The translations under genes and the position numbers were made by a program. Below are positions 1 through 64,000 of a stretch of DNA of 64,000 nt, one piece after another. The notes below the pieces were generated by a model. The model worked only from the letters and a program-made list of their open reading frames with translations, was not told the origin of the DNA and searched no databases. The DNA comes from Leptonemataceae bacterium (GTDB taxonomy: Bacteria > Spirochaetota > Leptospiria > Leptospirales > Leptonemataceae), in contig OZ245742.1 of NCBI GenBank assembly GCA_965227295.1, forward strand, positions 3,456,001 through 3,520,000, read 5' to 3'. Numbering within the stretch: position 1 is the first letter of the stretch; each line of letters opens with the position of its first letter.

Positions 1-495
1 CAGGTGCGCATCGGCCTGAACACCGGCACGGCGAAGGTCGGTTTTATGGGCACGGACGACCTGGCGTCGTATACGATGATGGGTGACACGGTGAATCTGG
101 CCGCGCGCCTGGAAGCGGCGGGCAAGGACTACGGCGTGAGTTGTTTGATCAGTGAGAGTACGAACGCTCTCATCAAAGACGAGATGCTCACGCGTTTGCT
201 CGACGCCGTCGTTGTGAAAGGCAAAACGAAACCCGTGCGCATCTATGAGCTGATCGGCGGCCGGAGTACTGTCACGGACCAGGCGGTGGAGGCCGCGGCA
301 AAGTTCGAAGCCGGCTTCGCTTTGTATCTCCAGCGCGATTGGGACGGCGCGGTGCGAACGTTAGCGGAAGCGGAGCGCTTGCGCGGGCAGGGGCCGGACA
401 GGGCCGTGGCCATGCTGGTGGAACGCTGCGAGTTCTATCGATCCGCGCCGCCCGCCGAGGGTTGGGACGGCGCCTTTGTGCGAACGCACAAGTAA
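1..495 (+). CDS. Class III adenylate/guanylate cyclase, C-terminal part (5' end outside window)
   Basis: RIGLNTG...YTMMGDTVNLAARLE...VKGK motifs followed by a TPR-like helical tail. Confidence 0.9.
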   Translation, partial: QVRIGLNTGTAKVGFMGTDDLASYTMMGDTVNLAARLEAAGKDYGVSCLISESTNALIKDEMLTRLLDAVVVKGKTKPVRIYELIGGRSTVTDQAVEAAAKFEAGFALYLQRDWDGAVRTLAEAERLRGQGPDRAVAMLVERCEFYRSAPPAEGWDGAFVRTHK

Positions 496-588
496 CGCCC
501 GTTGTTCTTGAAACGCAGTCTTAATTGCGATGGACTCCCGTGAAAAAATCGTGGTTGTCCCGGCGCGTCCGGTCGCGAGTTTTTTCCC

Positions 589-1455
589 ATGAACGAAGGT
601 GCACTGCGATTCTCCGGGCCGCCGGATTCACTCCCCGCGAAACTCACGGCCGTTCTCGAAGTCATTTTGCTGCTGGCTTCCGCTACGGCGGTGCTGCTGT
701 GGTTGATGGGCATGCCCCTGTTTTATGCGGACGGCGAGCCGGTGCTTTCCGTGTTCACGGCGCTGTCGCTGCTGCTGCTCGTGATCGTGAGGCTGGCGCG
801 CAAGTTTCTCTTCGGCTGGCCCACGGCACTTTCGCTGGCGTTGATCGGCGCGGTACTCGGCGGCAATCTTTCGTCCATGCTCATGCTCACGAGCATGCCG
901 CCGGGGCTCATGCGTTCCTTTCCGGACGTGGTCATGACCTCGGTCTTCACGTCCCTCGGCCTGCTGCTCTTTTGTCTGTACGAGTTACTGATCGTCCTGC
1001 GTGAAACGCCGCGTTCGACCTTTATTCTGGACGACATCCTGTTGCACCTCGCCCTGGTTCCCGGCGGCTTAAGTTTACTCGGCTATCTGTTTGGCAATCC
1101 GTTGTATCTCAGTGTCGGGGAAGATCCGCGGGTGGGCATCTCGCCGTTGGAGATGATGTTCATGGGAACCTATGCCGTCACGGCGGTACTTTCGAATCGT
1201 CAGTTGTTTTTGTGGCAGTTCCTGGCCGCCGGCTGGATCAACCGCCTCATTTTCGCCGCGTTGTTTGCGAATCAGTTCATTGCGCCGGTGATCACGGCGT
1301 ACGCCTTTTCGACGGGCCTCGAATCCGGCGGCGGGCCGGGCATTGAGCTGTTCGTGTTGTTGGCCGGCGTGATTGCGACGTTGACGTTCCTGGTGATCCA
1401 GGCGTACTTACACACGCGCTCGCGCGAATCCGCACCGGCTCCGTCCCGCGAGTAA
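589..1455 (+). CDS. Multi-pass membrane protein, function unknown
   Basis: 288 aa ORF with about 8 hydrophobic segments and genome-typical codon usage. Confidence 0.7.
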   Translation: MNEGALRFSGPPDSLPAKLTAVLEVILLLASATAVLLWLMGMPLFYADGEPVLSVFTALSLLLLVIVRLARKFLFGWPTALSLALIGAVLGGNLSSMLMLTSMPPGLMRSFPDVVMTSVFTSLGLLLFCLYELLIVLRETPRSTFILDDILLHLALVPGGLSLLGYLFGNPLYLSVGEDPRVGISPLEMMFMGTYAVTAVLSNRQLFLWQFLAAGWINRLIFAALFANQFIAPVITAYAFSTGLESGGGPGIELFVLLAGVIATLTFLVIQAYLHTRSRESAPAPSRE

Positions 1456-1664
1456 AGGGGCGATGTCTGATATTCAGAGCGACAGCCCGTCCGTACTCCG
1501 CGCGAATTTGAATACATTTCCGGTGTCTGCGCCGGGTCTGAAAAAAGACTGGCGCCGGTTTGCGCGGTATTGTAAGTTCGGCGCGTGTTTTCTTCGTTGA
1601 TCTGGACGCTCATCTTCGTCTACGCCGCGTTCTTTTATTTATTGAACCGGGTGATGGCGGATTG

Positions 1665-2252
1665 ATGGTACTCGGACACTACGCCGCCGCATTTATTGCC
1701 CGCCCGCACGTGCGGGAGGCGCCGTTGTGGGTGTTGCTTCTCTGCGCGAACCTGGCGGAGTTTTTGTGGCTCGGCCTGGCGCTGGCCGGCATCGAGGCGA
1801 CCGAGCCCGCGTCCATTTTAGACGCCACGTTCCAGAACCTCAAAGTACACATGACCTACAGCCACAACGTCGTGCCGAATCTGCTGCTCGGCTTCGGCGT
1901 GTTCGTCGTGGTGTACGCATACTATCGCAATCGAACTCTGGCGCTCTGGTGTGCGGGGCTCACGGTGCTGCACGTATGGTGCGACTACATCGTCGGCTTT
2001 CAACATGAATGGCTGGGGCGGGACTCACTCAAGATCGGCCTCGATTCCTACGGGCACTTCCCGCACGTCGCGATCCTCATCGAACTCGTTTTCGCCGTCG
2101 GTTGCGTCTTTTATTACAGCGTCGCCGAAAAACGCGCGGGCCGGCCGGTGCCGCGGCGTAAGCTCGTGTTTCTCTACACGGCGTTCATCATCGGAGTCGG
2201 CGCCTGGTTGCCCACGGCCACGATTCCGTTGCGCACAGTGCTGGGGTTGTGA
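1665..2252 (+). CDS. Membrane protein, possibly membrane-bound metal-dependent hydrolase-like
   Basis: ATG at 1665 gives MVLGHYAAAF; His motifs YSHN and LHVWCD lie within hydrophobic helices. Confidence 0.65.
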   Translation: MVLGHYAAAFIARPHVREAPLWVLLLCANLAEFLWLGLALAGIEATEPASILDATFQNLKVHMTYSHNVVPNLLLGFGVFVVVYAYYRNRTLALWCAGLTVLHVWCDYIVGFQHEWLGRDSLKIGLDSYGHFPHVAILIELVFAVGCVFYYSVAEKRAGRPVPRRKLVFLYTAFIIGVGAWLPTATIPLRTVLGL

Positions 2253-2260
2253 GCCTTCGA

Positions 2261-3445
2261 GACGCCGTTCCGTTGCGCCTCAGAAAGGATTAATGTACAC
2301 TGACCGCCACTTAAGCCACGATCCGGGGCGTGCTCGAACTACTTGAGCGTTTCCGGTAGTTCAAGAGCTGCGATTCGTTGCGTTGGCCGTGAAAAATAGA
2401 AAGTAAGTCCCCCGCGAACCCGCACCCGCTCCGCCCCGCGAATTGAGCGGGGCTCCGGGGTGCGGATTCGCTTGATGTGCACTTCCAATCTGTGAGGCTC
2501 AGGCACCGAGAACATACCAACGCGTTTCTTACGGCAAAGACGCCGTTCCGGTGCGCCTTACCACATTCCCCGGCATGACCTCCGTTCATCTGCTGGAACC
2601 AGCCGTGACCATAAAAGTGTGAATCCAAACTGGCCTTAACTTACATCACGATTCGGGGCGTGCTCAAACGGATGAAAAGTTTCCGGCAGTTCAAGAACTC
2701 TGGCTCGCGGCGTTTGCCGTGAGACACATAAGGTAAGTCGCGCAATAGGTAAGGGATTGATTTGGCTACGGCTTTGCGGGAGTTGTGGATTTTCGTTTCG
2801 TTAAGAATGCTGCGTTCGACCCGGACGCTGATTGTGCGACTCAGCTACCGAGGCGATTCTTACGGCAAAGACGCCGTTCCGGTGCGCCTTACCACGTTCC
2901 CCGGCATGACCTCCGTTCATCTGCTGGAACCAGCTGTACCCATAAAATCATTACTGTACACTGGCCGCCACTTACACTACGATTCGGGGCGTGCTCGAAC
3001 GAATAAAACTTACCGGTAGTTCAAGAGCTGCGGTTCGTGGCGGTTGCCGTGAGAAACACGAAGTAAGTCGCGGAATTGTGAAGGGCTTTTTTTTGCTACA
3101 GCTGAGCGGGAGTTGTGGATTTTCGTTTTGTTAGGAATGCTGCGTTCGACCCGGACGCTGATTGTGCGACTCAGCTACCGAGGCGATTCTTACGGCAAAG
3201 ACGCCGTTCCGGTGCGCCTTACCACGTTCCCCGGCATGACCTCCGTTCATCTGCTGGAACCAGCCGTACCCATAAAAGCCTTAATCCAAACTGGCCGCCA
3301 CTTACACCACGATTCGGGGTGCGCTCGAAAGAATAGAGTTTTGCGGTAGTTCAAGAGTCGCGGTTCGTCACGTTGGCTGTGAGAAACATAAAGTAAGCCG
3401 CAGCATCGTTCAGTCTTTTGTGGGCTACGGCTGAGCGGACTTGTG
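2261..3445 (+). repeat. Array A of the ~330-bp repeat (four core copies, first partial)
   Basis: Core GACGCCGTTCCG at 2261, 2539, 2870, 3200 (last two spacings 331 and 330). Confidence 0.95.
2414..2471. repeat. GC-rich nested hairpin element H1, copy 1, inside array A
   Basis: GCGAACCCGCACCC...GGGTGCGGATTCGC outer stem with inner GCCCCGC/GCGGGGC; second copy at 31079-31136. Confidence 0.85.
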
Positions 3446-3610
3446 CGGGATGTCTCCTGCATCGCCTGCGCTCGTCAAGATTGATGTAAGCAAACTTCGT
3501 GATGTTGGCTCGCGTCGGAAAATTAGAAGGTTGCGGCAAAGAACGAGGATGTTTTTTTGCACCGATGCGATGGGATGATCGTCGAAGGCATACGCTGCAC
3601 TGATAAAAAA

Positions 3611-4981
3611 ATGCCCGCAAAGAAAAAAGAAAAACCGAACCTCGACGAAGCCCTGGAAAACGACGACGCCGATGCTGTGCGGCGTTGTTTGCGCGACGGT
3701 GCCGATCCGAACTTCATCGCCGAAAACCGGCGCAGTCTCCCGTTCATTTGCGCGGCCGAAGAAAACAGCGATGCAGTGGTGCGAGCGCTCGTCGAAGGCG
3801 GGGCCGACATCAATCTCCCGGGCAAGAACGGGAACACCCCGCTCAGCAGAATGTGTGGCGCCTGGGGTCCCGCTCGCGTTACGGTCATGGAATTCGACGC
3901 GCTGAAAGCACGGATCCGGCTCCTCGTGGAACTCGGTGCCGATGTCAACGCCATCGGGAAAAACGATACGACGCCGCTGCTTGCTGCGATCCATGGGGCC
4001 GGCGGCCCCATCGTGGAGTTACTGCTCAATGAACTCGGTGCCGATCCGACCATGCGATCCTTCGGTGGAACGACACCCCTGATGTATGCCGCGCTCTATG
4101 AAGACGTGACCATGATCGACGCACTCGTTCGTTGCGGTTGTCCGCTCAACGCGACGAACGAAAACGGCATCAGCGCCCTGCACATCACGGCGATCACGAA
4201 CAATCCGGTGGCGGCCCGGGCCCTCCTCGGTTACGGTGCCGAAGCAAACCTCGCGGATCGATACGGCGCCACGCCGCACGACTACGCGGTGTTGTTCGAA
4301 CTTCCCGAACTCGCGGAAATTCTGCGCACGCCGGAGACACCGGCCGCCACGGAGGATCGACTCCGCTCCATTTGCGACAGGGCGCACCGCAAGTTTCGGG
4401 AGTATGTCCAATCAGAAGCTGAACGACTGCTGAGTCAGGATTATTTCGACGCCAATTTTGAGGCCGTCGTCACGCTTTTCGCGAATCAGTACTTTTCGAT
4501 GAACGATCTTACAGTCCGGCGTGTCTTTGATCCTCTCTGGCCGCAGTTTCTAAAACTCGTGCCGCCTTTTGCGGCGGGTCACTATGCGACTACAACCTTC
4601 GAATTCAAGTCCCAGGGCGGCGCCATCCTGGACTTTTTTTACGACAAAGAACCATTGCTGGACGTTGCGATTGCACACTACGAAAGGCTCGGCCTGGCAG
4701 AGTTCGAAGAGCTCGCCCATAAAGCCCGAAGCATCTACTACGAAAGTGTGGTCTCCAAAATAGAAGCACTGCGCCAACGCATGCGCGACGAATACCCCCG
4801 TGACGAGTACGTCTCCGGTGAGGACGCCGTCTATGAATGGTACGAGGAGGAAGACGGCGATATTCCGGAGGGGAGACTCTTTGACGATATCCGTTCGAAA
4901 ATGGAGGATCTGCACGACGCACCGGCCGCCATAGAAGCCCGCAAGAAAGCCTTCGAAGAATACCTGCGCGAAGAATCATAA
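3611..4981 (+). CDS. Ankyrin-repeat protein with C-terminal DUF4375/DMP19-like domain, copy 1
   Basis: Repeated GADxN, G-TPL and SALH ankyrin motifs; C-terminal GGAILDFF...AIAHYERLGL pattern; start placed at MPAKKKEK by comparison with paralogues. Confidence 0.85.
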   Translation: MPAKKKEKPNLDEALENDDADAVRRCLRDGADPNFIAENRRSLPFICAAEENSDAVVRALVEGGADINLPGKNGNTPLSRMCGAWGPARVTVMEFDALKARIRLLVELGADVNAIGKNDTTPLLAAIHGAGGPIVELLLNELGADPTMRSFGGTTPLMYAALYEDVTMIDALVRCGCPLNATNENGISALHITAITNNPVAARALLGYGAEANLADRYGATPHDYAVLFELPELAEILRTPETPAATEDRLRSICDRAHRKFREYVQSEAERLLSQDYFDANFEAVVTLFANQYFSMNDLTVRRVFDPLWPQFLKLVPPFAAGHYATTTFEFKSQGGAILDFFYDKEPLLDVAIAHYERLGLAEFEELAHKARSIYYESVVSKIEALRQRMRDEYPRDEYVSGEDAVYEWYEEEDGDIPEGRLFDDIRSKMEDLHDAPAAIEARKKAFEEYLREES

Positions 4982-4994
4982 ACAGGAGAAGAAC

Positions 4995-6356
4995 ATGCCT
5001 GAAGAAAAAGAAGAGCCGCCCAATCTCGACGATGCCCTGGAAAACGACGATGCCGATGCTGTGCGGCGTTGCCTGCGTGACGGTGCCGATCCGAATGCCA
5101 GGATTAAGTACGGACAGCTTCCGTTGACCAGCGCCGCACGGGAGAACAGCGAAGACGTGTTGCGAGCCCTCGTCGAAGGCGGTGCCGATATCAACCTGCC
5201 CGCCGCGGCTCCGCTGAGCGCGGTCTGCGAAAGCGGCCTGGTCCCCGTTCACTTCCAGAGACCGGGACTCGATGCGGTGGAAGCACGCATCCGACTGTTG
5301 GTCGAACTCGGAGCCGACGTCAACTTCACCGCACAGAACGTCGACCCGCCGGTCTTTTGCGCGCTTCACGGAACCGGAGGCTCCATCGTGGAGTTACTGA
5401 TCAACGAACTCGGCGCCGATCCCGCGGTGCAGTCCTACAACGGAACGACCGCTCTGATGCATGCCGCGATTTACGAGGACGTGGCGTTCATCGACGGTCT
5501 CGTTCGTTGCGGTTGTCCGCTCAACGCGACGAACGAAAACGGCATCAGCGCCCTGCACATCACGGCGATCACGAACAATCCGGTGGCGGCCCGGGCCCTC
5601 CTCGGTTACGGTGCCGAAGCAAACCTCGCGGATCGATACGGCGCCACGCCGCACGACTACGCGGTGTTGTTCGAACTTCCCGAACTCGCGGAAATTCTGC
5701 GCACGCCGGAGACACCGGCCGCCACGGAGGATCGACTCCGCTCCATTTGCGACAGGGCGCACCGCAAGTTTCGGGAGTATGTCCAATCAGAAGCGGAAAA
5801 CCTTCTGAGCACTCCGTATTTCGACGACCATTTTTTCAGCGCCATCGTGCACTTCGCGGATCTGTACTTCGCGATAAAAGGGATTACGATGCGCCATGTA
5901 TTTTCGAATCAGTGGCCGCAGTTCTTAAAACTCGTACCGCCCTTTGCAGCAGGTCACTACGCCACAACTACATTCGAATTCCTGACCCGGGACGGAAACA
6001 TCCTGCACTTTTTTTACGAGAAAGAGCCGTTGCTGGACGTTGCGATTGCATACTACGAAAGACTCGGCCTGGCAGAGTTCAAAGAACTCGCCCGCAATGC
6101 CCGGAGCATCTACTACGAAAGCGTGGTCTCCAGAGTAGAAGCACTGCGCCAACGCATGCGCGACGAATACCCCCGTGACGAGTACGTCTCCGGTGAGGAC
6201 GCCGTCTATGAATGGTACGAGGAGGAAGACGGCGATATTCCGGAGGATAAACTCTTCCGGGACATCCGTTCGAAAATGGGTCGCCTGTACGGTACACCCG
6301 CCGTCATCGAGGCTCGCAAAAAAGCCTACGAAGAATACCTGCGCGAAGGATCATAA
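4995..6356 (+). CDS. Ankyrin-repeat protein with C-terminal DUF4375/DMP19-like domain, copy 2
   Basis: Tandem paralogue of 3611-4981 (shared blocks offset by 1375 bp); AGGAG ribosome-binding site upstream. Confidence 0.85.
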   Translation: MPEEKEEPPNLDDALENDDADAVRRCLRDGADPNARIKYGQLPLTSAARENSEDVLRALVEGGADINLPAAAPLSAVCESGLVPVHFQRPGLDAVEARIRLLVELGADVNFTAQNVDPPVFCALHGTGGSIVELLINELGADPAVQSYNGTTALMHAAIYEDVAFIDGLVRCGCPLNATNENGISALHITAITNNPVAARALLGYGAEANLADRYGATPHDYAVLFELPELAEILRTPETPAATEDRLRSICDRAHRKFREYVQSEAENLLSTPYFDDHFFSAIVHFADLYFAIKGITMRHVFSNQWPQFLKLVPPFAAGHYATTTFEFLTRDGNILHFFYEKEPLLDVAIAYYERLGLAEFKELARNARSIYYESVVSRVEALRQRMRDEYPRDEYVSGEDAVYEWYEEEDGDIPEDKLFRDIRSKMGRLYGTPAVIEARKKAYEEYLREGS

Positions 6357-6369
6357 TCAGGAAAACAAC

Positions 6370-6528
6370 ATGCCCGCAAAGAAAAAAGAAAAACCGAACC
6401 TCGACGAAGCCCTGGAAAAGCGTTTCTTCGATGATGCCGGGGTGCAACTGAACCTCCAGATCGACTCCAAAATCGCCGAGCAGCCGCGCCGGAAAGCATT
6501 CCAGGAATACTGGCGCGCGAAAGACTGA
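6370..6528 (+). pseudogene. Internally deleted third ankyrin-array copy (52 aa)
   Basis: First 50 nt identical to 3611-3660; ends RRKAFQEYWRAKD, like the paralogue C-terminus ARKKAFEEYLREES. Confidence 0.75.
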
Positions 6529-6559
6529 GGGCCGGCGCGATCATTCCGCGCCGCTCGCA

Positions 6560-7348
6560 TCAATCGTCGCTGTCTTTCTGCGAGCTGTGCCGCGCGTAGC
6601 CGCGGTGGGACTTCGGCGCGACGAACTCGGCCCACTTCTTCAGGAAGGGATCGTCCTGGCCGTTCAGCCATTCTTGAAAGTCACCGAGCTTCATGCGCTT
6701 CCGGCAGAACAACTGGTAGCCCTCTTTGAGTTTGCTGACGCTCTCTTTCGGCGCCTTGTTCCGCTTGAGGCCGATGAGGTTTAATCCGCCCAGGCCGTTG
6801 TTCGAACCCACCATGGTAAACGGCAGGACGTCCTGGGCAACCCGGAAGAGACCGCCGACGATAGCCTGGGTGCCGACGCGCACATGCTGGTGAACGGCGG
6901 CGGCGGCGCCGAAGATAACGCGATCCTCCACAAGTACGAAACCGCCGAGCTTGGAATCGTTCGGCATAATGATGTGATTGCCGAGCACGCAGTCGTGGCC
7001 GATGTGGATGTTGCCCATGAAGTAGTTGTGATTGCCGATGATCGTCTTGCGGTTCGTTGAGCCGCGATGGAACGTTACGTGCTCACCGATGTAGTTGTCG
7101 TCGCCGATGTGCAGCGTCGTGTCCGTGTCTTTGAAGTTGATGTCCTGCGGTCCACCGCCCAGGGATGCACCGTGGCAAATGGTGTTGCGATCCCCGATTG
7201 TTACCGAGCCCTGAACGTACACATGGGGCGCGAACTTGTTGTCTTTGCCGATTTTCGCGCCGGCGTCGATGACCACGTACGGGCCGATTTCACAACCTTC
7301 GCCGATTTCAGCGTCTTTATCTACAATCGCGGTGGGGTGGATTTTCAT
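6560..7348 (-). CDS. lpxA: Acyl-ACP--UDP-N-acetylglucosamine acyltransferase
   Basis: MKIHPTAIV start, hexapeptide repeats, PQD motif, HIGHDC catalytic His, AVHQHVRVG, GLNLIGLKR. Confidence 0.9.
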   Translation of the reverse strand: MKIHPTAIVDKDAEIGEGCEIGPYVVIDAGAKIGKDNKFAPHVYVQGSVTIGDRNTICHGASLGGGPQDINFKDTDTTLHIGDDNYIGEHVTFHRGSTNRKTIIGNHNYFMGNIHIGHDCVLGNHIIMPNDSKLGGFVLVEDRVIFGAAAAVHQHVRVGTQAIVGGLFRVAQDVLPFTMVGSNNGLGGLNLIGLKRNKAPKESVSKLKEGYQLFCRKRMKLGDFQEWLNGQDDPFLKKWAEFVAPKSHRGYARHSSQKDSDD

Positions 7349-7434
7349 TCGTAACTTCCTCGGGTGCTCTATCGAAAAAATCAATGCGAAGGTTCGCAGC
7401 AAGCCTTAGATTGTCGCTTACTTTTTTAACGCGG

Positions 7435-8334
7435 TTAGAGTTCCCTCACGCGCACACCGTCTTCGATTTCGCTGCCGGGATACACGATCACCACGTCGCC
7501 CGCGTTCAACCCGGCGTCGTCTTCCGCGGAAGATTGCAGCGCCACTTCCACGGCATTGCGCCCGGCCGGCTGCACGCTGAGTTTGCGCGCCCGGCCGTTC
7601 TCAATGCGAAAGACGGCCCAGTGGTCGCCTTCTCGAAACAGCGCGCCGGAGGGAATCTTCAGCACGTCCTCTGCGTTCGAGAGAATCAACGTGCACTCCA
7701 CGCGAAAGTTATCGCCCAGATTTTCCCAGAGTTCCGGCGGCGAGGTAATGTCCACCAATGCGTTGACGCGCTGCTCTTCCACGCCCAGGGACGAGAGCTT
7801 CGTCACCGCCGACGGTTCAATGCGGCGTACGGTTCCTTCGAGGACCTGGCGTCCGCCCCAGCGACTGATGCGCACCGGCGTCCCCGGCTTCACCCGCACG
7901 GCGTCCGCGGTGAGCAGATCCACGACAACCTCCAGCGACGCCGGGTCGCCGATTTCGAGAATCGCCATGCCGCGTTCGATGGGACCGGCATCCTCGCGGT
8001 GCACGCGCAGTACGTTTCCGGAAACCGGCGCGCTCACCGAACGCCGCGCGTCCCAGTCGATAAGCGCCACGGTCTGACCGCGCTGCACGCGATCCCCGGC
8101 GTGCACTTTCAAGCGTTGCAACACTCCGCTCACCGGCGCGAGCAGCAAAAATTTTTCCCGCACGCGTGTGGTGCCGTCCTCGGTTAAGATCTCCTGGAAC
8201 GGCCCGCGTTCTACGGCGGCGCTCTCGACGGGCAACGCCGCCGGAACGAAAAGCACGTACGCCAGGAGCAGCAAGATGAGCCCGCCCCCGGCAAACATCA
8301 GATAACGTCGATTCAACAATAACTTAAGATCCAT
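7435..8334 (-). CDS. Efflux membrane-fusion (HlyD/MacA-like) periplasmic adaptor
   Basis: N-terminal TM anchor, APVSG lipoyl-like halves, SSLGVEEQRV; last gene of ABC operon. Confidence 0.85.
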   Translation of the reverse strand: MDLKLLLNRRYLMFAGGGLILLLLAYVLFVPAALPVESAAVERGPFQEILTEDGTTRVREKFLLLAPVSGVLQRLKVHAGDRVQRGQTVALIDWDARRSVSAPVSGNVLRVHREDAGPIERGMAILEIGDPASLEVVVDLLTADAVRVKPGTPVRISRWGGRQVLEGTVRRIEPSAVTKLSSLGVEEQRVNALVDITSPPELWENLGDNFRVECTLILSNAEDVLKIPSGALFREGDHWAVFRIENGRARKLSVQPAGRNAVEVALQSSAEDDAGLNAGDVVIVYPGSEIEDGVRVREL

Positions 8335-8339
8335 AACAG

Positions 8340-10754
8340 TTACTCGCGACTCTTCAGTACCGCGACCATGTCCAGACGATCGATGCGACGGCGAATGAAC
8401 CAGGCGCTCAGCACGCCGGCAATCAACACGACGATCACGGCCAGGGTAAAACTGGAAATTGAAATGATGATGGGAAAACGAATGCCGTCCACCGGCATGA
8501 GGCGAATCAGAAACACCACGAAAACGAAGCCCAGGGCGCAGCCGGGCAATAACGCCGGCGCCGTCTGGAAACTCAGTTCCCAGGCCAGCACCCGAAAGAC
8601 CTCCGCCCGGGAAAAACCCAGGACCCGGAGCGTCGCCAGTTCCCAGGAGCGCTCCGAGAGCGAGACCCGCGCCGTGTTGTAAACGACGCCGAAGGCGATG
8701 CTCACCGCGAACGTAATCAGGATGCCCGCGAAGACCTCGATGGTCCCGGCGGTCGTTTCTTCGATGGTGCGTAGAACCGAGGCCCGGCCGGCCACGGACT
8801 GCACTCGCGGCGCCGCCTTCAGCCGCGCGTAGAGTTCGTCGGCGAGGGCCTCGTCCACGTCCAGGGCGATGCGGTTTACGCTGCGTTCTTCGCCCAGGAG
8901 CCGGCGCAGGGCGTCCAGGTTCATGTAGGCCCCGCCGCCCAGGAGCTCCTCGGCCACGGCGACCACGGTTAACTCGACTTCGTTAGAATTTAGCGAACGT
9001 GTCGCAGTCTGCTCCACGTGAAAACGATCCGTTGCGAGCAAAGGCTCCAGGCGCACCGAGTCGCCGGCGCTCACGCCGAGTTTCTCCGCCAGGCCCGCGC
9101 TGAGCATGAGCCCCTCGGGTGGAACGTGAATGCGTTCGAGCTGCGCGTCCCGCAGAATGCGCAGCCGGGCGTCGGCGGGCAATCCCGTCACCGCGCTCTC
9201 TTCCCTGCGGTGCCCGGCGAACACACGCACTCCGATCAGACGATAGCCTTCGGCATAAAGGACGCCGGGGTAACGTTCGATCTCGTGCAGGGCCCGTGAG
9301 GACAGGGGCGTCTCAAAGGTAACGGTGGCGTCGGCGCGATCCATGAGACCGAAGTGCGCGTAGAAGATGTAATCGAGGGTGTCGCTCCAGAACAAACCCA
9401 GTACGACGATCAACACGGAAAAGGAAACCCCGAGAAACGAAAACACCGTGCGCAGTTTATGCAGGGCCAGGTTGCGCAAAGCCAGGCGACCACTCACGGA
9501 AAAAAAGCGCGTGAGCTGCCGGCGTTCCATCCAGCCCGCGCGGTAGGCCGGCGGGCTTTGCGGACGCATGGCCTCCGCGGGCGGCGTACGCAAAACGCCG
9601 TGAAGAACTCCGGCCCCGCCGGCGAGGGCCGTAACGAAACTCACGAGCAGGCCCAGAAACGCAATGCCCGGATCAAAGATGAAGTGCAGCGTCGGAAAGT
9701 GAAAGAAGAGTTTGTACATCTCGGTGCTCAGGTAGCCGAACCAGGCACCGAGGGCCAGGCCGAAGATCGCCCCGGGTAAAATGAGCGCGCTCACGAGCAT
9801 GGCGTAATGCAGCGCCACCGTTGCGTCGGCGTAGCCCACGGCCTTGAGCACGGCGATCTGTCCGCGCTGGGTTTGTACGAGCCGGCTTACGACGACGTTG
9901 ATCAAAAACGCCGCCACCGAAAGAAAGATCAACGGAACGACCGTCGCCATTACGTACTGCTGGCCGATCTCATTCGTAACGAAAACGTTCGAGACCTGCT
10001 TCTCGCGATCGTAGGCGCTCCCGCCGCCGTAGGGTTTCAGCAAACGATCGAGGGCGTCGAGCACACTCTCCGGACTGCCGGCGGGAGAGTACAACAACGC
10101 CAGCGAGTTGAACGAACCTTCGAGATCGGACGCGGCGGCCAGGGCGTCGCGCTGCATCCAGAAGACGCCGAAGTGTTCATTGTCGGGGAACGGCGAGTCC
10201 CCGCGGATGGCGTAGATGTACTCCGGTGAGACGGCCGTGCCGACGATGTGCAGTTTGCGATAACGACCCTGGAACAATGCCGCAATGCCGTCGCCGATGC
10301 GATAGCCGTTGGCTTTCGCGAAACCCTCGCTGACTAAAACCTCGGGCACCTCCGTCGCCGCGCTGCCGTGCGGCAGGCGTCCGCGCTGCAACTGCACACG
10401 ATTCAACGCCGTGGCCCCGTCCGGCGGCAGGGAGACGAAACGACCCACCACCGGTTCCAGGGAGCCGGGGATGTCCAGGATCGAGTCGCGAACGATGCGC
10501 AATTCGAAGGCGCTCACGCCGGGAATGGCGGCGATGTCTTCGCGCAACGAGAGCGGCGCCCGGCGCAGATCAGCGAAGGCGTCGGCGAAACGCGAGGTCC
10601 GGTAAAAATCCTCCTGCGCGGTTTCCAGAGATCGGTAAGTGCTGAGCGACGAAACGAAAACGGCGATACCGGCGGCCGTGACCAGGGCGATGGTAAAGAC
10701 CTGGGCCCGAAGCAGTCCCAGATCCCGCAGGACCTTAACATGAATCGCCCGCAT
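8340..10754 (-). CDS. ABC transporter permease, FtsX/MacB family (duplicated)
   Basis: Two MacB periplasmic plus FtsX halves (QRGQIAVLKAVG; ERSWELATLRVLG). Confidence 0.9.
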   Translation of the reverse strand: MRAIHVKVLRDLGLLRAQVFTIALVTAAGIAVFVSSLSTYRSLETAQEDFYRTSRFADAFADLRRAPLSLREDIAAIPGVSAFELRIVRDSILDIPGSLEPVVGRFVSLPPDGATALNRVQLQRGRLPHGSAATEVPEVLVSEGFAKANGYRIGDGIAALFQGRYRKLHIVGTAVSPEYIYAIRGDSPFPDNEHFGVFWMQRDALAAASDLEGSFNSLALLYSPAGSPESVLDALDRLLKPYGGGSAYDREKQVSNVFVTNEIGQQYVMATVVPLIFLSVAAFLINVVVSRLVQTQRGQIAVLKAVGYADATVALHYAMLVSALILPGAIFGLALGAWFGYLSTEMYKLFFHFPTLHFIFDPGIAFLGLLVSFVTALAGGAGVLHGVLRTPPAEAMRPQSPPAYRAGWMERRQLTRFFSVSGRLALRNLALHKLRTVFSFLGVSFSVLIVVLGLFWSDTLDYIFYAHFGLMDRADATVTFETPLSSRALHEIERYPGVLYAEGYRLIGVRVFAGHRREESAVTGLPADARLRILRDAQLERIHVPPEGLMLSAGLAEKLGVSAGDSVRLEPLLATDRFHVEQTATRSLNSNEVELTVVAVAEELLGGGAYMNLDALRRLLGEERSVNRIALDVDEALADELYARLKAAPRVQSVAGRASVLRTIEETTAGTIEVFAGILITFAVSIAFGVVYNTARVSLSERSWELATLRVLGFSRAEVFRVLAWELSFQTAPALLPGCALGFVFVVFLIRLMPVDGIRFPIIISISSFTLAVIVVLIAGVLSAWFIRRRIDRLDMVAVLKSRE

Positions 10755-10760
10755 GTTAGA

Positions 10761-11528
10761 CTACCAGTCGATGTCCTCGGGCCGTTTTTTGGTTTTGTTG
10801 CGCTCCGAGCGTTCGATGCTGCCGTCGGTCATGTACAGGACACGATCCGCCATGCCCGCGATGGCGGCGTTGTGAGTGATGATTACGGTGGTGGTGCCGA
10901 GGTCCTTGTTGACCGCGGCCAGAGCACTGAGTACCACGCGACCGGTGGATTGATCCAGGGCGCCGGTGGGTTCGTCGCAGAACAATACCCGCGGTCGTTT
11001 TGCAATGCCCCGGGCGATGGCGACGCGTTGCTGTTCCCCGCCGGACATCTGGGCGGGGAAGTGATGCATGCGCTGTTCCAGTCCGACCAGGCGCAGCGCT
11101 TCTTCCGGTGACAGCGGATTCTCGACGACCTCCACGGCGAGGCGGACATTCTCGGCGGCCGTGAGCCCGGGGATGAGATTGTAAAACTGAAAGACGAAAC
11201 CGATGTGTTCCCGGCGATACTCGGTCAATTCCTGATCGCCCGCGGTATGCAGTGAACGTCCGGTACTTTCGATGTCGCCGCCGCTGCGAGGCTCGGGAGC
11301 GTAATAGACTTCTCCGCTTGTGGCCGTATCCAGGCCGCCCAGGATGTTGAGCAACGTGGACTTGCCGCTGCCGGATGCGCCGAGCAACACCACGAACTCG
11401 CCGGCGTGCAAGTCCAGATCCACGCCGCGGAGGGCCGCGACCTCGATCTCGCCCATATGATACGTTTTCGTGACACCGCGCGCCCGAAAGATGATCGGTG
11501 CCGCCGTTGCTGTTTTGCGTCGGGCCAC
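10761..11528 (-). CDS. ABC transporter ATP-binding protein (LolD/MacB-like)
   Basis: Walker [10 protein letters not shown], signature [13 protein letters not shown], Walker B/D-loop [10 protein letters not shown]-loop ITHN. Confidence 0.95.
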
Positions 11529-11579
11529 GGATACACGCTTGTACGCGTATCACCGATCGCAAGCAAAAACCTGCGACAA

Positions 11580-12686
11580 GCGACGGGAACTCAGCCGCAC
11601 AACCTGCGCCCGGGTCGAACGCGGCTACACACTTAATCTTTCTCAAGATCCGCCACGTACCGCAGCTCTTGAACTACCGGAAACGCTCAAGTAGTTCCCA
11701 CACGCCCCGAGTCGTGGTGTAAGTGACGGCCAGTGTACATTAGCCTTGTATGGGTACAGCTGGTTCCAGCAGATGAACGGAGGTCATGCCGGGGAGCATG
11801 GTAAGGCGCACCGGAACGGCGTCTTCACTTTAAGAAACGCTAAGGTAGCTGCGTCGCAAACCGACGTCCGGGTCGAACGCAGCATTCTTAACAAAACGAA
11901 AAACCACAACTCCCGCGGACCGTAGCCAAAAAGGCCCTCAACGCTTGCCGACTTACTTTATGTTTCTCACAGCCAACGTGACGAACCGCAGCTCTTGAAT
12001 TACCGGTAAGTTTTATTCGTTCGAGGACGCCCCGAATCGTAGTGTAAGTGACGGCCAGTGTACATTAAGCCTTGTATGGGTACAGCTGGTTCCAGCAGAT
12101 GAACGGAGGTCATGCCGGGGAGTGTGGTAAGGCGCACCGGAACGGCGTCTTCGTCGTAAGAAACGTTACGGTAGCTGAGTCGCAAACCGACGTCCGGGTC
12201 GAACGCAGCATTCTTAACAAAACGAAAAACCACAACTCCCGCGGACCGTAGCCAAAAAGGCCCCTCAACGCTTGCCGGCTTACTTTATGTTTCTCACAGC
12301 CAACGTGACGAACCGCAGCTCTTGAATTACCGGTAAGTTTTATTCGTTCGAGGACGCCCCGAATCGTAGTGTAAGTAGCGGCCAGTGTACATTAAGCCTT
12401 GTATGGGTACGGCTGGTTCCAGCAGATGAACGGAGGTCATTCCGGGGAATGTGGTAAGGCGCACCGGAACGGCGTCTTCTTCGCAAGAGTCGCCCGGGTA
12501 GCTGAGTCGCAAACCGACGTCCGGGTCGAACGCAGCATTCTTAACAAAACGAAAGTCCACAACTCCCGCAAAGCCGTAGCCAAAAAAAGCCCTTCACAAT
12601 TCCGCGACTTACTTCGTGTTTCTCGTGGCAAACGCAACGAATCGCAGCTCTTGAACTACCGGAGAGTTTTGATTCGTTCGAGCGCG
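11580..12686 (-). repeat. Array B of the ~330-bp repeat (three core copies plus a degenerate fragment at ~11580-11637)
   Basis: Reverse-complement core CCGGAACGGCGTC at 11811, 12137, 12464 (spacings 326, 327). Confidence 0.95.
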
Positions 12687-12695
12687 CATATGTGT

Positions 12696-13073
12696 TCAAC
12701 GTTTCACGCCCACGATCATTACGATCCGCGCAACGACATAGATGAAGAGGAACGCAAGAATCCCGAACACGATGACACGCAGGGCCGACACGGCGATGTC
12801 GTCCCAGAACTCGCTGTCTACCAGGAAGTAGCCCGGCTCGTCCTGCGCGCGCGGGCCGGCGTGGCACATGCAACCGAAACGCGTAAAGCGGCCCAGGCGT
12901 TGTGCGTTCGTTTCGCCGTCGCCGGAGTACAAAGCCGCGCAGTTTGCGCTGCATTGCGTTTCGAGATAAGGGTCCACGTAATATGCGGTGAGCGCAAAGT
13001 AGGCGGCGAACATACACGCGGCTCCGATGATCACCATGACGATGCCGATGCTGTTGAGTTGCGTGCGGGCCAT
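12696..13073 (-). CDS. Small two-TM protein with Cys-containing loop, unknown function
   Basis: Two hydrophobic segments flanking a loop with CSANC and GCMC; follows the TetR gene. Confidence 0.6.
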   Translation of the reverse strand: MARTQLNSIGIVMVIIGAACMFAAYFALTAYYVDPYLETQCSANCAALYSGDGETNAQRLGRFTRFGCMCHAGPRAQDEPGYFLVDSEFWDDIAVSALRVIVFGILAFLFIYVVARIVMIVGVKR

Positions 13074-13103
13074 GCTGAACCATGCAACCGCGGGCAGGGC
13101 GCG

Positions 13104-13718
13104 TCAACGTTTTTGCTGCGGCGCATCCGTGGCACCGTGATACCACTGCTCGAATAAATCCACGGCCTCGTCGAAGTACTCCAGGCTGCCGGTGAGTTTC
13201 CACATTGTTACGGCGCCCTCGTGGCAGACATACATCTTGCGCGCGATGGAGACGGCGCGTGGCGTCGCGGGAAATCGGCCTTGCTTCATGCCGTTGCGAA
13301 TGAACGCCGTCATGCGCACGAGCCAGTGTTTGGCCAGATCGCGGACGTAGTCACGCATCTCCTCGTCCGCCGAGTCCGTCTGCATAATGAAATTCGCGAC
13401 GCCGCAGCCGTTGGCCAGGCTCTTGCCCGGCGCCGTTTCGTTTTTGTGAAAGCTCATCCACTTACGAAAGAACGTGACCAGGTCCGGCGCCGTTTCCGCG
13501 ATGCGGCTGATGTTCGCGGTCATGTGATCGCTGCGCCCCTTGACGAAGTCCCGGGCCAGTTCGTCCTTGCCCGCAAAGTAGCTGTAGAGCCCGGCCTTGT
13601 TCGTCCGGGCCGCCGCCACGATGTCGCTGACGCCCGTGTTCGGGTAGCCGTGCGTGTAAAAAAGGTCGTCCGCCGCGTGACGGAGGCGTTGTTCCAGGTC
13701 TGTTTTCGGTCGTGCCAT
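13104..13718 (-). CDS. TetR/AcrR family transcriptional regulator
   Basis: MARPK start; LFYTHGYPNTGVSDIVAAARTNKAGLYSYFAGKDEL HTH; C-terminal GC motif. Confidence 0.9.
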   Translation of the reverse strand: MARPKTDLEQRLRHAADDLFYTHGYPNTGVSDIVAAARTNKAGLYSYFAGKDELARDFVKGRSDHMTANISRIAETAPDLVTFFRKWMSFHKNETAPGKSLANGCGVANFIMQTDSADEEMRDYVRDLAKHWLVRMTAFIRNGMKQGRFPATPRAVSIARKMYVCHEGAVTMWKLTGSLEYFDEAVDLFEQWYHGATDAPQQKR

Positions 13719-13763
13719 GATGCTCAATCCAACTGTGCGGGAGAAAAAGTACTTGCATGTTTT

Positions 13764-13811
13764 CGTACCGGTCGGTACGGTAATTCCATGGTTAGCGTAC
13801 CGATCAGTATG
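13764..13811. promoter_or_regulatory. Two TetR-type operator palindromes in the divergent promoter region
   Basis: Perfect CGTACCG-GT-CGGTACG at 13764-13779; degenerate CGTACCG-AT-CAGTATG at 13796-13811. Confidence 0.7.
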
Positions 13812-13872
13812 GTAACCTCCGGCGTTCCGGGCAAGCCCTTTCCCGGGCCCGGCGCCGCACAGGAGCAGAAGT

Positions 13873-14373
13873 ATGAACGATCTCGAAAAACATCCGTCCT
13901 CGCTGGTGCGCATCCGTTTTCAGGACTGCGATCCCTTCGGCCATCTGAACAACGGCCGTTATCTCGATTACGTCATCAACGCCCGGGAGCAGCAGCTCCT
14001 GGACTACTACAACCTCGACGTCTACGCCGAGCGTTTTCGAGATCTGAACTGGGTCGTACGAACGAGTCGCGTCGCTTACCAGGTCCCACTGTTGCCGAAT
14101 CAACAGGTGCGCATCCAGACGGCGTTGTTGAACTATTCGCGCTCGGCATTGAATGTCGAGGCGGTGTTGAGCGATCCGGAAACGAACGTAATTCACGCCG
14201 CGGCCTGGGTGAACCTGGTGCACGTGAATCTGAAGACCGGCCGCCCGGCGAAACACGCGGAAGATTTGCTGGAGTTGTTCGAGGCCGTGCAGTTGGGCAT
14301 TGAGCCGGCGAGTGACGCGGAACGGTTTAAGACGATTAAGAAAGAACGGGAGCGGGTTACAGCGGGGGTGTAA
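13873..14373 (+). CDS. Acyl-CoA thioesterase (4HBT/hotdog fold)
   Basis: IRFQDCDPFGHLNNGRYLDY motif. Confidence 0.9.
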   Translation: MNDLEKHPSSLVRIRFQDCDPFGHLNNGRYLDYVINAREQQLLDYYNLDVYAERFRDLNWVVRTSRVAYQVPLLPNQQVRIQTALLNYSRSALNVEAVLSDPETNVIHAAAWVNLVHVNLKTGRPAKHAEDLLELFEAVQLGIEPASDAERFKTIKKERERVTAGV

Positions 14374-14382
14374 GATCAGGAT

Positions 14383-14409
14383 AGCCGGACGGTGTTTTGC
14401 GGTCCGGCT
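14383..14409 (+). terminator. Possible terminator hairpin after the thioesterase
   Basis: AGCCGGAC/GTCCGGCT stem ~10 nt after the stop; no U-tract. Confidence 0.35.
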
Positions 14410-14489
14410 GTCAAACTAACATCGTTTGCAACGCCCGCGCCGATACCCAATTCTCTTGACGCGCCTTAGCCCCTCATCATGCTCGCGCC

Positions 14490-16214
14490 ATGCATTTGTT
14501 ACACCCGTCCGATCCGACTCATCCCGACTTCGACAACGAGACCAACGACCTGCTGCGCAAGACCGTCGCCTTTTTTGAAAACAAGGGCAAGGCGGCCATG
14601 AAAGACGAGGACCACCGCGCCGTGTGGGTCCAGGACTTCATGGACTTCATCAAAGACAGCGGCGTGTTCGCTAAGTTTCTCACGCCGTCGGCCTACGGAA
14701 CGGACGGCTGTCGTTTCGATATGGCGCGCAATGCACGCATGAGCGAAATCCTCGGTTTTTATTCGCTGTCGCACTGGTATCCCTGGCAGGTTTCGATCCT
14801 GGGCCTGGGACCGTTCTGGATGTCGGATAACGAAGAAATGAAACGCAAGGCCGCCGCGGATCTCGCCGCCGGCGGGGTCTTCGGTTTCGCGCTCTCCGAA
14901 AAAGAACACGGCGCCGACCTCATCGGCACGGACATGATGCTGCATTCGAACGACGGCGGTGGTTACCTGGCCCGCGGCGACAAGTACTACATCGGCAACG
15001 GCAACTGCGCGGCCATGCTCTCGTGTTTCGCGAAGGTCGACGGCTCGAAGGAGTTCGCCTTCTTCGCGGTGCGCCCGGACCACGAAAAGTACGAGCTCTT
15101 ACAGAACGTCGTCTTCTCGCAGAAGTACGTCGCCGAGTTCATGCTGCACGATTATCCCGTGGGCGAGAACGAAATCCTCAGTCGCGGTCGCGCCGCGTGG
15201 GATGCCTCGCTCGCCACCGTCGCTTACGCGAAGTACAATCTCGGCCCGGGTTCGTGCGGCATCGCCACGCATGCGTTCTACGAAGCGATCCACCACGCCG
15301 GCCATCGCAAGCTCTACAACTCCTACGTCACCGACTTCCCGCACATCAAACAGCTCTTCACCGAAGCTTACGCGCGTCTCGTCGCTCTGCGTTTGTTCGC
15401 GTACCGCGCCAAAGACTACATGCGCGTCGCGTCCGCCGACGACCGGCGCTATCTACTCTACAATCCCATGGTAAAAATGAAAGTTACCATGCAGGCGGAG
15501 TCGGTCATTGATTTGATCTGGGACGTCATTGCCGCGCGCGGTTTCTGCAAGGATATGTACTTCGAGTCGGCGACGCGGGACATCCGCATGCTGCCGAAGC
15601 TCGAGGGCACGGCGCATGTGAACATGGTGCTCGTGCTTAAGTTCATGCAGGCGTATCTTTTCGACGAAACGCCGGTGCCCGCCGTACCGTCGGGGAACAC
15701 GCCGCACGAAGAGGACTATCTTTTCCGTCAGGGCGCGACGACGAAGAAACTCGACGCCGTGGGTTTCGGGCCGTGGCGCGAAAAATACGCGCGGCGTTCC
15801 GAACCCAACGTCGGCGTCTTTCTCGCGCAGGCGGACGCCTTCCGTGAATTCTTGCAGAGTTGCCCGCCGGACGCGGAGCAATCGAAGGACCTGGACTTCA
15901 TGCTGGCCGTGGGCGAAATGTTTACGTTGATTGCGTACGGCGGTTTGGTCCTCGAACAGGCAGACTTCGACTCCGTCGACAGCGCCATCGTCGACGAGAT
16001 CTTCGCCTTCCAGGTGCGCGACTTCAGCCGTCACGCGCTGATCCTCTATCAAAAGCCGTCGACCACGGCGGACCAGCAGGCGGCGTGCCAGCGAATTATG
16101 CAACGCCCGCGTCACGACGAAGCGCGTGCGCGGAAGGTGTACGACATTGTCATGAACTTAAAAGACGCTTACGTGATGCCGGAGGAGCCGGGCAAGGTCG
16201 CCGTCGCGCGCTGA
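14490..16214 (+). CDS. Acyl-CoA dehydrogenase family protein
   Basis: FALSEKEHGAD, GDKYYIGNG and LPKLEGT motifs. Confidence 0.9.
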   Translation: MHLLHPSDPTHPDFDNETNDLLRKTVAFFENKGKAAMKDEDHRAVWVQDFMDFIKDSGVFAKFLTPSAYGTDGCRFDMARNARMSEILGFYSLSHWYPWQVSILGLGPFWMSDNEEMKRKAAADLAAGGVFGFALSEKEHGADLIGTDMMLHSNDGGGYLARGDKYYIGNGNCAAMLSCFAKVDGSKEFAFFAVRPDHEKYELLQNVVFSQKYVAEFMLHDYPVGENEILSRGRAAWDASLATVAYAKYNLGPGSCGIATHAFYEAIHHAGHRKLYNSYVTDFPHIKQLFTEAYARLVALRLFAYRAKDYMRVASADDRRYLLYNPMVKMKVTMQAESVIDLIWDVIAARGFCKDMYFESATRDIRMLPKLEGTAHVNMVLVLKFMQAYLFDETPVPAVPSGNTPHEEDYLFRQGATTKKLDAVGFGPWREKYARRSEPNVGVFLAQADAFREFLQSCPPDAEQSKDLDFMLAVGEMFTLIAYGGLVLEQADFDSVDSAIVDEIFAFQVRDFSRHALILYQKPSTTADQQAACQRIMQRPRHDEARARKVYDIVMNLKDAYVMPEEPGKVAVAR

Positions 16215-16223
16215 ACGAACACT

Positions 16224-16866
16224 TCAGGGGCCGGTGCGAACGCAACGGACGTAGTAGGTGTTCGACTTGTTGCCGAAGCTCGTGAAGCCGGAAACGAAGA
16301 TCATTCTCCACGCCTGGGCGACCGTACCCACGTTCGTGGAGGACGTCCAGTAATCCGAGGACAAATCCAGGGCGTCACAATCCGCCAGGGCCGTCACCCA
16401 GTTTCGTTGCGTTGCCGTCCCGGTGGTGCAGTCGGAACCGCCCGTGGGCACGCCGGCGGTGTCGTTGGTGCATTGAGTAAACACCAGGTTCGTCGTACTG
16501 TCGAAGATGGTGCCGTTGACCTGATCCGTATAGCCGGCGTCGGGCATCGTTTCCCCGGAAACGCAACGAACATAACTGCCCGTGGCCGGGGCCTGTCCGC
16601 CCGCGAGTCCGTTACGCATGTCAATGTACCAGAATTGCCCGGGGGTTGGGACATAGGCGATGGCCGTCCAGTAATTGGCGGACACGCCGTTGCCCGGTTG
16701 ATTCGGGAAGTAACTGTTCACGTCGTCGTCATCGGCAATGGGATCGCTGTAGTTGTAATCCGGTAAGAGTGAAAGAATCGGCGCCGGCATCCCGGCAAGT
16801 GCAGAAGAACGGCACCATGACGGCAAAAAGAGCGATCATGATGATTCCATGGATTCTTGCTATCAT
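16224..16866 (-). pseudogene. Degraded DUF1566 (Lcl C-terminal) lipoprotein
   Basis: Two YWT...W...YVRCV domain ends; lipoprotein-like signal (MIARIHG...FFCTC) lies in another frame; the WRLP..EL segment is missing from both domains. Confidence 0.65.
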
Positions 16867-17055
16867 CGATGGGTCGCGGGCCGGAAGATGCATGGCGGCC
16901 GCAGAGTGAGCCAGAGCCGGTTGTGGGCCGGATGGGAAGATCGAGTGCATCCGGACCCCTTCGTAAGTGGGTTCATCCGGCCATTCGTGTCAAATAGAAT
17001 CCCCGCCGATTTTGAATGCGCGTCTTGCCGGCGCCGGCCACGGGTGGGGGCGCTA

Positions 17056-18012
17056 TTACGTTACTGTGTTTTGCGGTTTGCCCTGCATGAAGCTCTTCAG
17101 ATTTTCCGCCGCTGTTTTGAGCAGTCGTGTCCGCGCCTCTGTCGTGGCCCAGGCGATATGTGGTGTTATGATGCAGTTTTTGGCTTTCAGCAGGGGATTC
17201 GCAATTTCAGGCGGCTCAGTGCTTAAAACATCGAGCCCGGCGCCCGCGATGACGTCGTTGTTCAGGGCGAAGGCGAGGTCTGGATCATTGACGAGCTGTC
17301 CTCTGGAAGTGTTGATGAGCAGAGCCGATGCTTTCATCTTCTCCAGTGCCCCTATGTTGATGATGCCTTTTGTCTCGCTGGTAAGCGGGCAGTGCAGACT
17401 GATGACATCGGAAGTTTTCAGTAGTGCATCCAGGCGCACCCATCGGGCACCCCCGGCTGCTTCCGGAGCGACTTCTTTCGGACTATGGTAAAGTACATTC
17501 ATCCCGAATGAGGCGGCAATGCCGGCGGTGGCCTGACCGATGCGACCGAAGCCGAGGATTCCGATGGTCTTTCCCTGGAGTTCGATCAGCGGTCGTTTCC
17601 AAAAACAAAAATCATCTCCCGCTGACCATTCGCCCTGCCTTACGGCATCACTGTGCAGGCCGACGTTGCCGGTCAATTCCAGTAAAAGCGAGAAAACCAT
17701 CTGAGCCACGGAGGCCGTGCCGTAGGAGGGAATGTTGGTAACCGTAATGCCTCTTTCCGAAGCGGCGTTCAGATCAACGACGTCGTACCCCGTAGAAAGG
17801 AGCCCGATGTATTTCAATGAAGGCAGAGACTGTATTTCGGATCTGCTGATCCTTACCTTGTTGATGAGTAGTGCTTCGGCCTCCCCGGCACGCTCTATGA
17901 CTTCGCTCGGTGATGATCGGTCATAAACGGTAAAGTCGCCGAGTGTTGCCAGGGGGGCCCAACTCAGGTCGCCTGGATTCAAGGTATATCCGTCAAGGGC
18001 AACTATCTTCAT
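17056..18012 (-). CDS. D-2-hydroxyacid dehydrogenase (glycerate dehydrogenase/hydroxypyruvate reductase-like)
   Basis: LDGYTLNPGDL, GILGFGRIG, INTSRG, GLDVLSTEP, TPHIAW motifs. Confidence 0.9.
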   Translation of the reverse strand: MKIVALDGYTLNPGDLSWAPLATLGDFTVYDRSSPSEVIERAGEAEALLINKVRISRSEIQSLPSLKYIGLLSTGYDVVDLNAASERGITVTNIPSYGTASVAQMVFSLLLELTGNVGLHSDAVRQGEWSAGDDFCFWKRPLIELQGKTIGILGFGRIGQATAGIAASFGMNVLYHSPKEVAPEAAGGARWVRLDALLKTSDVISLHCPLTSETKGIINIGALEKMKASALLINTSRGQLVNDPDLAFALNNDVIAGAGLDVLSTEPPEIANPLLKAKNCIITPHIAWATTEARTRLLKTAAENLKSFMQGKPQNTVT

Positions 18013-18063
18013 TCTTCAATGTTCCATTGTGGATCGAGGTACGGCGTCGGACCCGCCGGGGCC

Positions 18064-18816
18064 CTACCACTCGCCGCCTTTGCTGAACTTCTTTTTCGAC
18101 TCGCCTTTGAAGGCTTTGCCGGCTTCTCCAATGTTACTCAGGATCTCATCATGGCTTTTGCCGCTGGTAAACCTTGCAGCGGGGATGATCGTGAGGCATT
18201 CGTTTACGTCCATAAAAACCGATGCCTCCAGTAATTTGGCCTCATCTTCAGGAGGGACCGCAAGAAAGCCGTGTTTGTCGGCATGCACAAGCTGTCCCGG
18301 TTGAACCTTGCAGCCGAAGACCTCGACTTCGCAGTTCCATTTTACCGGCGTGACGTGCGCATTGCCGATGCACAGACGTTTTGCAATCGCTTTGAATCCG
18401 GCATTGGTCATTTCGTCAATATCTCGCACGGCTCCGTCGGTGATCGTGCCGACGCATCCGAGGGAGCGGTGTATGTTCGCGTTTACTTCGCCCCAGAAGG
18501 AACCCACACATGCGGGTTTGTCGAGATCCTGGATGATTACAATCTTCGGGCCGGGAATACTCGCCATGTATGCCCGGTACTCGCTGACTGCTTTGGGGTT
18601 GGTTTCCGTATGTTGTTTGTTGCTCGGTTCGATAACAACGGTAACTGCATAGCCGACCATGGGCCCCATTCCGGGCATGAAGTCCGCGACCTCGTCAAGA
18701 TTGAAGCACTCCTGCGCAACGTCGCGGCCGGTGATCTGTTTCCAGCCATTATATATGGTGGGCGTGTTCCAGCGCTTTAATTGAAGCAGGTCTGCCTGCG
18801 AAAGAATCCGACTCAT
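18064..18816 (-). CDS. RraA/HMG-aldolase family protein
   Basis: MVGYAVT, FWGEVN, GTITDGAVRD, VQPGQLVHADKHG; start MSRILSQ with GGAGG RBS. Confidence 0.85.
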   Translation of the reverse strand: MSRILSQADLLQLKRWNTPTIYNGWKQITGRDVAQECFNLDEVADFMPGMGPMVGYAVTVVIEPSNKQHTETNPKAVSEYRAYMASIPGPKIVIIQDLDKPACVGSFWGEVNANIHRSLGCVGTITDGAVRDIDEMTNAGFKAIAKRLCIGNAHVTPVKWNCEVEVFGCKVQPGQLVHADKHGFLAVPPEDEAKLLEASVFMDVNECLTIIPAARFTSGKSHDEILSNIGEAGKAFKGESKKKFSKGGEW

Positions 18817-18859
18817 TGTAAACCTCCGGGAGTTTGTTCCCCTCGTGCGGGTATGATTT

Positions 18860-18878
18860 ATGTAGACAGTGACTACAT
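18860..18878. promoter_or_regulatory. TetR operator 1 (ATGTAGACAGTGACTACAT)
   Basis: Near-palindrome upstream of the RraA-like gene; identical copy at 19797-19815. Confidence 0.8.
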
Positions 18879-19024
18879 GGGTGTTCGCCGTGTCAATAAA
18901 ATATTGTTCCCCCGGTAAATCCCAGGAGTTGCACGACTCTGCTCGGTGTGCGCGGAACACGTCCCATCGGTGAGGTTGAAATTGAGGTTGATCGTTACGG
19001 CAGGCGAGATTCACGTATTCTCCT

Positions 19025-19633
19025 ATGCGAAACAAGAACAACGTTGATGTCCGGGAAGCATGTGTCAGCGAGTCGCTGAAGATCATCGAAGAGCACGGGA
19101 TCAAAGGCTTGAGCATCAGGGAAGTGGCGCGTCGATTGAAGATCTCGCATGGCGCGCCGTACCGGCACTATGAAAACCGGGATGCACTGATCGCCGAGAT
19201 TGCCATCCGGGGTTATGAACTTCTCGCCAGTTATCTTGTGAAGAACATCGATTATGAAAAAAAAACGCTGCCGGAGAATTACATAAACCTTCTGGACAAC
19301 TACATGAAGTTCAGCAACCAACACGGAACTTATTACGACATCATATTTCTCTCCGACCTTCCGCCCTCGCAGGATTATCCCGCATTGAAGAAAGCGGGCC
19401 TCATGACCTACTTTATCTTCGAAGACCTTGTTGTAAAAATGAAAGAACGCGGTGAGTGGCAGGTGGATGACGTAAAGGAGGTTTGTCTCGAACTGCTTTC
19501 GAAGATGCAGGGCCTGGCCACTTTGGTCAGTTCAAAGAAGATCTATACCGCCGGCTACACCAGGAACGATGTTAAAAAATATTCCCGGAACATCTTCCAG
19601 CGCTTCTATGATTCCATGAAGAAGCAGCCGTAG
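19025..19633 (+). CDS. TetR/AcrR family regulator
   Basis: GLSIREVARRLKISHGAPYRHY HTH. Confidence 0.9.
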   Translation: MRNKNNVDVREACVSESLKIIEEHGIKGLSIREVARRLKISHGAPYRHYENRDALIAEIAIRGYELLASYLVKNIDYEKKTLPENYINLLDNYMKFSNQHGTYYDIIFLSDLPPSQDYPALKKAGLMTYFIFEDLVVKMKERGEWQVDDVKEVCLELLSKMQGLATLVSSKKIYTAGYTRNDVKKYSRNIFQRFYDSMKKQP

Positions 19634-19796
19634 CGTCGAACGCAAATATTCCGGCATGTCTTCCATTATATTAGAACGTTTCCTGTTCCGTCTCGCCCGT
19701 CCGCGTTAGCCCTGCTTTCTTTTCGATACACTCATTCATTCAGTTCGTTTTTCGCAGGACCTGCGTTTATCCTTGACCGCCATTCTGTGTCCTTTT

Positions 19797-19815
19797 ATGT
19801 AGACAGTGACTACAT
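19797..19815. promoter_or_regulatory. TetR operator 2 (ATGTAGACAGTGACTACAT)
   Basis: Identical to 18860-18878; ~20 nt upstream of the transporter start. Confidence 0.8.
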
Positions 19816-19834
19816 AAAAGGACGGGTGGCGAAC

Positions 19835-21139
19835 ATGAAAGAAATATTCAATAGAGTGGCGAGTGCAAGGCCGGGTGGGATTCCCCTGTTTGTTGTGATT
19901 GTAATGGTCCTGACTTCCGTTGCGATCTGGCAGGCGGGGGCCCTTCAGGAAGGGGGCATTCTCACCGCCTGGCCCTTTATGATCTCCATGGGGCTCATCT
20001 TTTTCGCGATCGGCGAAAAGTTGCCCGTATGGAACAAGTTCTTCGGCGGCGGATACATTCTTGCCTTCGTTGGCGGCGCACTGCTGGCCAGGTTCGGCAT
20101 CGTCAACGCCGCCGATATCGAAGTATTAACCGCCAGCGCAATCGGAAACAAGTTCCTCTATTTTGCCCTGATCTTGCTGATCGCGGGAAACATTCTCGCT
20201 GTGCATAGAAGAACGCTGCTCAGGTCTCTGGTCGGCTATATCCCGCTGATTTTGATCGGCCTTACGGGAGCCGTGACTTTCGGTGGAATCGGGGGATTGA
20301 TCTTTGACATCCCGTTCTCGAGAATCATCACACACTACGTTCTTCCGATTATGGGCGGCGGTAACGGCGCGGGAGCGATTCCCATGGCCGAGATTTATGA
20401 GAACGTATCCGGAAAACCGCGTGGAGATTACTACAGCTATGCGATCGCAATTTTAACCCTGGCGAATTTGGTCGCCATCGTTCTCGCTTCACTGCTGAAT
20501 ATTCTCGGCAATAAGTTTCGATCATTGTCCGGCGACGGGAAGCTCGTTTACGACGATGCTAATGTGGCCGGAGGCAACGAAGACGAAGAAAAAGTTAACG
20601 TCGAGCCCACGGCCCAGGATCACCTGAATGCCTTTTACCTGGCCTTTGCCGTTTCGGGTGTTGCCATCATCCTGTACGGCCTGTTTAGTACGATTCATTT
20701 GTTCGCTTACGTCGTCGTCCTGTTTGTTATTTTGAATGCCCTCGATGTCGTATCCGCGCAATTGAAGGCGGCCTTGACCAACGTGATGAGGGGAGGGCTG
20801 AAGCTGATTCTGCCCATGGTTCTCTTTGTCATCGGTCTTGGGACGGACATCAACGAAATGATCAGCGCTTTGACTCTTTCGAATATGGTGATCATCATCA
20901 TGATCGTTTCGGGAGTCGTTCTGTTTATTCTCTGTTCATCGAGGCTCTTCAAGTTTTACCCGATCGAAGCGGCGATTACGGCGGGTCTGTGTATGGCCGA
21001 CAGAGGCGGCTCGGGTGACCTGGAGGTGTTGGGTGCATCGAAGCGCATGGAACTCTTCCCGTATGCGCAGCTCTCTTCACGAATCGGCGGCGGTCTCATT
21101 CTCGCTATCGCAGGCTACTTGTTCAGCCTGTTCCTGTAG
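19835..21139 (+). CDS. 2-hydroxycarboxylate transporter family (CitS/MaeN-like)
   Basis: LPIMGGGNGAGAIP, AGLCMADRGGSGD and YAQLSSRIGG family motifs. Confidence 0.9.
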   Translation: MKEIFNRVASARPGGIPLFVVIVMVLTSVAIWQAGALQEGGILTAWPFMISMGLIFFAIGEKLPVWNKFFGGGYILAFVGGALLARFGIVNAADIEVLTASAIGNKFLYFALILLIAGNILAVHRRTLLRSLVGYIPLILIGLTGAVTFGGIGGLIFDIPFSRIITHYVLPIMGGGNGAGAIPMAEIYENVSGKPRGDYYSYAIAILTLANLVAIVLASLLNILGNKFRSLSGDGKLVYDDANVAGGNEDEEKVNVEPTAQDHLNAFYLAFAVSGVAIILYGLFSTIHLFAYVVVLFVILNALDVVSAQLKAALTNVMRGGLKLILPMVLFVIGLGTDINEMISALTLSNMVIIIMIVSGVVLFILCSSRLFKFYPIEAAITAGLCMADRGGSGDLEVLGASKRMELFPYAQLSSRIGGGLILAIAGYLFSLFL

Positions 21140-21186
21140 GACGCGCTGCGTCTTGAAGTGAAGAAGCATTAATAATTAAGAGGTAA

Positions 21187-22563
21187 TTGAAAATGGCAAT
21201 GGATGATTCAACGTGCAGGATCCTGGTCCCCATCGGAGCGGTGGGCGGTGGAATTGCAGAGGAGGAGTTCCGAATCGGTCTTTCCCGGCGTCCGGATGCA
21301 ATCGCATGTGACGCAGGTTCCACCGACTCCGGACCGTCTTATCTGGGGACCGGCCAGACTAAGTATGCCCGAGAGGCGGTTAAAGAGGATATGCGGATCA
21401 TGGTGGTCGGCGGCAACGAACTGTCGATCCCGGTTCTGATCGGTTCCTGCGGAACCTGTGGATCCGACATGGGCGTGGACCTGATGAAGGAGATCACACT
21501 GGAAATCTGCAGAGAAGAAGGCATCAGAGCAAAGATTGCGTGCATCTATACCGGGCAAACTCACGGTACCATTAAGGCGAAGTTGCGGGAGAATAAGGTG
21601 CGGGCCCTGCCTCCCCTGGGAGATCTCACCGAAGCCTTGCTGGATGAGTGTGATCACATTGTGGCTCTTGCCGGGGCCGAGCCTTTTATCAAGGCCCTTG
21701 ATGAGGGCGCAAACATCATCCTGTGCGGCCGGGCCACCGATACGGCTATGATGTCGGCGCTTCCGTTGAAATGGGGGCTGCCCCCGGGGCCGACCTGGCA
21801 TGCCGCGAAGACCGTCGAATGCGGCGCTCAATGTACTTCTATGCCCGCAAAGGGCAGCGTGTTGATTTCAGTGGACCGAGATGGCTTTACCGTTGAGCCG
21901 ACCTTAGAAGGGGCCAGGTGTACTCCTTATACCGTGTCCGCGCACATGCTGTATGAAAATGCAAACCCCTATAAGCTGGTGGAGCCTTCCGGGACTACCG
22001 ATACCAGTACGGCCGTGTATAAACAACTCAACGATATCGCCGTGCGCGTTGAAGGTTCGAGTTTTCATCCGGCCGAAACATATACGATGAAGCTGGAAGG
22101 AGCCGGGGCCGTGGGGTTCCAGACGATCACGCTCGTGGGCATTCGGGACCCTGAGGTGTGTGCCCATCTCGACGAGTGGTCTACGAATTTGAAGAACTAC
22201 ATCAACACGCAGATTCAGAGGCTTAAGTACGATACGAGCACCTTTTCGTATGATATGAAACTCTACGGTTACAATGCGGTCATGGGAGAGAAGGTTCCTG
22301 AAGATGCGCCGCCGCCCCGGGAGATCCTCGTCCTTTTTACGGCGACGGGAAGTACGCAGGAAATGGCCAGCAAGATCAACAAAATGGTGCAGCCGTATCT
22401 GCTGCATTTTCCGTACAACTTTAAGGAGCAATTGCCGAGTTTTGCGTTTCCGTTTTCTCCGTCGGCAATAGAGAAGGGTCCCATCTACGAGTTCAAGCTG
22501 AACCATGTTGTTGAGCTGGAAGACCCGCTTGAACTTGTGAAGTTTGAATATGTAAGCAGTTGA
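21187..22563 (+). CDS. AtuA-like (DUF1446) protein
   Basis: AIACDAGSTDSGPSYLG, GANIILCGRATD, WHAAKTVECGAQC, AHMLYEN motifs. Confidence 0.85.
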   Translation: MKMAMDDSTCRILVPIGAVGGGIAEEEFRIGLSRRPDAIACDAGSTDSGPSYLGTGQTKYAREAVKEDMRIMVVGGNELSIPVLIGSCGTCGSDMGVDLMKEITLEICREEGIRAKIACIYTGQTHGTIKAKLRENKVRALPPLGDLTEALLDECDHIVALAGAEPFIKALDEGANIILCGRATDTAMMSALPLKWGLPPGPTWHAAKTVECGAQCTSMPAKGSVLISVDRDGFTVEPTLEGARCTPYTVSAHMLYENANPYKLVEPSGTTDTSTAVYKQLNDIAVRVEGSSFHPAETYTMKLEGAGAVGFQTITLVGIRDPEVCAHLDEWSTNLKNYINTQIQRLKYDTSTFSYDMKLYGYNAVMGEKVPEDAPPPREILVLFTATGSTQEMASKINKMVQPYLLHFPYNFKEQLPSFAFPFSPSAIEKGPIYEFKLNHVVELEDPLELVKFEYVSS

Positions 22564-22587
22564 TTCTAAATTGAGAGGAAAGCGAAG

Positions 22588-22902
22588 ATGAGTCTTATTA
22601 AAGATGTGTCGAGGTACGTAAGGTCCAAGAATGCCGGTCCCTTCTGGATGACCATTGATGTCTTCTGCGATACAAGGGAAGATTATGAAACGATTAAGAA
22701 GTCGAAGGACATCTTGCCGGAAAAAGTGGCAGCCCTTTACGATGTGGATATTGATTCGATCATGTTTTTCTTTGCAGACGATCTATTGACTGTTAAGTTT
22801 TCCATGCCCAAGGTTAATCCTCAGGGGCATAAATACGAGAGCGACATGCACTCGGGACAGCAGTTTGTGAAGATTCTTGATCTGGAACTTGCGCCCGGGT
22901 AG
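22588..22902 (+). CDS. DUF4387 family protein
   Basis: VRSKNAGPFWMTIDVF and DMHSGQQ motifs; usual partner of DUF1446. Confidence 0.85.
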   Translation: MSLIKDVSRYVRSKNAGPFWMTIDVFCDTREDYETIKKSKDILPEKVAALYDVDIDSIMFFFADDLLTVKFSMPKVNPQGHKYESDMHSGQQFVKILDLELAPG

Positions 22903-23159
22903 AGGGATTGAGCCTGACAACGCCCGTGGATCGCGGACGTATACCGTCCCCCTTTTCCCCTGGACACCCCTTAAGCTGAATACAACAAAAGGGGTAACAC
23001 ATGGAACCGAAGATACAAAGACCAGCAGTAAAGACGAGCAGTCCGCGCACGAACCTGTGCAGGAAGATGCGTTTTCGCGGCCCGGCCGGGCGCAACGCCC
23101 AATGAATCTCACTTATTCCGCTTTCGAATGTGTGTGGCGGCGTGGGCGCCACCCCTCAC

Positions 23160-23226
23160 AACGACAACGGCCCGGGGCCTGCACGCTCACTTTCTCATTG
23201 CGTGCAGGCCCCGGGCCGTTGTCGTT
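23160..23226. terminator. Perfect 27-bp inverted repeat directly downstream of tRNA-Leu
   Basis: AACGACAACGGCCCGGGGCCTGCACGC (23160-23186), 13-nt loop, exact reverse complement (23200-23226). Confidence 0.6.
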
Positions 23227-23229
23227 CAT

Positions 23230-23313
23230 TGCTCAGGAGAGGACTTGAACCTCCACAGGATTGCTCCCACTAGTACCTGAAACTAGCGCGTCTACCAGTT
23301 CCGCCACCTGAGC
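23230..23313 (-). tRNA. tRNA-Leu(CAG), CCA not encoded
   Basis: GCTCAGG/CCTGAGC acceptor stem, CTAGT-TTCAGGT-ACTAG anticodon arm, long variable arm, GGTTCAAGTCC T-arm. Confidence 0.95.
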
Positions 23314-23546
23314 TTGTGACCGGAGCGCCTCCTGAAACGAGGCGCAGAACAACCAGAGTTTTCGGCCGGAGCCGGGACGCAATCATTTTCAGAATCACGG
23401 GGCGGCAAGTCAGGAGCGTTTCCGGGAGCGCATCATCCCCGGCACAATCCCATCTCCGTGGTGGCCGGCCGATTTCCTTCGTCTTCCCGGGCGGGGTTCC
23501 AGGAATTTGAGTTTGCGTCTGCAGTCCGGGCCGCACGAAATCGTCC

Positions 23547-23933
23547 ATGCAATCAATCACATCGTTTCATCAATCACTCGTTCTGGTCGCGTTAACGTTC
23601 GTGTTCTTGCCGGCCTGCGGCGGCCCGTCCGGCGACGCATCGCAGGATGAATCCGCCCTCGCACCTGCGCCGCCCGCTACCGCTCCGTTTGTCCCGGTCC
23701 TCGAATCCCTGGAACACGGCGACGTCGCGTGTTACGTCACGCTGCGATACGCCGACGGCCCCAAAGACATGCTTGCCGACTTCGCCATCTGTGACATGGA
23801 AGAAGCCATCGGATCAAAGGTGAGCATCCGCACCGAATCGCAAAGCGTCATGGCCGCCTCGTGCCAGGGCGATCCGGAGTGCACGGACAGCGAGACGGTG
23901 GAGTTGATTGTGGATCTTCGCGTGGTGGAGTAG
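23547..23933 (+). CDS. Hypothetical lipoprotein
   Basis: Hydrophobic signal ending LPAC; Cys-containing domain (GDVACY, SCQGDPEC). Confidence 0.7.
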   Translation: MQSITSFHQSLVLVALTFVFLPACGGPSGDASQDESALAPAPPATAPFVPVLESLEHGDVACYVTLRYADGPKDMLADFAICDMEEAIGSKVSIRTESQSVMAASCQGDPECTDSETVELIVDLRVVE

Positions 23934-24078
23934 GTCTCGCCCCGCGTCTGAAGAACGTCAACACGGAAATCCCGGCACGATTCCCGGTGCGCAACGACTG
24001 GATTTTTCTTTACCCCCGCGCCGATGATCATAGTATCTTCCATTAAAAGAGCGGCACCGTCCGCTCCGCACGACGCAC

Positions 24079-24699
24079 ATGAATCGCACCACCACCGAAA
24101 GCGCACGCACGGCCGGTTACTCCCGCGCCACCAGCGAGACGGACATCGAAATGTCCATCAACCTCGACGGCACCGGCCGCTACGAGTTCCAGACCGACAT
24201 CCCGTTCTTCGAACACATGCTCTCCCACATCTCGAAGCACGGCCTCATCGACATCGATCTGCGCCTGCGCGGGGATCTGGAGATCGACGGCCATCACAGC
24301 GTCGAGGATACGGCCATCGTCTTCGGCAATCTCGTGCGCGAGGCCGTCGGCAACAAGGCCGGCATGAACCGCTACGGCCACTTCACGCTCACCATGGACG
24401 AGGTACTCACAACGGTCGCGGTGGACATCGGCGGGCGTTTCAACTTCACCTATACCGGGCCGGAGTCCATCAAGGTCGGCAAGTTCGGCGTATACGATGC
24501 GGAGCTCACCAACGAATTCTTACAGAAGTTCGCCATGCACGCGGCCATGAATTTGCACGTGCACGTGCACTACGGTGACAATCGCCATCACATCCACGAG
24601 AGCGTCTTTAAGGCCCTGGGCCGCGCGCTGCGCATGGCCGTGGAACTCGATCCGCGGCAGCAGGGCGCAATTCCCAGTACCAAAGGCGTTCTGGAGTGA
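24079..24699 (+). CDS. hisB: Imidazoleglycerol-phosphate dehydratase
   Basis: [35 protein letters not shown]. Confidence 0.97.
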
Positions 24700-24714
24700 A
24701 GGTGAAGTAACACG

Positions 24715-24836
24715 AATTTGGGCGCGTCGCCTGCGGCGACCGCGCTTTCCAGGGCTCCGCCTTGCGGCTTCGGTCCTCCGCCTTCGGCTCCGGACTCGCG
24801 GCTTCGCCGCGACCCTTCCAATCGCTCGCGCGAAGA
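24715..24836 (+). repeat. ~120-bp multi-hairpin repeat, copy 1 (hisB-hisH spacer)
   Basis: Shares ACCGCGCTTTCCAGGGCTCCG and CGCGACCCTTCCAATCGCT with 35643-35763. Confidence 0.85.
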
Positions 24837-24911
24837 AGTGCCTTTCATTCTCGCTACCTCGTGCGGTAAAAAAAAGCTGCCCGGGACAGCCCGCGAAAAA
24901 ACACTGACTCC

Positions 24912-25553
24912 GTGTCCGATCGCATCGTCGTCGTCGATTACGGGATGGGCAACATCCACAGCATCCTGAAAGCCCTGCGGCTCTACGCGGACGACGTCGT
25001 ATATACCGCTGACGTCGATGAAATCCGCAACGCCCGTTGCCTGGTTCTCCCCGGCGACGGCGCCTTCGGGGCCGCCATGCAGGGCCTGGCCCCGCTCGAA
25101 GCAAGCATCCGCGAGTTCGTGGAGCAGGGCCGCCCGCTGCTCGGCGTATGCATCGGTTTTCAGGTGCTCTTCGAAGACTCGGACGAAATCCACGACGGCA
25201 CCGACCGGTACGTGCGCGGTCTCGGCCTCATTCGTGGTAACATTCGCCGATTTCACTTTAGTGACGATCACGTTCGCGTGCCCCACATGGGCTGGAACCG
25301 ACTCATTCCGGCAGCCCGGCCGCAGGCAACCGACGGCGATTACGTCTACTTCATCCACTCCTACCGCGCCGAGAACGTTCCGTCGGAGAACATCGTCGCG
25401 TACTGTGACTATGCCGGAGACGTTTTCCCGGCCATCGTAACCAACGATCGCGGGAACGTGGTCGCGGCGCAGTTCCATCCCGAGAAAAGCGACGCCGTGG
25501 GACTGTCTATGTTGCAGGCCTGGGTCCGGGAACCGGAGCGACAGTTCGTCTGA
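24912..25553 (+). CDS. hisH: Imidazole glycerol phosphate synthase, glutaminase subunit
   Basis: DYGMGN, LPGDGAF, GVCIGFQ, PHMGWN, YFIHSY, QFHPEKS. Confidence 0.97.
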   Translation: MSDRIVVVDYGMGNIHSILKALRLYADDVVYTADVDEIRNARCLVLPGDGAFGAAMQGLAPLEASIREFVEQGRPLLGVCIGFQVLFEDSDEIHDGTDRYVRGLGLIRGNIRRFHFSDDHVRVPHMGWNRLIPAARPQATDGDYVYFIHSYRAENVPSENIVAYCDYAGDVFPAIVTNDRGNVVAAQFHPEKSDAVGLSMLQAWVREPERQFV

Positions 25554-25575
25554 GCGTCGTGTACAAGAACAAGTC

Positions 25576-26334
25576 ATGTCAAAGTTTCAAGTGATTCCCG
25601 CCGTCGATCTTTTGGGCGGCAACGTCGTGCGTCTCTACAAGGGCGATTACGATCAGTCCACGGTCTACGGGAAGGACCCGGCACAGCCCATCCGGGCTTT
25701 CATCGAGGCCGGGGCGGAACTGGTGCACGTGGTGGACCTGGACGCCGCCCGCCAGGGGGATCGTTCCGTAAACCGCGAGGCCGTCCGTCTCATCCGTGAA
25801 GCGGCCGGCGATGCCGTGCGTCTGGAGATCGGCGGCGGCATTCGCGACATGACCGCCGTCGAAGAGTACCGCAACGCCGGCATGGACCGGGTCATCATCG
25901 GTACCGCGGCCGTGCGCAATCCGGAGTTCACGGCGGAAGCCGTGGCCCGCTTCGGTGCGGACCACGTTATCGTCGGCGTCGACGCCCGGGACGGCACGGT
26001 GCGCGTGTCCGGCTGGGAAGAGGAGAGTTCGCTTACGGTGGACGACTTCGTGCGCGACCTGGCAGAAACCCGCGGTGTGACCGAAATCATCTTCACGGAC
26101 ATCGAACGGGACGGGGCGCTTACGGGCCCGCCGCTTGCCGCGCTCCGGAACCTGCTGGATACTTCGAGTCTGCACATCATCGCATCCGGCGGTGTCTCCT
26201 CTCTCGACGACGTGCGAACGCTGCTGGACCTGCGCCGTCAAAAACCCCGACTGGGCGGAGTGATCAGCGGCAAGGCGATCTACGAGGGCCGACTCGATCT
26301 GGCCGCCGCCGTACAACTCGCCTCTACCGTCTGA
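25576..26334 (+). CDS. hisA: ProFAR isomerase
   Basis: IPAVDL, HVVDLD, GGGIRD, TDIERDG, IASGGV. Confidence 0.97.
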   Translation: MSKFQVIPAVDLLGGNVVRLYKGDYDQSTVYGKDPAQPIRAFIEAGAELVHVVDLDAARQGDRSVNREAVRLIREAAGDAVRLEIGGGIRDMTAVEEYRNAGMDRVIIGTAAVRNPEFTAEAVARFGADHVIVGVDARDGTVRVSGWEEESSLTVDDFVRDLAETRGVTEIIFTDIERDGALTGPPLAALRNLLDTSSLHIIASGGVSSLDDVRTLLDLRRQKPRLGGVISGKAIYEGRLDLAAAVQLASTV

Positions 26335-26696
26335 AGCAGATTCCCGACCGTTCATCACGGCCTATCCGACATAAGCCCCGCGGTTTATGTTAAAACTATT
26401 CATACCGTCAGTACTTCATGCTGCGTCCTTGAAAAAAACAGGCCGCGGCGAGTTTCTCAGCGTATAAACCAGGAAAAGCCGTTGCCAGAAACCGATATTA
26501 AGTTCGAATACTAAAGAAATTAAAGCAATCTCGAATAACCTGAAAGAAATTCAGTCGACTTTAATATGATTCAACTTTTGAATCAAAAAATATAAGCAGT
26601 GTTGATTCATAGTTGCCCTCTATTCGCTCCGACATCACCGATGGCATAAGTGTGAAGCGGCGTACGTTAAAAGACCGAATCTCGCAACACCGGATC

Positions 26697-28373
26697 ATGC
26701 GCTCCGGCCGGATGTGCCTTTGCTCTTTCGTCCTGTCCGTAGTGTTCGCTCCGGCGTGCATCGGTCCGCTTCCCGGCGCGGACGAAAACGTCACAATGGC
26801 CGCCGCCCTGGCCATGCTCGCCGGCAGTGTTGCGCTTCCGCCCACGGGGACCGCCGCCATCACCAACGTCCGGAGCGGCGGTATTCTCGAATCCAACTAC
26901 CTGACCGGGACCTCTTCCGAGGGAGTCGTCGAGGTCTCTCTGAATAACGGCAGTTACAGCCTGGCTTCGCTCACTACCGGTACGAATTGGAAGTTCGCAT
27001 TGCCCGTCGGCTCTTCCGGGTTGCGCGCCGGTTCGGTGCATACCGCCGAGGTGCGCAGCCTCGGCGGGACTCCGGCGACGATTGCGTTTCGCAAGGGGAC
27101 GAATCGTGATCTAAACGGCGACGGCTACGACGATCTGGTGATCGGCGCGCCGTCCGCTTCTCGCGTCAGCGTCTACTATGGAAAGGCTTCCGGCCTTGCC
27201 GGCACTCTAACGGCCTCGGGCGGCGATCTCCTGTTGTCCAGTACCGTGGGAGACCAGTACGGAGCCACTATCGGCTTTGGTGATGAAAACGGCGACGGTT
27301 ACGCCGATCTTATCGTCGGGGCGCCGTCGCATAACACCAACATGGGCCGGGCCTACCTCTATCGCGGCAGCGCGACGGGCCTTACGGCGATGTCGGCGGC
27401 GTCCGCGGACAGCATCATCACCAGCGCGACCGCCTCGGACAGTTTCGGCCAGGCGGCCCTGATCTGCGATGTCAACGGTGACGGCTACGGAGATGTAGTG
27501 GTCTCGGCTTCGACGGGAACTGGAAACGGTGAAGTCCGGGTCTTTGCGAGCAGCGCCTCGGGGCTCGTGGCAAGTATTTCCGCGGCCGCGTCTACTACGG
27601 CTATCACCGGGGAGGGGACGAACCAGTCCTTCGGTCAACCCACGGCCTGCGGGGCCGACGTCAACTATGACGGCTACGAAGACCTCAGCGCCGGGGCAGG
27701 CACCTTCGGTACCGATCAGGGCCGGGTCTACGTTTATCACGGCAGCGCTTCCGGCCTTACTTCGGGCAATGCACTAACCCAGGCCGCCACGGCACTCACC
27801 GGCCTGACCGTCACGGAGCGACTCACCTCCGTGGCCTTCGGTTATCCCCAATCGGACAACTTCGCCGACCTGGCCATGGGCGCCCCGGCCTTCGGGGGCA
27901 ATCCGGCGAAGGGCTACTTCGCTGCCGGATCAACGACCGGCATCAGCGGTACCTTCGGCGCGGAATTTTCCGAGGAGTCTCTGTCCTCCGGTCTCGGGGC
28001 CGCCGTTGCCTGGGGCGACCTCAACGGCGACGGCCGGGACGATCTAATCCTCGGTGCAACTAGCTTAAGCCGGGTTTATGTTAAGTACTCTACCGGAAGC
28101 TTCTCCAACGCGGCGGTGAGCGGCTTCGACGCGGTGTTCCAGGCCGAGAACGCCTCTGATCAACTGGGCAGTGCGCTGCGCGCGGCCGACTTAAACGGTG
28201 ACGGTTACTACGATCTCATCATGGCGGCGCCGAACTACAGCACGGCCCTGGGGCGCGTGTATATCTTTTACGGTAGCGAGAGCGGCGTCGGCAGCGGAAG
28301 CATTGCCGTTTCCGGGGCGGCCACGATCATCACCGGCGATGTCGGCAGTGGGTTGTTCGGCCGCCTGCGCTGA
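26697..28373 (+). CDS. FG-GAP (integrin-alpha beta-propeller) repeat lipoprotein
   Basis: Lipobox-like VFAPAC; multiple DxNGDGYxDLxxGAP repeats; Ser/Thr/Gly-rich; start uncertain. Confidence 0.85.
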   Translation: MRSGRMCLCSFVLSVVFAPACIGPLPGADENVTMAAALAMLAGSVALPPTGTAAITNVRSGGILESNYLTGTSSEGVVEVSLNNGSYSLASLTTGTNWKFALPVGSSGLRAGSVHTAEVRSLGGTPATIAFRKGTNRDLNGDGYDDLVIGAPSASRVSVYYGKASGLAGTLTASGGDLLLSSTVGDQYGATIGFGDENGDGYADLIVGAPSHNTNMGRAYLYRGSATGLTAMSAASADSIITSATASDSFGQAALICDVNGDGYGDVVVSASTGTGNGEVRVFASSASGLVASISAAASTTAITGEGTNQSFGQPTACGADVNYDGYEDLSAGAGTFGTDQGRVYVYHGSASGLTSGNALTQAATALTGLTVTERLTSVAFGYPQSDNFADLAMGAPAFGGNPAKGYFAAGSTTGISGTFGAEFSEESLSSGLGAAVAWGDLNGDGRDDLILGATSLSRVYVKYSTGSFSNAAVSGFDAVFQAENASDQLGSALRAADLNGDGYYDLIMAAPNYSTALGRVYIFYGSESGVGSGSIAVSGAATIITGDVGSGLFGRLR

Positions 28374-28375
28374 TC

Positions 28376-29197
28376 TCAGGCCGGGCGAAGACGCTTCGGC
28401 TGCCAGACAATCACGTCCAATCGTTTTGCGAAGTGCAACAACGGCTCCGTGCCCTTGAGAAGCTCGATGCCGGCCGCCGCGGCCGTGCTCTCCACGTCGA
28501 TGCGGGCCCGGGCGGGTTGCAGCGGCCACGGTACGTGATGAATCTCACCGCGATACACGTTCCCGCGCCGGTCCAGGGAGTACAGGCAGTACCGTTCCGT
28601 AAGCCAGTGATCCAGGCTGCCGGGCTGCGCGTGGTAGACCTCGCCCACGGGACCGTAACTACCGATGAAGTCGGCGGGGTTGGCACCACGATGAGTGCGA
28701 TGATGAGAGTAACGAATGCCCTTGTCGGAAGGCATTAATCGCATGCGCGCGTTGAAGTACGGTAAGTGAAACCAGGCGCGGGCCAGGGCCACGGCCACAA
28801 AGTTCGTTGCGTCGAGACTGAAGAAGTACACGCCCGGTTTGCCGTCGACGGTAACGTAGGTGCGCACGTTGAGTTCGGGAAAGGCGGAGAGCCAGGGCAG
28901 GGGCGGGCAGAAGCGCGGGCGAATGCCGCTCATGCGAAAGGGAACGACACCGACGAAGGCGCGCCGACGCTTCCCTTTTTCTTCGAAGAGATCCAGATCC
29001 AGGGAAGAGGGCACCAGTTCGCGGAGCGCGTTGGGATCCACTTCCCAGTGGGCGAAAAGCAGGTCGTGCCAGGACTGCGCCATAATCCACGGACCTGGCG
29101 GCATGGGATAGGGGCGGTGTTTGTTGATCTCCGGCAGCGCGGAAAAGGGAGAACGCAGCACGACCGCGACGATGTTTCCCGGCCCGGCGCGTTGCAA
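28376..29197 (-). CDS. YqjF/DUF2071 family protein
   Basis: PWIMAQSWHDLLFAHW, FPELNVRTYV, GVYFFSLDA, WLTERY; true start probably slightly downstream. Confidence 0.85.
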   Translation of the reverse strand: MQRAGPGNIVAVVLRSPFSALPEINKHRPYPMPPGPWIMAQSWHDLLFAHWEVDPNALRELVPSSLDLDLFEEKGKRRRAFVGVVPFRMSGIRPRFCPPLPWLSAFPELNVRTYVTVDGKPGVYFFSLDATNFVAVALARAWFHLPYFNARMRLMPSDKGIRYSHHRTHRGANPADFIGSYGPVGEVYHAQPGSLDHWLTERYCLYSLDRRGNVYRGEIHHVPWPLQPARARIDVESTAAAAGIELLKGTEPLLHFAKRLDVIVWQPKRLRPA

Positions 29198-29203
29198 GCT
29201 CTT

Positions 29204-30568
29204 TTAGGTAGCCGGCGTGCGCATGGTAACGAACTCTTCGGCCGCCGTGGGATGAATGCCGATGGTCTGATCGAAGACCGCCTTCGTGGCGCCGGCCTTG
29301 AGGGCTACGGCCAGGCCCTGCACGATCTCGCCGGCCTCGGGGCCGGCCATGTGTACGCCGAGGACCCGGTCGCTCCGTGCGTCCACGACGAGTTTCATGA
29401 GCGTCTTTTCGTCACGGCCGCTCAGGGTGTGCTTCAAGGGGCGAAAGACGGAACGGAAAATGTTTACGTCTCCGTGGCGTTCGCGTGCTTCTTTTTCCGT
29501 AAGTCCTACTGTTCCAATGTTAGGCGAACAGAAGACCGCGGTGGGGATGTTTTCGTAGTCCACAACGGTGGGCTGATTGCCGAAGAGATTCTTCGCCACG
29601 GCCGTGCCCTCGGCCAGGGCCACCGGCGTTAGCTGGTAACGATCGATGACGTCGCCCACGGCGTAGATGGACGGCACACTCGTCTGGTAGTGTTCGTCCA
29701 CGATGATCGCGTGCCGCGCCCCGGTGGCGACCCCGGCTTCTTTGAGGCCGAGTCCGTCGGTATTCGGCAGACGGCCGATGGCGCACAGAATCAGTTCGCT
29801 CTCGTGGACCTCATTGCCTTCCAGGCAGGTACGGTAGACGGTCCTGCCGTTCGCCTCGTGTTTCTCGATTCGATCGAAGTCGCGTTCGTAGAGAATGGTA
29901 ATGCCCTTCTTCTGCATTTCGTCGGAGACGTGCCGGCGAATGTCGTCGTCGAAGCCGCGCAGGATCAGGTTGCCGCGGTGGATCAACGTGGTTTCCACTC
30001 CCAGGCCGTGAAAGACGCTCGCGAACTCACAGGCAATGTAACCGCCGCCGGAGATGAGCGCACGGGGCGGCAATTCTTCGAGGGCGAAGATTTCGTTCGA
30101 AGATAAAAACAGATCGTTCCCGGGAAAGTCCGGCGCAAACGGCCGGCTGCCCACGGCGATGAGGATGTACTTCGCCGTAATCGTTTTGCCGCCGACGTCG
30201 ACGCTGTGTTCGTCGATGATTCGCGCCCGGCTGTCGTAGATGGTGACGCCGGCATTGATTAACATGTTACGGTAGATGCCGTTCAGGCGTTCGATCTCGC
30301 GGTCTTTGTTTTCGCGCAACGTCTTCCAGTCGAACTCCGGGCGTTGCGATTGCCAGCCGTAACCGCGCGCGTCTTCGAAGTCGTCTGCGAAGTGGGCCCC
30401 GTAGACGAAGAGTTTTTTCGGTACGCAGCCGACGTTGACGCAGGTGCCGCCCATGAATCGTTCTTCGGCAACGGCCACGCGCGCGCCGAAACCCGCGGAC
30501 AAGCGCGCCGCACGCACGCCGCCGGAACCCGCGCCGATGACGAATAGATCGTAGTCGAAATTACTCAC
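29204..30568 (-). CDS. gor: Glutathione-disulfide reductase
   Basis: [42 protein letters not shown]. Confidence 0.95.
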
Positions 30569-30636
30569 AATGCTTCGGACGATTGTATGGCCCGGGCGTT
30601 ACGAGGCACCTTCTTTTTTTGGGCTTTGCACGGATG

Positions 30637-31282
30637 CAAGAACCCGGTTCGGTGCGTTTGCCGTGAAAAAAGGAGCAAATCGCAAAACGCTGAAGGGTCT
30701 TTTTTGGCTACGGCTCTTCGGAGTTGTGGATTTTCGTATTGCTGAGAATGCTGCGTTCGACCCGGACGCTAATTGTGCGACTCAGCTACCATAGCGTTTC
30801 CTGCGACGAAGACGCCGTTCCGGTGCGCCTTGCCACACTTCCCCGGCATGACCTCCGTTCATCGGCTGGAACCAGCCGTACCCAATAAAGTCTTAATCCA
30901 AACTGGCCTCAACTTACACCACGATTCGGGGCGTGTTCGAATGACCGAAAAGTTTTCGGTAGTTCAAGGCTTGTGGCTCGCGGCGTTTGCCGTGAAAAAA
31001 GGGAGTAAATCGCCGAACGTTAAGGTGGTTTTTTTTGCTACAGCTGAGCGGGAGTTGTGGATTTTCGTTTTGTAAGTCGCGAATCCGCACCCGCTCCGCC
31101 CCGCGGAGAGAGCGGGGCTGCGGGGTGCGGATTCGCTTCATGGATTTTCCAGGGAGAAGACGCCGTTCCGGTGCGCCTTACCACACTTCCCCGGCATGAC
31201 CTCCGATCATCTGCTGGAACCAGCCGTACCCAAAAAAGTCTTAATCCAAACTGGCCTCAACTTACACCACGATTCGGGGCGT
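30637..31282 (+). repeat. Array C of the ~330-bp repeat (two core copies, interrupted by H1)
   Basis: Core GACGCCGTTCCG at 30811 and 31159. Confidence 0.95.
31079..31136. repeat. Hairpin element H1, copy 2, inside array C
   Basis: GCGAATCCGCACCC...GGGTGCGGATTCGC perfect outer stem; matches 2414-2471. Confidence 0.85.
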
Positions 31283-31290
31283 CTGCGAAT

Positions 31291-32124
31291 TCAAACAAGA
31301 AACGGCACCGTCTTTTCGTAGAGCCAGTCGGGCATCTTTTTCTTGAGCGTTTCGTCGATGAAGTCGCGGCGATAGCGGGGCGAGAAGTGAATGAGATACA
31401 ACCGCTCCACGTCGCGCAACGCCTCGGCGTTCGCAACGATTTCGTCGAGATGAATGTGGCCCCACTGCCGCGCGCGTTCCACCGGGCGTTTGTCGTCAAT
31501 GAACGTGCACTCCAGAAACAGAATCTTCGACTGACGGACGATTTCGTTTTCCAGAAGAAACTCGATCTGCGTATCGCCGGAGAAGGTAATGTGCGGGACG
31601 ACGGCGTCGTAAAACATATCGTCGCGTTCTTTCTTGAGCCGCGCAATCTCCGGGCCGGGCAGATTCAGGAACTCCGGCTTGAGCTTGCGCGTGCGTTCGA
31701 AGATGGAGTAACCGTTGGACGGCACCCGATGCACGCTGCGCACGGCGCGAAACTTCAGGGTCCCGCTGAGATCGTACTCGCGATCGTAGTCCAGGGCGTG
31801 GACGTTGTAGGTCGCTTCGAAGTCTTCGATCTCGAACCACAGGCGGAGGATTTCTTTGAGCGGCCTTTCGACTTCCGGCGGCACGTAGATGTCCGCGGGC
31901 GGCAGGCGGCGCAGATTGCGTTGGGATACGTGATAGGGAATGCCGGCGCTGTGATCCAGGTGGCCGTGGGTCAGCAGGATCGTCGGCACCTCGACCAGCC
32001 GCGACGAACCCCGGCCGATGTCGAAACACAGCTTCAGCCGCGGCACATGCATGCACGTCTGCACTCCGCCCTCGCTAATGCCGAGGAAGTTGTAGGTCTT
32101 GTGTTTGTACTCCGCTAACTTCAT
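31291..32124 (-). CDS. MBL-fold hydrolase, short RNase Z (TM-type-like)
   Basis: GISEGGVQT, THGHLDH, HRVPSNGY, KLKPEF, SGDT, LECTF, GHIH, HFSPRY. Confidence 0.8.
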   Translation of the reverse strand: MKLAEYKHKTYNFLGISEGGVQTCMHVPRLKLCFDIGRGSSRLVEVPTILLTHGHLDHSAGIPYHVSQRNLRRLPPADIYVPPEVERPLKEILRLWFEIEDFEATYNVHALDYDREYDLSGTLKFRAVRSVHRVPSNGYSIFERTRKLKPEFLNLPGPEIARLKKERDDMFYDAVVPHITFSGDTQIEFLLENEIVRQSKILFLECTFIDDKRPVERARQWGHIHLDEIVANAEALRDVERLYLIHFSPRYRRDFIDETLKKKMPDWLYEKTVPFLV

Positions 32125-32138
32125 TGAAAGAACTTTTA

Positions 32139-32161
32139 ACTCCGAGGACCGAGGAGACGAG
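32139..32161 (+). repeat. Solo arm of the ACTCCGAGG REP-like family
   Basis: ACTCCGAGGACCGAGGAGACGAG; no inverted partner nearby. Confidence 0.65.
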
Positions 32162-32238
32162 GGAAGGTACTGAGAAAATTCCGATAAAAAACCTGCGAAG
32201 GATTTCTGTCGTAGTGTGCAGGCGAGCGGCTGCCCCGG

Positions 32239-33726
32239 CTACTTCAGCAACGCTCCGAGGTCGTCCTCCGGCCCGACGACTACCACCGGCCGCACGGTTT
32301 CCAGTTTTTCTTTTAACTGCTCCGGACCGGCAATTACGATGTACAGATTTTCCGGTGCGAGATAACGCTTTGCCACGCGCTGTACGTCTTTCTCACCCAG
32401 CGCGCGGATCTTCGTCGGGAACGTCGCGAGATAATTCTCCGGCATGTCGTGGAGACGATTGCGCACCGCGGAGTAGGCGACTTCCTCCGGACTGTCGAAC
32501 TGGAAGGCCAGGGAATTCAGGATGGCGTCTTTGGAAAGATCCAGTTCGCGGCGGCTTTCGAAAGAACGCATGCCGTCAATGACCTCGAGCATCAGCCCCA
32601 GGGTCTGGTGCGCCAGGAAACTGCGCGTGCCGCTGCCCGCGAAGAACGCCCCCGATGACGCGTCGAAATCGTTGTAGGAGTACGCATAGTACGCGAGGCC
32701 GCGCCGCACGCGAATCTCGCGCGTGAGGCGCGAATTGAAGGAGCCGCCGCCGAGTACGTAGTTGCCGGTTTGCAGCGCGTAGAAGTCCGGATGATCGTGG
32801 GCGGGCAAGTAGCCGGCGATGGTGATCACCGATTGCGCCGCGGGCACGTTCACGAGCAGGATCTTACCGCGCAGGGCCTTCGCACGGTCGAGCAGGGCCG
32901 CGTCGCCTCCGTCGGCCTCCCGGACCACGGGGACATCCGCCGCGGCGTTCGGGAAATTCTTAATAAGTTCGTTTAAACGATTGTTAAGGTCCAGGCCGCT
33001 GAAGTCGCCGGCGGCGGTGATGAACAGCCCGCCCGGCCGCAGGCGGCGGTCCAGTTCGTTGCGAATGCCTTCGATGCTGAGCCGTGCCACATCGTCCTTT
33101 TGCAGCGAGTAACCCCGGCGCAGGCCGTGAAAAAGCAGCTCCTGGGTTTTCCGCCGCGCGACGCCCGAGGGATCGTCGTTCCGCCGTTCGATGCCGGCGA
33201 TGAAGGCCTGGCGGGCCACGTTCAGTTCCGGTTCCGGCAGGCGCGGCCTGAGCAGGCTGTCCTCCAGGATTTTGTAAGCGGCGTCGAAGTCTTTCTTGAG
33301 AACCTTGAGCTGTACGGACCAATACTCGTAACCACTGCTGAACTGAAGTTTGGCCCCGAGACGGGACAGCTCCGCGGCCACGGAGCGACCGTCGGCATCC
33401 CCGGCGCCGCCGGTCTCAAGCAAATTCAGGGCCGCATCCAGCGTACCGGCGTTCTCGATGGACTCGGCGTTGCTTCCGCCGGTGAAATACAGCGTCAGCG
33501 TCAAAAACGGCAGCGAAGGATCACCGGCACGGATCAGGGTGGCACCGCCGTGCAGGGGAACGCTTTCCGTTTCCGGGGGGGCGAACTGGATCGGCGCGAG
33601 TTCCAGGTCTTCCAGGATACCGGCGGTTTTTCGAAACTCACCGTCACCGGGACGCGCGGGCAGAGCACCGGCCGCGAGAACAGCGGCGGCTAAGAGTACA
33701 GTAAGAATCAGTTTGCGTGCGATCAT
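32239..33726 (-). CDS. M16 (pitrilysin) family protein, non-catalytic subunit
   Basis: LGGGSFNSRL...IRVRRGLAY; no HxxEH; signal peptide. Confidence 0.9.
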   Translation of the reverse strand: MIARKLILTVLLAAAVLAAGALPARPGDGEFRKTAGILEDLELAPIQFAPPETESVPLHGGATLIRAGDPSLPFLTLTLYFTGGSNAESIENAGTLDAALNLLETGGAGDADGRSVAAELSRLGAKLQFSSGYEYWSVQLKVLKKDFDAAYKILEDSLLRPRLPEPELNVARQAFIAGIERRNDDPSGVARRKTQELLFHGLRRGYSLQKDDVARLSIEGIRNELDRRLRPGGLFITAAGDFSGLDLNNRLNELIKNFPNAAADVPVVREADGGDAALLDRAKALRGKILLVNVPAAQSVITIAGYLPAHDHPDFYALQTGNYVLGGGSFNSRLTREIRVRRGLAYYAYSYNDFDASSGAFFAGSGTRSFLAHQTLGLMLEVIDGMRSFESRRELDLSKDAILNSLAFQFDSPEEVAYSAVRNRLHDMPENYLATFPTKIRALGEKDVQRVAKRYLAPENLYIVIAGPEQLKEKLETVRPVVVVGPEDDLGALLK

Positions 33727-35303
33727 TGTTTCTGCTCCGGCGGTTGCAGGGTGGCGGTCATGGTCCAGTCGGGTTTCAGGTGGCGCCGGACCGCGTCGCG
33801 TACGTCCTCGGGACGAATGTCGTCCAGGAGGGCGTTGTATTTGAAGAGGTTCTTGTAATCTCCGGTGACGCTCTCGTAGTAAGAGAGCACGTCGGCCAGA
33901 TACGAGTTGCTCCGTAGCGAGTAGATGAAGTCCGCCCGCATGCGGTTGCGGACCCGTTCCAGTTCTTCCCGGGTCACCCCGTTCTCGCGGACCTTCGCCA
34001 GTTCTTCCTGAACCACCGCTTCGATGCGAGCGGGATCGGCGTCAGGGACGGGCGTAACTTCAATAAAAAACAAGTTAGTGTAGCGCTGCCCGGGATAACC
34101 GGTAAAGGCGCCGACGCTCACCGCCAGTTGTTCCTGGGCGACCAGGCGCTGGTACAACCGGGATTCCTGGCCGGTGGAAAGCACCTCGGCGAGGGCGTCC
34201 AGGTACAGATCGTCCGGATCGGGGAGGGCCGGTTTGAACCAGGCCATGGCCACCGTGGGCGAACCTTCGAGTTTCAAATCCACGCGCACCCGGCGGCGTT
34301 CCAGCTTCGGTTCGCGCGGGCGACGAACGGGCCGCGGTTCCATCTCACCGAAGTACTTTCGCACGAGTCCTTCGGCCTCATCGAAGTCCAGGTCGCCGAC
34401 GAGAGTGATGACGGCGTTGTTCGGCGAGTAGTAGCGCTCGTAAAATTGCATGGCCTGTTCGTAGTTCAGGAACTGAATCGATTCCATGGGACCGATCACC
34501 GGCCGGCCGTAGGGATGCTCGTCGCCGTAAACCTTCGAAATGAACTGTTCGAACAATTGCCGGCGCGGTACGTTCTCCACGCGCATGCGACGTTCTTCGG
34601 TAACCACGTCGCGCTCGGTATAAAAGCTACGCAGCACCGAGTTCTGCATGCGATCGGATTCCAGGCGGGCCCAGACTTCGAGGCGATTTGCCGGGAGCTG
34701 GATTTGATAGTTCGTAAGATCGGCCGTGGTGTAGGCGTTGTAACCGCGCTGGCCGTGGATCGAGTAGAGATACGAATCTTCTTCTTCAATAACAAGCGGC
34801 CGCACCTGGCGTTGCACGATGCGCAGTTGTTTCTGCCACTTCGCAATCTCCGCGCGCGCTTCTTTGACGCGGGCTTCATTGCCCTCGGCGCGCGCTTCGC
34901 GTTCAATGCGCCGCCAGTGATCCATGCGCGCGGCGAAACTGCGCGCGGCTTCCAGGTACTTGCGTTCCCGTTCGAAGTCCACGGTGCCGACGCTCGGCGT
35001 ACCCTTGAACAACATGTGTTCCAGCATGTGCGCGATGCCCGAGCTCGCCTCGGTTTCGTCGGCGGAGCCGGCCTTGAACTTCATGTAACACGCCACCACC
35101 GGCGCGTAGTCCTGGCGCATGAGGATGAGGCGCAGCCCGTTCTTCAGCTCCACCCGGCGAATCCGTTCTTCCAGGCGACCGAAGACCTCGTTGAGGTTTT
35201 CGGAATCGCCGGCGGCGTGCGTGCCGGGCGACGGAGTCAGCGGCAAAAGCAGGATAAGGAGCGTGGTGAGTACGATGAAACGAAGCGCTGAGATTCGATG
35301 CAT
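33723..35303 (-). CDS. M16 family zinc peptidase, catalytic subunit
   Basis: GIAHMLEHMLFKGT, NAYTTAD, EERRMR; signal peptide. Confidence 0.93.
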   Translation of the reverse strand: MHRISALRFIVLTTLLILLLPLTPSPGTHAAGDSENLNEVFGRLEERIRRVELKNGLRLILMRQDYAPVVACYMKFKAGSADETEASSGIAHMLEHMLFKGTPSVGTVDFERERKYLEAARSFAARMDHWRRIEREARAEGNEARVKEARAEIAKWQKQLRIVQRQVRPLVIEEEDSYLYSIHGQRGYNAYTTADLTNYQIQLPANRLEVWARLESDRMQNSVLRSFYTERDVVTEERRMRVENVPRRQLFEQFISKVYGDEHPYGRPVIGPMESIQFLNYEQAMQFYERYYSPNNAVITLVGDLDFDEAEGLVRKYFGEMEPRPVRRPREPKLERRRVRVDLKLEGSPTVAMAWFKPALPDPDDLYLDALAEVLSTGQESRLYQRLVAQEQLAVSVGAFTGYPGQRYTNLFFIEVTPVPDADPARIEAVVQEELAKVRENGVTREELERVRNRMRADFIYSLRSNSYLADVLSYYESVTGDYKNLFKYNALLDDIRPEDVRDAVRRHLKPDWTMTATLQPPEQKQ

Positions 35304-35410
35304 ATTCCGGTAAGGAAAACCGCGATGGACAGGGCGACCAGAAAATTTTGTTGCCGTGCGGCTTCCGTTGAAAACTCTGTCCTTCGCGCCGCAGGGTGTG
35401 GTGTCCCGGT

Positions 35411-35487
35411 GGGCCAGTAGCTCAGCCGGTTAGAGCACTTCTCTGATAAGGAAGGGGTCCCAAGTTCGAGTCTTGGCTGGCCCACCA
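35411..35487 (+). tRNA. tRNA-Ile(GAT), CCA encoded
   Basis: GGGCCAG/CTGGCCC acceptor, CTTCT-CTGATAA-GGAAG anticodon arm, GTTCGAGTC T-loop, ACCA end. Confidence 0.95.
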
Positions 35488-35642
35488 GGACACCACACCC
35501 GCATCTTCCTTCCCGTTTTCCCCGAGTTTTTTCCAGCCCGTGCCGATTCCGCCGTTGTTCGGGAGTCATGGGACCGCCGGGGCATCGCGCGGAGGCGAAG
35601 TGCACAGGCCACTGAGTTGCTAGTCTAAACTGAAGCGAAGTT

Positions 35643-35763
35643 AATCTGGGCGTCTCCCGGCCTGCGGCCGGGACCGCGCTTTCCAGGGCTCCGGCTTCGC
35701 CTTCGGTCCCCGCTGCGCGGTGACTCGCGCTGCGCGCGACCCTTCCAATCGCTGACGCGAAGA
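35643..35763 (+). repeat. ~120-bp multi-hairpin repeat, copy 2
   Basis: Homologous to 24715-24836 with altered but still paired stems. Confidence 0.85.
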
Positions 35764-35775
35764 GTTTTGAAAATC

Positions 35776-38700
35776 TCACTCGTCCATGCGCAACGTCGCG
35801 TCGAGTTCGCTTTCTTCCCGCGTCCACATCACATGAATCGCCAGGCCGTGATTGTTTTCATCGCGACCCAGCTCGACCGCAGCCCCCGCCGATCTTGCAA
35901 GATCCTGAATCGCCTTCAGGCCTGCGCCGCGCGGCTCGGGCGAACCGCTCGTGCGCACCAGGCCCTCACCGTTGTCGATGATGCTCAGCCGCGTGCGTTC
36001 GCCGTCGGCCTCGTCCGTCAGAATGACACGCAGCTTCGTCGCCTGGCTGTGGCGAATCACGTTGTCCACCGCCTCCGCGGCGAGCCAGTAGAGATTCTGA
36101 AACGACGAACCCAAACGAGCGCTCAATTGTTTGAGCGCGTCGTCGTCGATGGTGGCCTGGAACTCCAGGTCAAGAGCGATGCGGGCGCGTTCGCCGAGTT
36201 TCGTGAGCCAGGCCTGCCAGTTTTCCGGCCGGCGCAAATCTCCGGCCGGCGCCGTTGCCGTCTCGCGATAGTCCCGGGCTTCGCGCGCCAGGTCCTCGGA
36301 CGTTTCGCCGCTCCCGCCGTCGTCCGTTTTGTGAATGATGCGATCCGACAATCGATGCAGGGCGTCGGCCGTGCGTAAGAAGCGGCGTTCCTGATAGTGC
36401 GTGACGTCCTTGAAGTGACGGATGCGCGCGCGGTGCAAACGGAGCTCGGCCGTGTTGCGCTCGAACTGCAGAGCCACCGCGATCAACGGCGATACATGAT
36501 TCAAGATGCGCACGCGTTTGTCGTCTTCGAAGGCTCTCGCATCCCGCGCCCCGAGAATCAGCAGGCCGATGCCCCTCTGGGATTCCATGAGCGGCAAAAT
36601 CAAAAAATGCTCCATGCCTCCCGCCGCCACGACTGCGTCGCCGGAGCGGCCGGCGTTTACGGCCGCGAAGATCGGATCGGGGAGGTCCGGGTCCGGCTGG
36701 CTGTCGTCCCCGGTGCTCAGGACCGGGCGCAGGGACGTCAATGCCTGGCCGAAGATGGTCGATTGCATGGGCACTCGCGCCCCGGCCGCGCCGGCCAGGG
36801 AGGTATCGTCGTGAAAACCGCCCTCGAAGATGAGGCTGTCGCCGTCTTCGCTCAGACGATAGACGACGACACGATCCAGGGGAATTTCCCCGGGCGTATG
36901 ATCTTTGAGATAGGCGAGCTTTTCGGTGAAGGCCGGTAAGTTTGAAACGGCGTTGGTTAAGTCCGCGAGCAATCGGCCTTCTTCCTGGGAGCCCTTCTCC
37001 CGGGCGACGGCGGCGCTCAGTTCTTCCTGGAGTTTCTTTTCTTTGGCGTACTCCTCGTTGAGGTCGGACTTCAACGAGCGGATGGTGTTCTGCAAATCGG
37101 CGATCGTGCGTTCCAGTTCGCGCTGCTTCTGGTTTTCTTCGCCCAGGCGATTGTTCAATCCGTGCACGTCTTCTTTGAGCGCGGCGATGGCCTGCTCCAG
37201 GCGACTCTCGCGTTCGCGGCGTTTGCCCACATCCTGGCGGAGCCGCGCAATCTCTTCGCGCGCCTCGCGCAGATTGTTCTGGAGTTCGCTGATCTCCCGG
37301 GTCTGGCCTTCGCTCTTCTGATTGAGGTCGCGGAGATTTCCCGTGCGCTCTTCGATCTGCGTGCGCAACGCGGCTTCCACGCGGCGTTGTTCCTCGGCTT
37401 CGTTTTCGAGGCGTGAACGTTCCTGACGCAGTTGGCCCAGATCACGTTGCAGGGCCTCAATGCGATTCTCATGCCCGGCGATGGTTTGATCGCGCTGCTG
37501 GATTTGCGCGTCGCGCTGCTGCACGGCTTCGTTGAGTTCGTTCTCCCGGCGTTCGGCCGCGCTCTTGATTTTCTCCAGTTCCGCGGCGTGTTCGCGTTGC
37601 AGGCTTTGCGTTTGTTCGTTCAGCCGTTCGATCTCGGCTTCCCGGCGTGCGGCAGTTTCTTTGAGTTCGCGGACGCTGCCGCGTTCGGTTTGTAGCGCGT
37701 TCGTGGTGCTTTCCAGCTCCGCACGCGCCTCGTTTCGTTCGCTCTCGATTCGTTGCAAGCGTTCGTTTAGTTCGGACGTGCTCTCTTTGTGCTGCTGTTC
37801 GCGGGTTGCGGCTTCCTGCTTGAGCGCCTCGATGCTGGCGTTGAGCTGCGCTTCGGTTTCGCGGGCCCCGGCGCGCTGGCGTTCCGTGGTCTCCGTGAGG
37901 GAGTTGACCTTTTGTTTTAGTTGATAGATGGTATCGTGGTAATCGGTCTCTTTTTGTTCGATGGTACGGCGGGCCTGCTCCAGGTTCGCCGCGAGTTCGG
38001 CGCTCTTCTTGCGTTCTTCTTCCAGGCCGCGTTCCATTTCGGCGCCCTGGCGTTCCAGGGCTTCGTTCTTCGTGGCGAGCTGCCGGCGCAGGGCTTCCAG
38101 TTGTTGCGTCTGGATGTTTGAATGATCGCGCAGTTCCTCGATGTTCTTGTCCCGGGCGGCGATCTCGTTTCGGGCCGTTTCCAGTTCCTGGTTCGCCCCG
38201 GACGTACGTTCCCGGGCCTTGCTTAGCTTGTCTTCAGCTTCGGTTAATCCCTTGCGCAGGTCGGCGATGTTCTGCTCGCGTTCCTGAATTTCTCGCGCGT
38301 ATTCGTTGTTCGCCTTGTTTGCGTCGGCGGTCGTTTGTTCGAGGGCCTGCTTCGTACGCTGCAGCTCTTCCCGGACGCTGCGCAGCGCGTCGTTGCTCTG
38401 CTCCGCGGCCGTCTTTTGCTCCGCTTCCAGTTTTTCCCGGGCCTGCTTCGCCGCGGCGAGATTCTTTTCCGACGCCGCCAGTTGGTCCTGTAACCGGCGG
38501 ACTTCGTCCCGTTGTTGATCCAGTTCGCCGCGACGTTTTTCCAGCTCTTCGTTCAGTAGCTCACGTTCGGCATCCACGTCGCCCATGGAAGTCCGCAGGC
38601 GTTCGGTTTCCGCGGCGTGTTCTTTGCGCAGATTTTCCCGGAGTTCGGTGAGACTGCGGTCCTTATCCGCGGCGGCTTCTTCGCGGCTGCGCTGGAGGTT

Positions 38701-40170
38701 CTGTTCCAGCACCTGGACTTTCGTTTCGAGGGATTTGCGTTGTTCTTCCAGGGCCCGGCGTTCGTCCTCACGTTCTTTGTCGGCCTGCTCGAGTTTTGCG
38801 GCGTACTCCCGGCTCACCTCACCGGCGCTCGCCTCACGGGCCTTCGCCAGGTGTTCTTCCTGTTCCTTGCGGAGGGCCGCGAGTCGTTCCTCGTGCTCTT
38901 TCTGTAACTGCGCCAGCTTTTGCTCGTGCTCGTCGCGTTCGTCCCGGCGTCCGGCGCGTTCTTCTTCCAGTGTGCTTTCCAGGCCGCGAATCTTTTGGTT
39001 GCGTTCTTCGGCGGAGCCGAGTTCTTCCCGGGCCGCGTCGAGTTCCTGGCGGAGTTGTTCCGAGCTTTTTTCCGCCCCTTCCAGTTTTTCGCGCAAACCG
39101 TCGCGTTCCGCCTCGAGTTCTTTGCGGATCGTGTACATGTCCCCGGTCTGTTCTTCGAGGACGGCGATGCGTGCTTCCCGCTCCTGTATCAACTGTTGCT
39201 GTTCTTCGGCGGCCCGGCGGTGTTCGGCGCGCAAATCCTCCAGGGCTTTGCTCCGTTCTTGCTCCGCCTCGGATTGCAGTCGCGCTTCCAGTTCGCCGCG
39301 TTCTTTCGTATGATCGGCCGCGGCTTCCGCCAGGCGCCGCTCCAGTTCTTTTTCCGCGGCGGCGCTGCTTTCTTCTAACTTCTTCTCGCCGGACTTTACG
39401 GCGGCGTCCGCTTCTTTGATGCGGGCGGCCGCCTGCTTGATTTCCCGGTCGCGCCAGTGAGCGGCCTGGCGCAGGGCCGGGGCCCGCAGCGCGGAAGCGA
39501 ATCCCCGGGCCACTTCCAGGTCCGAATCGATGTAGCGCGGGCGCGGATGGATCAGTGCCACGGCCAGGACGCCTGCCGGAGCGTCGGCGCCGGGAAGCGG
39601 AACGTAAAGCCAGGAGACTTCAGCGTTGCGAATGTCTTCTTCGAACTCTTCGGTAAAAAAAGCGGCGTCCTCTTCGTTGAGATCGGCGGTGGAAACCGGG
39701 CGGCCGTCGCGGATAAGGTAGGCCGGCAGCGGAGCACTTTCGTCCAGGATGCCGGGTCCGTCCGGGAGTTTCTGAAAAGAGTGCACCGGGCGGGTCGCGA
39801 TGTCTTCGTCGGCGTCGTAGAACAGCACGCCCTCGCTCACGTCACCGGAGGCGACGCCGCTCAGCCGCAACTCGTTCTTCGCGGTGGTCGCGGCGTAAAA
39901 GTTCAGCGCACTGAAGCCGGGAATATCGTACAGGGTTTGCGCGACCCGGGCAAAGACCTCGGCGTCCGCAAGCGACGGATCAAAACACGAGAGCAGTCGT
40001 TCGCGCAAATCCGAGGCGCGACCGGTGGCCGGCTTGCGCGCCGCGGCCTTTTTTTTCGCGGCCGGTTTGGCCGCGGTCTTTTTGGCGGCGACCTTCTTTT
40101 TGGCGGCCGGTTTTGCGGCCGTCTTTTTCGGCGCGGCCTTTTTTTTAGCGGCAGTCTTCTTTTTAGCCAT
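35776..40170 (-). CDS. Giant sensor-kinase-like protein: Lys/Ala tail, GAF-like, long coiled coil, GAF, HisKA_3-like and HATPase
   Basis: AKKKTAAKKK N-terminus; roughly 800 aa E/R/Q/A/L heptad region; RTADALHR H-box-like; EAVDNVIRH, DNGEG, GAGL boxes. Confidence 0.8.
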   Translation of the reverse strand: MAKKKTAAKKKAAPKKTAAKPAAKKKVAAKKTAAKPAAKKKAAARKPATGRASDLRERLLSCFDPSLADAEVFARVAQTLYDIPGFSALNFYAATTAKNELRLSGVASGDVSEGVLFYDADEDIATRPVHSFQKLPDGPGILDESAPLPAYLIRDGRPVSTADLNEEDAAFFTEEFEEDIRNAEVSWLYVPLPGADAPAGVLAVALIHPRPRYIDSDLEVARGFASALRAPALRQAAHWRDREIKQAAARIKEADAAVKSGEKKLEESSAAAEKELERRLAEAAADHTKERGELEARLQSEAEQERSKALEDLRAEHRRAAEEQQQLIQEREARIAVLEEQTGDMYTIRKELEAERDGLREKLEGAEKSSEQLRQELDAAREELGSAEERNQKIRGLESTLEEERAGRRDERDEHEQKLAQLQKEHEERLAALRKEQEEHLAKAREASAGEVSREYAAKLEQADKEREDERRALEEQRKSLETKVQVLEQNLQRSREEAAADKDRSLTELRENLRKEHAAETERLRTSMGDVDAERELLNEELEKRRGELDQQRDEVRRLQDQLAASEKNLAAAKQAREKLEAEQKTAAEQSNDALRSVREELQRTKQALEQTTADANKANNEYAREIQEREQNIADLRKGLTEAEDKLSKARERTSGANQELETARNEIAARDKNIEELRDHSNIQTQQLEALRRQLATKNEALERQGAEMERGLEEERKKSAELAANLEQARRTIEQKETDYHDTIYQLKQKVNSLTETTERQRAGARETEAQLNASIEALKQEAATREQQHKESTSELNERLQRIESERNEARAELESTTNALQTERGSVRELKETAARREAEIERLNEQTQSLQREHAAELEKIKSAAERRENELNEAVQQRDAQIQQRDQTIAGHENRIEALQRDLGQLRQERSRLENEAEEQRRVEAALRTQIEERTGNLRDLNQKSEGQTREISELQNNLREAREEIARLRQDVGKRRERESRLEQAIAALKEDVHGLNNRLGEENQKQRELERTIADLQNTIRSLKSDLNEEYAKEKKLQEELSAAVAREKGSQEEGRLLADLTNAVSNLPAFTEKLAYLKDHTPGEIPLDRVVVYRLSEDGDSLIFEGGFHDDTSLAGAAGARVPMQSTIFGQALTSLRPVLSTGDDSQPDPDLPDPIFAAVNAGRSGDAVVAAGGMEHFLILPLMESQRGIGLLILGARDARAFEDDKRVRILNHVSPLIAVALQFERNTAELRLHRARIRHFKDVTHYQERRFLRTADALHRLSDRIIHKTDDGGSGETSEDLAREARDYRETATAPAGDLRRPENWQAWLTKLGERARIALDLEFQATIDDDALKQLSARLGSSFQNLYWLAAEAVDNVIRHSQATKLRVILTDEADGERTRLSIIDNGEGLVRTSGSPEPRGAGLKAIQDLARSAGAAVELGRDENNHGLAIHVMWTREESELDATLRMDE

Positions 40171-40210
40171 ACGTAACGAGAACCTTTTGTTAACTTGCGA
40201 TGATGTCTAC

Positions 40211-41125
40211 TTAATGGACGTTCTTCCCGGCGTGGGCGCGGTACATCCGCCGCACCGAAAATCGAAAGATCCAGTCGAAAGCGGCTTCGGGCAGAATCCG
40301 CCGCAGGCCGTTCGCCAGGATGCTGTCCCAGCCGATGCGATAGCGCAATGCCGGCCGGCGTTGGTTCATGATGGCGGCGATGCGTTCGGCCGCCGTCTCC
40401 GCGGAAACGTAATAACCGCTGTACTCCCCACCAATCTCCCTGTTTAGAAACTCGTAGGGTGAGTCGCTTTTTCGGGCGCCTTCCGGAACCTGCGTGTTCT
40501 GTTTGAAGTTCGTACGCGTGAGGCCCGGCTCAATCAACACGACCTTAATATTGAACGGCAGCACCTCGTAGCGCAACGCTTCAGAGAACGCTTCCAGCGC
40601 CCACTTCGATCCGGAGTAAGCCGAGCCCGTAGGCAGTACCATACGACCGAGAATGGAACTGACGTTGAGGATCGTGCCGCTTCGCTGAGCGCGCATAGAG
40701 GGCAGGGCGGCGCGGCACAAACGCATGGCGCCGAAGAAATTCGTTTCGAACTGCTTGCGAAAATCATCCTCTTTCAGATCTTCGAAGGCTCCGTAGTAAC
40801 CGTAGCCGGCGTTGTTGACCAGGACGTCCAGGCGACCGTTGTTTTCGGCATGGATTTTTTGCACGGCGGCGGCAGCATCTTCCGGACGGTCCACGTCCAG
40901 TTCGATGATGTGCAGATTCGGCCGGTCCAGCAAAGCGGCGTAGTCCCGCTGCCCTCGTTCCAGATGGCGCACACCGGCGTAGACCTCGTTGCGGGGGGCG
41001 CCGGAGCGCTGTTCGTTGACCAGGACTTTGACCAGGGCCAGGCCGATTCCCGCGCCGGCCCCGGTGACAAGTACCGTGCGACGGGCGGATGCAGGACGGG
41101 ATGATTGTTCGCTGGAATCGTTCAA
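40211..41125 (-). CDS. Short-chain dehydrogenase/reductase
   Basis: TGAGAGIG, NNAG, YSGSK. Confidence 0.92.
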   Translation of the reverse strand: MNDSSEQSSRPASARRTVLVTGAGAGIGLALVKVLVNEQRSGAPRNEVYAGVRHLERGQRDYAALLDRPNLHIIELDVDRPEDAAAAVQKIHAENNGRLDVLVNNAGYGYYGAFEDLKEDDFRKQFETNFFGAMRLCRAALPSMRAQRSGTILNVSSILGRMVLPTGSAYSGSKWALEAFSEALRYEVLPFNIKVVLIEPGLTRTNFKQNTQVPEGARKSDSPYEFLNREIGGEYSGYYVSAETAAERIAAIMNQRRPALRYRIGWDSILANGLRRILPEAAFDWIFRFSVRRMYRAHAGKNVH

Positions 41126-41264
41126 GACGATAGACGAATTCCACGCAGGATCGGGCGAAGAAAGCCTTTTTCGTCTTCTTGTTGTGATTCCGACTTGCCT
41201 TTTCGGTGTCCGCGGCAGACGTGGTCATTACCATTGCGCCGGTCTACCGGTCGCCAGCGGATAT

Positions 41265-41337
41265 GGGGACTTAGCTCAGCTGGGAGAGCGCCTGCCTTGC
41301 ACGCAGGAGGTCACCGGTTCGATCCCGGTAGTCTCCA
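41265..41337 (+). tRNA. tRNA-Ala(TGC), CCA not encoded
   Basis: GGGGACT/AGTCTCC acceptor with G3:U70, CCTGC-CTTGCAC-GCAGG anticodon arm, GGTTCGATCCC T-arm. Confidence 0.95.
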
Positions 41338-41395
41338 CAATTTCCTCGCTTTTTTCCGTTTGACAACGGAGTTCATAAAGGATCGTTACCTTGCA

Positions 41396-42298
41396 GTGAA
41401 GCAGGTTCGGCGAGCCCTTAAAGAGATCCTCGTTCAGTCTCTGAATACGCAGCAGATGGCCCATGTCGGCCGCGAGGTAGATCCCCGCTTTAATCTCTAC
41501 GAGTACTCTGGTTTCGGAGAGAAGATCGTCATTCCCCGCAAGGTCGCGGCCGACTGCATCATCCAGTACTTCCACGCCGACGAAGCCCTTCGCTCGTACA
41601 TCGCCTTTTTACTGTCGCGCAACGGACAGGGTATGAGCGGCGGCGTCATCCAGCTCAAGGGCGAACAGCGTTTGCTCGATCTGCTCAAAGAGCGCGGCTT
41701 CTTTTACAACGCCGAGAACGTCCGTTTCCAGAAAGAGCAGTCCGTGCGCCAGACCGGCTGGGGCTTCATGCGCGAGGGCGAGGAGTACCAGCTATCGTTT
41801 GCGAGCATTGACATCGTCTCCAGTTCCGAACTTGTACGTACGAACGTAAAAGACGACGTGGAGACGACCCTGTCCCGGCTGCGAAACTATATTCAAAAAC
41901 ACGTCGATTTCTGGGACGGCCGCATCTGGTCGTGGTACGGGGACGGCGGCATGGCGGTCTTTCACGGAAAAGACAGCGTGCCCATGTCCGTGCTGTCCAT
42001 GGCGTCCATCATCAACTATCTGCCGATCTTCAACATTTCCGAAAACGAGCTGCGCCCGGAGAACGACGTGAAGCTGCGCATCGGCATGCACTACGGCGGC
42101 TGCACTTACAACGTGGACGTGAACAAGATCACTTCGCCGGACATGAAGGTTTCCCAGGACGTCGAGAAGAACTACGCCGAGCCGAATTCCCTGGCCCTGA
42201 CGGACGCCATGTTCCGGCTGCTGCCCCAGGAGACGCGCAAGGCCTTTGAAGCCACGGCGGAACTCCGCGGCATGCGCGTGTATCGTTACCAGCCGTAA
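41396..42298 (+). CDS. Class III nucleotide cyclase-like protein
   Basis: SIDIVSSS, WYGDGG, LRIGMHYG; start moved to GTG 41396 because the longer ORF overlaps tRNA-Ala. Confidence 0.8.
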   Translation: MKQVRRALKEILVQSLNTQQMAHVGREVDPRFNLYEYSGFGEKIVIPRKVAADCIIQYFHADEALRSYIAFLLSRNGQGMSGGVIQLKGEQRLLDLLKERGFFYNAENVRFQKEQSVRQTGWGFMREGEEYQLSFASIDIVSSSELVRTNVKDDVETTLSRLRNYIQKHVDFWDGRIWSWYGDGGMAVFHGKDSVPMSVLSMASIINYLPIFNISENELRPENDVKLRIGMHYGGCTYNVDVNKITSPDMKVSQDVEKNYAEPNSLALTDAMFRLLPQETRKAFEATAELRGMRVYRYQP

Positions 42299-42325
42299 TT
42301 GCAGTGAAGAGCAACCGAGAGTATC

Positions 42326-43393
42326 ATGGACATCCTGATCGTAGATTCCGACGTCGCCATTAAAGAGTACTATACGCATCTGCTGGAGTCGGAGTTCCGC
42401 AACGTTACCGTGAACTTCTGCAAGACGGCGCGCGAGGCCCTGGAGTTTCTACCGAACCACGCCTGCGACATCGTTCTTACGGAAACGGAAACCCACGATA
42501 TGCCGGTCTTTGAGTTCATCGGCGAACTCACCGTGCGGCACATCCCGAGCATTGTTGTGTCGTCGGATCACACCGAACGCCTGGTGGTGGAGTGCCTGCG
42601 GAGCGGCGCCCTGGACTTCGTGGCGAAACAGAACATCAAGCTCGGTCATCTTCCGTACGTCATCGCTCGCGCGTTGCTGGAGGCCGATCGCTGGCAGAAG
42701 ATCCAGGAGTACGAAAAAAGCCTGCCGCACCGCCCCGAGTACGAGAAGCTGGATCAGCGGGTGCGTTCGTACCTGGGAGCCGAGCGCATGCAGATGCGTC
42801 GCAGTACCCACGCCGACGATAAAGTGCGGGCCCGTCCGGCCGGGGAGCGGGAGCGTTCGAAGGCCTTCGTCGAAGGGCAGACGTACTTCATCATCTACCT
42901 GTACATTCAACTCTATTTTCCGGACTCGATCAAGGACAGTATGGATGAGCGCCGGTTCTTAACATTACAGAATCGCATCTTAGACCGTTTTGTGGACGTG
43001 GCCCCGCGGTACAACGGTCACGTCTGGACGCGCAAAGAGGATGGTTGCTTTTTCGCCTTCGCCGGCGAGGAGTACCTGGGCGCGCTGCTGGCCGCCATCG
43101 AGGTTCGGGCGAGCCTGAACATCTTCAACATGACCGTTGAGAACCTCACGGATCGCATCCACCTGGGCATGGGCATCACCGCCGGTCACACCGTTTACAA
43201 AGAGGACAAGGGTCAGATCTACAGCGAAGCCCTGAACCTGTGCGCGCACATGGCCATCAACTCACCGGACGGCAACGCCACGCTGCTCACCTCGAATGTT
43301 TACGAACACCTGGACCCGCGGGCGAAGAAGTACCTGTTCAAGGCCGGCAAGTTCGAAGGCCACTCGGTGTTCCGGGTCGAGAACATCGCTTAA
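42326..43393 (+). CDS. Atypical receiver domain fused to degenerate class III cyclase domain
   Basis: ILIVDSD...DIVLTE...GALDFVAK; C-terminal KEDGCFFAF, MGITAG, SEALNLCAH. Confidence 0.8.
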   Translation: MDILIVDSDVAIKEYYTHLLESEFRNVTVNFCKTAREALEFLPNHACDIVLTETETHDMPVFEFIGELTVRHIPSIVVSSDHTERLVVECLRSGALDFVAKQNIKLGHLPYVIARALLEADRWQKIQEYEKSLPHRPEYEKLDQRVRSYLGAERMQMRRSTHADDKVRARPAGERERSKAFVEGQTYFIIYLYIQLYFPDSIKDSMDERRFLTLQNRILDRFVDVAPRYNGHVWTRKEDGCFFAFAGEEYLGALLAAIEVRASLNIFNMTVENLTDRIHLGMGITAGHTVYKEDKGQIYSEALNLCAHMAINSPDGNATLLTSNVYEHLDPRAKKYLFKAGKFEGHSVFRVENIA

Positions 43394-43403
43394 GAGGTGG
43401 TTC

Positions 43404-43536
43404 ACTCCGAGGACCGAGGAGCCGAGGTGAAGAATGAAGAGAACCATCAGACGAAGCGAAGAAAGCTGTCTTAGCTCGAAAGCCGATCGCCTGCGCAGTC
43501 TCTCCCCAAATTCCTCGGTCCCTCGCTCCTCGGAGT
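43404..43536. repeat. REPIN-like inverted doublet between convergent genes
   Basis: ACTCCGAGGACCGAGGAGCCGAGG ... CCTCGGTCCCTCGCTCCTCGGAGT. Confidence 0.85.
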
Positions 43537-43541
43537 CCATT

Positions 43542-43949
43542 CTAAACGGAAAGCTCGTGGGCAATCAACGCGTCCGGTAACTCTACCGTCTTCGTAAACC
43601 GCAACCCCACCACCCGGCAGGGGCGGTCGTTGAGTTCGGACTGGGACTGCCACACGAAACCTGCGCGAAAGTCCAGCGGTGTCGTAAGCGGGCGTCCGAA
43701 GAGTTCGCCGTTAAAAACCATCGTTTGTTCCGGAAGACGGATCGGATCCGTGCGGGGAATGAGCACGCTCAGGCCGTGCTCCGAGATGTCTCCGAGGCGG
43801 CCGGCCAGAAGCAGGCCGTCACACTTCAGGCGGACCAGGAAATCCTCGCTCACGAAGTGGCGGTAGCGGCGCCGTTGCCGCTGGTCCGCGAGCACGGTGG
43901 CGTCGGCGGGATGGGCGGGAGTTCTGTCGGCCTGGCTGTTCATATGCAC
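43542..43949 (-). CDS. PilZ domain protein
   Basis: QRQRRRYR (RxxxR) and DISEHG (DxSxxG) c-di-GMP-binding motifs; GLRF. Confidence 0.85.
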   Translation of the reverse strand: MHMNSQADRTPAHPADATVLADQRQRRRYRHFVSEDFLVRLKCDGLLLAGRLGDISEHGLSVLIPRTDPIRLPEQTMVFNGELFGRPLTTPLDFRAGFVWQSQSELNDRPCRVVGLRFTKTVELPDALIAHELSV

Positions 43950-44075
43950 TGCATAGATGTAGCAGCGATATAATGCGTTTCTCTTACGACGGCGCGTCGC
44001 TTTCGCAAAAAATTTTTTGCGATTTTTGAAAGGATGCTTCGCGGCGGAGCCGGGGCGGGGATTTTAGTTACCGGT

Positions 44076-46874
44076 CTATTCGGCCGCGCCGGATGATACC
44101 GTATCTTTCGCTAACCGCGCCTCAATCGTATCTACGACTTCCAGCAGACGACCTTTCTTGATCGGCTTGGTCAGGTGTTCATCGCAGCCGGCGTCTCGTG
44201 TGCGTTCCAGGTCCTCGCGCATGGCGTAGGCGGTGAGGGCGATGATCGGCGTGCGGCGCAAAGAACCCGGCGATACGCCGTGCTGTTGTTCGCGAATGGT
44301 TTCGTAGGCCCGCATGAGGCGGGTGGCCTCGTAGCCGTCCATGATCGGCATTTGCATATCCATTAGCACCAGGTCGTACTGGCCGCTCTTGAAACGCTCC
44401 ACCGCCTCGCGACCGTTTTCGGCGAAGGTCAAACGATGGTGCGTCTTCTTTAAGAACGCTTCGATCAGCAGGCGGTTGTCCTCGGTGTCCTCGACGAGGA
44501 GAATGCTCAGGCCGTCTTTTTTTAGATCCACCGCGGTGTCCCGTTCGCCGGCAGCGTTTTCTTGCTCGGGGGTGTCCGAGTAGCGCCGCAGGAGGCGCGC
44601 CACCGAAGAACGGCGCAGGGGTTTCACGAGATACGCATCGATGTCGAATTCCTGCAGGCGCCCGCGATCGTCGCGGTAGCTGTCGGAAGTCAGCAGCATC
44701 ACCGTTCGGGCATCTTCGTGCAGATGATCGTGCATGGCGTCCGCGGTGGCGAAGCCGTTGCGACCGGGCATGCGTCCGTCGAGGAAGATGAGTTCGTAGG
44801 GCCGGCCGGCTTCGTGGGCCGTGCGAATCATGGCCAGCGCTTCGTCGCTGTCCCGGGCTTCTTCAACGAGGCCGGAGTTCGTGCCGAGGTCTTCGAGAAT
44901 CTCGCGCAACACCAGACGATTGATGTCGTGGTCGTCGATGATCAACGTGCGTGCCTTCGGCGGTTCCACCGGATGTTCGCTTTCTCGCGGCGGGACGCCG
45001 GCCCGGAACGTTCCAGTAAAATGAAAGACGCTGCCCGGCCCGTCGTCCTCGGGGGCGTCGACGCCGATGCGCCCGCCCATCATTTCAATGAGCCGCCGGG
45101 AGATGGCCAGGCCGAGGCCCGTGCCGCCGTACTTGCGCGTCGTCGACGAATCCACCTGCGTGAAGTTTTCGAAGATGGCCTGGCGTTTCTCCGCCGGAAT
45201 GCCGATACCCGTGTCCCGCACGGAGATCCGAATGACGTAGCCGTCGGCCGTGCGCGAAAGCAGACCGGCTTCGACGCGAACCTCGCCCTCGGACGTAAAC
45301 TTCGTTGCGTTGCCGATTAAGTTCACCAGCACCTGGCGCAGGCGATGCGGGTCCCCGCGTAGATGCCGCGGTGTTCCCGGCACGACCCGGGAAGAAATCT
45401 CAAGGCCCTTCTGGTGCGCCTGCAACGCCATGATCTCGCAGGTACGATCGAGCATCTCTTCTAATTGAAAATCCAGCTCTTCCAGTTCCAGGTGCCCCGC
45501 TTCGATTTTAGAAAGATCCAGGATGTCGTTGATCAACGTAAGCAACGTGTCGCCGGCTTTACGCAGGACCTCGATGTACTCCCGCTGTTCGTCGTCGACG
45601 TTCGTATCGCGCAGGAGATCGGACATGCCGATGATGGCGTTCATGGGCGTGCGGATCTCGTGGGACATGGACGCCAGAAACTCGGACTTCGCGCGGTTCG
45701 CGGCATCGGCGGCTTCTTTGGCCTGTTCGAGTTGGTCCTGGACCTCCCGGCGTTCCAGGGCCGCGGATAACCAGCGTCCCATGAGCCGCACCAGGTCCTT
45801 GTCGCCGTCGCGGAAGGGCTTCTCCCTGGCTTTCGGTGAGGAGAAGTTAATGGTTCCGAAGCGACGATCGAATATGCGAATGGGCGCGCCGATGTAGGCT
45901 TCCAGTTGGTGCTCGGTGTAGGCCGGATGATGACGCAACGGCGAGTTGCCGAATTGATCGATGGCGATAGGCTCGTCCGCTTCGAAGGTGATGTGGCACG
46001 GCGTGGTACTGAAGCGCAACTGCGCCCCGGCATTCAGTTCAATGCCGGACTCCGCCGATACGTTCAGGATGTTGTAGACGTCCGCTTCCGGATCGATGCG
46101 GCTTAAGATGCCGACGTCGAGCTTTAAGATCTCCCGGCCCAGCGAAAGCATCTCGTCGATTTGGCGGTCCAGGGAAATGCGCGACAGCGACGTCACCTCG
46201 TAGAGACGGCGGATGCGTCGGGAGTACTCGCGGGTTTCTTCCTCGGCGTCGCGGCGTTGTTCGAGTTCTTTCTGCAACGCTTCGTAGAGCCGGGCGTTCT
46301 GGAGGGCGACGGCACCCAGGTCCGAGAAGCCGCTCAGGAGTTCCAGCTCTTCGGCCTGGAACGAGCGCTCGGGTTCGTCCCGGGCGAGCATCAGCACACC
46401 GACCACCCGCCGGCCCATGCGCAGCGGAATGGCCGTGGCGGCATACAACGTTTCTTTGATGCTCTCGCCGCGCTCCGGCCAGGTGGAGTGATTTTCGACC
46501 AGCACGCTCCGGCCGTCCTGCCAGGCCTTGCCGGCAAGGCCGTCGCCGACGCGCGTCGGCCAGCCCACGTAGCGCCGCAACAGGCCGATGCCCGCGCGGA
46601 CCCGCATCTCCCGTTCGTCCTGGGAGAGCAGATGCAGGGCGCCGTGCTGCGTGCCGACAAGATCGGCCGAGCGCTTGACGATCTGTTCCAGGAGATTGTC
46701 CGGGTCCAGTTCGCCGGTAAGGCTGACCGCGGATTCCTGGAGGGAGTCGAGGTACTTCTCGACCTTCTGATGCCGGCGGACCTCTTCTTCGAGTTCGGCC
46801 ACCCGTCGGCGTAATGTAAGGATTTCGTTATGAAGATCCACGGGTTTGCGGCCCGTCCATAGGACGCGCGGCAC
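44076..46874 (-). CDS. Hybrid histidine kinase GAF-GAF-HisKA-HATPase-REC-REC
   Basis: [37 protein letters not shown]; two receiver domains ([16 protein letters not shown]). Confidence 0.95.
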
Positions 46875-46982
46875 AGAGTAGCGTTTCCCCCGTGACGATC
46901 AAGCTGGATTCCCCCGGAATTTTTCTCTCGCGGCGCCGGAAATTGGACGCCGCCTCACGGCTTTTCTATCTTATGGAACATC

Positions 46983-49094
46983 ATGAGCGATTCTACCGTA
47001 ACTTCCGAAAATCCCCTGCTTGAGCGCCCGCCGCTGCCGCCGTTCGAGCGCATTGAGGCGGAGCACGTGGTTCCGGCCGTACGGGAACTCCTGGGTCGAT
47101 TGAACGAGCGCCTCGAACAACTGGAACGTGATACGCCTCCCGGTTGGGCCGTGGTGGAAGAACTCACGCATCTCGAATACGAACTCGATCGCACCTGGGG
47201 GCCGGTGGGCCATCTGCTGGGCGTGAAGAACTCGCCGGAACTGCGCGCCGCGTATGAAGAAGTGCAGCCCGAGGTCGTCGCCATTTATCTCAGGGCCGGC
47301 CAAAGCCGCCCGGTCTACGAAGCCCTGGATGCCCTGCGCAAAGACAATGCGCAATGGAGCGCGCTCAGCGCCGGACAACAGCGCGCCGTAGAACTGCGCC
47401 TCCGGGACATGGAACACGCGGGAGTCGGCCTGCCCGAGGATAAACGCGAACGTTACAACGAAATCGCGCGCGAGCTTTCGAAGCTCAGCACGGACTTTTC
47501 CAACCACGTCCTCGATGCCACAAAGGCGTACGGCCTCGATCTTAGCGACAGATCCGACATCGAAGGTTTGCCCGAGTCGTACTTAAACCTGGCCGCCCAA
47601 TCTTACAATAACGCCCACGCCGAAGAAATCGAAGCGGGGAAGTTAACGAAGGCCGTGCCGGAAAGCGGGCCGTGGCGCGCCAGCCTGGATTTACCCGGCT
47701 TTTTACCGTTCATGGAACACGGCAAACGCCGGGATCTTCGCGAAACTCTGTACCGCGCCTACTTAAGCCGCGCGTCTTCCGGCGAACTCGACAATACCCC
47801 GCTCATCGACCGCATTCTTACGTTACGCAAAGAGCAGGCCGGGCTTTTGGGATTCCACACCTGGGCCGAATTATCCCTCAACGAAAAGATGGCCGGCAGC
47901 GTGGAAGAGGTGGATCGTCTGTTGGAAGAACTACGTTCGGCTTCGTACGATGCGGCGCAGAAGGACCTGACCGAGCTTCAGCAACGCGCAAAAAAAGACG
48001 GCATCACCGAAATCAAACCGTGGGATGTGGCTTACTATTCCGAGCGCCTGCGCGAAGAGCGCTTTCAGTTTACGGACGAAGAATTGCGCCCGTACTTTCC
48101 GCTGCCCCGCGTGCTCGAAGGTCTCTTCGGCCTGGCCGCGCGGCTCTTCGGCGTACGCATCGTTGCGAAAGACGGCGAGGCGCCGGTGTGGCACGAGGAC
48201 GTGCGTTACTTCGCCATTGAAGACGAGCAGGGCGAGCGCGTGGCGGCGTTCTACCTGGATCCGTACTCGCGGCCGGAGAATAAACGCGGCGGCGCCTGGA
48301 TGGGCGATTGCATCGGCCGGCGGCGCTTAAGTTCCGGTGAAGTGGAGTTACCGGTGGCCTACCTGGTCTGCAACGGCACGCCGCCCGTGGGAGACAAACC
48401 CTCGCTCATGACCTTCCGTGACGTCGAGACGCTCTTTCACGAATTCGGCCACGGCCTGCAGCACATGCTCACCCGCGTGGACTACGCCGACGTGGCCGGC
48501 ATCAGCGGGGTGGAGTGGGACGCGGTGGAACTTCCGTCGCAGTTCATGGAGAACTGGTGCTATCATAAACCGACGCTGCTCGGCATGACGGCGCATTACG
48601 AAAGCGGCGCGCCCATGCCCGACGAACTCTTCGAACGCTTGAAGGCGGCGCGGACGTTCCGGGCCGCGAGCGCCATGTTGCGCCAGCTGCGCTTCGCCAT
48701 GCTGGACATGGAATTGCATCATCGTTACGCCCCGGCGACGTCCAGTGAAAGCGTCTTCGAGGTACAAAAACGCATCGACGAAAAGACGTCGTTGATCGCC
48801 CCCCTGGATGAGGACCGGTTCCTGTGTTCGTTCGGACACATCTTCGCCGGCGGTTATTCGGCGGGTTATTACAGCTACAAATGGGCCGAGGTTTTGTCCG
48901 CCGACGCCTTCAGTGCGTTCGAGGAGGCCGGCCTGGACAACGAATCCGCCGTCGCCGAAACCGGCCGGCGTTTTCGGGAAACCGTCCTGGCTCTCGGCGG
49001 CAGCAAACATCCCATGGAGGTGTTTGAAGAATTCCGGGGCCGCAAACCGACCACGGAACCGCTCCTGCGCCACAGCGGACTCACCGCGGCGTGA
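46983..49094 (+). CDS. prlC: Oligopeptidase A (M3A)
   Basis: KRGGAWM, LFHEFGHGLQH, WDAVELPSQFMENW, GYSAGYYSYKWAE. Confidence 0.93.
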   Translation: MSDSTVTSENPLLERPPLPPFERIEAEHVVPAVRELLGRLNERLEQLERDTPPGWAVVEELTHLEYELDRTWGPVGHLLGVKNSPELRAAYEEVQPEVVAIYLRAGQSRPVYEALDALRKDNAQWSALSAGQQRAVELRLRDMEHAGVGLPEDKRERYNEIARELSKLSTDFSNHVLDATKAYGLDLSDRSDIEGLPESYLNLAAQSYNNAHAEEIEAGKLTKAVPESGPWRASLDLPGFLPFMEHGKRRDLRETLYRAYLSRASSGELDNTPLIDRILTLRKEQAGLLGFHTWAELSLNEKMAGSVEEVDRLLEELRSASYDAAQKDLTELQQRAKKDGITEIKPWDVAYYSERLREERFQFTDEELRPYFPLPRVLEGLFGLAARLFGVRIVAKDGEAPVWHEDVRYFAIEDEQGERVAAFYLDPYSRPENKRGGAWMGDCIGRRRLSSGEVELPVAYLVCNGTPPVGDKPSLMTFRDVETLFHEFGHGLQHMLTRVDYADVAGISGVEWDAVELPSQFMENWCYHKPTLLGMTAHYESGAPMPDELFERLKAARTFRAASAMLRQLRFAMLDMELHHRYAPATSSESVFEVQKRIDEKTSLIAPLDEDRFLCSFGHIFAGGYSAGYYSYKWAEVLSADAFSAFEEAGLDNESAVAETGRRFRETVLALGGSKHPMEVFEEFRGRKPTTEPLLRHSGLTAA

Positions 49095-49103
49095 AGATGT
49101 TTG

Positions 49104-49209
49104 ACTCCGAGGACCGAGGTCCCGAGATTTAGAACGGAGGGCTTTCGTCGCCGGCACGCGCTCAGCGTACGCTTGCTCTCTATAAACTCGGTCCCTCGGC
49201 CCTCGGAGT
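49104..49209. repeat. REPIN-like inverted doublet
   Basis: ACTCCGAGGACCGAGGTCCCGAG ... CTCGGTCCCTCGGCCCTCGGAGT. Confidence 0.85.
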
Positions 49210-49217
49210 AAGCAATA

Positions 49218-50189
49218 GTGTCCCGCTTAGAATCACTTCTCGGAACGTTTACGAATCTCTTTCCCCTCTGGGTGCTCGTCGCGGGGGTCGCGGGTTTTCT
49301 CTACCCGCCGTCCGTTACCTGGATGAGCGGCTCGTTGATCACGATCGGCCTGGCAGTGATCATGCTGGGCATGGGCCTATCCCTCCAGGCCGCCGATTTC
49401 CGGCGTGTCTTCGAACAACCGCGCCGCGTGTTCGTCGGCGTGGCGCTCCAGTATACGGTGATGCCCCTGGCCGGATACAGCTTCGCCGTGCTGTTCGAGC
49501 TCCCCGACGAGTTTGCCGCCGGGCTGATCCTCGTTGCCTGCTGTCCGGGCGGCACCGCTTCGAACGTGATCAGTTTCCTGGCCCGGGCCGACCTGTGTCT
49601 CTCCGTGACGATGACCGCCGTGTCGACGCTGCTTGCCGCGCTGCTCACACCGACCCTTACGTTGCTGCTGGTCGGCGATCGCCTGGAAGTGAATCCCCTC
49701 GGCCTCTTTCTGGACACCGCCACGGTAGTCCTCTTGCCGGTGTTCGCGGGTTTGTTGTTGAATCATTACTTAACTTCGACGGCGCAGGTGTTAAAGCCGT
49801 TCGCGCCGCCGGTGGCGGTCATTGCCATCGCGCTGATCGTGGGGTCGGTGCTGGGCGCCAAACGTGAGGCCGTAATTGAATCCGGATTGCAGTTAGCGGC
49901 CGCCATCGTCGTTTTTCATCTTTGCGGCTTCGTTCTGGGATACGTACTCGGCCGATTGGTCGCGGGGGACGAGCCGGCCGCGCGCACCATCGGCATCGAA
50001 GTGGGCATGCAGAACTCCGGCCTCGGCGTGGACCTCGCGCGTAAAAATTTCGCGGGCACGCTCGCCGATGTCCCCGGTGCCATCTCCGCGATGACGCATT
50101 GCATCTTAGGCAGCTTCGCGGCGGCGCTGTGGAGATCGGGAGGGGAAGAAACAAACTCCGAGGCCCGAGGTACCGAGATTGAATCTTAG
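49218..50189 (+). CDS. Bile acid:sodium symporter (BASS) family transporter
   Basis: MLGMGL, QYTVMP, CPGGTASNV, IEVGMQNSGL. Confidence 0.92.
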   Translation: MSRLESLLGTFTNLFPLWVLVAGVAGFLYPPSVTWMSGSLITIGLAVIMLGMGLSLQAADFRRVFEQPRRVFVGVALQYTVMPLAGYSFAVLFELPDEFAAGLILVACCPGGTASNVISFLARADLCLSVTMTAVSTLLAALLTPTLTLLLVGDRLEVNPLGLFLDTATVVLLPVFAGLLLNHYLTSTAQVLKPFAPPVAVIAIALIVGSVLGAKREAVIESGLQLAAAIVVFHLCGFVLGYVLGRLVAGDEPAARTIGIEVGMQNSGLGVDLARKNFAGTLADVPGAISAMTHCILGSFAAALWRSGGEETNSEARGTEIES

Positions 50190-50264
50190 AGAGCGATCAT
50201 AACCTGCTCACGGACTGACTTCGCTCACTCACCTAAAAAAACTCGGCCCCTCGGTCCTCGGAGT
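50155..50264. repeat. REPIN-like inverted doublet overlapping the BASS 3' end
   Basis: ACTCCGAGGCCCGAGGTACCGAG ... CTCGGCCCCTCGGTCCTCGGAGT. Confidence 0.85.
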
Positions 50265-50274
50265 TCCTTCTTAT

Positions 50275-50949
50275 TCAGGTCGCCGGTCGTTTGGTTTGAT
50301 TGCGGATGGGAACGTAGTCCTTGTTCAATGGAAACTCAATGCGGGCCACCGTACGTTCTCCGTTGCGATATACCCGGAAGTTACCCGGATCAAAACCCAG
50401 GTCCTTCATGAGCAGGACGATCATGGCGAGGCCCAGGCCGCGGCCCTCGGTTTCGTCGCCGTAGTGTAGACTGAACTCGACGATGTTCTTAATGTCCGAG
50501 GTGCTCGCCAGCTTGCTGCGGATGCGGCGCTCTTCTTCTTCCAGCAGAATCGACGAGTTCTCCACGAAAACCAGCAGACGATCCTCGTTCAGATCGATGC
50601 GCACGTCCACGTTGAACTCCATCTCCTCCATGGCCTCGCGGTACTCTTCTTCGTCGATGCTGTTGTAGTCCCGCATGAAGGCTTCAATGCCCGGACGATA
50701 GCTTGACGGGTCCGAAAGATCGTAGCCGTTTTTTTCGAAGTAGATGCGTTTGAGATTGGCCTTCACGGCGTTGCCTACGAGTTCCATCAACACGAAGTGC
50801 AGCGTATGCGCGAGACCTTCGATGTGTAGATGCTCTTCCACGCCGTGCGACCAGTCCTTGAGCAGATCCCGGACGAAGCTATCCAGGACCAGAATGGAAA
50901 CGTGTTTTTTAATGGGATCGACCATCATCCGGCGGGGGCTCGCGGCCAA
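50275..50949 (-). CDS. Stand-alone HATPase-like protein (anti-sigma/Ser kinase-like)
   Basis: ELVGNAVKAN N-box and EGRGLGL G-box; no DHp domain. Confidence 0.7.
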   Translation of the reverse strand: MAASPRRMMVDPIKKHVSILVLDSFVRDLLKDWSHGVEEHLHIEGLAHTLHFVLMELVGNAVKANLKRIYFEKNGYDLSDPSSYRPGIEAFMRDYNSIDEEEYREAMEEMEFNVDVRIDLNEDRLLVFVENSSILLEEEERRIRSKLASTSDIKNIVEFSLHYGDETEGRGLGLAMIVLLMKDLGFDPGNFRVYRNGERTVARIEFPLNKDYVPIRNQTKRPAT

Positions 50950-51017
50950 TGATTTCAGGCTTTCTGAAATTCACAAGCTTTTGAGAGATCGCGCCGGGGA
51001 TCGTTGCCCCGCGTCGC

Positions 51018-52454
51018 TCAGGCTGCGGTTACGCTGACGCCGTCCACCAGTACGTAGGGCACGAGGCCGCCGCCCATGAGTTCTTCCAGGCGATCACCTG
51101 CCGCCAGAATGCTCCGGGCCAGGTCGAAAGTATTACCGGAAACCATGATCTCGCGTACCGGTCGGTCGGGCCGGCCGCCTTCCACCCACAGCGAGTTCTT
51201 TGCCACCCCGGAGAAGTTACCGGAAACCTGATCCACGTTGCCGCTAAAACGCCGGAGTAACAAACCCTTACCGAAACGTTGGAAGAGATCCTCCTCTGAC
51301 AGGACCACGCACTCTCCGGACGGCCGAATCTCCACCACGAAATTCGAAAAACCGATGCCCGGCTGAGAGCGAGCGCCGCCGGTCGCGTTGCCCGTCGGGG
51401 CGAGACCGCCGCGGCGCGCAGTGAAACAGTTGTGTCCGAGAAATTGCAGTCGCCCGGAGTCGATGAGGGCGTGGCGCTGCGTCGGCACGCCTTCACGATC
51501 GAACGGCCGCCAGCCCTGAATGCGATTCGCATTCGACGGATCTTCCCATACGCTGAGCGCCGGGGATACCACCTCGTCGCCGATGCGATCTTTCCAGGAA
51601 CTCATGCCGTCCTGATGCATGCGGCCGTTGCAGTTCGTCGCGGCGAGGCCGCCGAGAAAGGACATGGCCGTCCGCGGATGCAGGAGCACGGGGCCCTTGT
51701 AAGATTGGCCGCGAATGGGATCGAGGCAGGCCAGCACCGATTCGCGAAAACGTCCGATGGATGCGTCCAGTTCCGCTTCGACGTCGCTTCGCCGCGCCAC
51801 CGTGGCCCCGTCGTAATCGAACGAGGTGACCTCTTCGCCGTCGCGCGCCATGCCCATGATGTACCAGCTCGCGGAGTTGCGCACCGATGAACGACGCACG
51901 CCGAACGAGTTCACCACGGCCGAACACGAAAGATTCACCGAGAACTCCGCGCGATCGATGGCCACGCGTGGATCGCGCCGCGCCTCATCCACGATGCGTT
52001 GCGTATACGCGATGGCCGCCGCGGCGTCGATCTCAAACAAGGCCGGGTCGATGCGTTGGAAGTCGTTGCCTGTGTTCGCGCCCGCATCGCCGAAGGCGGA
52101 CGGATCGTAGATGCACTGAAACTCGCTTTCCGGGGAGAGAGCCGCGAGACTGCGCACTTCTGCGGCGGCGCTACGGAGAGCGTCGTCGCCGCTGGTGTTG
52201 ATCGTTAAGAAGCCGGTACGTCCGCCGTCGAGGACCGTGCGTACGCCGAAGAGATCCACCGCGTTCGAGGTGCTGACGGCAAAGTCCCGGTTTTCGTAGA
52301 CGATGCGCAGTTCCGTCGAATGCGAGGCGTAAACTTCATTTTGCGAGCGGTTAGCGTCACCGCCGTCGAGTTCGTGCAGGAGAAAATCCGCGCGGTCCAG
52401 GATTTCGCCGCGCTTTGCCTGCGGGTCGGTCGTTTTCGTTTGTAGATGGCTCAA
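51018..52454 (-). CDS. pmbA: TldE/PmbA family protein
   Basis: FDREGVP, TGNA, SGNFS, VSGN; TTG start overlaps tldD stop, GGAGG RBS. Confidence 0.85.
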   Translation of the reverse strand: MSHLQTKTTDPQAKRGEILDRADFLLHELDGGDANRSQNEVYASHSTELRIVYENRDFAVSTSNAVDLFGVRTVLDGGRTGFLTINTSGDDALRSAAAEVRSLAALSPESEFQCIYDPSAFGDAGANTGNDFQRIDPALFEIDAAAAIAYTQRIVDEARRDPRVAIDRAEFSVNLSCSAVVNSFGVRRSSVRNSASWYIMGMARDGEEVTSFDYDGATVARRSDVEAELDASIGRFRESVLACLDPIRGQSYKGPVLLHPRTAMSFLGGLAATNCNGRMHQDGMSSWKDRIGDEVVSPALSVWEDPSNANRIQGWRPFDREGVPTQRHALIDSGRLQFLGHNCFTARRGGLAPTGNATGGARSQPGIGFSNFVVEIRPSGECVVLSEEDLFQRFGKGLLLRRFSGNVDQVSGNFSGVAKNSLWVEGGRPDRPVREIMVSGNTFDLARSILAAGDRLEELMGGGLVPYVLVDGVSVTAA

Positions 52455-53851
52455 TTCTGTGATCCTCCGACCAGGAGTTCGCAGCGCAGGTACGGCCCGC
52501 CGGCGTCCACTTTGGCCGGCTGGCCCTTGCCGCAATGGCCGGAACCCAGGTCCCAGCGAAAGTCTTTGCTCACCGCGTCCACCGACTTCAGCACGTCGAA
52601 GGCGTTGCCGGATACGGTGATCTTCTGCACGCGCTCGCCCAGCCTGCCGTTCTGAATGCGCCGGATGCGCGACGCGCCGAACATAAACTCGCCGGTGGCG
52701 TCGGCCTGGCCGCCCTCGGGACCGTCGATGAAGAAGCCGTCGTCGATGCCGGCGATCATGTCTTCCAGGTTGTCGTTGCCGGGTTCGATGTAGGTGTTGC
52801 GCATGCGGATCAACGGTTCGTCGTCGAACTCCCAGGCCCGGGCGTTGCCGGTGGGCTCCACGCCGTGTTCGGCCGCGGACTCGCGGTTGTGTAAGTAAGA
52901 TACTAACTTACCTTTTTCGATGATTACGGTACGACCGGCGGTGACGCCTTCATCGTCCACGGGCAGAATTCCGCCGGCACCGTCGGCGTACTCGCTCCGG
53001 CCGCTGTCGCACATCGTCACCAGTTCCGAGGCGACCTCGTGGCCGAGTTTGCCGGCGGCGACGGAGCCGGAGTTTACGAAGTCCGCCTCCACCGTATGGC
53101 CGATGGCCTCGTGGGATAGAATGCCCACCATGGCCGGGGCGAGGATGACTTTCTTTTTGCCGCCCTCGGGGGCCGGCGCTTTCAGCAGATCCACCGCGCT
53201 TGCCGCCGCGCTGTCGATGAGTTCCGCGGCATCGTGGTTCCGGAAGAGGCAGTTCCATCCACCGGTACCGCCCACCGAATCCGAGCCGCGCGTGTTCTTG
53301 CCGCCGTCGTTCGCGAAGGCGGCGAAGCGCAGCTCCGGCCGCACCAGGCGGATCGAACAGCGCGCCCCGTCATTGGTGACGATGAATTTGTCTTCGAAGA
53401 TTTCCGTGTAGGCGCAGACGGCGGCGTCGATCAGCGCCGACGAGCCGCGCAGTTTCTCCTCGCTTTCCCGGACCAGGGCGAATTTCTCTTCGAGCGGCAT
53501 GGCATCGAGATCATCGTAGCCGGGGACCGCGAAATCTCCCCGGGCCAGGCGCTCCCGGCCGGCCAGGCGGATCTTTCCTTTGCGGACGCCGGCCAGGGCC
53601 AGGGCCATGGCCTCGGCGGTTTGCAGCGCAGCCTCCAGGCCGGCCGGACTGAGGTCCGACGTCGCCGCGAAGCCCCAGGAGCCGCCGGCCAGGACGCGAA
53701 TGCCCGCGCCCTCGTAGAAACGTGAGGACATGTCGCTGACTTCGCCCTTGCGCACACCCATGCTGCGGACGCGGCGTTTATGGTAACGCACCTCGGCGAA
53801 GTGGTCGGTCTTTGTGGTGAGATCGGTCAGGCGATCGAACAGGGCGGTCAT
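52451..53851 (-). CDS. tldD: TldD family metalloprotease
   Basis: HEAIGHTVEAD, DDEGV, TGNAR, RMRNTY, CGKGQ. Confidence 0.92.
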   Translation of the reverse strand: MTALFDRLTDLTTKTDHFAEVRYHKRRVRSMGVRKGEVSDMSSRFYEGAGIRVLAGGSWGFAATSDLSPAGLEAALQTAEAMALALAGVRKGKIRLAGRERLARGDFAVPGYDDLDAMPLEEKFALVRESEEKLRGSSALIDAAVCAYTEIFEDKFIVTNDGARCSIRLVRPELRFAAFANDGGKNTRGSDSVGGTGGWNCLFRNHDAAELIDSAAASAVDLLKAPAPEGGKKKVILAPAMVGILSHEAIGHTVEADFVNSGSVAAGKLGHEVASELVTMCDSGRSEYADGAGGILPVDDEGVTAGRTVIIEKGKLVSYLHNRESAAEHGVEPTGNARAWEFDDEPLIRMRNTYIEPGNDNLEDMIAGIDDGFFIDGPEGGQADATGEFMFGASRIRRIQNGRLGERVQKITVSGNAFDVLKSVDAVSKDFRWDLGSGHCGKGQPAKVDAGGPYLRCELLVGGSQN

Positions 53852-53895
53852 ATGTGAATACAGGTACTCACAGATGACCGCCCTGTCATGCGCTT

Positions 53896-56115
53896 TTACT
53901 GGATGCTGCCGCTGCGCTGGAGCGCGTTCGCCCACATGACGGTCATGTAGTCGGCGGAGCGGTAGATCGGTTCCAGGTCGGAGCGTTTGAGGCCCTGTTG
54001 CCGCAGATCCTCGAAGAAGTCCGGCATGAGTCCGATGTGCGCGGCCCCGTCGTTATTGTAATCGAAGACGCGGGTACCGAACACGTAGCGGCTCATGCTG
54101 ATGCCGGACGGGCTCGTGGCCGGATGGCGCAGGGACGGGTCCGGGGTGAACGGGTAATTCACTTTCGTGTACGTCGGCTGCGCAATCGTCGATTGACCGC
54201 CCGGGCAGGCGTCGCTGCCGAAGCGCGGCCCGGGCATGTGCGCGAAGCCGTTGAAGTCAGTGCCCACCGCGATGCGTCCGTCGTGGGCGGCATCGCCGAT
54301 GAGATGCTTCAGATACATGTACGATTGCGCGAAGGTCTGGCTCGTCGCTCCGCAGGCGTGCGGAATGTAAGAACCGTCCGGGTTGCGCCATTCGCCGATT
54401 TCGTCCAGGTGGCCCTGGCCGGGAATGAGGCCGATCATCCCGCCGAGATCGGTGATGCGCTGGAGATCCGCGCCGCGGGGATTCGCCTCGTGGCGGTTCA
54501 GGCCGTTGGCCATATCATACACGCCGGTGTGCCCGGTGACGATGCCGGGGTAGTCCTGTTCCTCGGCGACTTCCAGGGCATCTTCCAGGGCGAGGGCCGA
54601 CATGTGACCGACGTCGATGATCATGCCTTTCTTCATGAGCTCTTTCATGACGAAGCGACCCTGAGCGGTCATGCCCTGGTCGTTGCAGTCCTGGCTGAAG
54701 TGTTTGCAATCGTACTTCTCACCACTGGCCAGGATGTTGTAAGTGGCCGCTCCGCCGAAGCCGTTCGTCTTCAGGTGAATCGGAAAGACGTAGCGCAGGC
54801 CGAGATCGTGGATCTCCTGGATGCCCTGGGTGATCTGTGCGTTGGTGCAGGTGTCCGGCGTGCAATCGAAGAGATAGTCGACCTCGGTGCCGAGAACCAC
54901 GGCGAGTTTCCCTGAGGCGATGACCGCCTGCGCTTCCGCCGGTGACTGCACCACGCGGAACCAGCCCTGACCCGGGCCGCCGTTCTGCGCGTCGATCCAA
55001 TCCTGCATGTCATAAACCGCGTCGGTCTGCCGGCGCAGGGTGGCCATATCGTTCAGATCCAGGACCGGATCCGTGGCGATGGCGATGCCTTTGATGATGT
55101 CGGGCAGGCCGTTGTCCGTGGCGCCGAACATGTAATCGCCGTTCACCGCGAGTACGACCATGGCGCGCATGCCGCCCTCGTAAGCCCGCTTGATCCATTG
55201 ATAGTACATCGTCTGGTGCGTATAACTCTTGTGCGCGGGCCAGTACGGAAAGCTGTCGTGGCCCTCGTTTTCGTGCCGGGCCGTACCCAGGACCGCGCCG
55301 ATGATGTCGTCCTGCAGGATGGCTTCCACCCGCGAGTGACCGGCGGAGTGACCTTCGCTCCCGGTGCTCGGGCAATCGCCGAGGGCCGTGTTCGGATCGC
55401 CGTACGGCGCGCCGTGAAAGATGACCCCACCGAAGCCGAGATGCGACATGAGATGCGTATGCATGTCGAAGTAACCCGGCAACGTCCCGGAACGTTTGAG
55501 GGAATCGTGGGCGCCGCGACTGTAAGAACGGGGATTGCTTTCGCAACTGCTGTCGGGCACGTACCACTCGCCCCACATTTCGGAGCCGGTGTTCACGCAT
55601 TCGTGCGGGCTCGTGTAGGTGACACCGGCAATGGTCATGGGCATCCGCGAGCAGGCCTCTTCCCAGCTGACGCCGACGATGTTCCACAGACGCGAAGAGT
55701 ACTTCCGTTTGCCCGCGTACGGACCGGAAGACTGACAGCCGTCGTCTTTGTGCGTGTAGTATTCGGTGCCGACCGAAGCGGCCCAGTTGGCTTCGCAGCC
55801 GTCGTCGCTGACATCGAACTCGCCCCACATGTTGAAGCCGGCGTTCACGCAACGCGTGGGCCGGTCGAAGTGCTCGCCGTTGATGGTCGCGGGCATGTTC
55901 GCGCAGGCCTGTTCCCAGCTCTGTCCCCAGGGTATGCCGTGGAGGACGGCGGAGTACTGGCGCTTGCCCGGGAAGATTTGCGTGCAATCATCCTTTTTGA
56001 AGCTGCCCCAGTGCGGTGCCGCGCTGAGCGGGCTCTGTGCCGCTGCCGACGCGAAGACGATCGCGCCGAGCAGCAGGCTGCTTTTCGCTGAATTTTTCAG
56101 AACGTGTGCAATCAT
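53896..56115 (-). CDS. Secreted membrane-dipeptidase/amidohydrolase-like protein with two N-terminal Cys/Trp-rich repeats
   Basis: Signal peptide; two YS..L..I....SWE.AC..MP.TI.G....P..CVN.G..MWGE..V.D..C units; DMHTH, IDVGHMS, GHTG, GTDFNG metal-site motifs. Confidence 0.8.
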   Translation of the reverse strand: MIAHVLKNSAKSSLLLGAIVFASAAAQSPLSAAPHWGSFKKDDCTQIFPGKRQYSAVLHGIPWGQSWEQACANMPATINGEHFDRPTRCVNAGFNMWGEFDVSDDGCEANWAASVGTEYYTHKDDGCQSSGPYAGKRKYSSRLWNIVGVSWEEACSRMPMTIAGVTYTSPHECVNTGSEMWGEWYVPDSSCESNPRSYSRGAHDSLKRSGTLPGYFDMHTHLMSHLGFGGVIFHGAPYGDPNTALGDCPSTGSEGHSAGHSRVEAILQDDIIGAVLGTARHENEGHDSFPYWPAHKSYTHQTMYYQWIKRAYEGGMRAMVVLAVNGDYMFGATDNGLPDIIKGIAIATDPVLDLNDMATLRRQTDAVYDMQDWIDAQNGGPGQGWFRVVQSPAEAQAVIASGKLAVVLGTEVDYLFDCTPDTCTNAQITQGIQEIHDLGLRYVFPIHLKTNGFGGAATYNILASGEKYDCKHFSQDCNDQGMTAQGRFVMKELMKKGMIIDVGHMSALALEDALEVAEEQDYPGIVTGHTGVYDMANGLNRHEANPRGADLQRITDLGGMIGLIPGQGHLDEIGEWRNPDGSYIPHACGATSQTFAQSYMYLKHLIGDAAHDGRIAVGTDFNGFAHMPGPRFGSDACPGGQSTIAQPTYTKVNYPFTPDPSLRHPATSPSGISMSRYVFGTRVFDYNNDGAAHIGLMPDFFEDLRQQGLKRSDLEPIYRSADYMTVMWANALQRSGSIQ

Positions 56116-56126
56116 AAGCTTGTGCC

Positions 56127-56675
56127 TCAGTCAGTGTGTTGGTCTAGTTTTCTTTGGTACTCCGCTTCGACGTTGCTTCGTCGTTGCGCGTACTCGTCCA
56201 GGCCGGCCTGAACGAGCTTGAGTTTTTCCGGACTCATCTGATCGCTGTAGCGATCGCGAATCTCCTGTAGAATGCGTATTTGATCTCCGTGCAGGCGGAG
56301 CTGATCGGTATAGTATTCATCGATTTCCGCGCGTTCGGCGCGGCCGGAGTAGATCTTTCCGTACAGAGTGGCCCAGTGTTCGTGGAGTTTTTCCTGGGCC
56401 TCGCGTTCGCCGGCATCGCGCGGACGCGCAACGGCGCGCCAGTAGAGATTGTCCGGAAAGTTGCGCCGCAACTCCGCCGTGGCCACGGGCAGGCCCGTAT
56501 CTTCGTAGGCCTCGTCCGCGGATGCATCGAACAGAGCGCCGATTCCGGATGAAGAACGCGCTTGCCGGAACCACGTCTTTGATCCCGCGGGCGAGTAGAC
56601 TGCAACAACGCCGACGACGGCGAGGGCCATGGCCGGGAGTATGTATCGCGGGCGAAAGAGGGAACGAAGAATCAT
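56127..56675 (-). CDS. Hypothetical membrane-anchored helical protein upstream of the amidohydrolase
   Basis: N-terminal TM segment, FPDNLYW motif, 11-nt gap to the next gene. Confidence 0.65.
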   Translation of the reverse strand: MILRSLFRPRYILPAMALAVVGVVAVYSPAGSKTWFRQARSSSGIGALFDASADEAYEDTGLPVATAELRRNFPDNLYWRAVARPRDAGEREAQEKLHEHWATLYGKIYSGRAERAEIDEYYTDQLRLHGDQIRILQEIRDRYSDQMSPEKLKLVQAGLDEYAQRRSNVEAEYQRKLDQHTD

Positions 56676-56829
56676 AAAGAAACCAATATATTATTACGAA
56701 CGATTTCGCAAGGTCTCCGACGTGAACGGTTCGCTGTGCGGGGCGATCGGTACGCGATGATGAAGGATCACGCATGCTGTCGATTTTTTCTACTTGAGAT
56801 GCGGCCGGAGTTCCGCAACGCTGCAATCC

Positions 56830-58803
56830 ATGCAACCACTGTGGACACCCTCTCCGGAACGCGTGCATGCCTCGCGCATGTTTGAGTTCATGAACTACGT
56901 GAACCGCCGCGAAGGAACGCACTTCGAATCTTACAACGATCTCTACGAATGGAGCGTTTCCGACGCCGGCCTGCCGGAGTTCTGGGCGAACCTCTGGGAT
57001 TACGCCGGCATCGTGTCCTCGCAAAGTTACGAACGTGCCGTGGACGATCCGCGGCGCCTGCCCGGGGCGCGCTGGTTTCCCGGGGCGCGTCTGAATTTCG
57101 CCGAGAATCTTTTGCGCTATCGCGACGCGCAGCCGGCGCTGATCTTTCGCGGCGAAGACCGTGTGCGCGCGGAGTACAGCCACGCCGAACTCTACAATGC
57201 CGTGGAACGATTTGCGCGGGCTTTGCGCGCACGCAACATCCAGGCCGGCGATCGTGTGGCCGGATTCATGCCGAACATGCCCGAGACGATCATCGCCATG
57301 CTCGCGGCGACGTCCGCCGGGGCCGTGTGGTCGTCGTCGTCGCCGGACTTCGGCGTGCAGGGGGTACTGGATCGCTTCGGACAGATCGAGCCGCGCGTGT
57401 TGATCGCGGCGGACGGTTACTTTTACAAAGGTAAGGTCATCGACACTTTACCGAAGCTGCGCGAAATCGCCGCGAAGATTCCCTCGATCGAAACCATCGT
57501 AGTCGTGCCCTACGTCGGCGCCGCCACCGGTACCGCCCCGGATCTCGCGGATATTCCGAAGGCCGTGCTGTACGAAGATTTTCTGGCGCCGGCCGACGGC
57601 GAACGCGACATCGACTTCGAACAACTGCCGTTCGATCATCCGGTGTACATCATGTACTCGTCCGGCACGACCGGGTTGCCCAAGTGCATGGTGCAGGGAC
57701 CGGGCGTACTCTTGAATCATCTGAAAGAACATCTGCTGCACGTTGATCTGCAACGCGGCGAACGCATTTTTTATTTTACGACATGCGGCTGGATGATGTG
57801 GAACTGGCTGACTTCGGCCCTCGGTGTCGGCGCGACGCTCGTGCTCTACGACGGCAATCCGTTCCATCCGGGGCCGGAGTCGCTCTGGAAAATGAGCGCG
57901 GAGCTGGACATCAACGTCTTCGGTACCAGCGCGCGTTACATCACGGCGCTCGAAGAAGCCGGCGTGCAGCCGGGACAGGCCGCCGATCTTTCTAAGTTAC
58001 GCGCGGTGTTATCTACGGGTTCGCCGCTGCCGCCCGAGGGCTTCGAGTACGTGTATCGCGAGGTGAAGGCCGACGTTCTCCTCGCTTCGATTTCCGGCGG
58101 CACCGATCTGAACGGTTGTTTTGCCCTGGGGAATCCCGTGTTGCCCGTGTATACCGGAGAGATCCAGTGTCGCGGCCTGGGCATGAACGTAAAGATCTAC
58201 GACGACGACGGCCGGGCCGTAATCGGTGTTGCGGGAGAGTTAGTCTGCGAGTCCGCCTTTCCTTCGATGCCGCTGCGATTCTGGAACGATGACGACGGTT
58301 CGAAGTACCACAACGCCTACTTCGCGGAGTACGACAACGTGTGGCGCCACGGCGACTTCGCCATGCTCACGGAGCGCGGCGGCCTGGTTGTTCTGGGTCG
58401 ATCCGACGCCACGCTGAATCCCGGCGGCGTGCGCATCGGCACGGCGGACATTTATCGTATTGTGGAGAAGTTTGCGGAGATTGAAGACAGCGTCGTCATC
58501 GGCCAGGCGCTGCCGGAAGATGCGAGCGACGTACGCATCGTGTTGTTTGTGAAGATGGCCGCCGGCGCGCAGTTGGACGACGATCTCAAGGAACGCCTGC
58601 GCAGAACGATTCGGAGCGAAGCCTCGCCGCGGCACGTGCCGGCGATCATCATCGCCGTGCCGGATATTCCCTATACCCGCAACATGAAGAAGGTCGAGCT
58701 GGCCGTAAAACGCGTCGTCGAAAACCGGCCGGTAACGAATCGCGAGGCCCTGGCGAATCCGGAATGCCTGGATGCGTATCGAGACCTGCCCGAGTTACAG
58801 TGA
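56830..58803 (+). CDS. Acetoacetate--CoA ligase
   Basis: WFPGARLNFAENLL, YSSGTTGLPKC, GWMMWNW, SISGGTD, GRSDATLNPGGVRIGT. Confidence 0.93.
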   Translation: MQPLWTPSPERVHASRMFEFMNYVNRREGTHFESYNDLYEWSVSDAGLPEFWANLWDYAGIVSSQSYERAVDDPRRLPGARWFPGARLNFAENLLRYRDAQPALIFRGEDRVRAEYSHAELYNAVERFARALRARNIQAGDRVAGFMPNMPETIIAMLAATSAGAVWSSSSPDFGVQGVLDRFGQIEPRVLIAADGYFYKGKVIDTLPKLREIAAKIPSIETIVVVPYVGAATGTAPDLADIPKAVLYEDFLAPADGERDIDFEQLPFDHPVYIMYSSGTTGLPKCMVQGPGVLLNHLKEHLLHVDLQRGERIFYFTTCGWMMWNWLTSALGVGATLVLYDGNPFHPGPESLWKMSAELDINVFGTSARYITALEEAGVQPGQAADLSKLRAVLSTGSPLPPEGFEYVYREVKADVLLASISGGTDLNGCFALGNPVLPVYTGEIQCRGLGMNVKIYDDDGRAVIGVAGELVCESAFPSMPLRFWNDDDGSKYHNAYFAEYDNVWRHGDFAMLTERGGLVVLGRSDATLNPGGVRIGTADIYRIVEKFAEIEDSVVIGQALPEDASDVRIVLFVKMAAGAQLDDDLKERLRRTIRSEASPRHVPAIIIAVPDIPYTRNMKKVELAVKRVVENRPVTNREALANPECLDAYRDLPELQ

Positions 58804-58876
58804 TTCACTCACCGGAACGGCGTCTTCGTCGCAAGAAACGTTGCGGGAGTTGAGTCGCAAGCCGACGTCCGGTGTC

Positions 58877-58919
58877 GGCAAGGCCCCACTTGTTGGGGCC
58901 GCGGCAGTTGGTTCCCCAC
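58877..58919. repeat. Hairpin insert H2, copy 1
   Basis: GGCAAGGCC-CCA-CTTGT-TGG-GGCCGCGGCAGTTGGTTCCCCAC. Confidence 0.85.
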
Positions 58920-59143
58920 TGGCAGTATTCTTAACAAAACGAAAATCCACAACTCCCGCTTCGCTGTAGCAAAAAAAGTCCCTTCAACATTGCGCAACTT
59001 ACCTTGTTTGTCTCCCGGTAAACGCCGCGAAACACGGCTCTTGAACTACCTGAAACGTTTTATTCGTTCGCTTACGCCCCGAATCGTGGCGTAAGTTAAG
59101 GCCAGTGTGGATTAACACTTTTATGGGTACAGCTGGTTCCAGG

Positions 59144-59185
59144 GGCAAGGCCACGCTTGTCGTGGCCGCGGCAGTTGTTCCCCAC
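59144..59185. repeat. Hairpin insert H2, copy 2
   Basis: GGCAAGGCC-ACG-CTTGT-CGT-GGCCGCGGCAGTTGTTCCCCAC. Confidence 0.85.
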
Positions 59186-59464
59186 CCACGGAGGTTATGC
59201 CGGGGAATGTGGTAAGGCGCACCGGAACGGCGTCTTCGTCGCAAGAAACGTTGCGGGAGCTGAGTCGCAACCCCGCGTCCGGGTCGAACGCAGTATTCTT
59301 AACAAAACGAAAATCCACAACTCCCGCTCAGCCGTAGCCATAAAAACCCCTTCACCATTGCGCAACTTACCTTGTGTGTCTCACGGCAAACGCTGCGAAA
59401 CACGGCTCTTGAACAACCGGAAGCGTTCGGTTTTCCTTTGAGATGGCGTCTTCGTCGTTCATTC

Positions 59465-61975
59465 TCACATCCGGGCCAGTTTTTCCAGGTGGCGTTTGAG
59501 TTCCAGGCCGCGTTTGTTTTTCGGATGCGACTTCAGAAACTCGTAGATGCATTCGTAGGCGCGCACGTACTCTTCCAGATGATACCAGAGCTCCGCCTTG
59601 AGCAACAGGTTGCGCGTGCTGTTCGGCCGCCGTAAATAAAAGCGATCCACGTAATCCATGGCGCGTTCGTAGTCGCGCAGTTCCTTGAAAGCCAGGGCGG
59701 CGCTGTAGATGACGTGCAACTCCCCCGGGGCGATGGCCAGGATTTCCACGGCCAGTTTTGCGGCGATTTCGAAGCGGCGTGCCTTGAGCGCCTCCCGGAG
59801 CCGCTGTCGCAATGCGTGCACTTTTTCGTCGGCGTTTCCAGCGTCGCGGTCATGACGGCGATAGGTCAGCGCCAGCAGAGAAACGTCGTCGGCCTGGGTG
59901 CCGCCGTGCATCAGTTCCATCGTAAGCTCGCGCGGATCGCCGCCGGTACTTTCTACGAGGCGCAGAAAACGTTCCGGATCCTCGTTCCATACCTCGCGCC
60001 CGCTGCGATCCTCACCGAGGACGACGTCGTCCCGGCCGTCGGAACCGGCGATCAACGTTTCGCCGGAAGCCAGGTGATGCGTGAGGATCGTGATGTCCTC
60101 GGAAAAATTCGGCACGCCCGGCTTCTGCGAAATGCCGCCGTCCACCGGCAGGTAGCCGGCCCGGCCGTCACGCAAATGCACAAGAGACGGATGTTCGGCG
60201 TTCACGTAATAAACAAAACCGTTACGATCGTCCACGAGGCCGAAGATCATTGACACCATCATCGCACCGCCGAAGCCCTGGAAGATACGATGAATTTCGA
60301 AGAAGGCGTCGCGCAGCCAGCGCTCCGGCGAAAGCCGGGAACGCACGCCGGAGATGGAAGTACTTTCCAGGATCGCCTCGAAGATCGCGCCGAGGACCAG
60401 CGCCCCGCCGGCTCCCTGCATGGACTTGCCCATGGCGTCGCCGTTCAAAAAGACCGTGTACGCAACGCCGCCGAGGACAATCGTGCGCGCGGTGCTTAAG
60501 TCGCCGCCGAGTTCCACGCGTCGCGACCGGTACTCGAACGATTTGTTTTGCTGCGTATACGCGCTGACGTCCACCGTTTCAGAAAACACCTGAATCTCCG
60601 TAAACGGCTTGAGCAGCAGCGAAGTGAGATAGTAATCTCCGTCCTGGCGTTCCTTGAGTTCACGCAGTTCTTCCAGCGCACTTTCCAGGTCCATGGTGCG
60701 CTCGCGGATGCGTTCTTCCAGATCTTCGCTGGCCCGGGCGATCTCCCGCGACAGGCGCTCCACGGATTCCAGCGAGTGCGTAAACCGACGCGAGAGGACA
60801 ATGGACTGTGTTGCCAGAAAAATGAACAGGCCCAACGGGGCCAGGTAGGTCGTCTGCAATCTACCGGTGCCGTACAGGATGTCGTTCACCCCCGTCACTA
60901 ACAGAAACGAATATCCGATTAAGAAGATGGTCGACCCGGGGCGACGGTGCACCACCGCCCGCCCGGCGATCCAGAGGCAGTAGCCCATGCCCGCCAGAAT
61001 CAGCACCATGTAGTAGGGCATCCAGGGTTCGTAGTACTCAATCGGAGAGCAGGCCATCAGTCCGCAGAAAGTGAGCGCGGCGGCGAGCAGGACCACGTAG
61101 ATATGGCGATAGAGAGTGACGCCGACCTCCGTGGGAAAAAGATAACGTACGAACATGAGCAGCGCGGGGAGGGCGGCGAACCCCGAAAGCACGGCGATTT
61201 TGAAGGCCAGTTCGTAGTCGAGGTTCGGAAAGTAAAAGAGCAGCGCGCGCTCGCCGGTGCTTAGCTGACGAACGGTGAGAGTTAGAGCGAGGACCGCAAA
61301 AAAGAGGGCGAAGCTTTCCCGGCGCCGTTGGAGAAAGAGGCCGACGTAATAGATCGCCATGATCGCCAGGGAACCGGTGAGGAACAACTCGAAGGTAGCG
61401 CGACGCAACGTGGCCGTGAGCATGGCTTCGTAGGGGCCGAACAGGATCGCGGAGCGCAGGCCGCCCTTGCTGCGAATAAAATTCGCCACTTCCAGGTCGA
61501 GCTGGAACTCTTTTGCCGGCGCGCGAAAGACGATCAGTGCCGGGCTGATGTTGCCCTCGCTGGTAGCCCGGCTCCGTCCCACCCGTCCATTCGCATGCAA
61601 CAGGCGATCGTCCAACCACAGGCGATACGAAGTCTCCACCTGGTTCAGGTGGACCGCGAAGAGCCGGCCGACATCCGATTCGGGAATGCGTACGTTCAGG
61701 CGCAGGGTGCCGTAGCCCCGGCCCAGCCAGGGCTCGGGGACGGGGGCGAGTTCCGGAGTGGCCGCGTTTCCCGGCTCGCGAAGATCTTCTTTCAGGCTTC
61801 GGTCGTAGTACCACCACTCACCATTGAGGGCCAGCGTGCTTGCCGGGCCCAGGCGGGTGTCGGAGAGGTCCAGCATTCCGCCGCGCACCGGTCGCCCCGG
61901 AGAAACCTGCGCCCGACAGTTCGCTGCGAACAGTATTAAGATTAGAAGAAAGCCTGTGAAAAACTGCGAGCGCAC
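59465..61975 (-). CDS. 7TM-DISM sensor, SpoIIE/PP2C phosphatase and TPR protein
   Basis: LNGEWWY DISM domain, seven TM helices, LGGD, GDAMGKSMQGAGGA, NAEHP, GSDGRDD, DDVSL; TPR tail. Confidence 0.9.
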   Translation of the reverse strand: MRSQFFTGFLLILILFAANCRAQVSPGRPVRGGMLDLSDTRLGPASTLALNGEWWYYDRSLKEDLREPGNAATPELAPVPEPWLGRGYGTLRLNVRIPESDVGRLFAVHLNQVETSYRLWLDDRLLHANGRVGRSRATSEGNISPALIVFRAPAKEFQLDLEVANFIRSKGGLRSAILFGPYEAMLTATLRRATFELFLTGSLAIMAIYYVGLFLQRRRESFALFFAVLALTLTVRQLSTGERALLFYFPNLDYELAFKIAVLSGFAALPALLMFVRYLFPTEVGVTLYRHIYVVLLAAALTFCGLMACSPIEYYEPWMPYYMVLILAGMGYCLWIAGRAVVHRRPGSTIFLIGYSFLLVTGVNDILYGTGRLQTTYLAPLGLFIFLATQSIVLSRRFTHSLESVERLSREIARASEDLEERIRERTMDLESALEELRELKERQDGDYYLTSLLLKPFTEIQVFSETVDVSAYTQQNKSFEYRSRRVELGGDLSTARTIVLGGVAYTVFLNGDAMGKSMQGAGGALVLGAIFEAILESTSISGVRSRLSPERWLRDAFFEIHRIFQGFGGAMMVSMIFGLVDDRNGFVYYVNAEHPSLVHLRDGRAGYLPVDGGISQKPGVPNFSEDITILTHHLASGETLIAGSDGRDDVVLGEDRSGREVWNEDPERFLRLVESTGGDPRELTMELMHGGTQADDVSLLALTYRRHDRDAGNADEKVHALRQRLREALKARRFEIAAKLAVEILAIAPGELHVIYSAALAFKELRDYERAMDYVDRFYLRRPNSTRNLLLKAELWYHLEEYVRAYECIYEFLKSHPKNKRGLELKRHLEKLARM

Positions 61976-62137
61976 CGCAGAAAGACCGATCGCGGAAAGG
62001 TGAAAATACTGAAAGAAAAAATGAAAAAAATAGTCGTAGTTGCCGCACTATGCAAAAATGATTATGTAACGTTCAAACATTAGATTGTAACGGTGTCCGG
62101 CATACGGTACCGTCGGCGCAACGGAGGTCGCGCAACT

Positions 62138-63025
62138 ATGCTCAAACGATTCGGGTTATTTTTGCTCGTCAACTTTCTGGTCATCGTAATGGTCAGCATC
62201 ATTCTGAACGTGGTGCTGCCGGCATTCGGTGTCCAGCTTCAGGGTACCGCCGCCATCCTGGTCATGTGTGCGGTCTTCGGCATGACCGGCGCGTTCATTT
62301 CGCTGGCCATCAGCCGGTGGATGGCGAAGCGGGCCTACAACATTCAGGTCATCGATAACTCCGTAAACGACCCGGGCCTGCGCAGTATCTACGCCATGGT
62401 CGCAAGGCTGTCTCAACAGGCGCAACTGCCCAACGTTCCGGAGGTCGGTGTCTACGATTCGCCGGAGCCGAACGCTTTCGCCACGGGGCCGACCCAGAGT
62501 CGTTCCCTCGTTGCCTTCAGCACCGGCCTGCTCCGCGGCATGCGTCCGGAAGAAGTCGAGGCGGTGGCCGCCCACGAAATCTCACACATCAAAAACGGCG
62601 ACATGGTTACGATGACCCTGCTCACCGGTGTGGCGAACACGTTCGTCATGTTTCTCTCGCGTATGGTCGCCATGGCGCTGGACAATTTCATGCGCGACGA
62701 AGAGGGAAACGGCGGTCTGGGATTTATCGGCTACTACGCCGCGGTCTTCGTACTGGACATGGTGTTCATGTTCCTGGCGTCCATTCCCCTGGCGGCCTTC
62801 TCGCGCTGGCGGGAGTACCGGGCGGATGCCGGCGGCGCCCGGCTCACCACGCCGAACGCCATGGCCAACGCCCTCGAACGGTTGAAGAACTTTAGCGGCG
62901 AAATCGCCGAGCAGAAGGACCAGTTCGCCATGGCGAAAATCAGTTCCGGTCTGCGCATGTCGCTGTTTTCCTCTCATCCGCCGCTGGACGAGCGCATCGC
63001 CCGTCTGCGGAAAATGGTGCGCTGA
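62138..63025 (+). CDS. htpX: Protease HtpX
   Basis: PNAFATG, AHEISHIKNGDMVT, FSRWREYRAD, SHPPLDERI. Confidence 0.95.
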   Translation: MLKRFGLFLLVNFLVIVMVSIILNVVLPAFGVQLQGTAAILVMCAVFGMTGAFISLAISRWMAKRAYNIQVIDNSVNDPGLRSIYAMVARLSQQAQLPNVPEVGVYDSPEPNAFATGPTQSRSLVAFSTGLLRGMRPEEVEAVAAHEISHIKNGDMVTMTLLTGVANTFVMFLSRMVAMALDNFMRDEEGNGGLGFIGYYAAVFVLDMVFMFLASIPLAAFSRWREYRADAGGARLTTPNAMANALERLKNFSGEIAEQKDQFAMAKISSGLRMSLFSSHPPLDERIARLRKMVR

Positions 63026-63093
63026 TTTTCTTTCTTGCCTGCACGCTCTGCCCGCGCGAATGGTCTCCGGACTATTTGTAGCGGAGCAGAGTA

Positions 63094-63696
63094 GTGCCGG
63101 ATAAACTCCTTGAGGGAAACAAGAAGTGGGTGGAGCGCATGCGCGGCGAGAACCCCGAGTTCTTCGGCGCCCTCGCCGCCGGCCAGAAGCCGCGCTACCT
63201 CTGGATCGGTTGCTCGGACAGTCGAGTGCCGGCCACGGAGATTACGGACACGCAGGCCGGTTCCATCTTCGTTCATCGCAACATCGCCAACCTGGTCGTC
63301 GAAACCGATCTCAATCTGCTGAGCGTCGTCAACTACGCCGTCTATCATCTCAAGGTCGAACACATCATCGTTTGCGGTCACTACGGTTGCGGCGGCATTC
63401 GCGCCGCGCTGGATACCAAACAGTCCCTCGGCTTTCTCGACGGCTGGATCGGACTCATCCGCACAACGTACGCGAGCTACCGGGAAGAACTGGACGGCAT
63501 CCTCGATCCCGAAGAACGCGAACGCCGCTTTACGGAATTGAACATCGCGCAGCAGGTGAAACATCTCTCGCGCATTTATTTCGTCCAGGACCGCTGGCGC
63601 ATCAACGAGGCCCCGCACATTCACGGCTGGGTTTACGACGTACGAGACGGGCTCATCAAAGATCTCGGTGTCAGCCAGAAGGGGCCCGTGGCTTGA
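63094..63696 (+). CDS. can: Beta-class carbonic anhydrase
   Basis: WIGCSDSRVP, FVHRNIAN, CGHYGCGG. Confidence 0.95.
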   Translation: MPDKLLEGNKKWVERMRGENPEFFGALAAGQKPRYLWIGCSDSRVPATEITDTQAGSIFVHRNIANLVVETDLNLLSVVNYAVYHLKVEHIIVCGHYGCGGIRAALDTKQSLGFLDGWIGLIRTTYASYREELDGILDPEERERRFTELNIAQQVKHLSRIYFVQDRWRINEAPHIHGWVYDVRDGLIKDLGVSQKGPVA

Positions 63697-64000
63697 TTCG
63701 TCCCCGCCGCAACCGGCGAAGCGCGGCCCTTCGCGATCTCGTCCGCGAACATCGACTCCAGGTCAGCGACCTCATTCAGCCGCTCTTCGTCATTGAGGGC
63801 GAAGGCCGGTCTGAAGAAATCACGTCCATGCCCGGCATCTATCGCTACAGTCGGGATCGCATCGTAAGTGAATGTGAGGAGCTGTTTGCGTTGGGTGTGC
63901 GCGCGGTGGCCCCGTTCCCCGCGCTGGACGATTCGAAAAAAGATAAAACGGCCACCGAGTCCGCGAACGAGAACGGACTATACCAGCAAACCATTCGATC
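63693..64000 (+). CDS. hemB: Porphobilinogen synthase, N-terminal part (runs off window)
   Basis: Manual translation from TTG 63693: MIRPRRNRRSAALRDLVREHRLQVSDLIQPLFVIEG...SMPGIYRYS; not in the ORF track. Confidence 0.9.
   Translation, partial: MIRPRRNRRSAALRDLVREHRLQVSDLIQPLFVIEGEGRSEEITSMPGIYRYSRDRIVSECEELFALGVRAVAPFPALDDSKKDKTATESANENGLYQQTIR

What the first reader, a model, noticed from the sequence alone, without database searches (positions are those of the whole stretch)
2261..3445. Satellite-like ~330-bp repeat family in tandem arrays with phase-shifted ends
Seen: one 326-331 bp unit occurs about 11 times in four intergenic head-to-tail arrays (2261-3445 +, 11580-12686 -, 30637-31282 +, 58810-59459 -), about 3.5 kb of the window. 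Blocks such as GACGCCGTTCCGGTGCGCCTTACCAC..CCCCGGCATGACCTCCGTTCATCTGCTGGAACCAGC and GGGAGTTGTGGATTTTCGTTTTGTTAAGAATGCTGCGTTCGACCCGGACG are strongly conserved and alternate with variable blocks. The arrays begin and end at several different phases of the unit, and I see no terminal inverted repeats, target duplications, unique spacers or transposase. Inference: this does not fit a MITE, a CRISPR array or an integron. Phase-shifted tandem copies would be expected from a circular or rolling-circle intermediate, either a non-autonomous HUH-mobilised element or reverse-transcribed copies of a circular structured RNA analogous to eukaryotic retrozymes. This is my best candidate for an undescribed system.
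Basis: partly seen in the sequence, partly recalled or inferred. Interest (0 to 1): 0.88.

Follow-up and report, generated by a model that had tools for sequence, protein, structure and literature searches.

The report
Dispersed 330-bp tandem repeat family
A bacterial chromosome segment carries four intergenic arrays of one non-coding 330-bp repeat that fills the space behind genes; it is real and undescribed, but nothing supports a circular-RNA or rolling-circle origin.

Summary
One 326-331 bp unit occurs about 11 times in four head-to-tail intergenic arrays, about 3.6 kb or 5.6% of the window.

- **Unit anatomy.** Each unit has a ~75-bp core that is 97-100% identical in all copies. The rest is 72-90% identical. 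It ends in a terminator-like hairpin followed by a T tract.
- **Not coding.** Variable sites show no codon periodicity.
- **Not a structured RNA.** Folding z-scores lie between -0.46 and +1.07 on both strands, linear or circular. No covariation was found, and no Rfam family matched even at E<=10.
- **No mobility genes.** None of 46 window ORFs is a transposase, reverse transcriptase, HUH enzyme or integrase.
- **Array ends.** They are not randomly phased: 7 of 8 fall in two phase windows (p about 0.04). Every end facing a gene's 3' end lies 1-8 nt from the stop codon.
- **Recombination.** Units are recombinant mosaics, and other small repeats have inserted into the arrays.
- **Distribution.** ORFs called over other copies occur, among 15 billion proteins, only on one 5.94-Mb contig.

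My best reading is a lineage-restricted DNA-level interspersed satellite, maintained by unequal crossing-over and gene conversion. The retrozyme-like reading is essentially excluded. HUH or circle-mediated spread remains untested, because my one scan of other genomes failed.

The parts
2260..3445 (+). Array A, about 3.5 units. The first unit carries an internal deletion (phase 83 to 139) and a foreign 65-nt palindromic insert. The array starts 7 nt after the stop of ORF 1560-2252 and ends at phase ~310, 111 nt before ORF 3557-4981.
11584..12687 (-). Array B, about 3.4 units. It starts 8 nt after the stop of ORF 12696-13073 (-). The last unit has lost its hairpin and T tract (phase ~265 to ~3). 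It ends 55 nt before the ABC ATPase ORF 10761-11528 (-). It sits inside a co-oriented TetR / small ORF / ABC / FtsX / HlyD gene row.
30637..31289 (+). Array C, about 2 units with a 65-nt palindromic insert. It is antisense to both flanking genes. Its right end lies 1-8 nt from the stop of ORF 31291-32124 (-). Diverged unit-like sequence may reach back to about 30579.
58810..59457 (-). Array D, about 2 units, between convergent genes. It starts 7 nt after the stop of ORF 59465-61975 (-) with a unit deleted from phase ~69 to ~184. It ends 6 nt from the stop of ORF 56794-58803 (+). It carries two ~45-nt hairpin inserts.
2807..3136 (+). Representative complete unit (330 bp), taken in the phase that ends with the T tract. 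This defines the phase numbering used in the report.
2868..2942 (+). Ultra-conserved C-rich core of the representative unit, 97-100% identical among copies.
2923..2934 (.). 12-bp palindrome (5 + 2 + 5) at the centre of the core. Exact in 8 copies.
3096..3132 (+). Terminator-like hairpin (8-10 pairs, several G-U) followed by a T-rich tract. It is present in every copy that keeps this region, with 95% of cells paired.
2413..2477 (.). Foreign ~65-nt palindromic element inserted in array A, replacing part of a unit. A second copy lies at 31078-31142 in array C, and a partial copy at 1423-1465.
   Evidence: (D17, D19)
58877..58921 (-). Foreign ~45-nt hairpin element inserted in array D. A second copy lies at 59143-59187.

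Best explanation
This is a lineage-restricted, non-coding repeat that works at the DNA level. It resembles a bacterial satellite or long-unit minisatellite dispersed over intergenic regions.

**Unit.** Each 326-331 bp unit has two halves. The first is C-rich with an almost invariant ~75-bp core that contains a 12-bp palindrome. The second is more variable and G/T-rich, and ends in a terminator-like hairpin plus T tract.

**Shown.**
- The arrays occupy the space behind genes right up to the stop codon.
- Units are mosaics produced by exchange between copies, both within and between arrays.
- One pair of neighbouring units is a recent duplication.
- The arrays accumulate deletions and insertions of other small repeats.

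**Inferred.**
- Copy number changes by unequal crossing-over or slippage, and sequence is homogenised by gene conversion.
- New arrays are seeded by recombination that breaks the unit preferentially at the two borders of the conserved half.
- The core is kept constant because it is the site a protein uses, either a recombinase or a DNA-binding protein recognising the palindrome.
- Any benefit to the host is that of a 3'-end module, through the terminator-like hairpin behind co-oriented genes.

No RNA circle, reverse transcription or encoded protein is needed.
For: **Repeat and anatomy:**

**Non-coding.**
- Variable columns by codon position in the longest shared frame are 22/21/23 (chi-square p 0.96), and 6/7/9 in the core.
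- Copies differ by 1-nt indels that shift the frame.
- None of 12 repeat ORFs reaches a Pfam cut-off at E<=1.

**No RNA structure.**
- 20 folds (5 units, 2 strands, linear and circular) give z from -0.46 to +1.07.
- 28 alignment windows give z from -1.4 to +1.16.
- RNAalifold finds 3 of 71 and 1 of 71 compensated pairs, with covariation terms +0.64 and -1.04.
- A hand-built long-range model is reached by most shuffles.

**Recombination.**
- B1/B2 are 96% identical, against 73-88% for the other pairs of long units.
- A2/A3 are 100% identical in phases 1-60 but 76-83% elsewhere.
- The partial first unit of array B is closest to a unit of array A, at 91%.
- Of 250 minor alleles, 79 are shared between arrays.
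- 398 of 780 site pairs show all four gametes.

**Decay and insertions:**

**Placement.**
- All five ends that face a gene 3' end lie 7, 8, 7, 6 and 1-8 nt from the stop codon.
- The three ends that face gene starts keep 55-111 nt or more.

**End clustering:** 7 of 8 ends fall in two 35-nt phase windows; 773 of 20000 random sets do as well.

**Terminator-like hairpin:** 95% of cells are paired, against 35-61% when the partners are slid. It is found in each array by the scan.

**Restricted range.** All 9 true protein-level matches, among 15 billion proteins, lie on one 5,938,550-bp contig.
Against: - No enzyme, binding protein or transcript has been identified, so the proposed role of the core is inference only.
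- The end clustering is modest (p about 0.04) and the window width was chosen after seeing the data.
- Array C is antisense to both neighbours, so a 3'-end or terminator role cannot hold for every array.
- The hairpin is weak (many G-U pairs), and its support does not exceed the shuffle control (124 of 500 shuffles reach it).
- Recombination alone does not easily explain how homologous arrays reached four unrelated loci.
- Gene callers placed at least 9 ORFs on the forward frame of other copies and none on the reverse frame I searched. This could hint at coding potential that 14 rows cannot reveal.
- Only about 11 copies from one 64-kb window were analysed, so power to detect covariation or selection is low.
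Confidence: 0.5

Rival explanations
1. A non-autonomous mobile element moved in trans by an enzyme encoded elsewhere in the genome. Candidates are an HUH endonuclease (IS200/IS605, IS91 or RAYT type) or a site-specific recombinase. It would move through a single-stranded or circular DNA intermediate and insert next to existing copies or behind genes, so that head-to-tail arrays build up.
For: - Homologous arrays lie at four unrelated loci.
- Ends cluster at the two borders of the conserved half.
- A short 6-bp inverted match flanks that half in array B units, and one D unit lacks exactly that half.
- A small hairpin with two compensated stem variants sits at the hypervariable junction, phases 43-56 (read).
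- The core is conserved, as expected for a recognition site.
Against: - The 46 window ORFs include no HUH, transposase, integrase or reverse transcriptase.
- There are no fixed common ends, target duplications or conserved subterminal hairpins.
- DNA and RNA folds are no more stable than shuffles.
- The small junction hairpin is broken in 4 of 8 distinct copies (read).
- The 6-bp inverted match could be chance.
Confidence: 0.15
2. Each unit is a transcription unit or cis-regulatory RNA. It could be an sRNA gene with its own promoter and terminator, as in tandem sRNA arrays. Or it could be an attenuator in which the core pairs alternatively with the 3' block (anti-terminator) or leaves it free to form the terminator.
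For: - A terminator-like hairpin plus U tract is conserved on one strand in all copies that keep the region.
- The two most conserved blocks can pair with each other: a 10-bp helix with 96% of cells paired, in which all 7 one-sided changes keep pairing through G-U, and only on the forward strand.
- The same 3' block can instead form the terminator.
- Arrays A and B lie upstream of co-oriented genes.
Against: - No promoter is recognisable, though the scan finds none anywhere in 19 kb, so this is uninformative.
- No thermodynamic or covariation support.
- No Rfam match.
- Arrays C and D face convergent gene ends, not gene starts.
- Three to four attenuators in series have no precedent that I know of (recalled).
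Confidence: 0.15
3. The units are genes for a small protein of 35-100 aa. The shared peptide frame runs through the core, and the repeats form a tandem gene family, for example of toxin-like peptides as in type I toxin-antitoxin repeats.
For: - An open frame of 77-85 codons is present in 4 of the window's units.
- Annotators called ORFs in the same frame on at least 9 other copies, one spanning two units.
- None was found for the reverse frame.
Against: - No third-position excess of variable sites.
- Frame-shifting 1-nt indels fall on both sides of the core, one copy has an in-frame stop, and one is interrupted by an insertion.
- No Pfam family.
- No relatives outside one contig among 15 billion proteins.
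- The peptide is not hydrophobic, unlike type I toxins (read; the family trait is recalled).
Confidence: 0.05
4. DNA copies of a circular structured RNA, analogous to retrozymes or viroids, made by reverse transcription of rolling-circle transcripts.
For: Only the unit length (about 330 nt) and the tandem head-to-tail arrangement with differing end phases.
Against: - No hammerhead, twister, HDV-like or any other Rfam match at gathering score or at E<=10.
- z-scores near 0 for circular and linear folds of both strands.
- No conserved structure.
- No reverse transcriptase in the window.
- Ends cluster rather than scatter.
Confidence: 0.02

Closest known systems
Neisserial intergenic mosaic elements (NIMEs: dRS3 plus RS arrays); passages of PMC1797815 read
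   Same: - Non-coding intergenic arrays in which a conserved short module alternates with more variable modules.
- The arrays are dynamic and recombinogenic.
- They host opportunistic insertions of other repeats.
- The conserved module is proposed there to be a recombinase site.
   Different: - A NIME has a 20-bp dRS3 with a 6-bp inverted repeat, flanking over 100 unrelated RS families of 19-214 bp.
- Here one 330-bp family repeats as a whole.
- The dRS3 motif is absent (0 matches at up to 1 mismatch).
- No associated phage recombinase is known here.
Mycobacterial interspersed repetitive units (MIRUs; properties recalled, only search listings seen)
   Same: Minisatellite-like tandem arrays of one family, dispersed over many intergenic sites, including between genes of one operon, with variable copy number.
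   Different: - MIRU units are about 46-101 bp (recalled), against 326-331 bp here.
- MIRUs carry short ORFs overlapping the ends of flanking genes (recalled). Here the arrays stop 1-8 nt short of the stop codons and show no coding signal.
REP/BIME elements of enterobacteria and pseudomonads (recalled)
   Same: Intergenic, often just behind stop codons, clustered in arrays, thought to act on mRNA 3' ends and to be moved by a trans-acting HUH enzyme (RAYT).
   Different: - REPs are about 35-bp stable palindromes.
- This unit is ten times longer and folds no better than shuffled sequence.
- No RAYT lies in the window.
Eukaryotic satellite DNA and retrozymes (recalled)
   Same: Unit length of a few hundred bp, head-to-tail arrays at several loci, mosaic units shaped by unequal exchange and conversion.
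   Different: - This is a bacterial chromosome, and the arrays have only 2-3.5 units.
- No hammerhead ribozyme or stable RNA fold.
- No reverse transcriptase nearby.
Long direct repeats of E. coli and other tandem type I toxin-antitoxin loci; tandem sRNA arrays such as NsiR1 of cyanobacteria (recalled)
   Same: Tandem intergenic units of a few hundred bp, each with a terminator.
   Different: Those units encode a conserved small hydrophobic peptide or a defined sRNA with its own promoter. Here there is no coding periodicity, no hydrophobic ORF and no recognisable promoter.

Membership tests
MITE | Terminal inverted repeats at fixed common ends | tested here: not met
   Array ends differ in phase. 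Inside a unit there are only short interior inverted matches of 9-17 nt. There is a 6-bp inverted match at the borders of the conserved half (read).
MITE | Target-site duplication flanking the insert | tested here: not met
   No direct duplication is visible at any of the 8 junctions printed.
CRISPR array | Short repeats separated by unique spacers; cas genes nearby | tested here: not met
   The whole 330-bp period is homologous between copies. No Cas family was found in 46 ORFs.
Integron cassette array | Integrase gene next to the array; unrelated cassettes bounded by attC hairpins | tested here: not met
   No integrase lies in the window. The variable halves are homologous to one another. 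No stable hairpin was found. An attC model was not run.
Retrozyme / viroid-like circular RNA | Self-cleaving ribozyme motif | tested here: not met
   Rfam at gathering score over the whole window gives 3 tRNAs only. Array A at E<=10 gives two chance-level hits.
Retrozyme / viroid-like circular RNA | Unusually stable rod-like or branched fold | tested here: not met
   z-scores range from -0.46 to +1.07 for 5 units, both strands, linear and circular.
Retrozyme / viroid-like circular RNA | Circular RNA of unit length in cells | not testable with these tools
   Needs RNA-seq or divergent RT-PCR.
HUH-mobilised elements (IS200/IS605-derived, REP/RAYT, IS91) | Conserved subterminal hairpins and fixed cleavage sites at the ends | tested here: inconclusive
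   Ends cluster in two phase windows. A small hairpin at phases 43-56 shows two compensated variants but is broken in 4 of 8 distinct copies (read). No stable DNA hairpin was found.
HUH-mobilised elements (IS200/IS605-derived, REP/RAYT, IS91) | Cognate HUH gene in the same genome | not testable with these tools
   None was found among 46 ORFs of the window. The rest of the genome was not available, and the one genome scan failed.
Any Rfam RNA family | Score at or above the family's gathering threshold | tested here: not met
Type I toxin-antitoxin repeat (LDR-like) | Conserved small hydrophobic ORF under purifying selection | tested here: not met
   No codon periodicity. ORFs are polar or basic and are broken by indels and a stop.
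NIME | dRS3 20-bp inverted-repeat motif between modules | tested here: not met
   0 matches at up to 1 mismatch. The motif was taken from PMC1797815.
NIME | Intergenic arrays alternating conserved and variable modules, with opportunistic insertions | tested here: met
Interspersed minisatellite (MIRU-like) | One repeat family in tandem arrays at several intergenic loci | tested here: met
Interspersed minisatellite (MIRU-like) | Unit of about 46-101 bp with ORFs overlapping the ends of flanking genes (recalled definition) | tested here: not met
   The unit is 326-331 bp. Arrays stop 1-8 nt from stop codons. No coding signal.
Intrinsic terminator | G+C-containing hairpin followed directly by a T/U tract | tested here: met
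   The consensus scan finds it in every array. 95% of cells are paired. The stem is weak (3-4 G-C pairs) and its function is untested.

The most novel reading that the evidence does not exclude
A true bacterial satellite DNA that spreads between loci. Recombination between neighbouring units releases circular monomers or multimers, or a rolling-circle enzyme copies them. A site-specific enzyme that recognises the invariant core then re-inserts them behind genes. This would explain homologous arrays at unrelated sites, breakpoints concentrated at the borders of the conserved half, and the unit that lacks exactly that half.
Probability: 0.12. Interest if true: 0.8.

Novelty: new variant of a known kind. 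Interest (0 to 1): 0.5.

Why it matters
Bacterial interspersed repeats known so far are mostly short, such as REP, ERIC, MIRU, Correia and NIME modules. A 330-bp unit that forms arrays at four loci in 64 kb, 5.6% of the sequence, is unusual for a bacterial chromosome. So are its nearly invariant core and its placement hard against stop codons.

If the same density holds across the genome, this would be one of the largest non-coding repeat loads in a bacterium. It would also be a tractable case for three questions:
- how satellite-like DNA is seeded at new sites
- what keeps a 75-bp non-coding, unstructured block constant
- whether such arrays serve as 3'-end modules

If it proves to be passive recombination debris, it still matters for annotation. 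At least 9 spurious ORFs have been called on it, and it can mislead assembly.

Tried and rejected
1. **Search of other genomes.** A profile of the unit found nothing beyond the 19-mer in any of the 77. The scan therefore says nothing about relatives, and the window's own genome was not recovered.

2. **Plasmid and phage collections.** blastn with a whole unit found no match.

3. **Protein-level proxy.**
   - The forward-frame ORF gave 4 hits by word search.
   - It gave 7 hits by exhaustive HMMER. I treat one of these, a 1380-aa protein at E 7.8e-4, as chance.
   - The reverse-frame ORF gave none.

4. **Promoter search.** No sigma-70 consensus sites occur in the arrays, but none occur in 19 kb of the window either. 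This is uninformative. A 10-mer shared upstream of two tRNA genes is not in the units at up to 1 mismatch.

5. **Long-range helix model.** My first structure string was out of register for two helices. After correction the model pairs 78% of cells but does not beat the shuffles.

6. **Atlas look-up.** The unnamed ORF abutting array A returned only generic membrane-protein clusters.

7. **Literature.** Four searches found no description of a comparable 300-bp-class dispersed tandem repeat in bacteria. These were word searches of open-access text only.

8. **Calls answered with parameter errors** and repeated with corrected input: 36 and 54.

9. **Considered from sequence reading only and dropped.** DnaA-box, sigma-54 and ECF promoter resemblances. 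Each was a partial match in variable positions.
Full report
**Observation**

The repeat is real.
- Tandem Repeats Finder reports a 330-bp period at 2515-3401 (2.7 copies, 86% matches) and a 327-bp period at 11655-12682 (3.1 copies, 90%).
- The repeat finder links four loci through many direct and inverted families.
- A blastn of one unit against the window gives 15 matches, all inside those four loci.

With natural arrays as references the limits are:
- A 2260-3445 (+)
- B 11584-12687 (-)
- C 30637-31289 (+)
- D 58810-59457 (-)

This is about 3.6 kb, about 11 units and 5.6% of the window. The 19-mer that opens the conserved core occurs 9 times exactly and once with one mismatch, against 0.01 expected. 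A 12-bp palindrome in the core occurs 8 times exactly. All arrays are intergenic.

**Anatomy of the unit**

I number the unit so that it ends with its T tract (unit 2807-3136).
- Phases 61-135 are 97-100% identical in all copies.
- Phases 300-330 and 1-20 are about 90-96% identical.
- The rest is 72-90% identical.
- 140 of 330 columns are invariant.
- The first half is C-rich (G-C skew down to -0.5) and the second half G/T-rich (up to +0.67).
- Near the end of each unit a hairpin of 8-10 pairs, many of them G-U, is followed by a T-rich tract. The consensus scan finds it in every array. 95% of alignment cells pair, against 35-61% when the partners are slid, though shuffles reach the observed value 124 times in 500.

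**Not protein-coding**

Frames of 77-85 codons are open in four units. Against coding:
- Variable columns fall 22/21/23 on codon positions 1/2/3 of that frame, and 6/7/9 in the core.
- Copies differ by 1-nt indels on both sides of the core.
- One copy has an in-frame stop, and one is interrupted by an insertion.
- None of 12 repeat ORFs reaches any Pfam cut-off, even when listing to E<=1.

**Not a structured RNA, as far as 14 rows can show**
- Rfam at gathering score finds only three tRNAs in the window.
- Array A searched at E<=10 gives two chance-level hits.
- Five units folded on both strands, as linear and as circular molecules, give z-scores from -0.46 to +1.07 against dinucleotide shuffles.
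- Twenty-eight 70-column alignment windows give z from -1.4 to +1.16 against column shuffles.
- RNAalifold of seven units finds 3 of 71 (forward) and 1 of 71 (reverse) compensated pairs.

One point in favour of an RNA reading should be told. The two most conserved blocks can pair. This is a 10-bp helix between the core and the 3' block, with 96% of cells paired, and all 7 one-sided changes keep pairing through G-U on the forward strand only. The same 3' block can alternatively form the terminator-like hairpin. The whole nested model pairs 78% of cells but is matched by most shuffles. I therefore count it as a lead, not a result.

**Surroundings**

Forty-six ORFs were scanned against Pfam. They are ordinary chromosomal genes:
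- ankyrin paralogues
- a TetR / small ORF / ABC ATPase / FtsX / HlyD row
- a disulphide oxidoreductase
- a metallo-beta-lactamase-fold protein
- an acyl-CoA synthetase
- a 7TMR-DISM phosphatase
- peptidases and histidine kinases

There is no transposase, integrase, HUH enzyme, reverse transcriptase or Cas protein.

Array orientation relative to neighbours:
- Arrays A and B lie between co-oriented genes, in the sense orientation.
- C lies between two genes of the other strand.
- D lies between convergent genes.

**Array ends**

In unit phase:
- A runs from about 58-62 to about 310.
- B runs from about 180 to about 44.
- C runs from about 214 to 185-193. Diverged unit-like sequence may push its start back to about 170.
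- D runs from about 52 to 78.

Seven of eight ends fall in phases 44-78 or 170-200, the two borders of the conserved half. In a simulation, 773 of 20000 random sets are covered as well by two 35-nt windows. The window width was chosen after seeing the data, so this is suggestive only.

Internal deletions also touch these places. The first D unit lacks phases about 69-184, which is exactly the conserved half.

The positional rule is more striking. Each of the five ends that faces a gene's 3' end lies 7, 8, 7, 6 and 1-8 nt from the stop codon. The three ends facing gene starts keep 55 nt, 68 nt and at least 111 nt. Another small repeat family in the window also begins a few bases behind stop codons, so this may be a habit of the genome.

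**Dynamics**
- Neighbouring units B1 and B2 are 96% identical, while other pairs of long units are 73-88%.
- A2 and A3 are identical over phases 1-60 but 76-83% elsewhere.
- The partial first unit of B is closest to a unit of A, at 91%.
- Of 250 minor alleles, 148 are singletons, 23 are shared within one array and 79 are shared between arrays.
- 398 of 780 pairs of informative sites show all four gametes.

This is the signature of repeated exchange between copies within and between arrays, plus at least one recent local duplication.

The arrays also decay:
- Three units carry deletions.
- A 65-nt palindromic element has replaced part of a unit in A and in C.
- A 45-nt hairpin element sits twice in D.

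**Distribution**

My only scan of the genome collection failed. Plasmids and phages hold nothing similar.

As a proxy I searched the translated forward frame:
- The word-index search found 4 proteins.
- Exhaustive HMMER over 1.84 billion representatives found 7, one of them a likely chance hit.
- With cluster mates that makes 9 repeat-derived ORFs, all on a single 5,938,550-bp contig without names.
- The reverse frame found nothing.

The family therefore looks confined to one sequenced genome. Those ORFs show further variants. One frame stays open through two units. Three share an N-terminal stretch that I infer, from the protein sequences only, to reflect a 17-nt deletion at phase 55-71.

**Interpretation**

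The simplest account that fits all results is a DNA-level, lineage-restricted interspersed satellite.
- *Shown:* arrays change by duplication, exchange, deletion and insertion, and they occupy all dispensable space behind genes.
- *Inferred:* something that acts on DNA keeps the core constant. I propose a protein that binds the palindrome, or a recombinase whose action would also explain the preferred breakpoints. The hairpin and T tract may give the arrays a neutral or useful role as 3'-end modules.

I put 0.5 on this. The rivals are:
- a non-autonomous element moved in trans (0.15)
- sRNA or attenuator units (0.15)
- a small-protein gene family (0.05)
- a retrozyme-like origin (0.02)

The remainder is left for something not thought of.

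**Comparison with known systems**

It works most like the non-coding intergenic arrays of Neisseria (NIMEs). There a conserved site alternates with variable modules, arrays are recombinogenic, and other repeats insert opportunistically (passages of PMC1797815). It is not a member, because the dRS3 motif is absent and the whole 330-bp period is one family.

It also resembles mycobacterial MIRUs and REP/BIME clusters in placement (recalled), but differs in unit length, lack of palindromic stability and lack of ORF overlap.

It fails the defining tests for MITE, CRISPR, integron, retrozyme, type I toxin-antitoxin repeats and every Rfam family.

Four word searches of the open literature found no description of a comparable element. 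I saw only listings for those, and they cover open-access text only.

**Verdict**

This is a real, unusual and apparently undescribed repeat family. It is best filed as a new variant of bacterial interspersed intergenic repeats. Whole-genome mapping of copies and a transcript map are the steps that would settle it.

Noticed in passing
window 2413-2477, 31078-31142, partial 1423-1465: A ~65-nt G+C-rich palindromic element, two copies 91% alike. Both full copies sit inside 330-bp arrays and replace part of a unit. A partial copy lies at the end of ORF 589-1455 (D17/D19).
   Followed up: partly
window 58877-58921 and 59143-59187 (- strand): A ~45-nt hairpin element inserted twice in array D, once in the invariant core and once after the T tract.
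   Followed up: partly
window 32139, 43404-43536, 49104-49209, 50155-50264: A 16-mer occurs 7 times, against 0.10 expected. It forms three inverted pairs 106-133 bp apart plus one solo copy. These are MITE-like or REP-doublet-like intergenic elements. Two begin about 10 nt behind the stop codons at 43393 and 49094 (D16).
   Followed up: partly
window 3557-4981, 4995-6356, and about 6361 onward: Tandem paralogous ankyrin-repeat genes, 78% DNA identity at a spacing of 1375-1384 bp. The start of a third copy follows. The second carries a weak DMP19-like C-terminal match (D5, D6, D14).
   Followed up: no
window 23354-23363 (-) and 35370-35379 (+): An identical 10-mer lies 32 and 41 nt upstream of two tRNA genes and may be a promoter element. 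The sigma-70 consensus scan finds 0 sites in 19 kb where shuffles give 3.6, so promoters here do not fit the E. coli consensus.
   Followed up: partly
window 35776-40170 (-), 40040-40152: A 1464-aa GAF / histidine-kinase-like protein whose gene gives the region an A-T skew of -0.3 to -0.4. Imperfect 15-nt and 45-nt tandem repeats lie at its 5' end.
   Followed up: no
proteins P0001-P0009 (one 5,938,550-bp contig): Public annotation carries at least 9 hypothetical proteins that are translations of this repeat. One spans two units, and one fuses a repeat to the start of a real 238-aa protein. These are probable annotation artefacts.
   Followed up: partly
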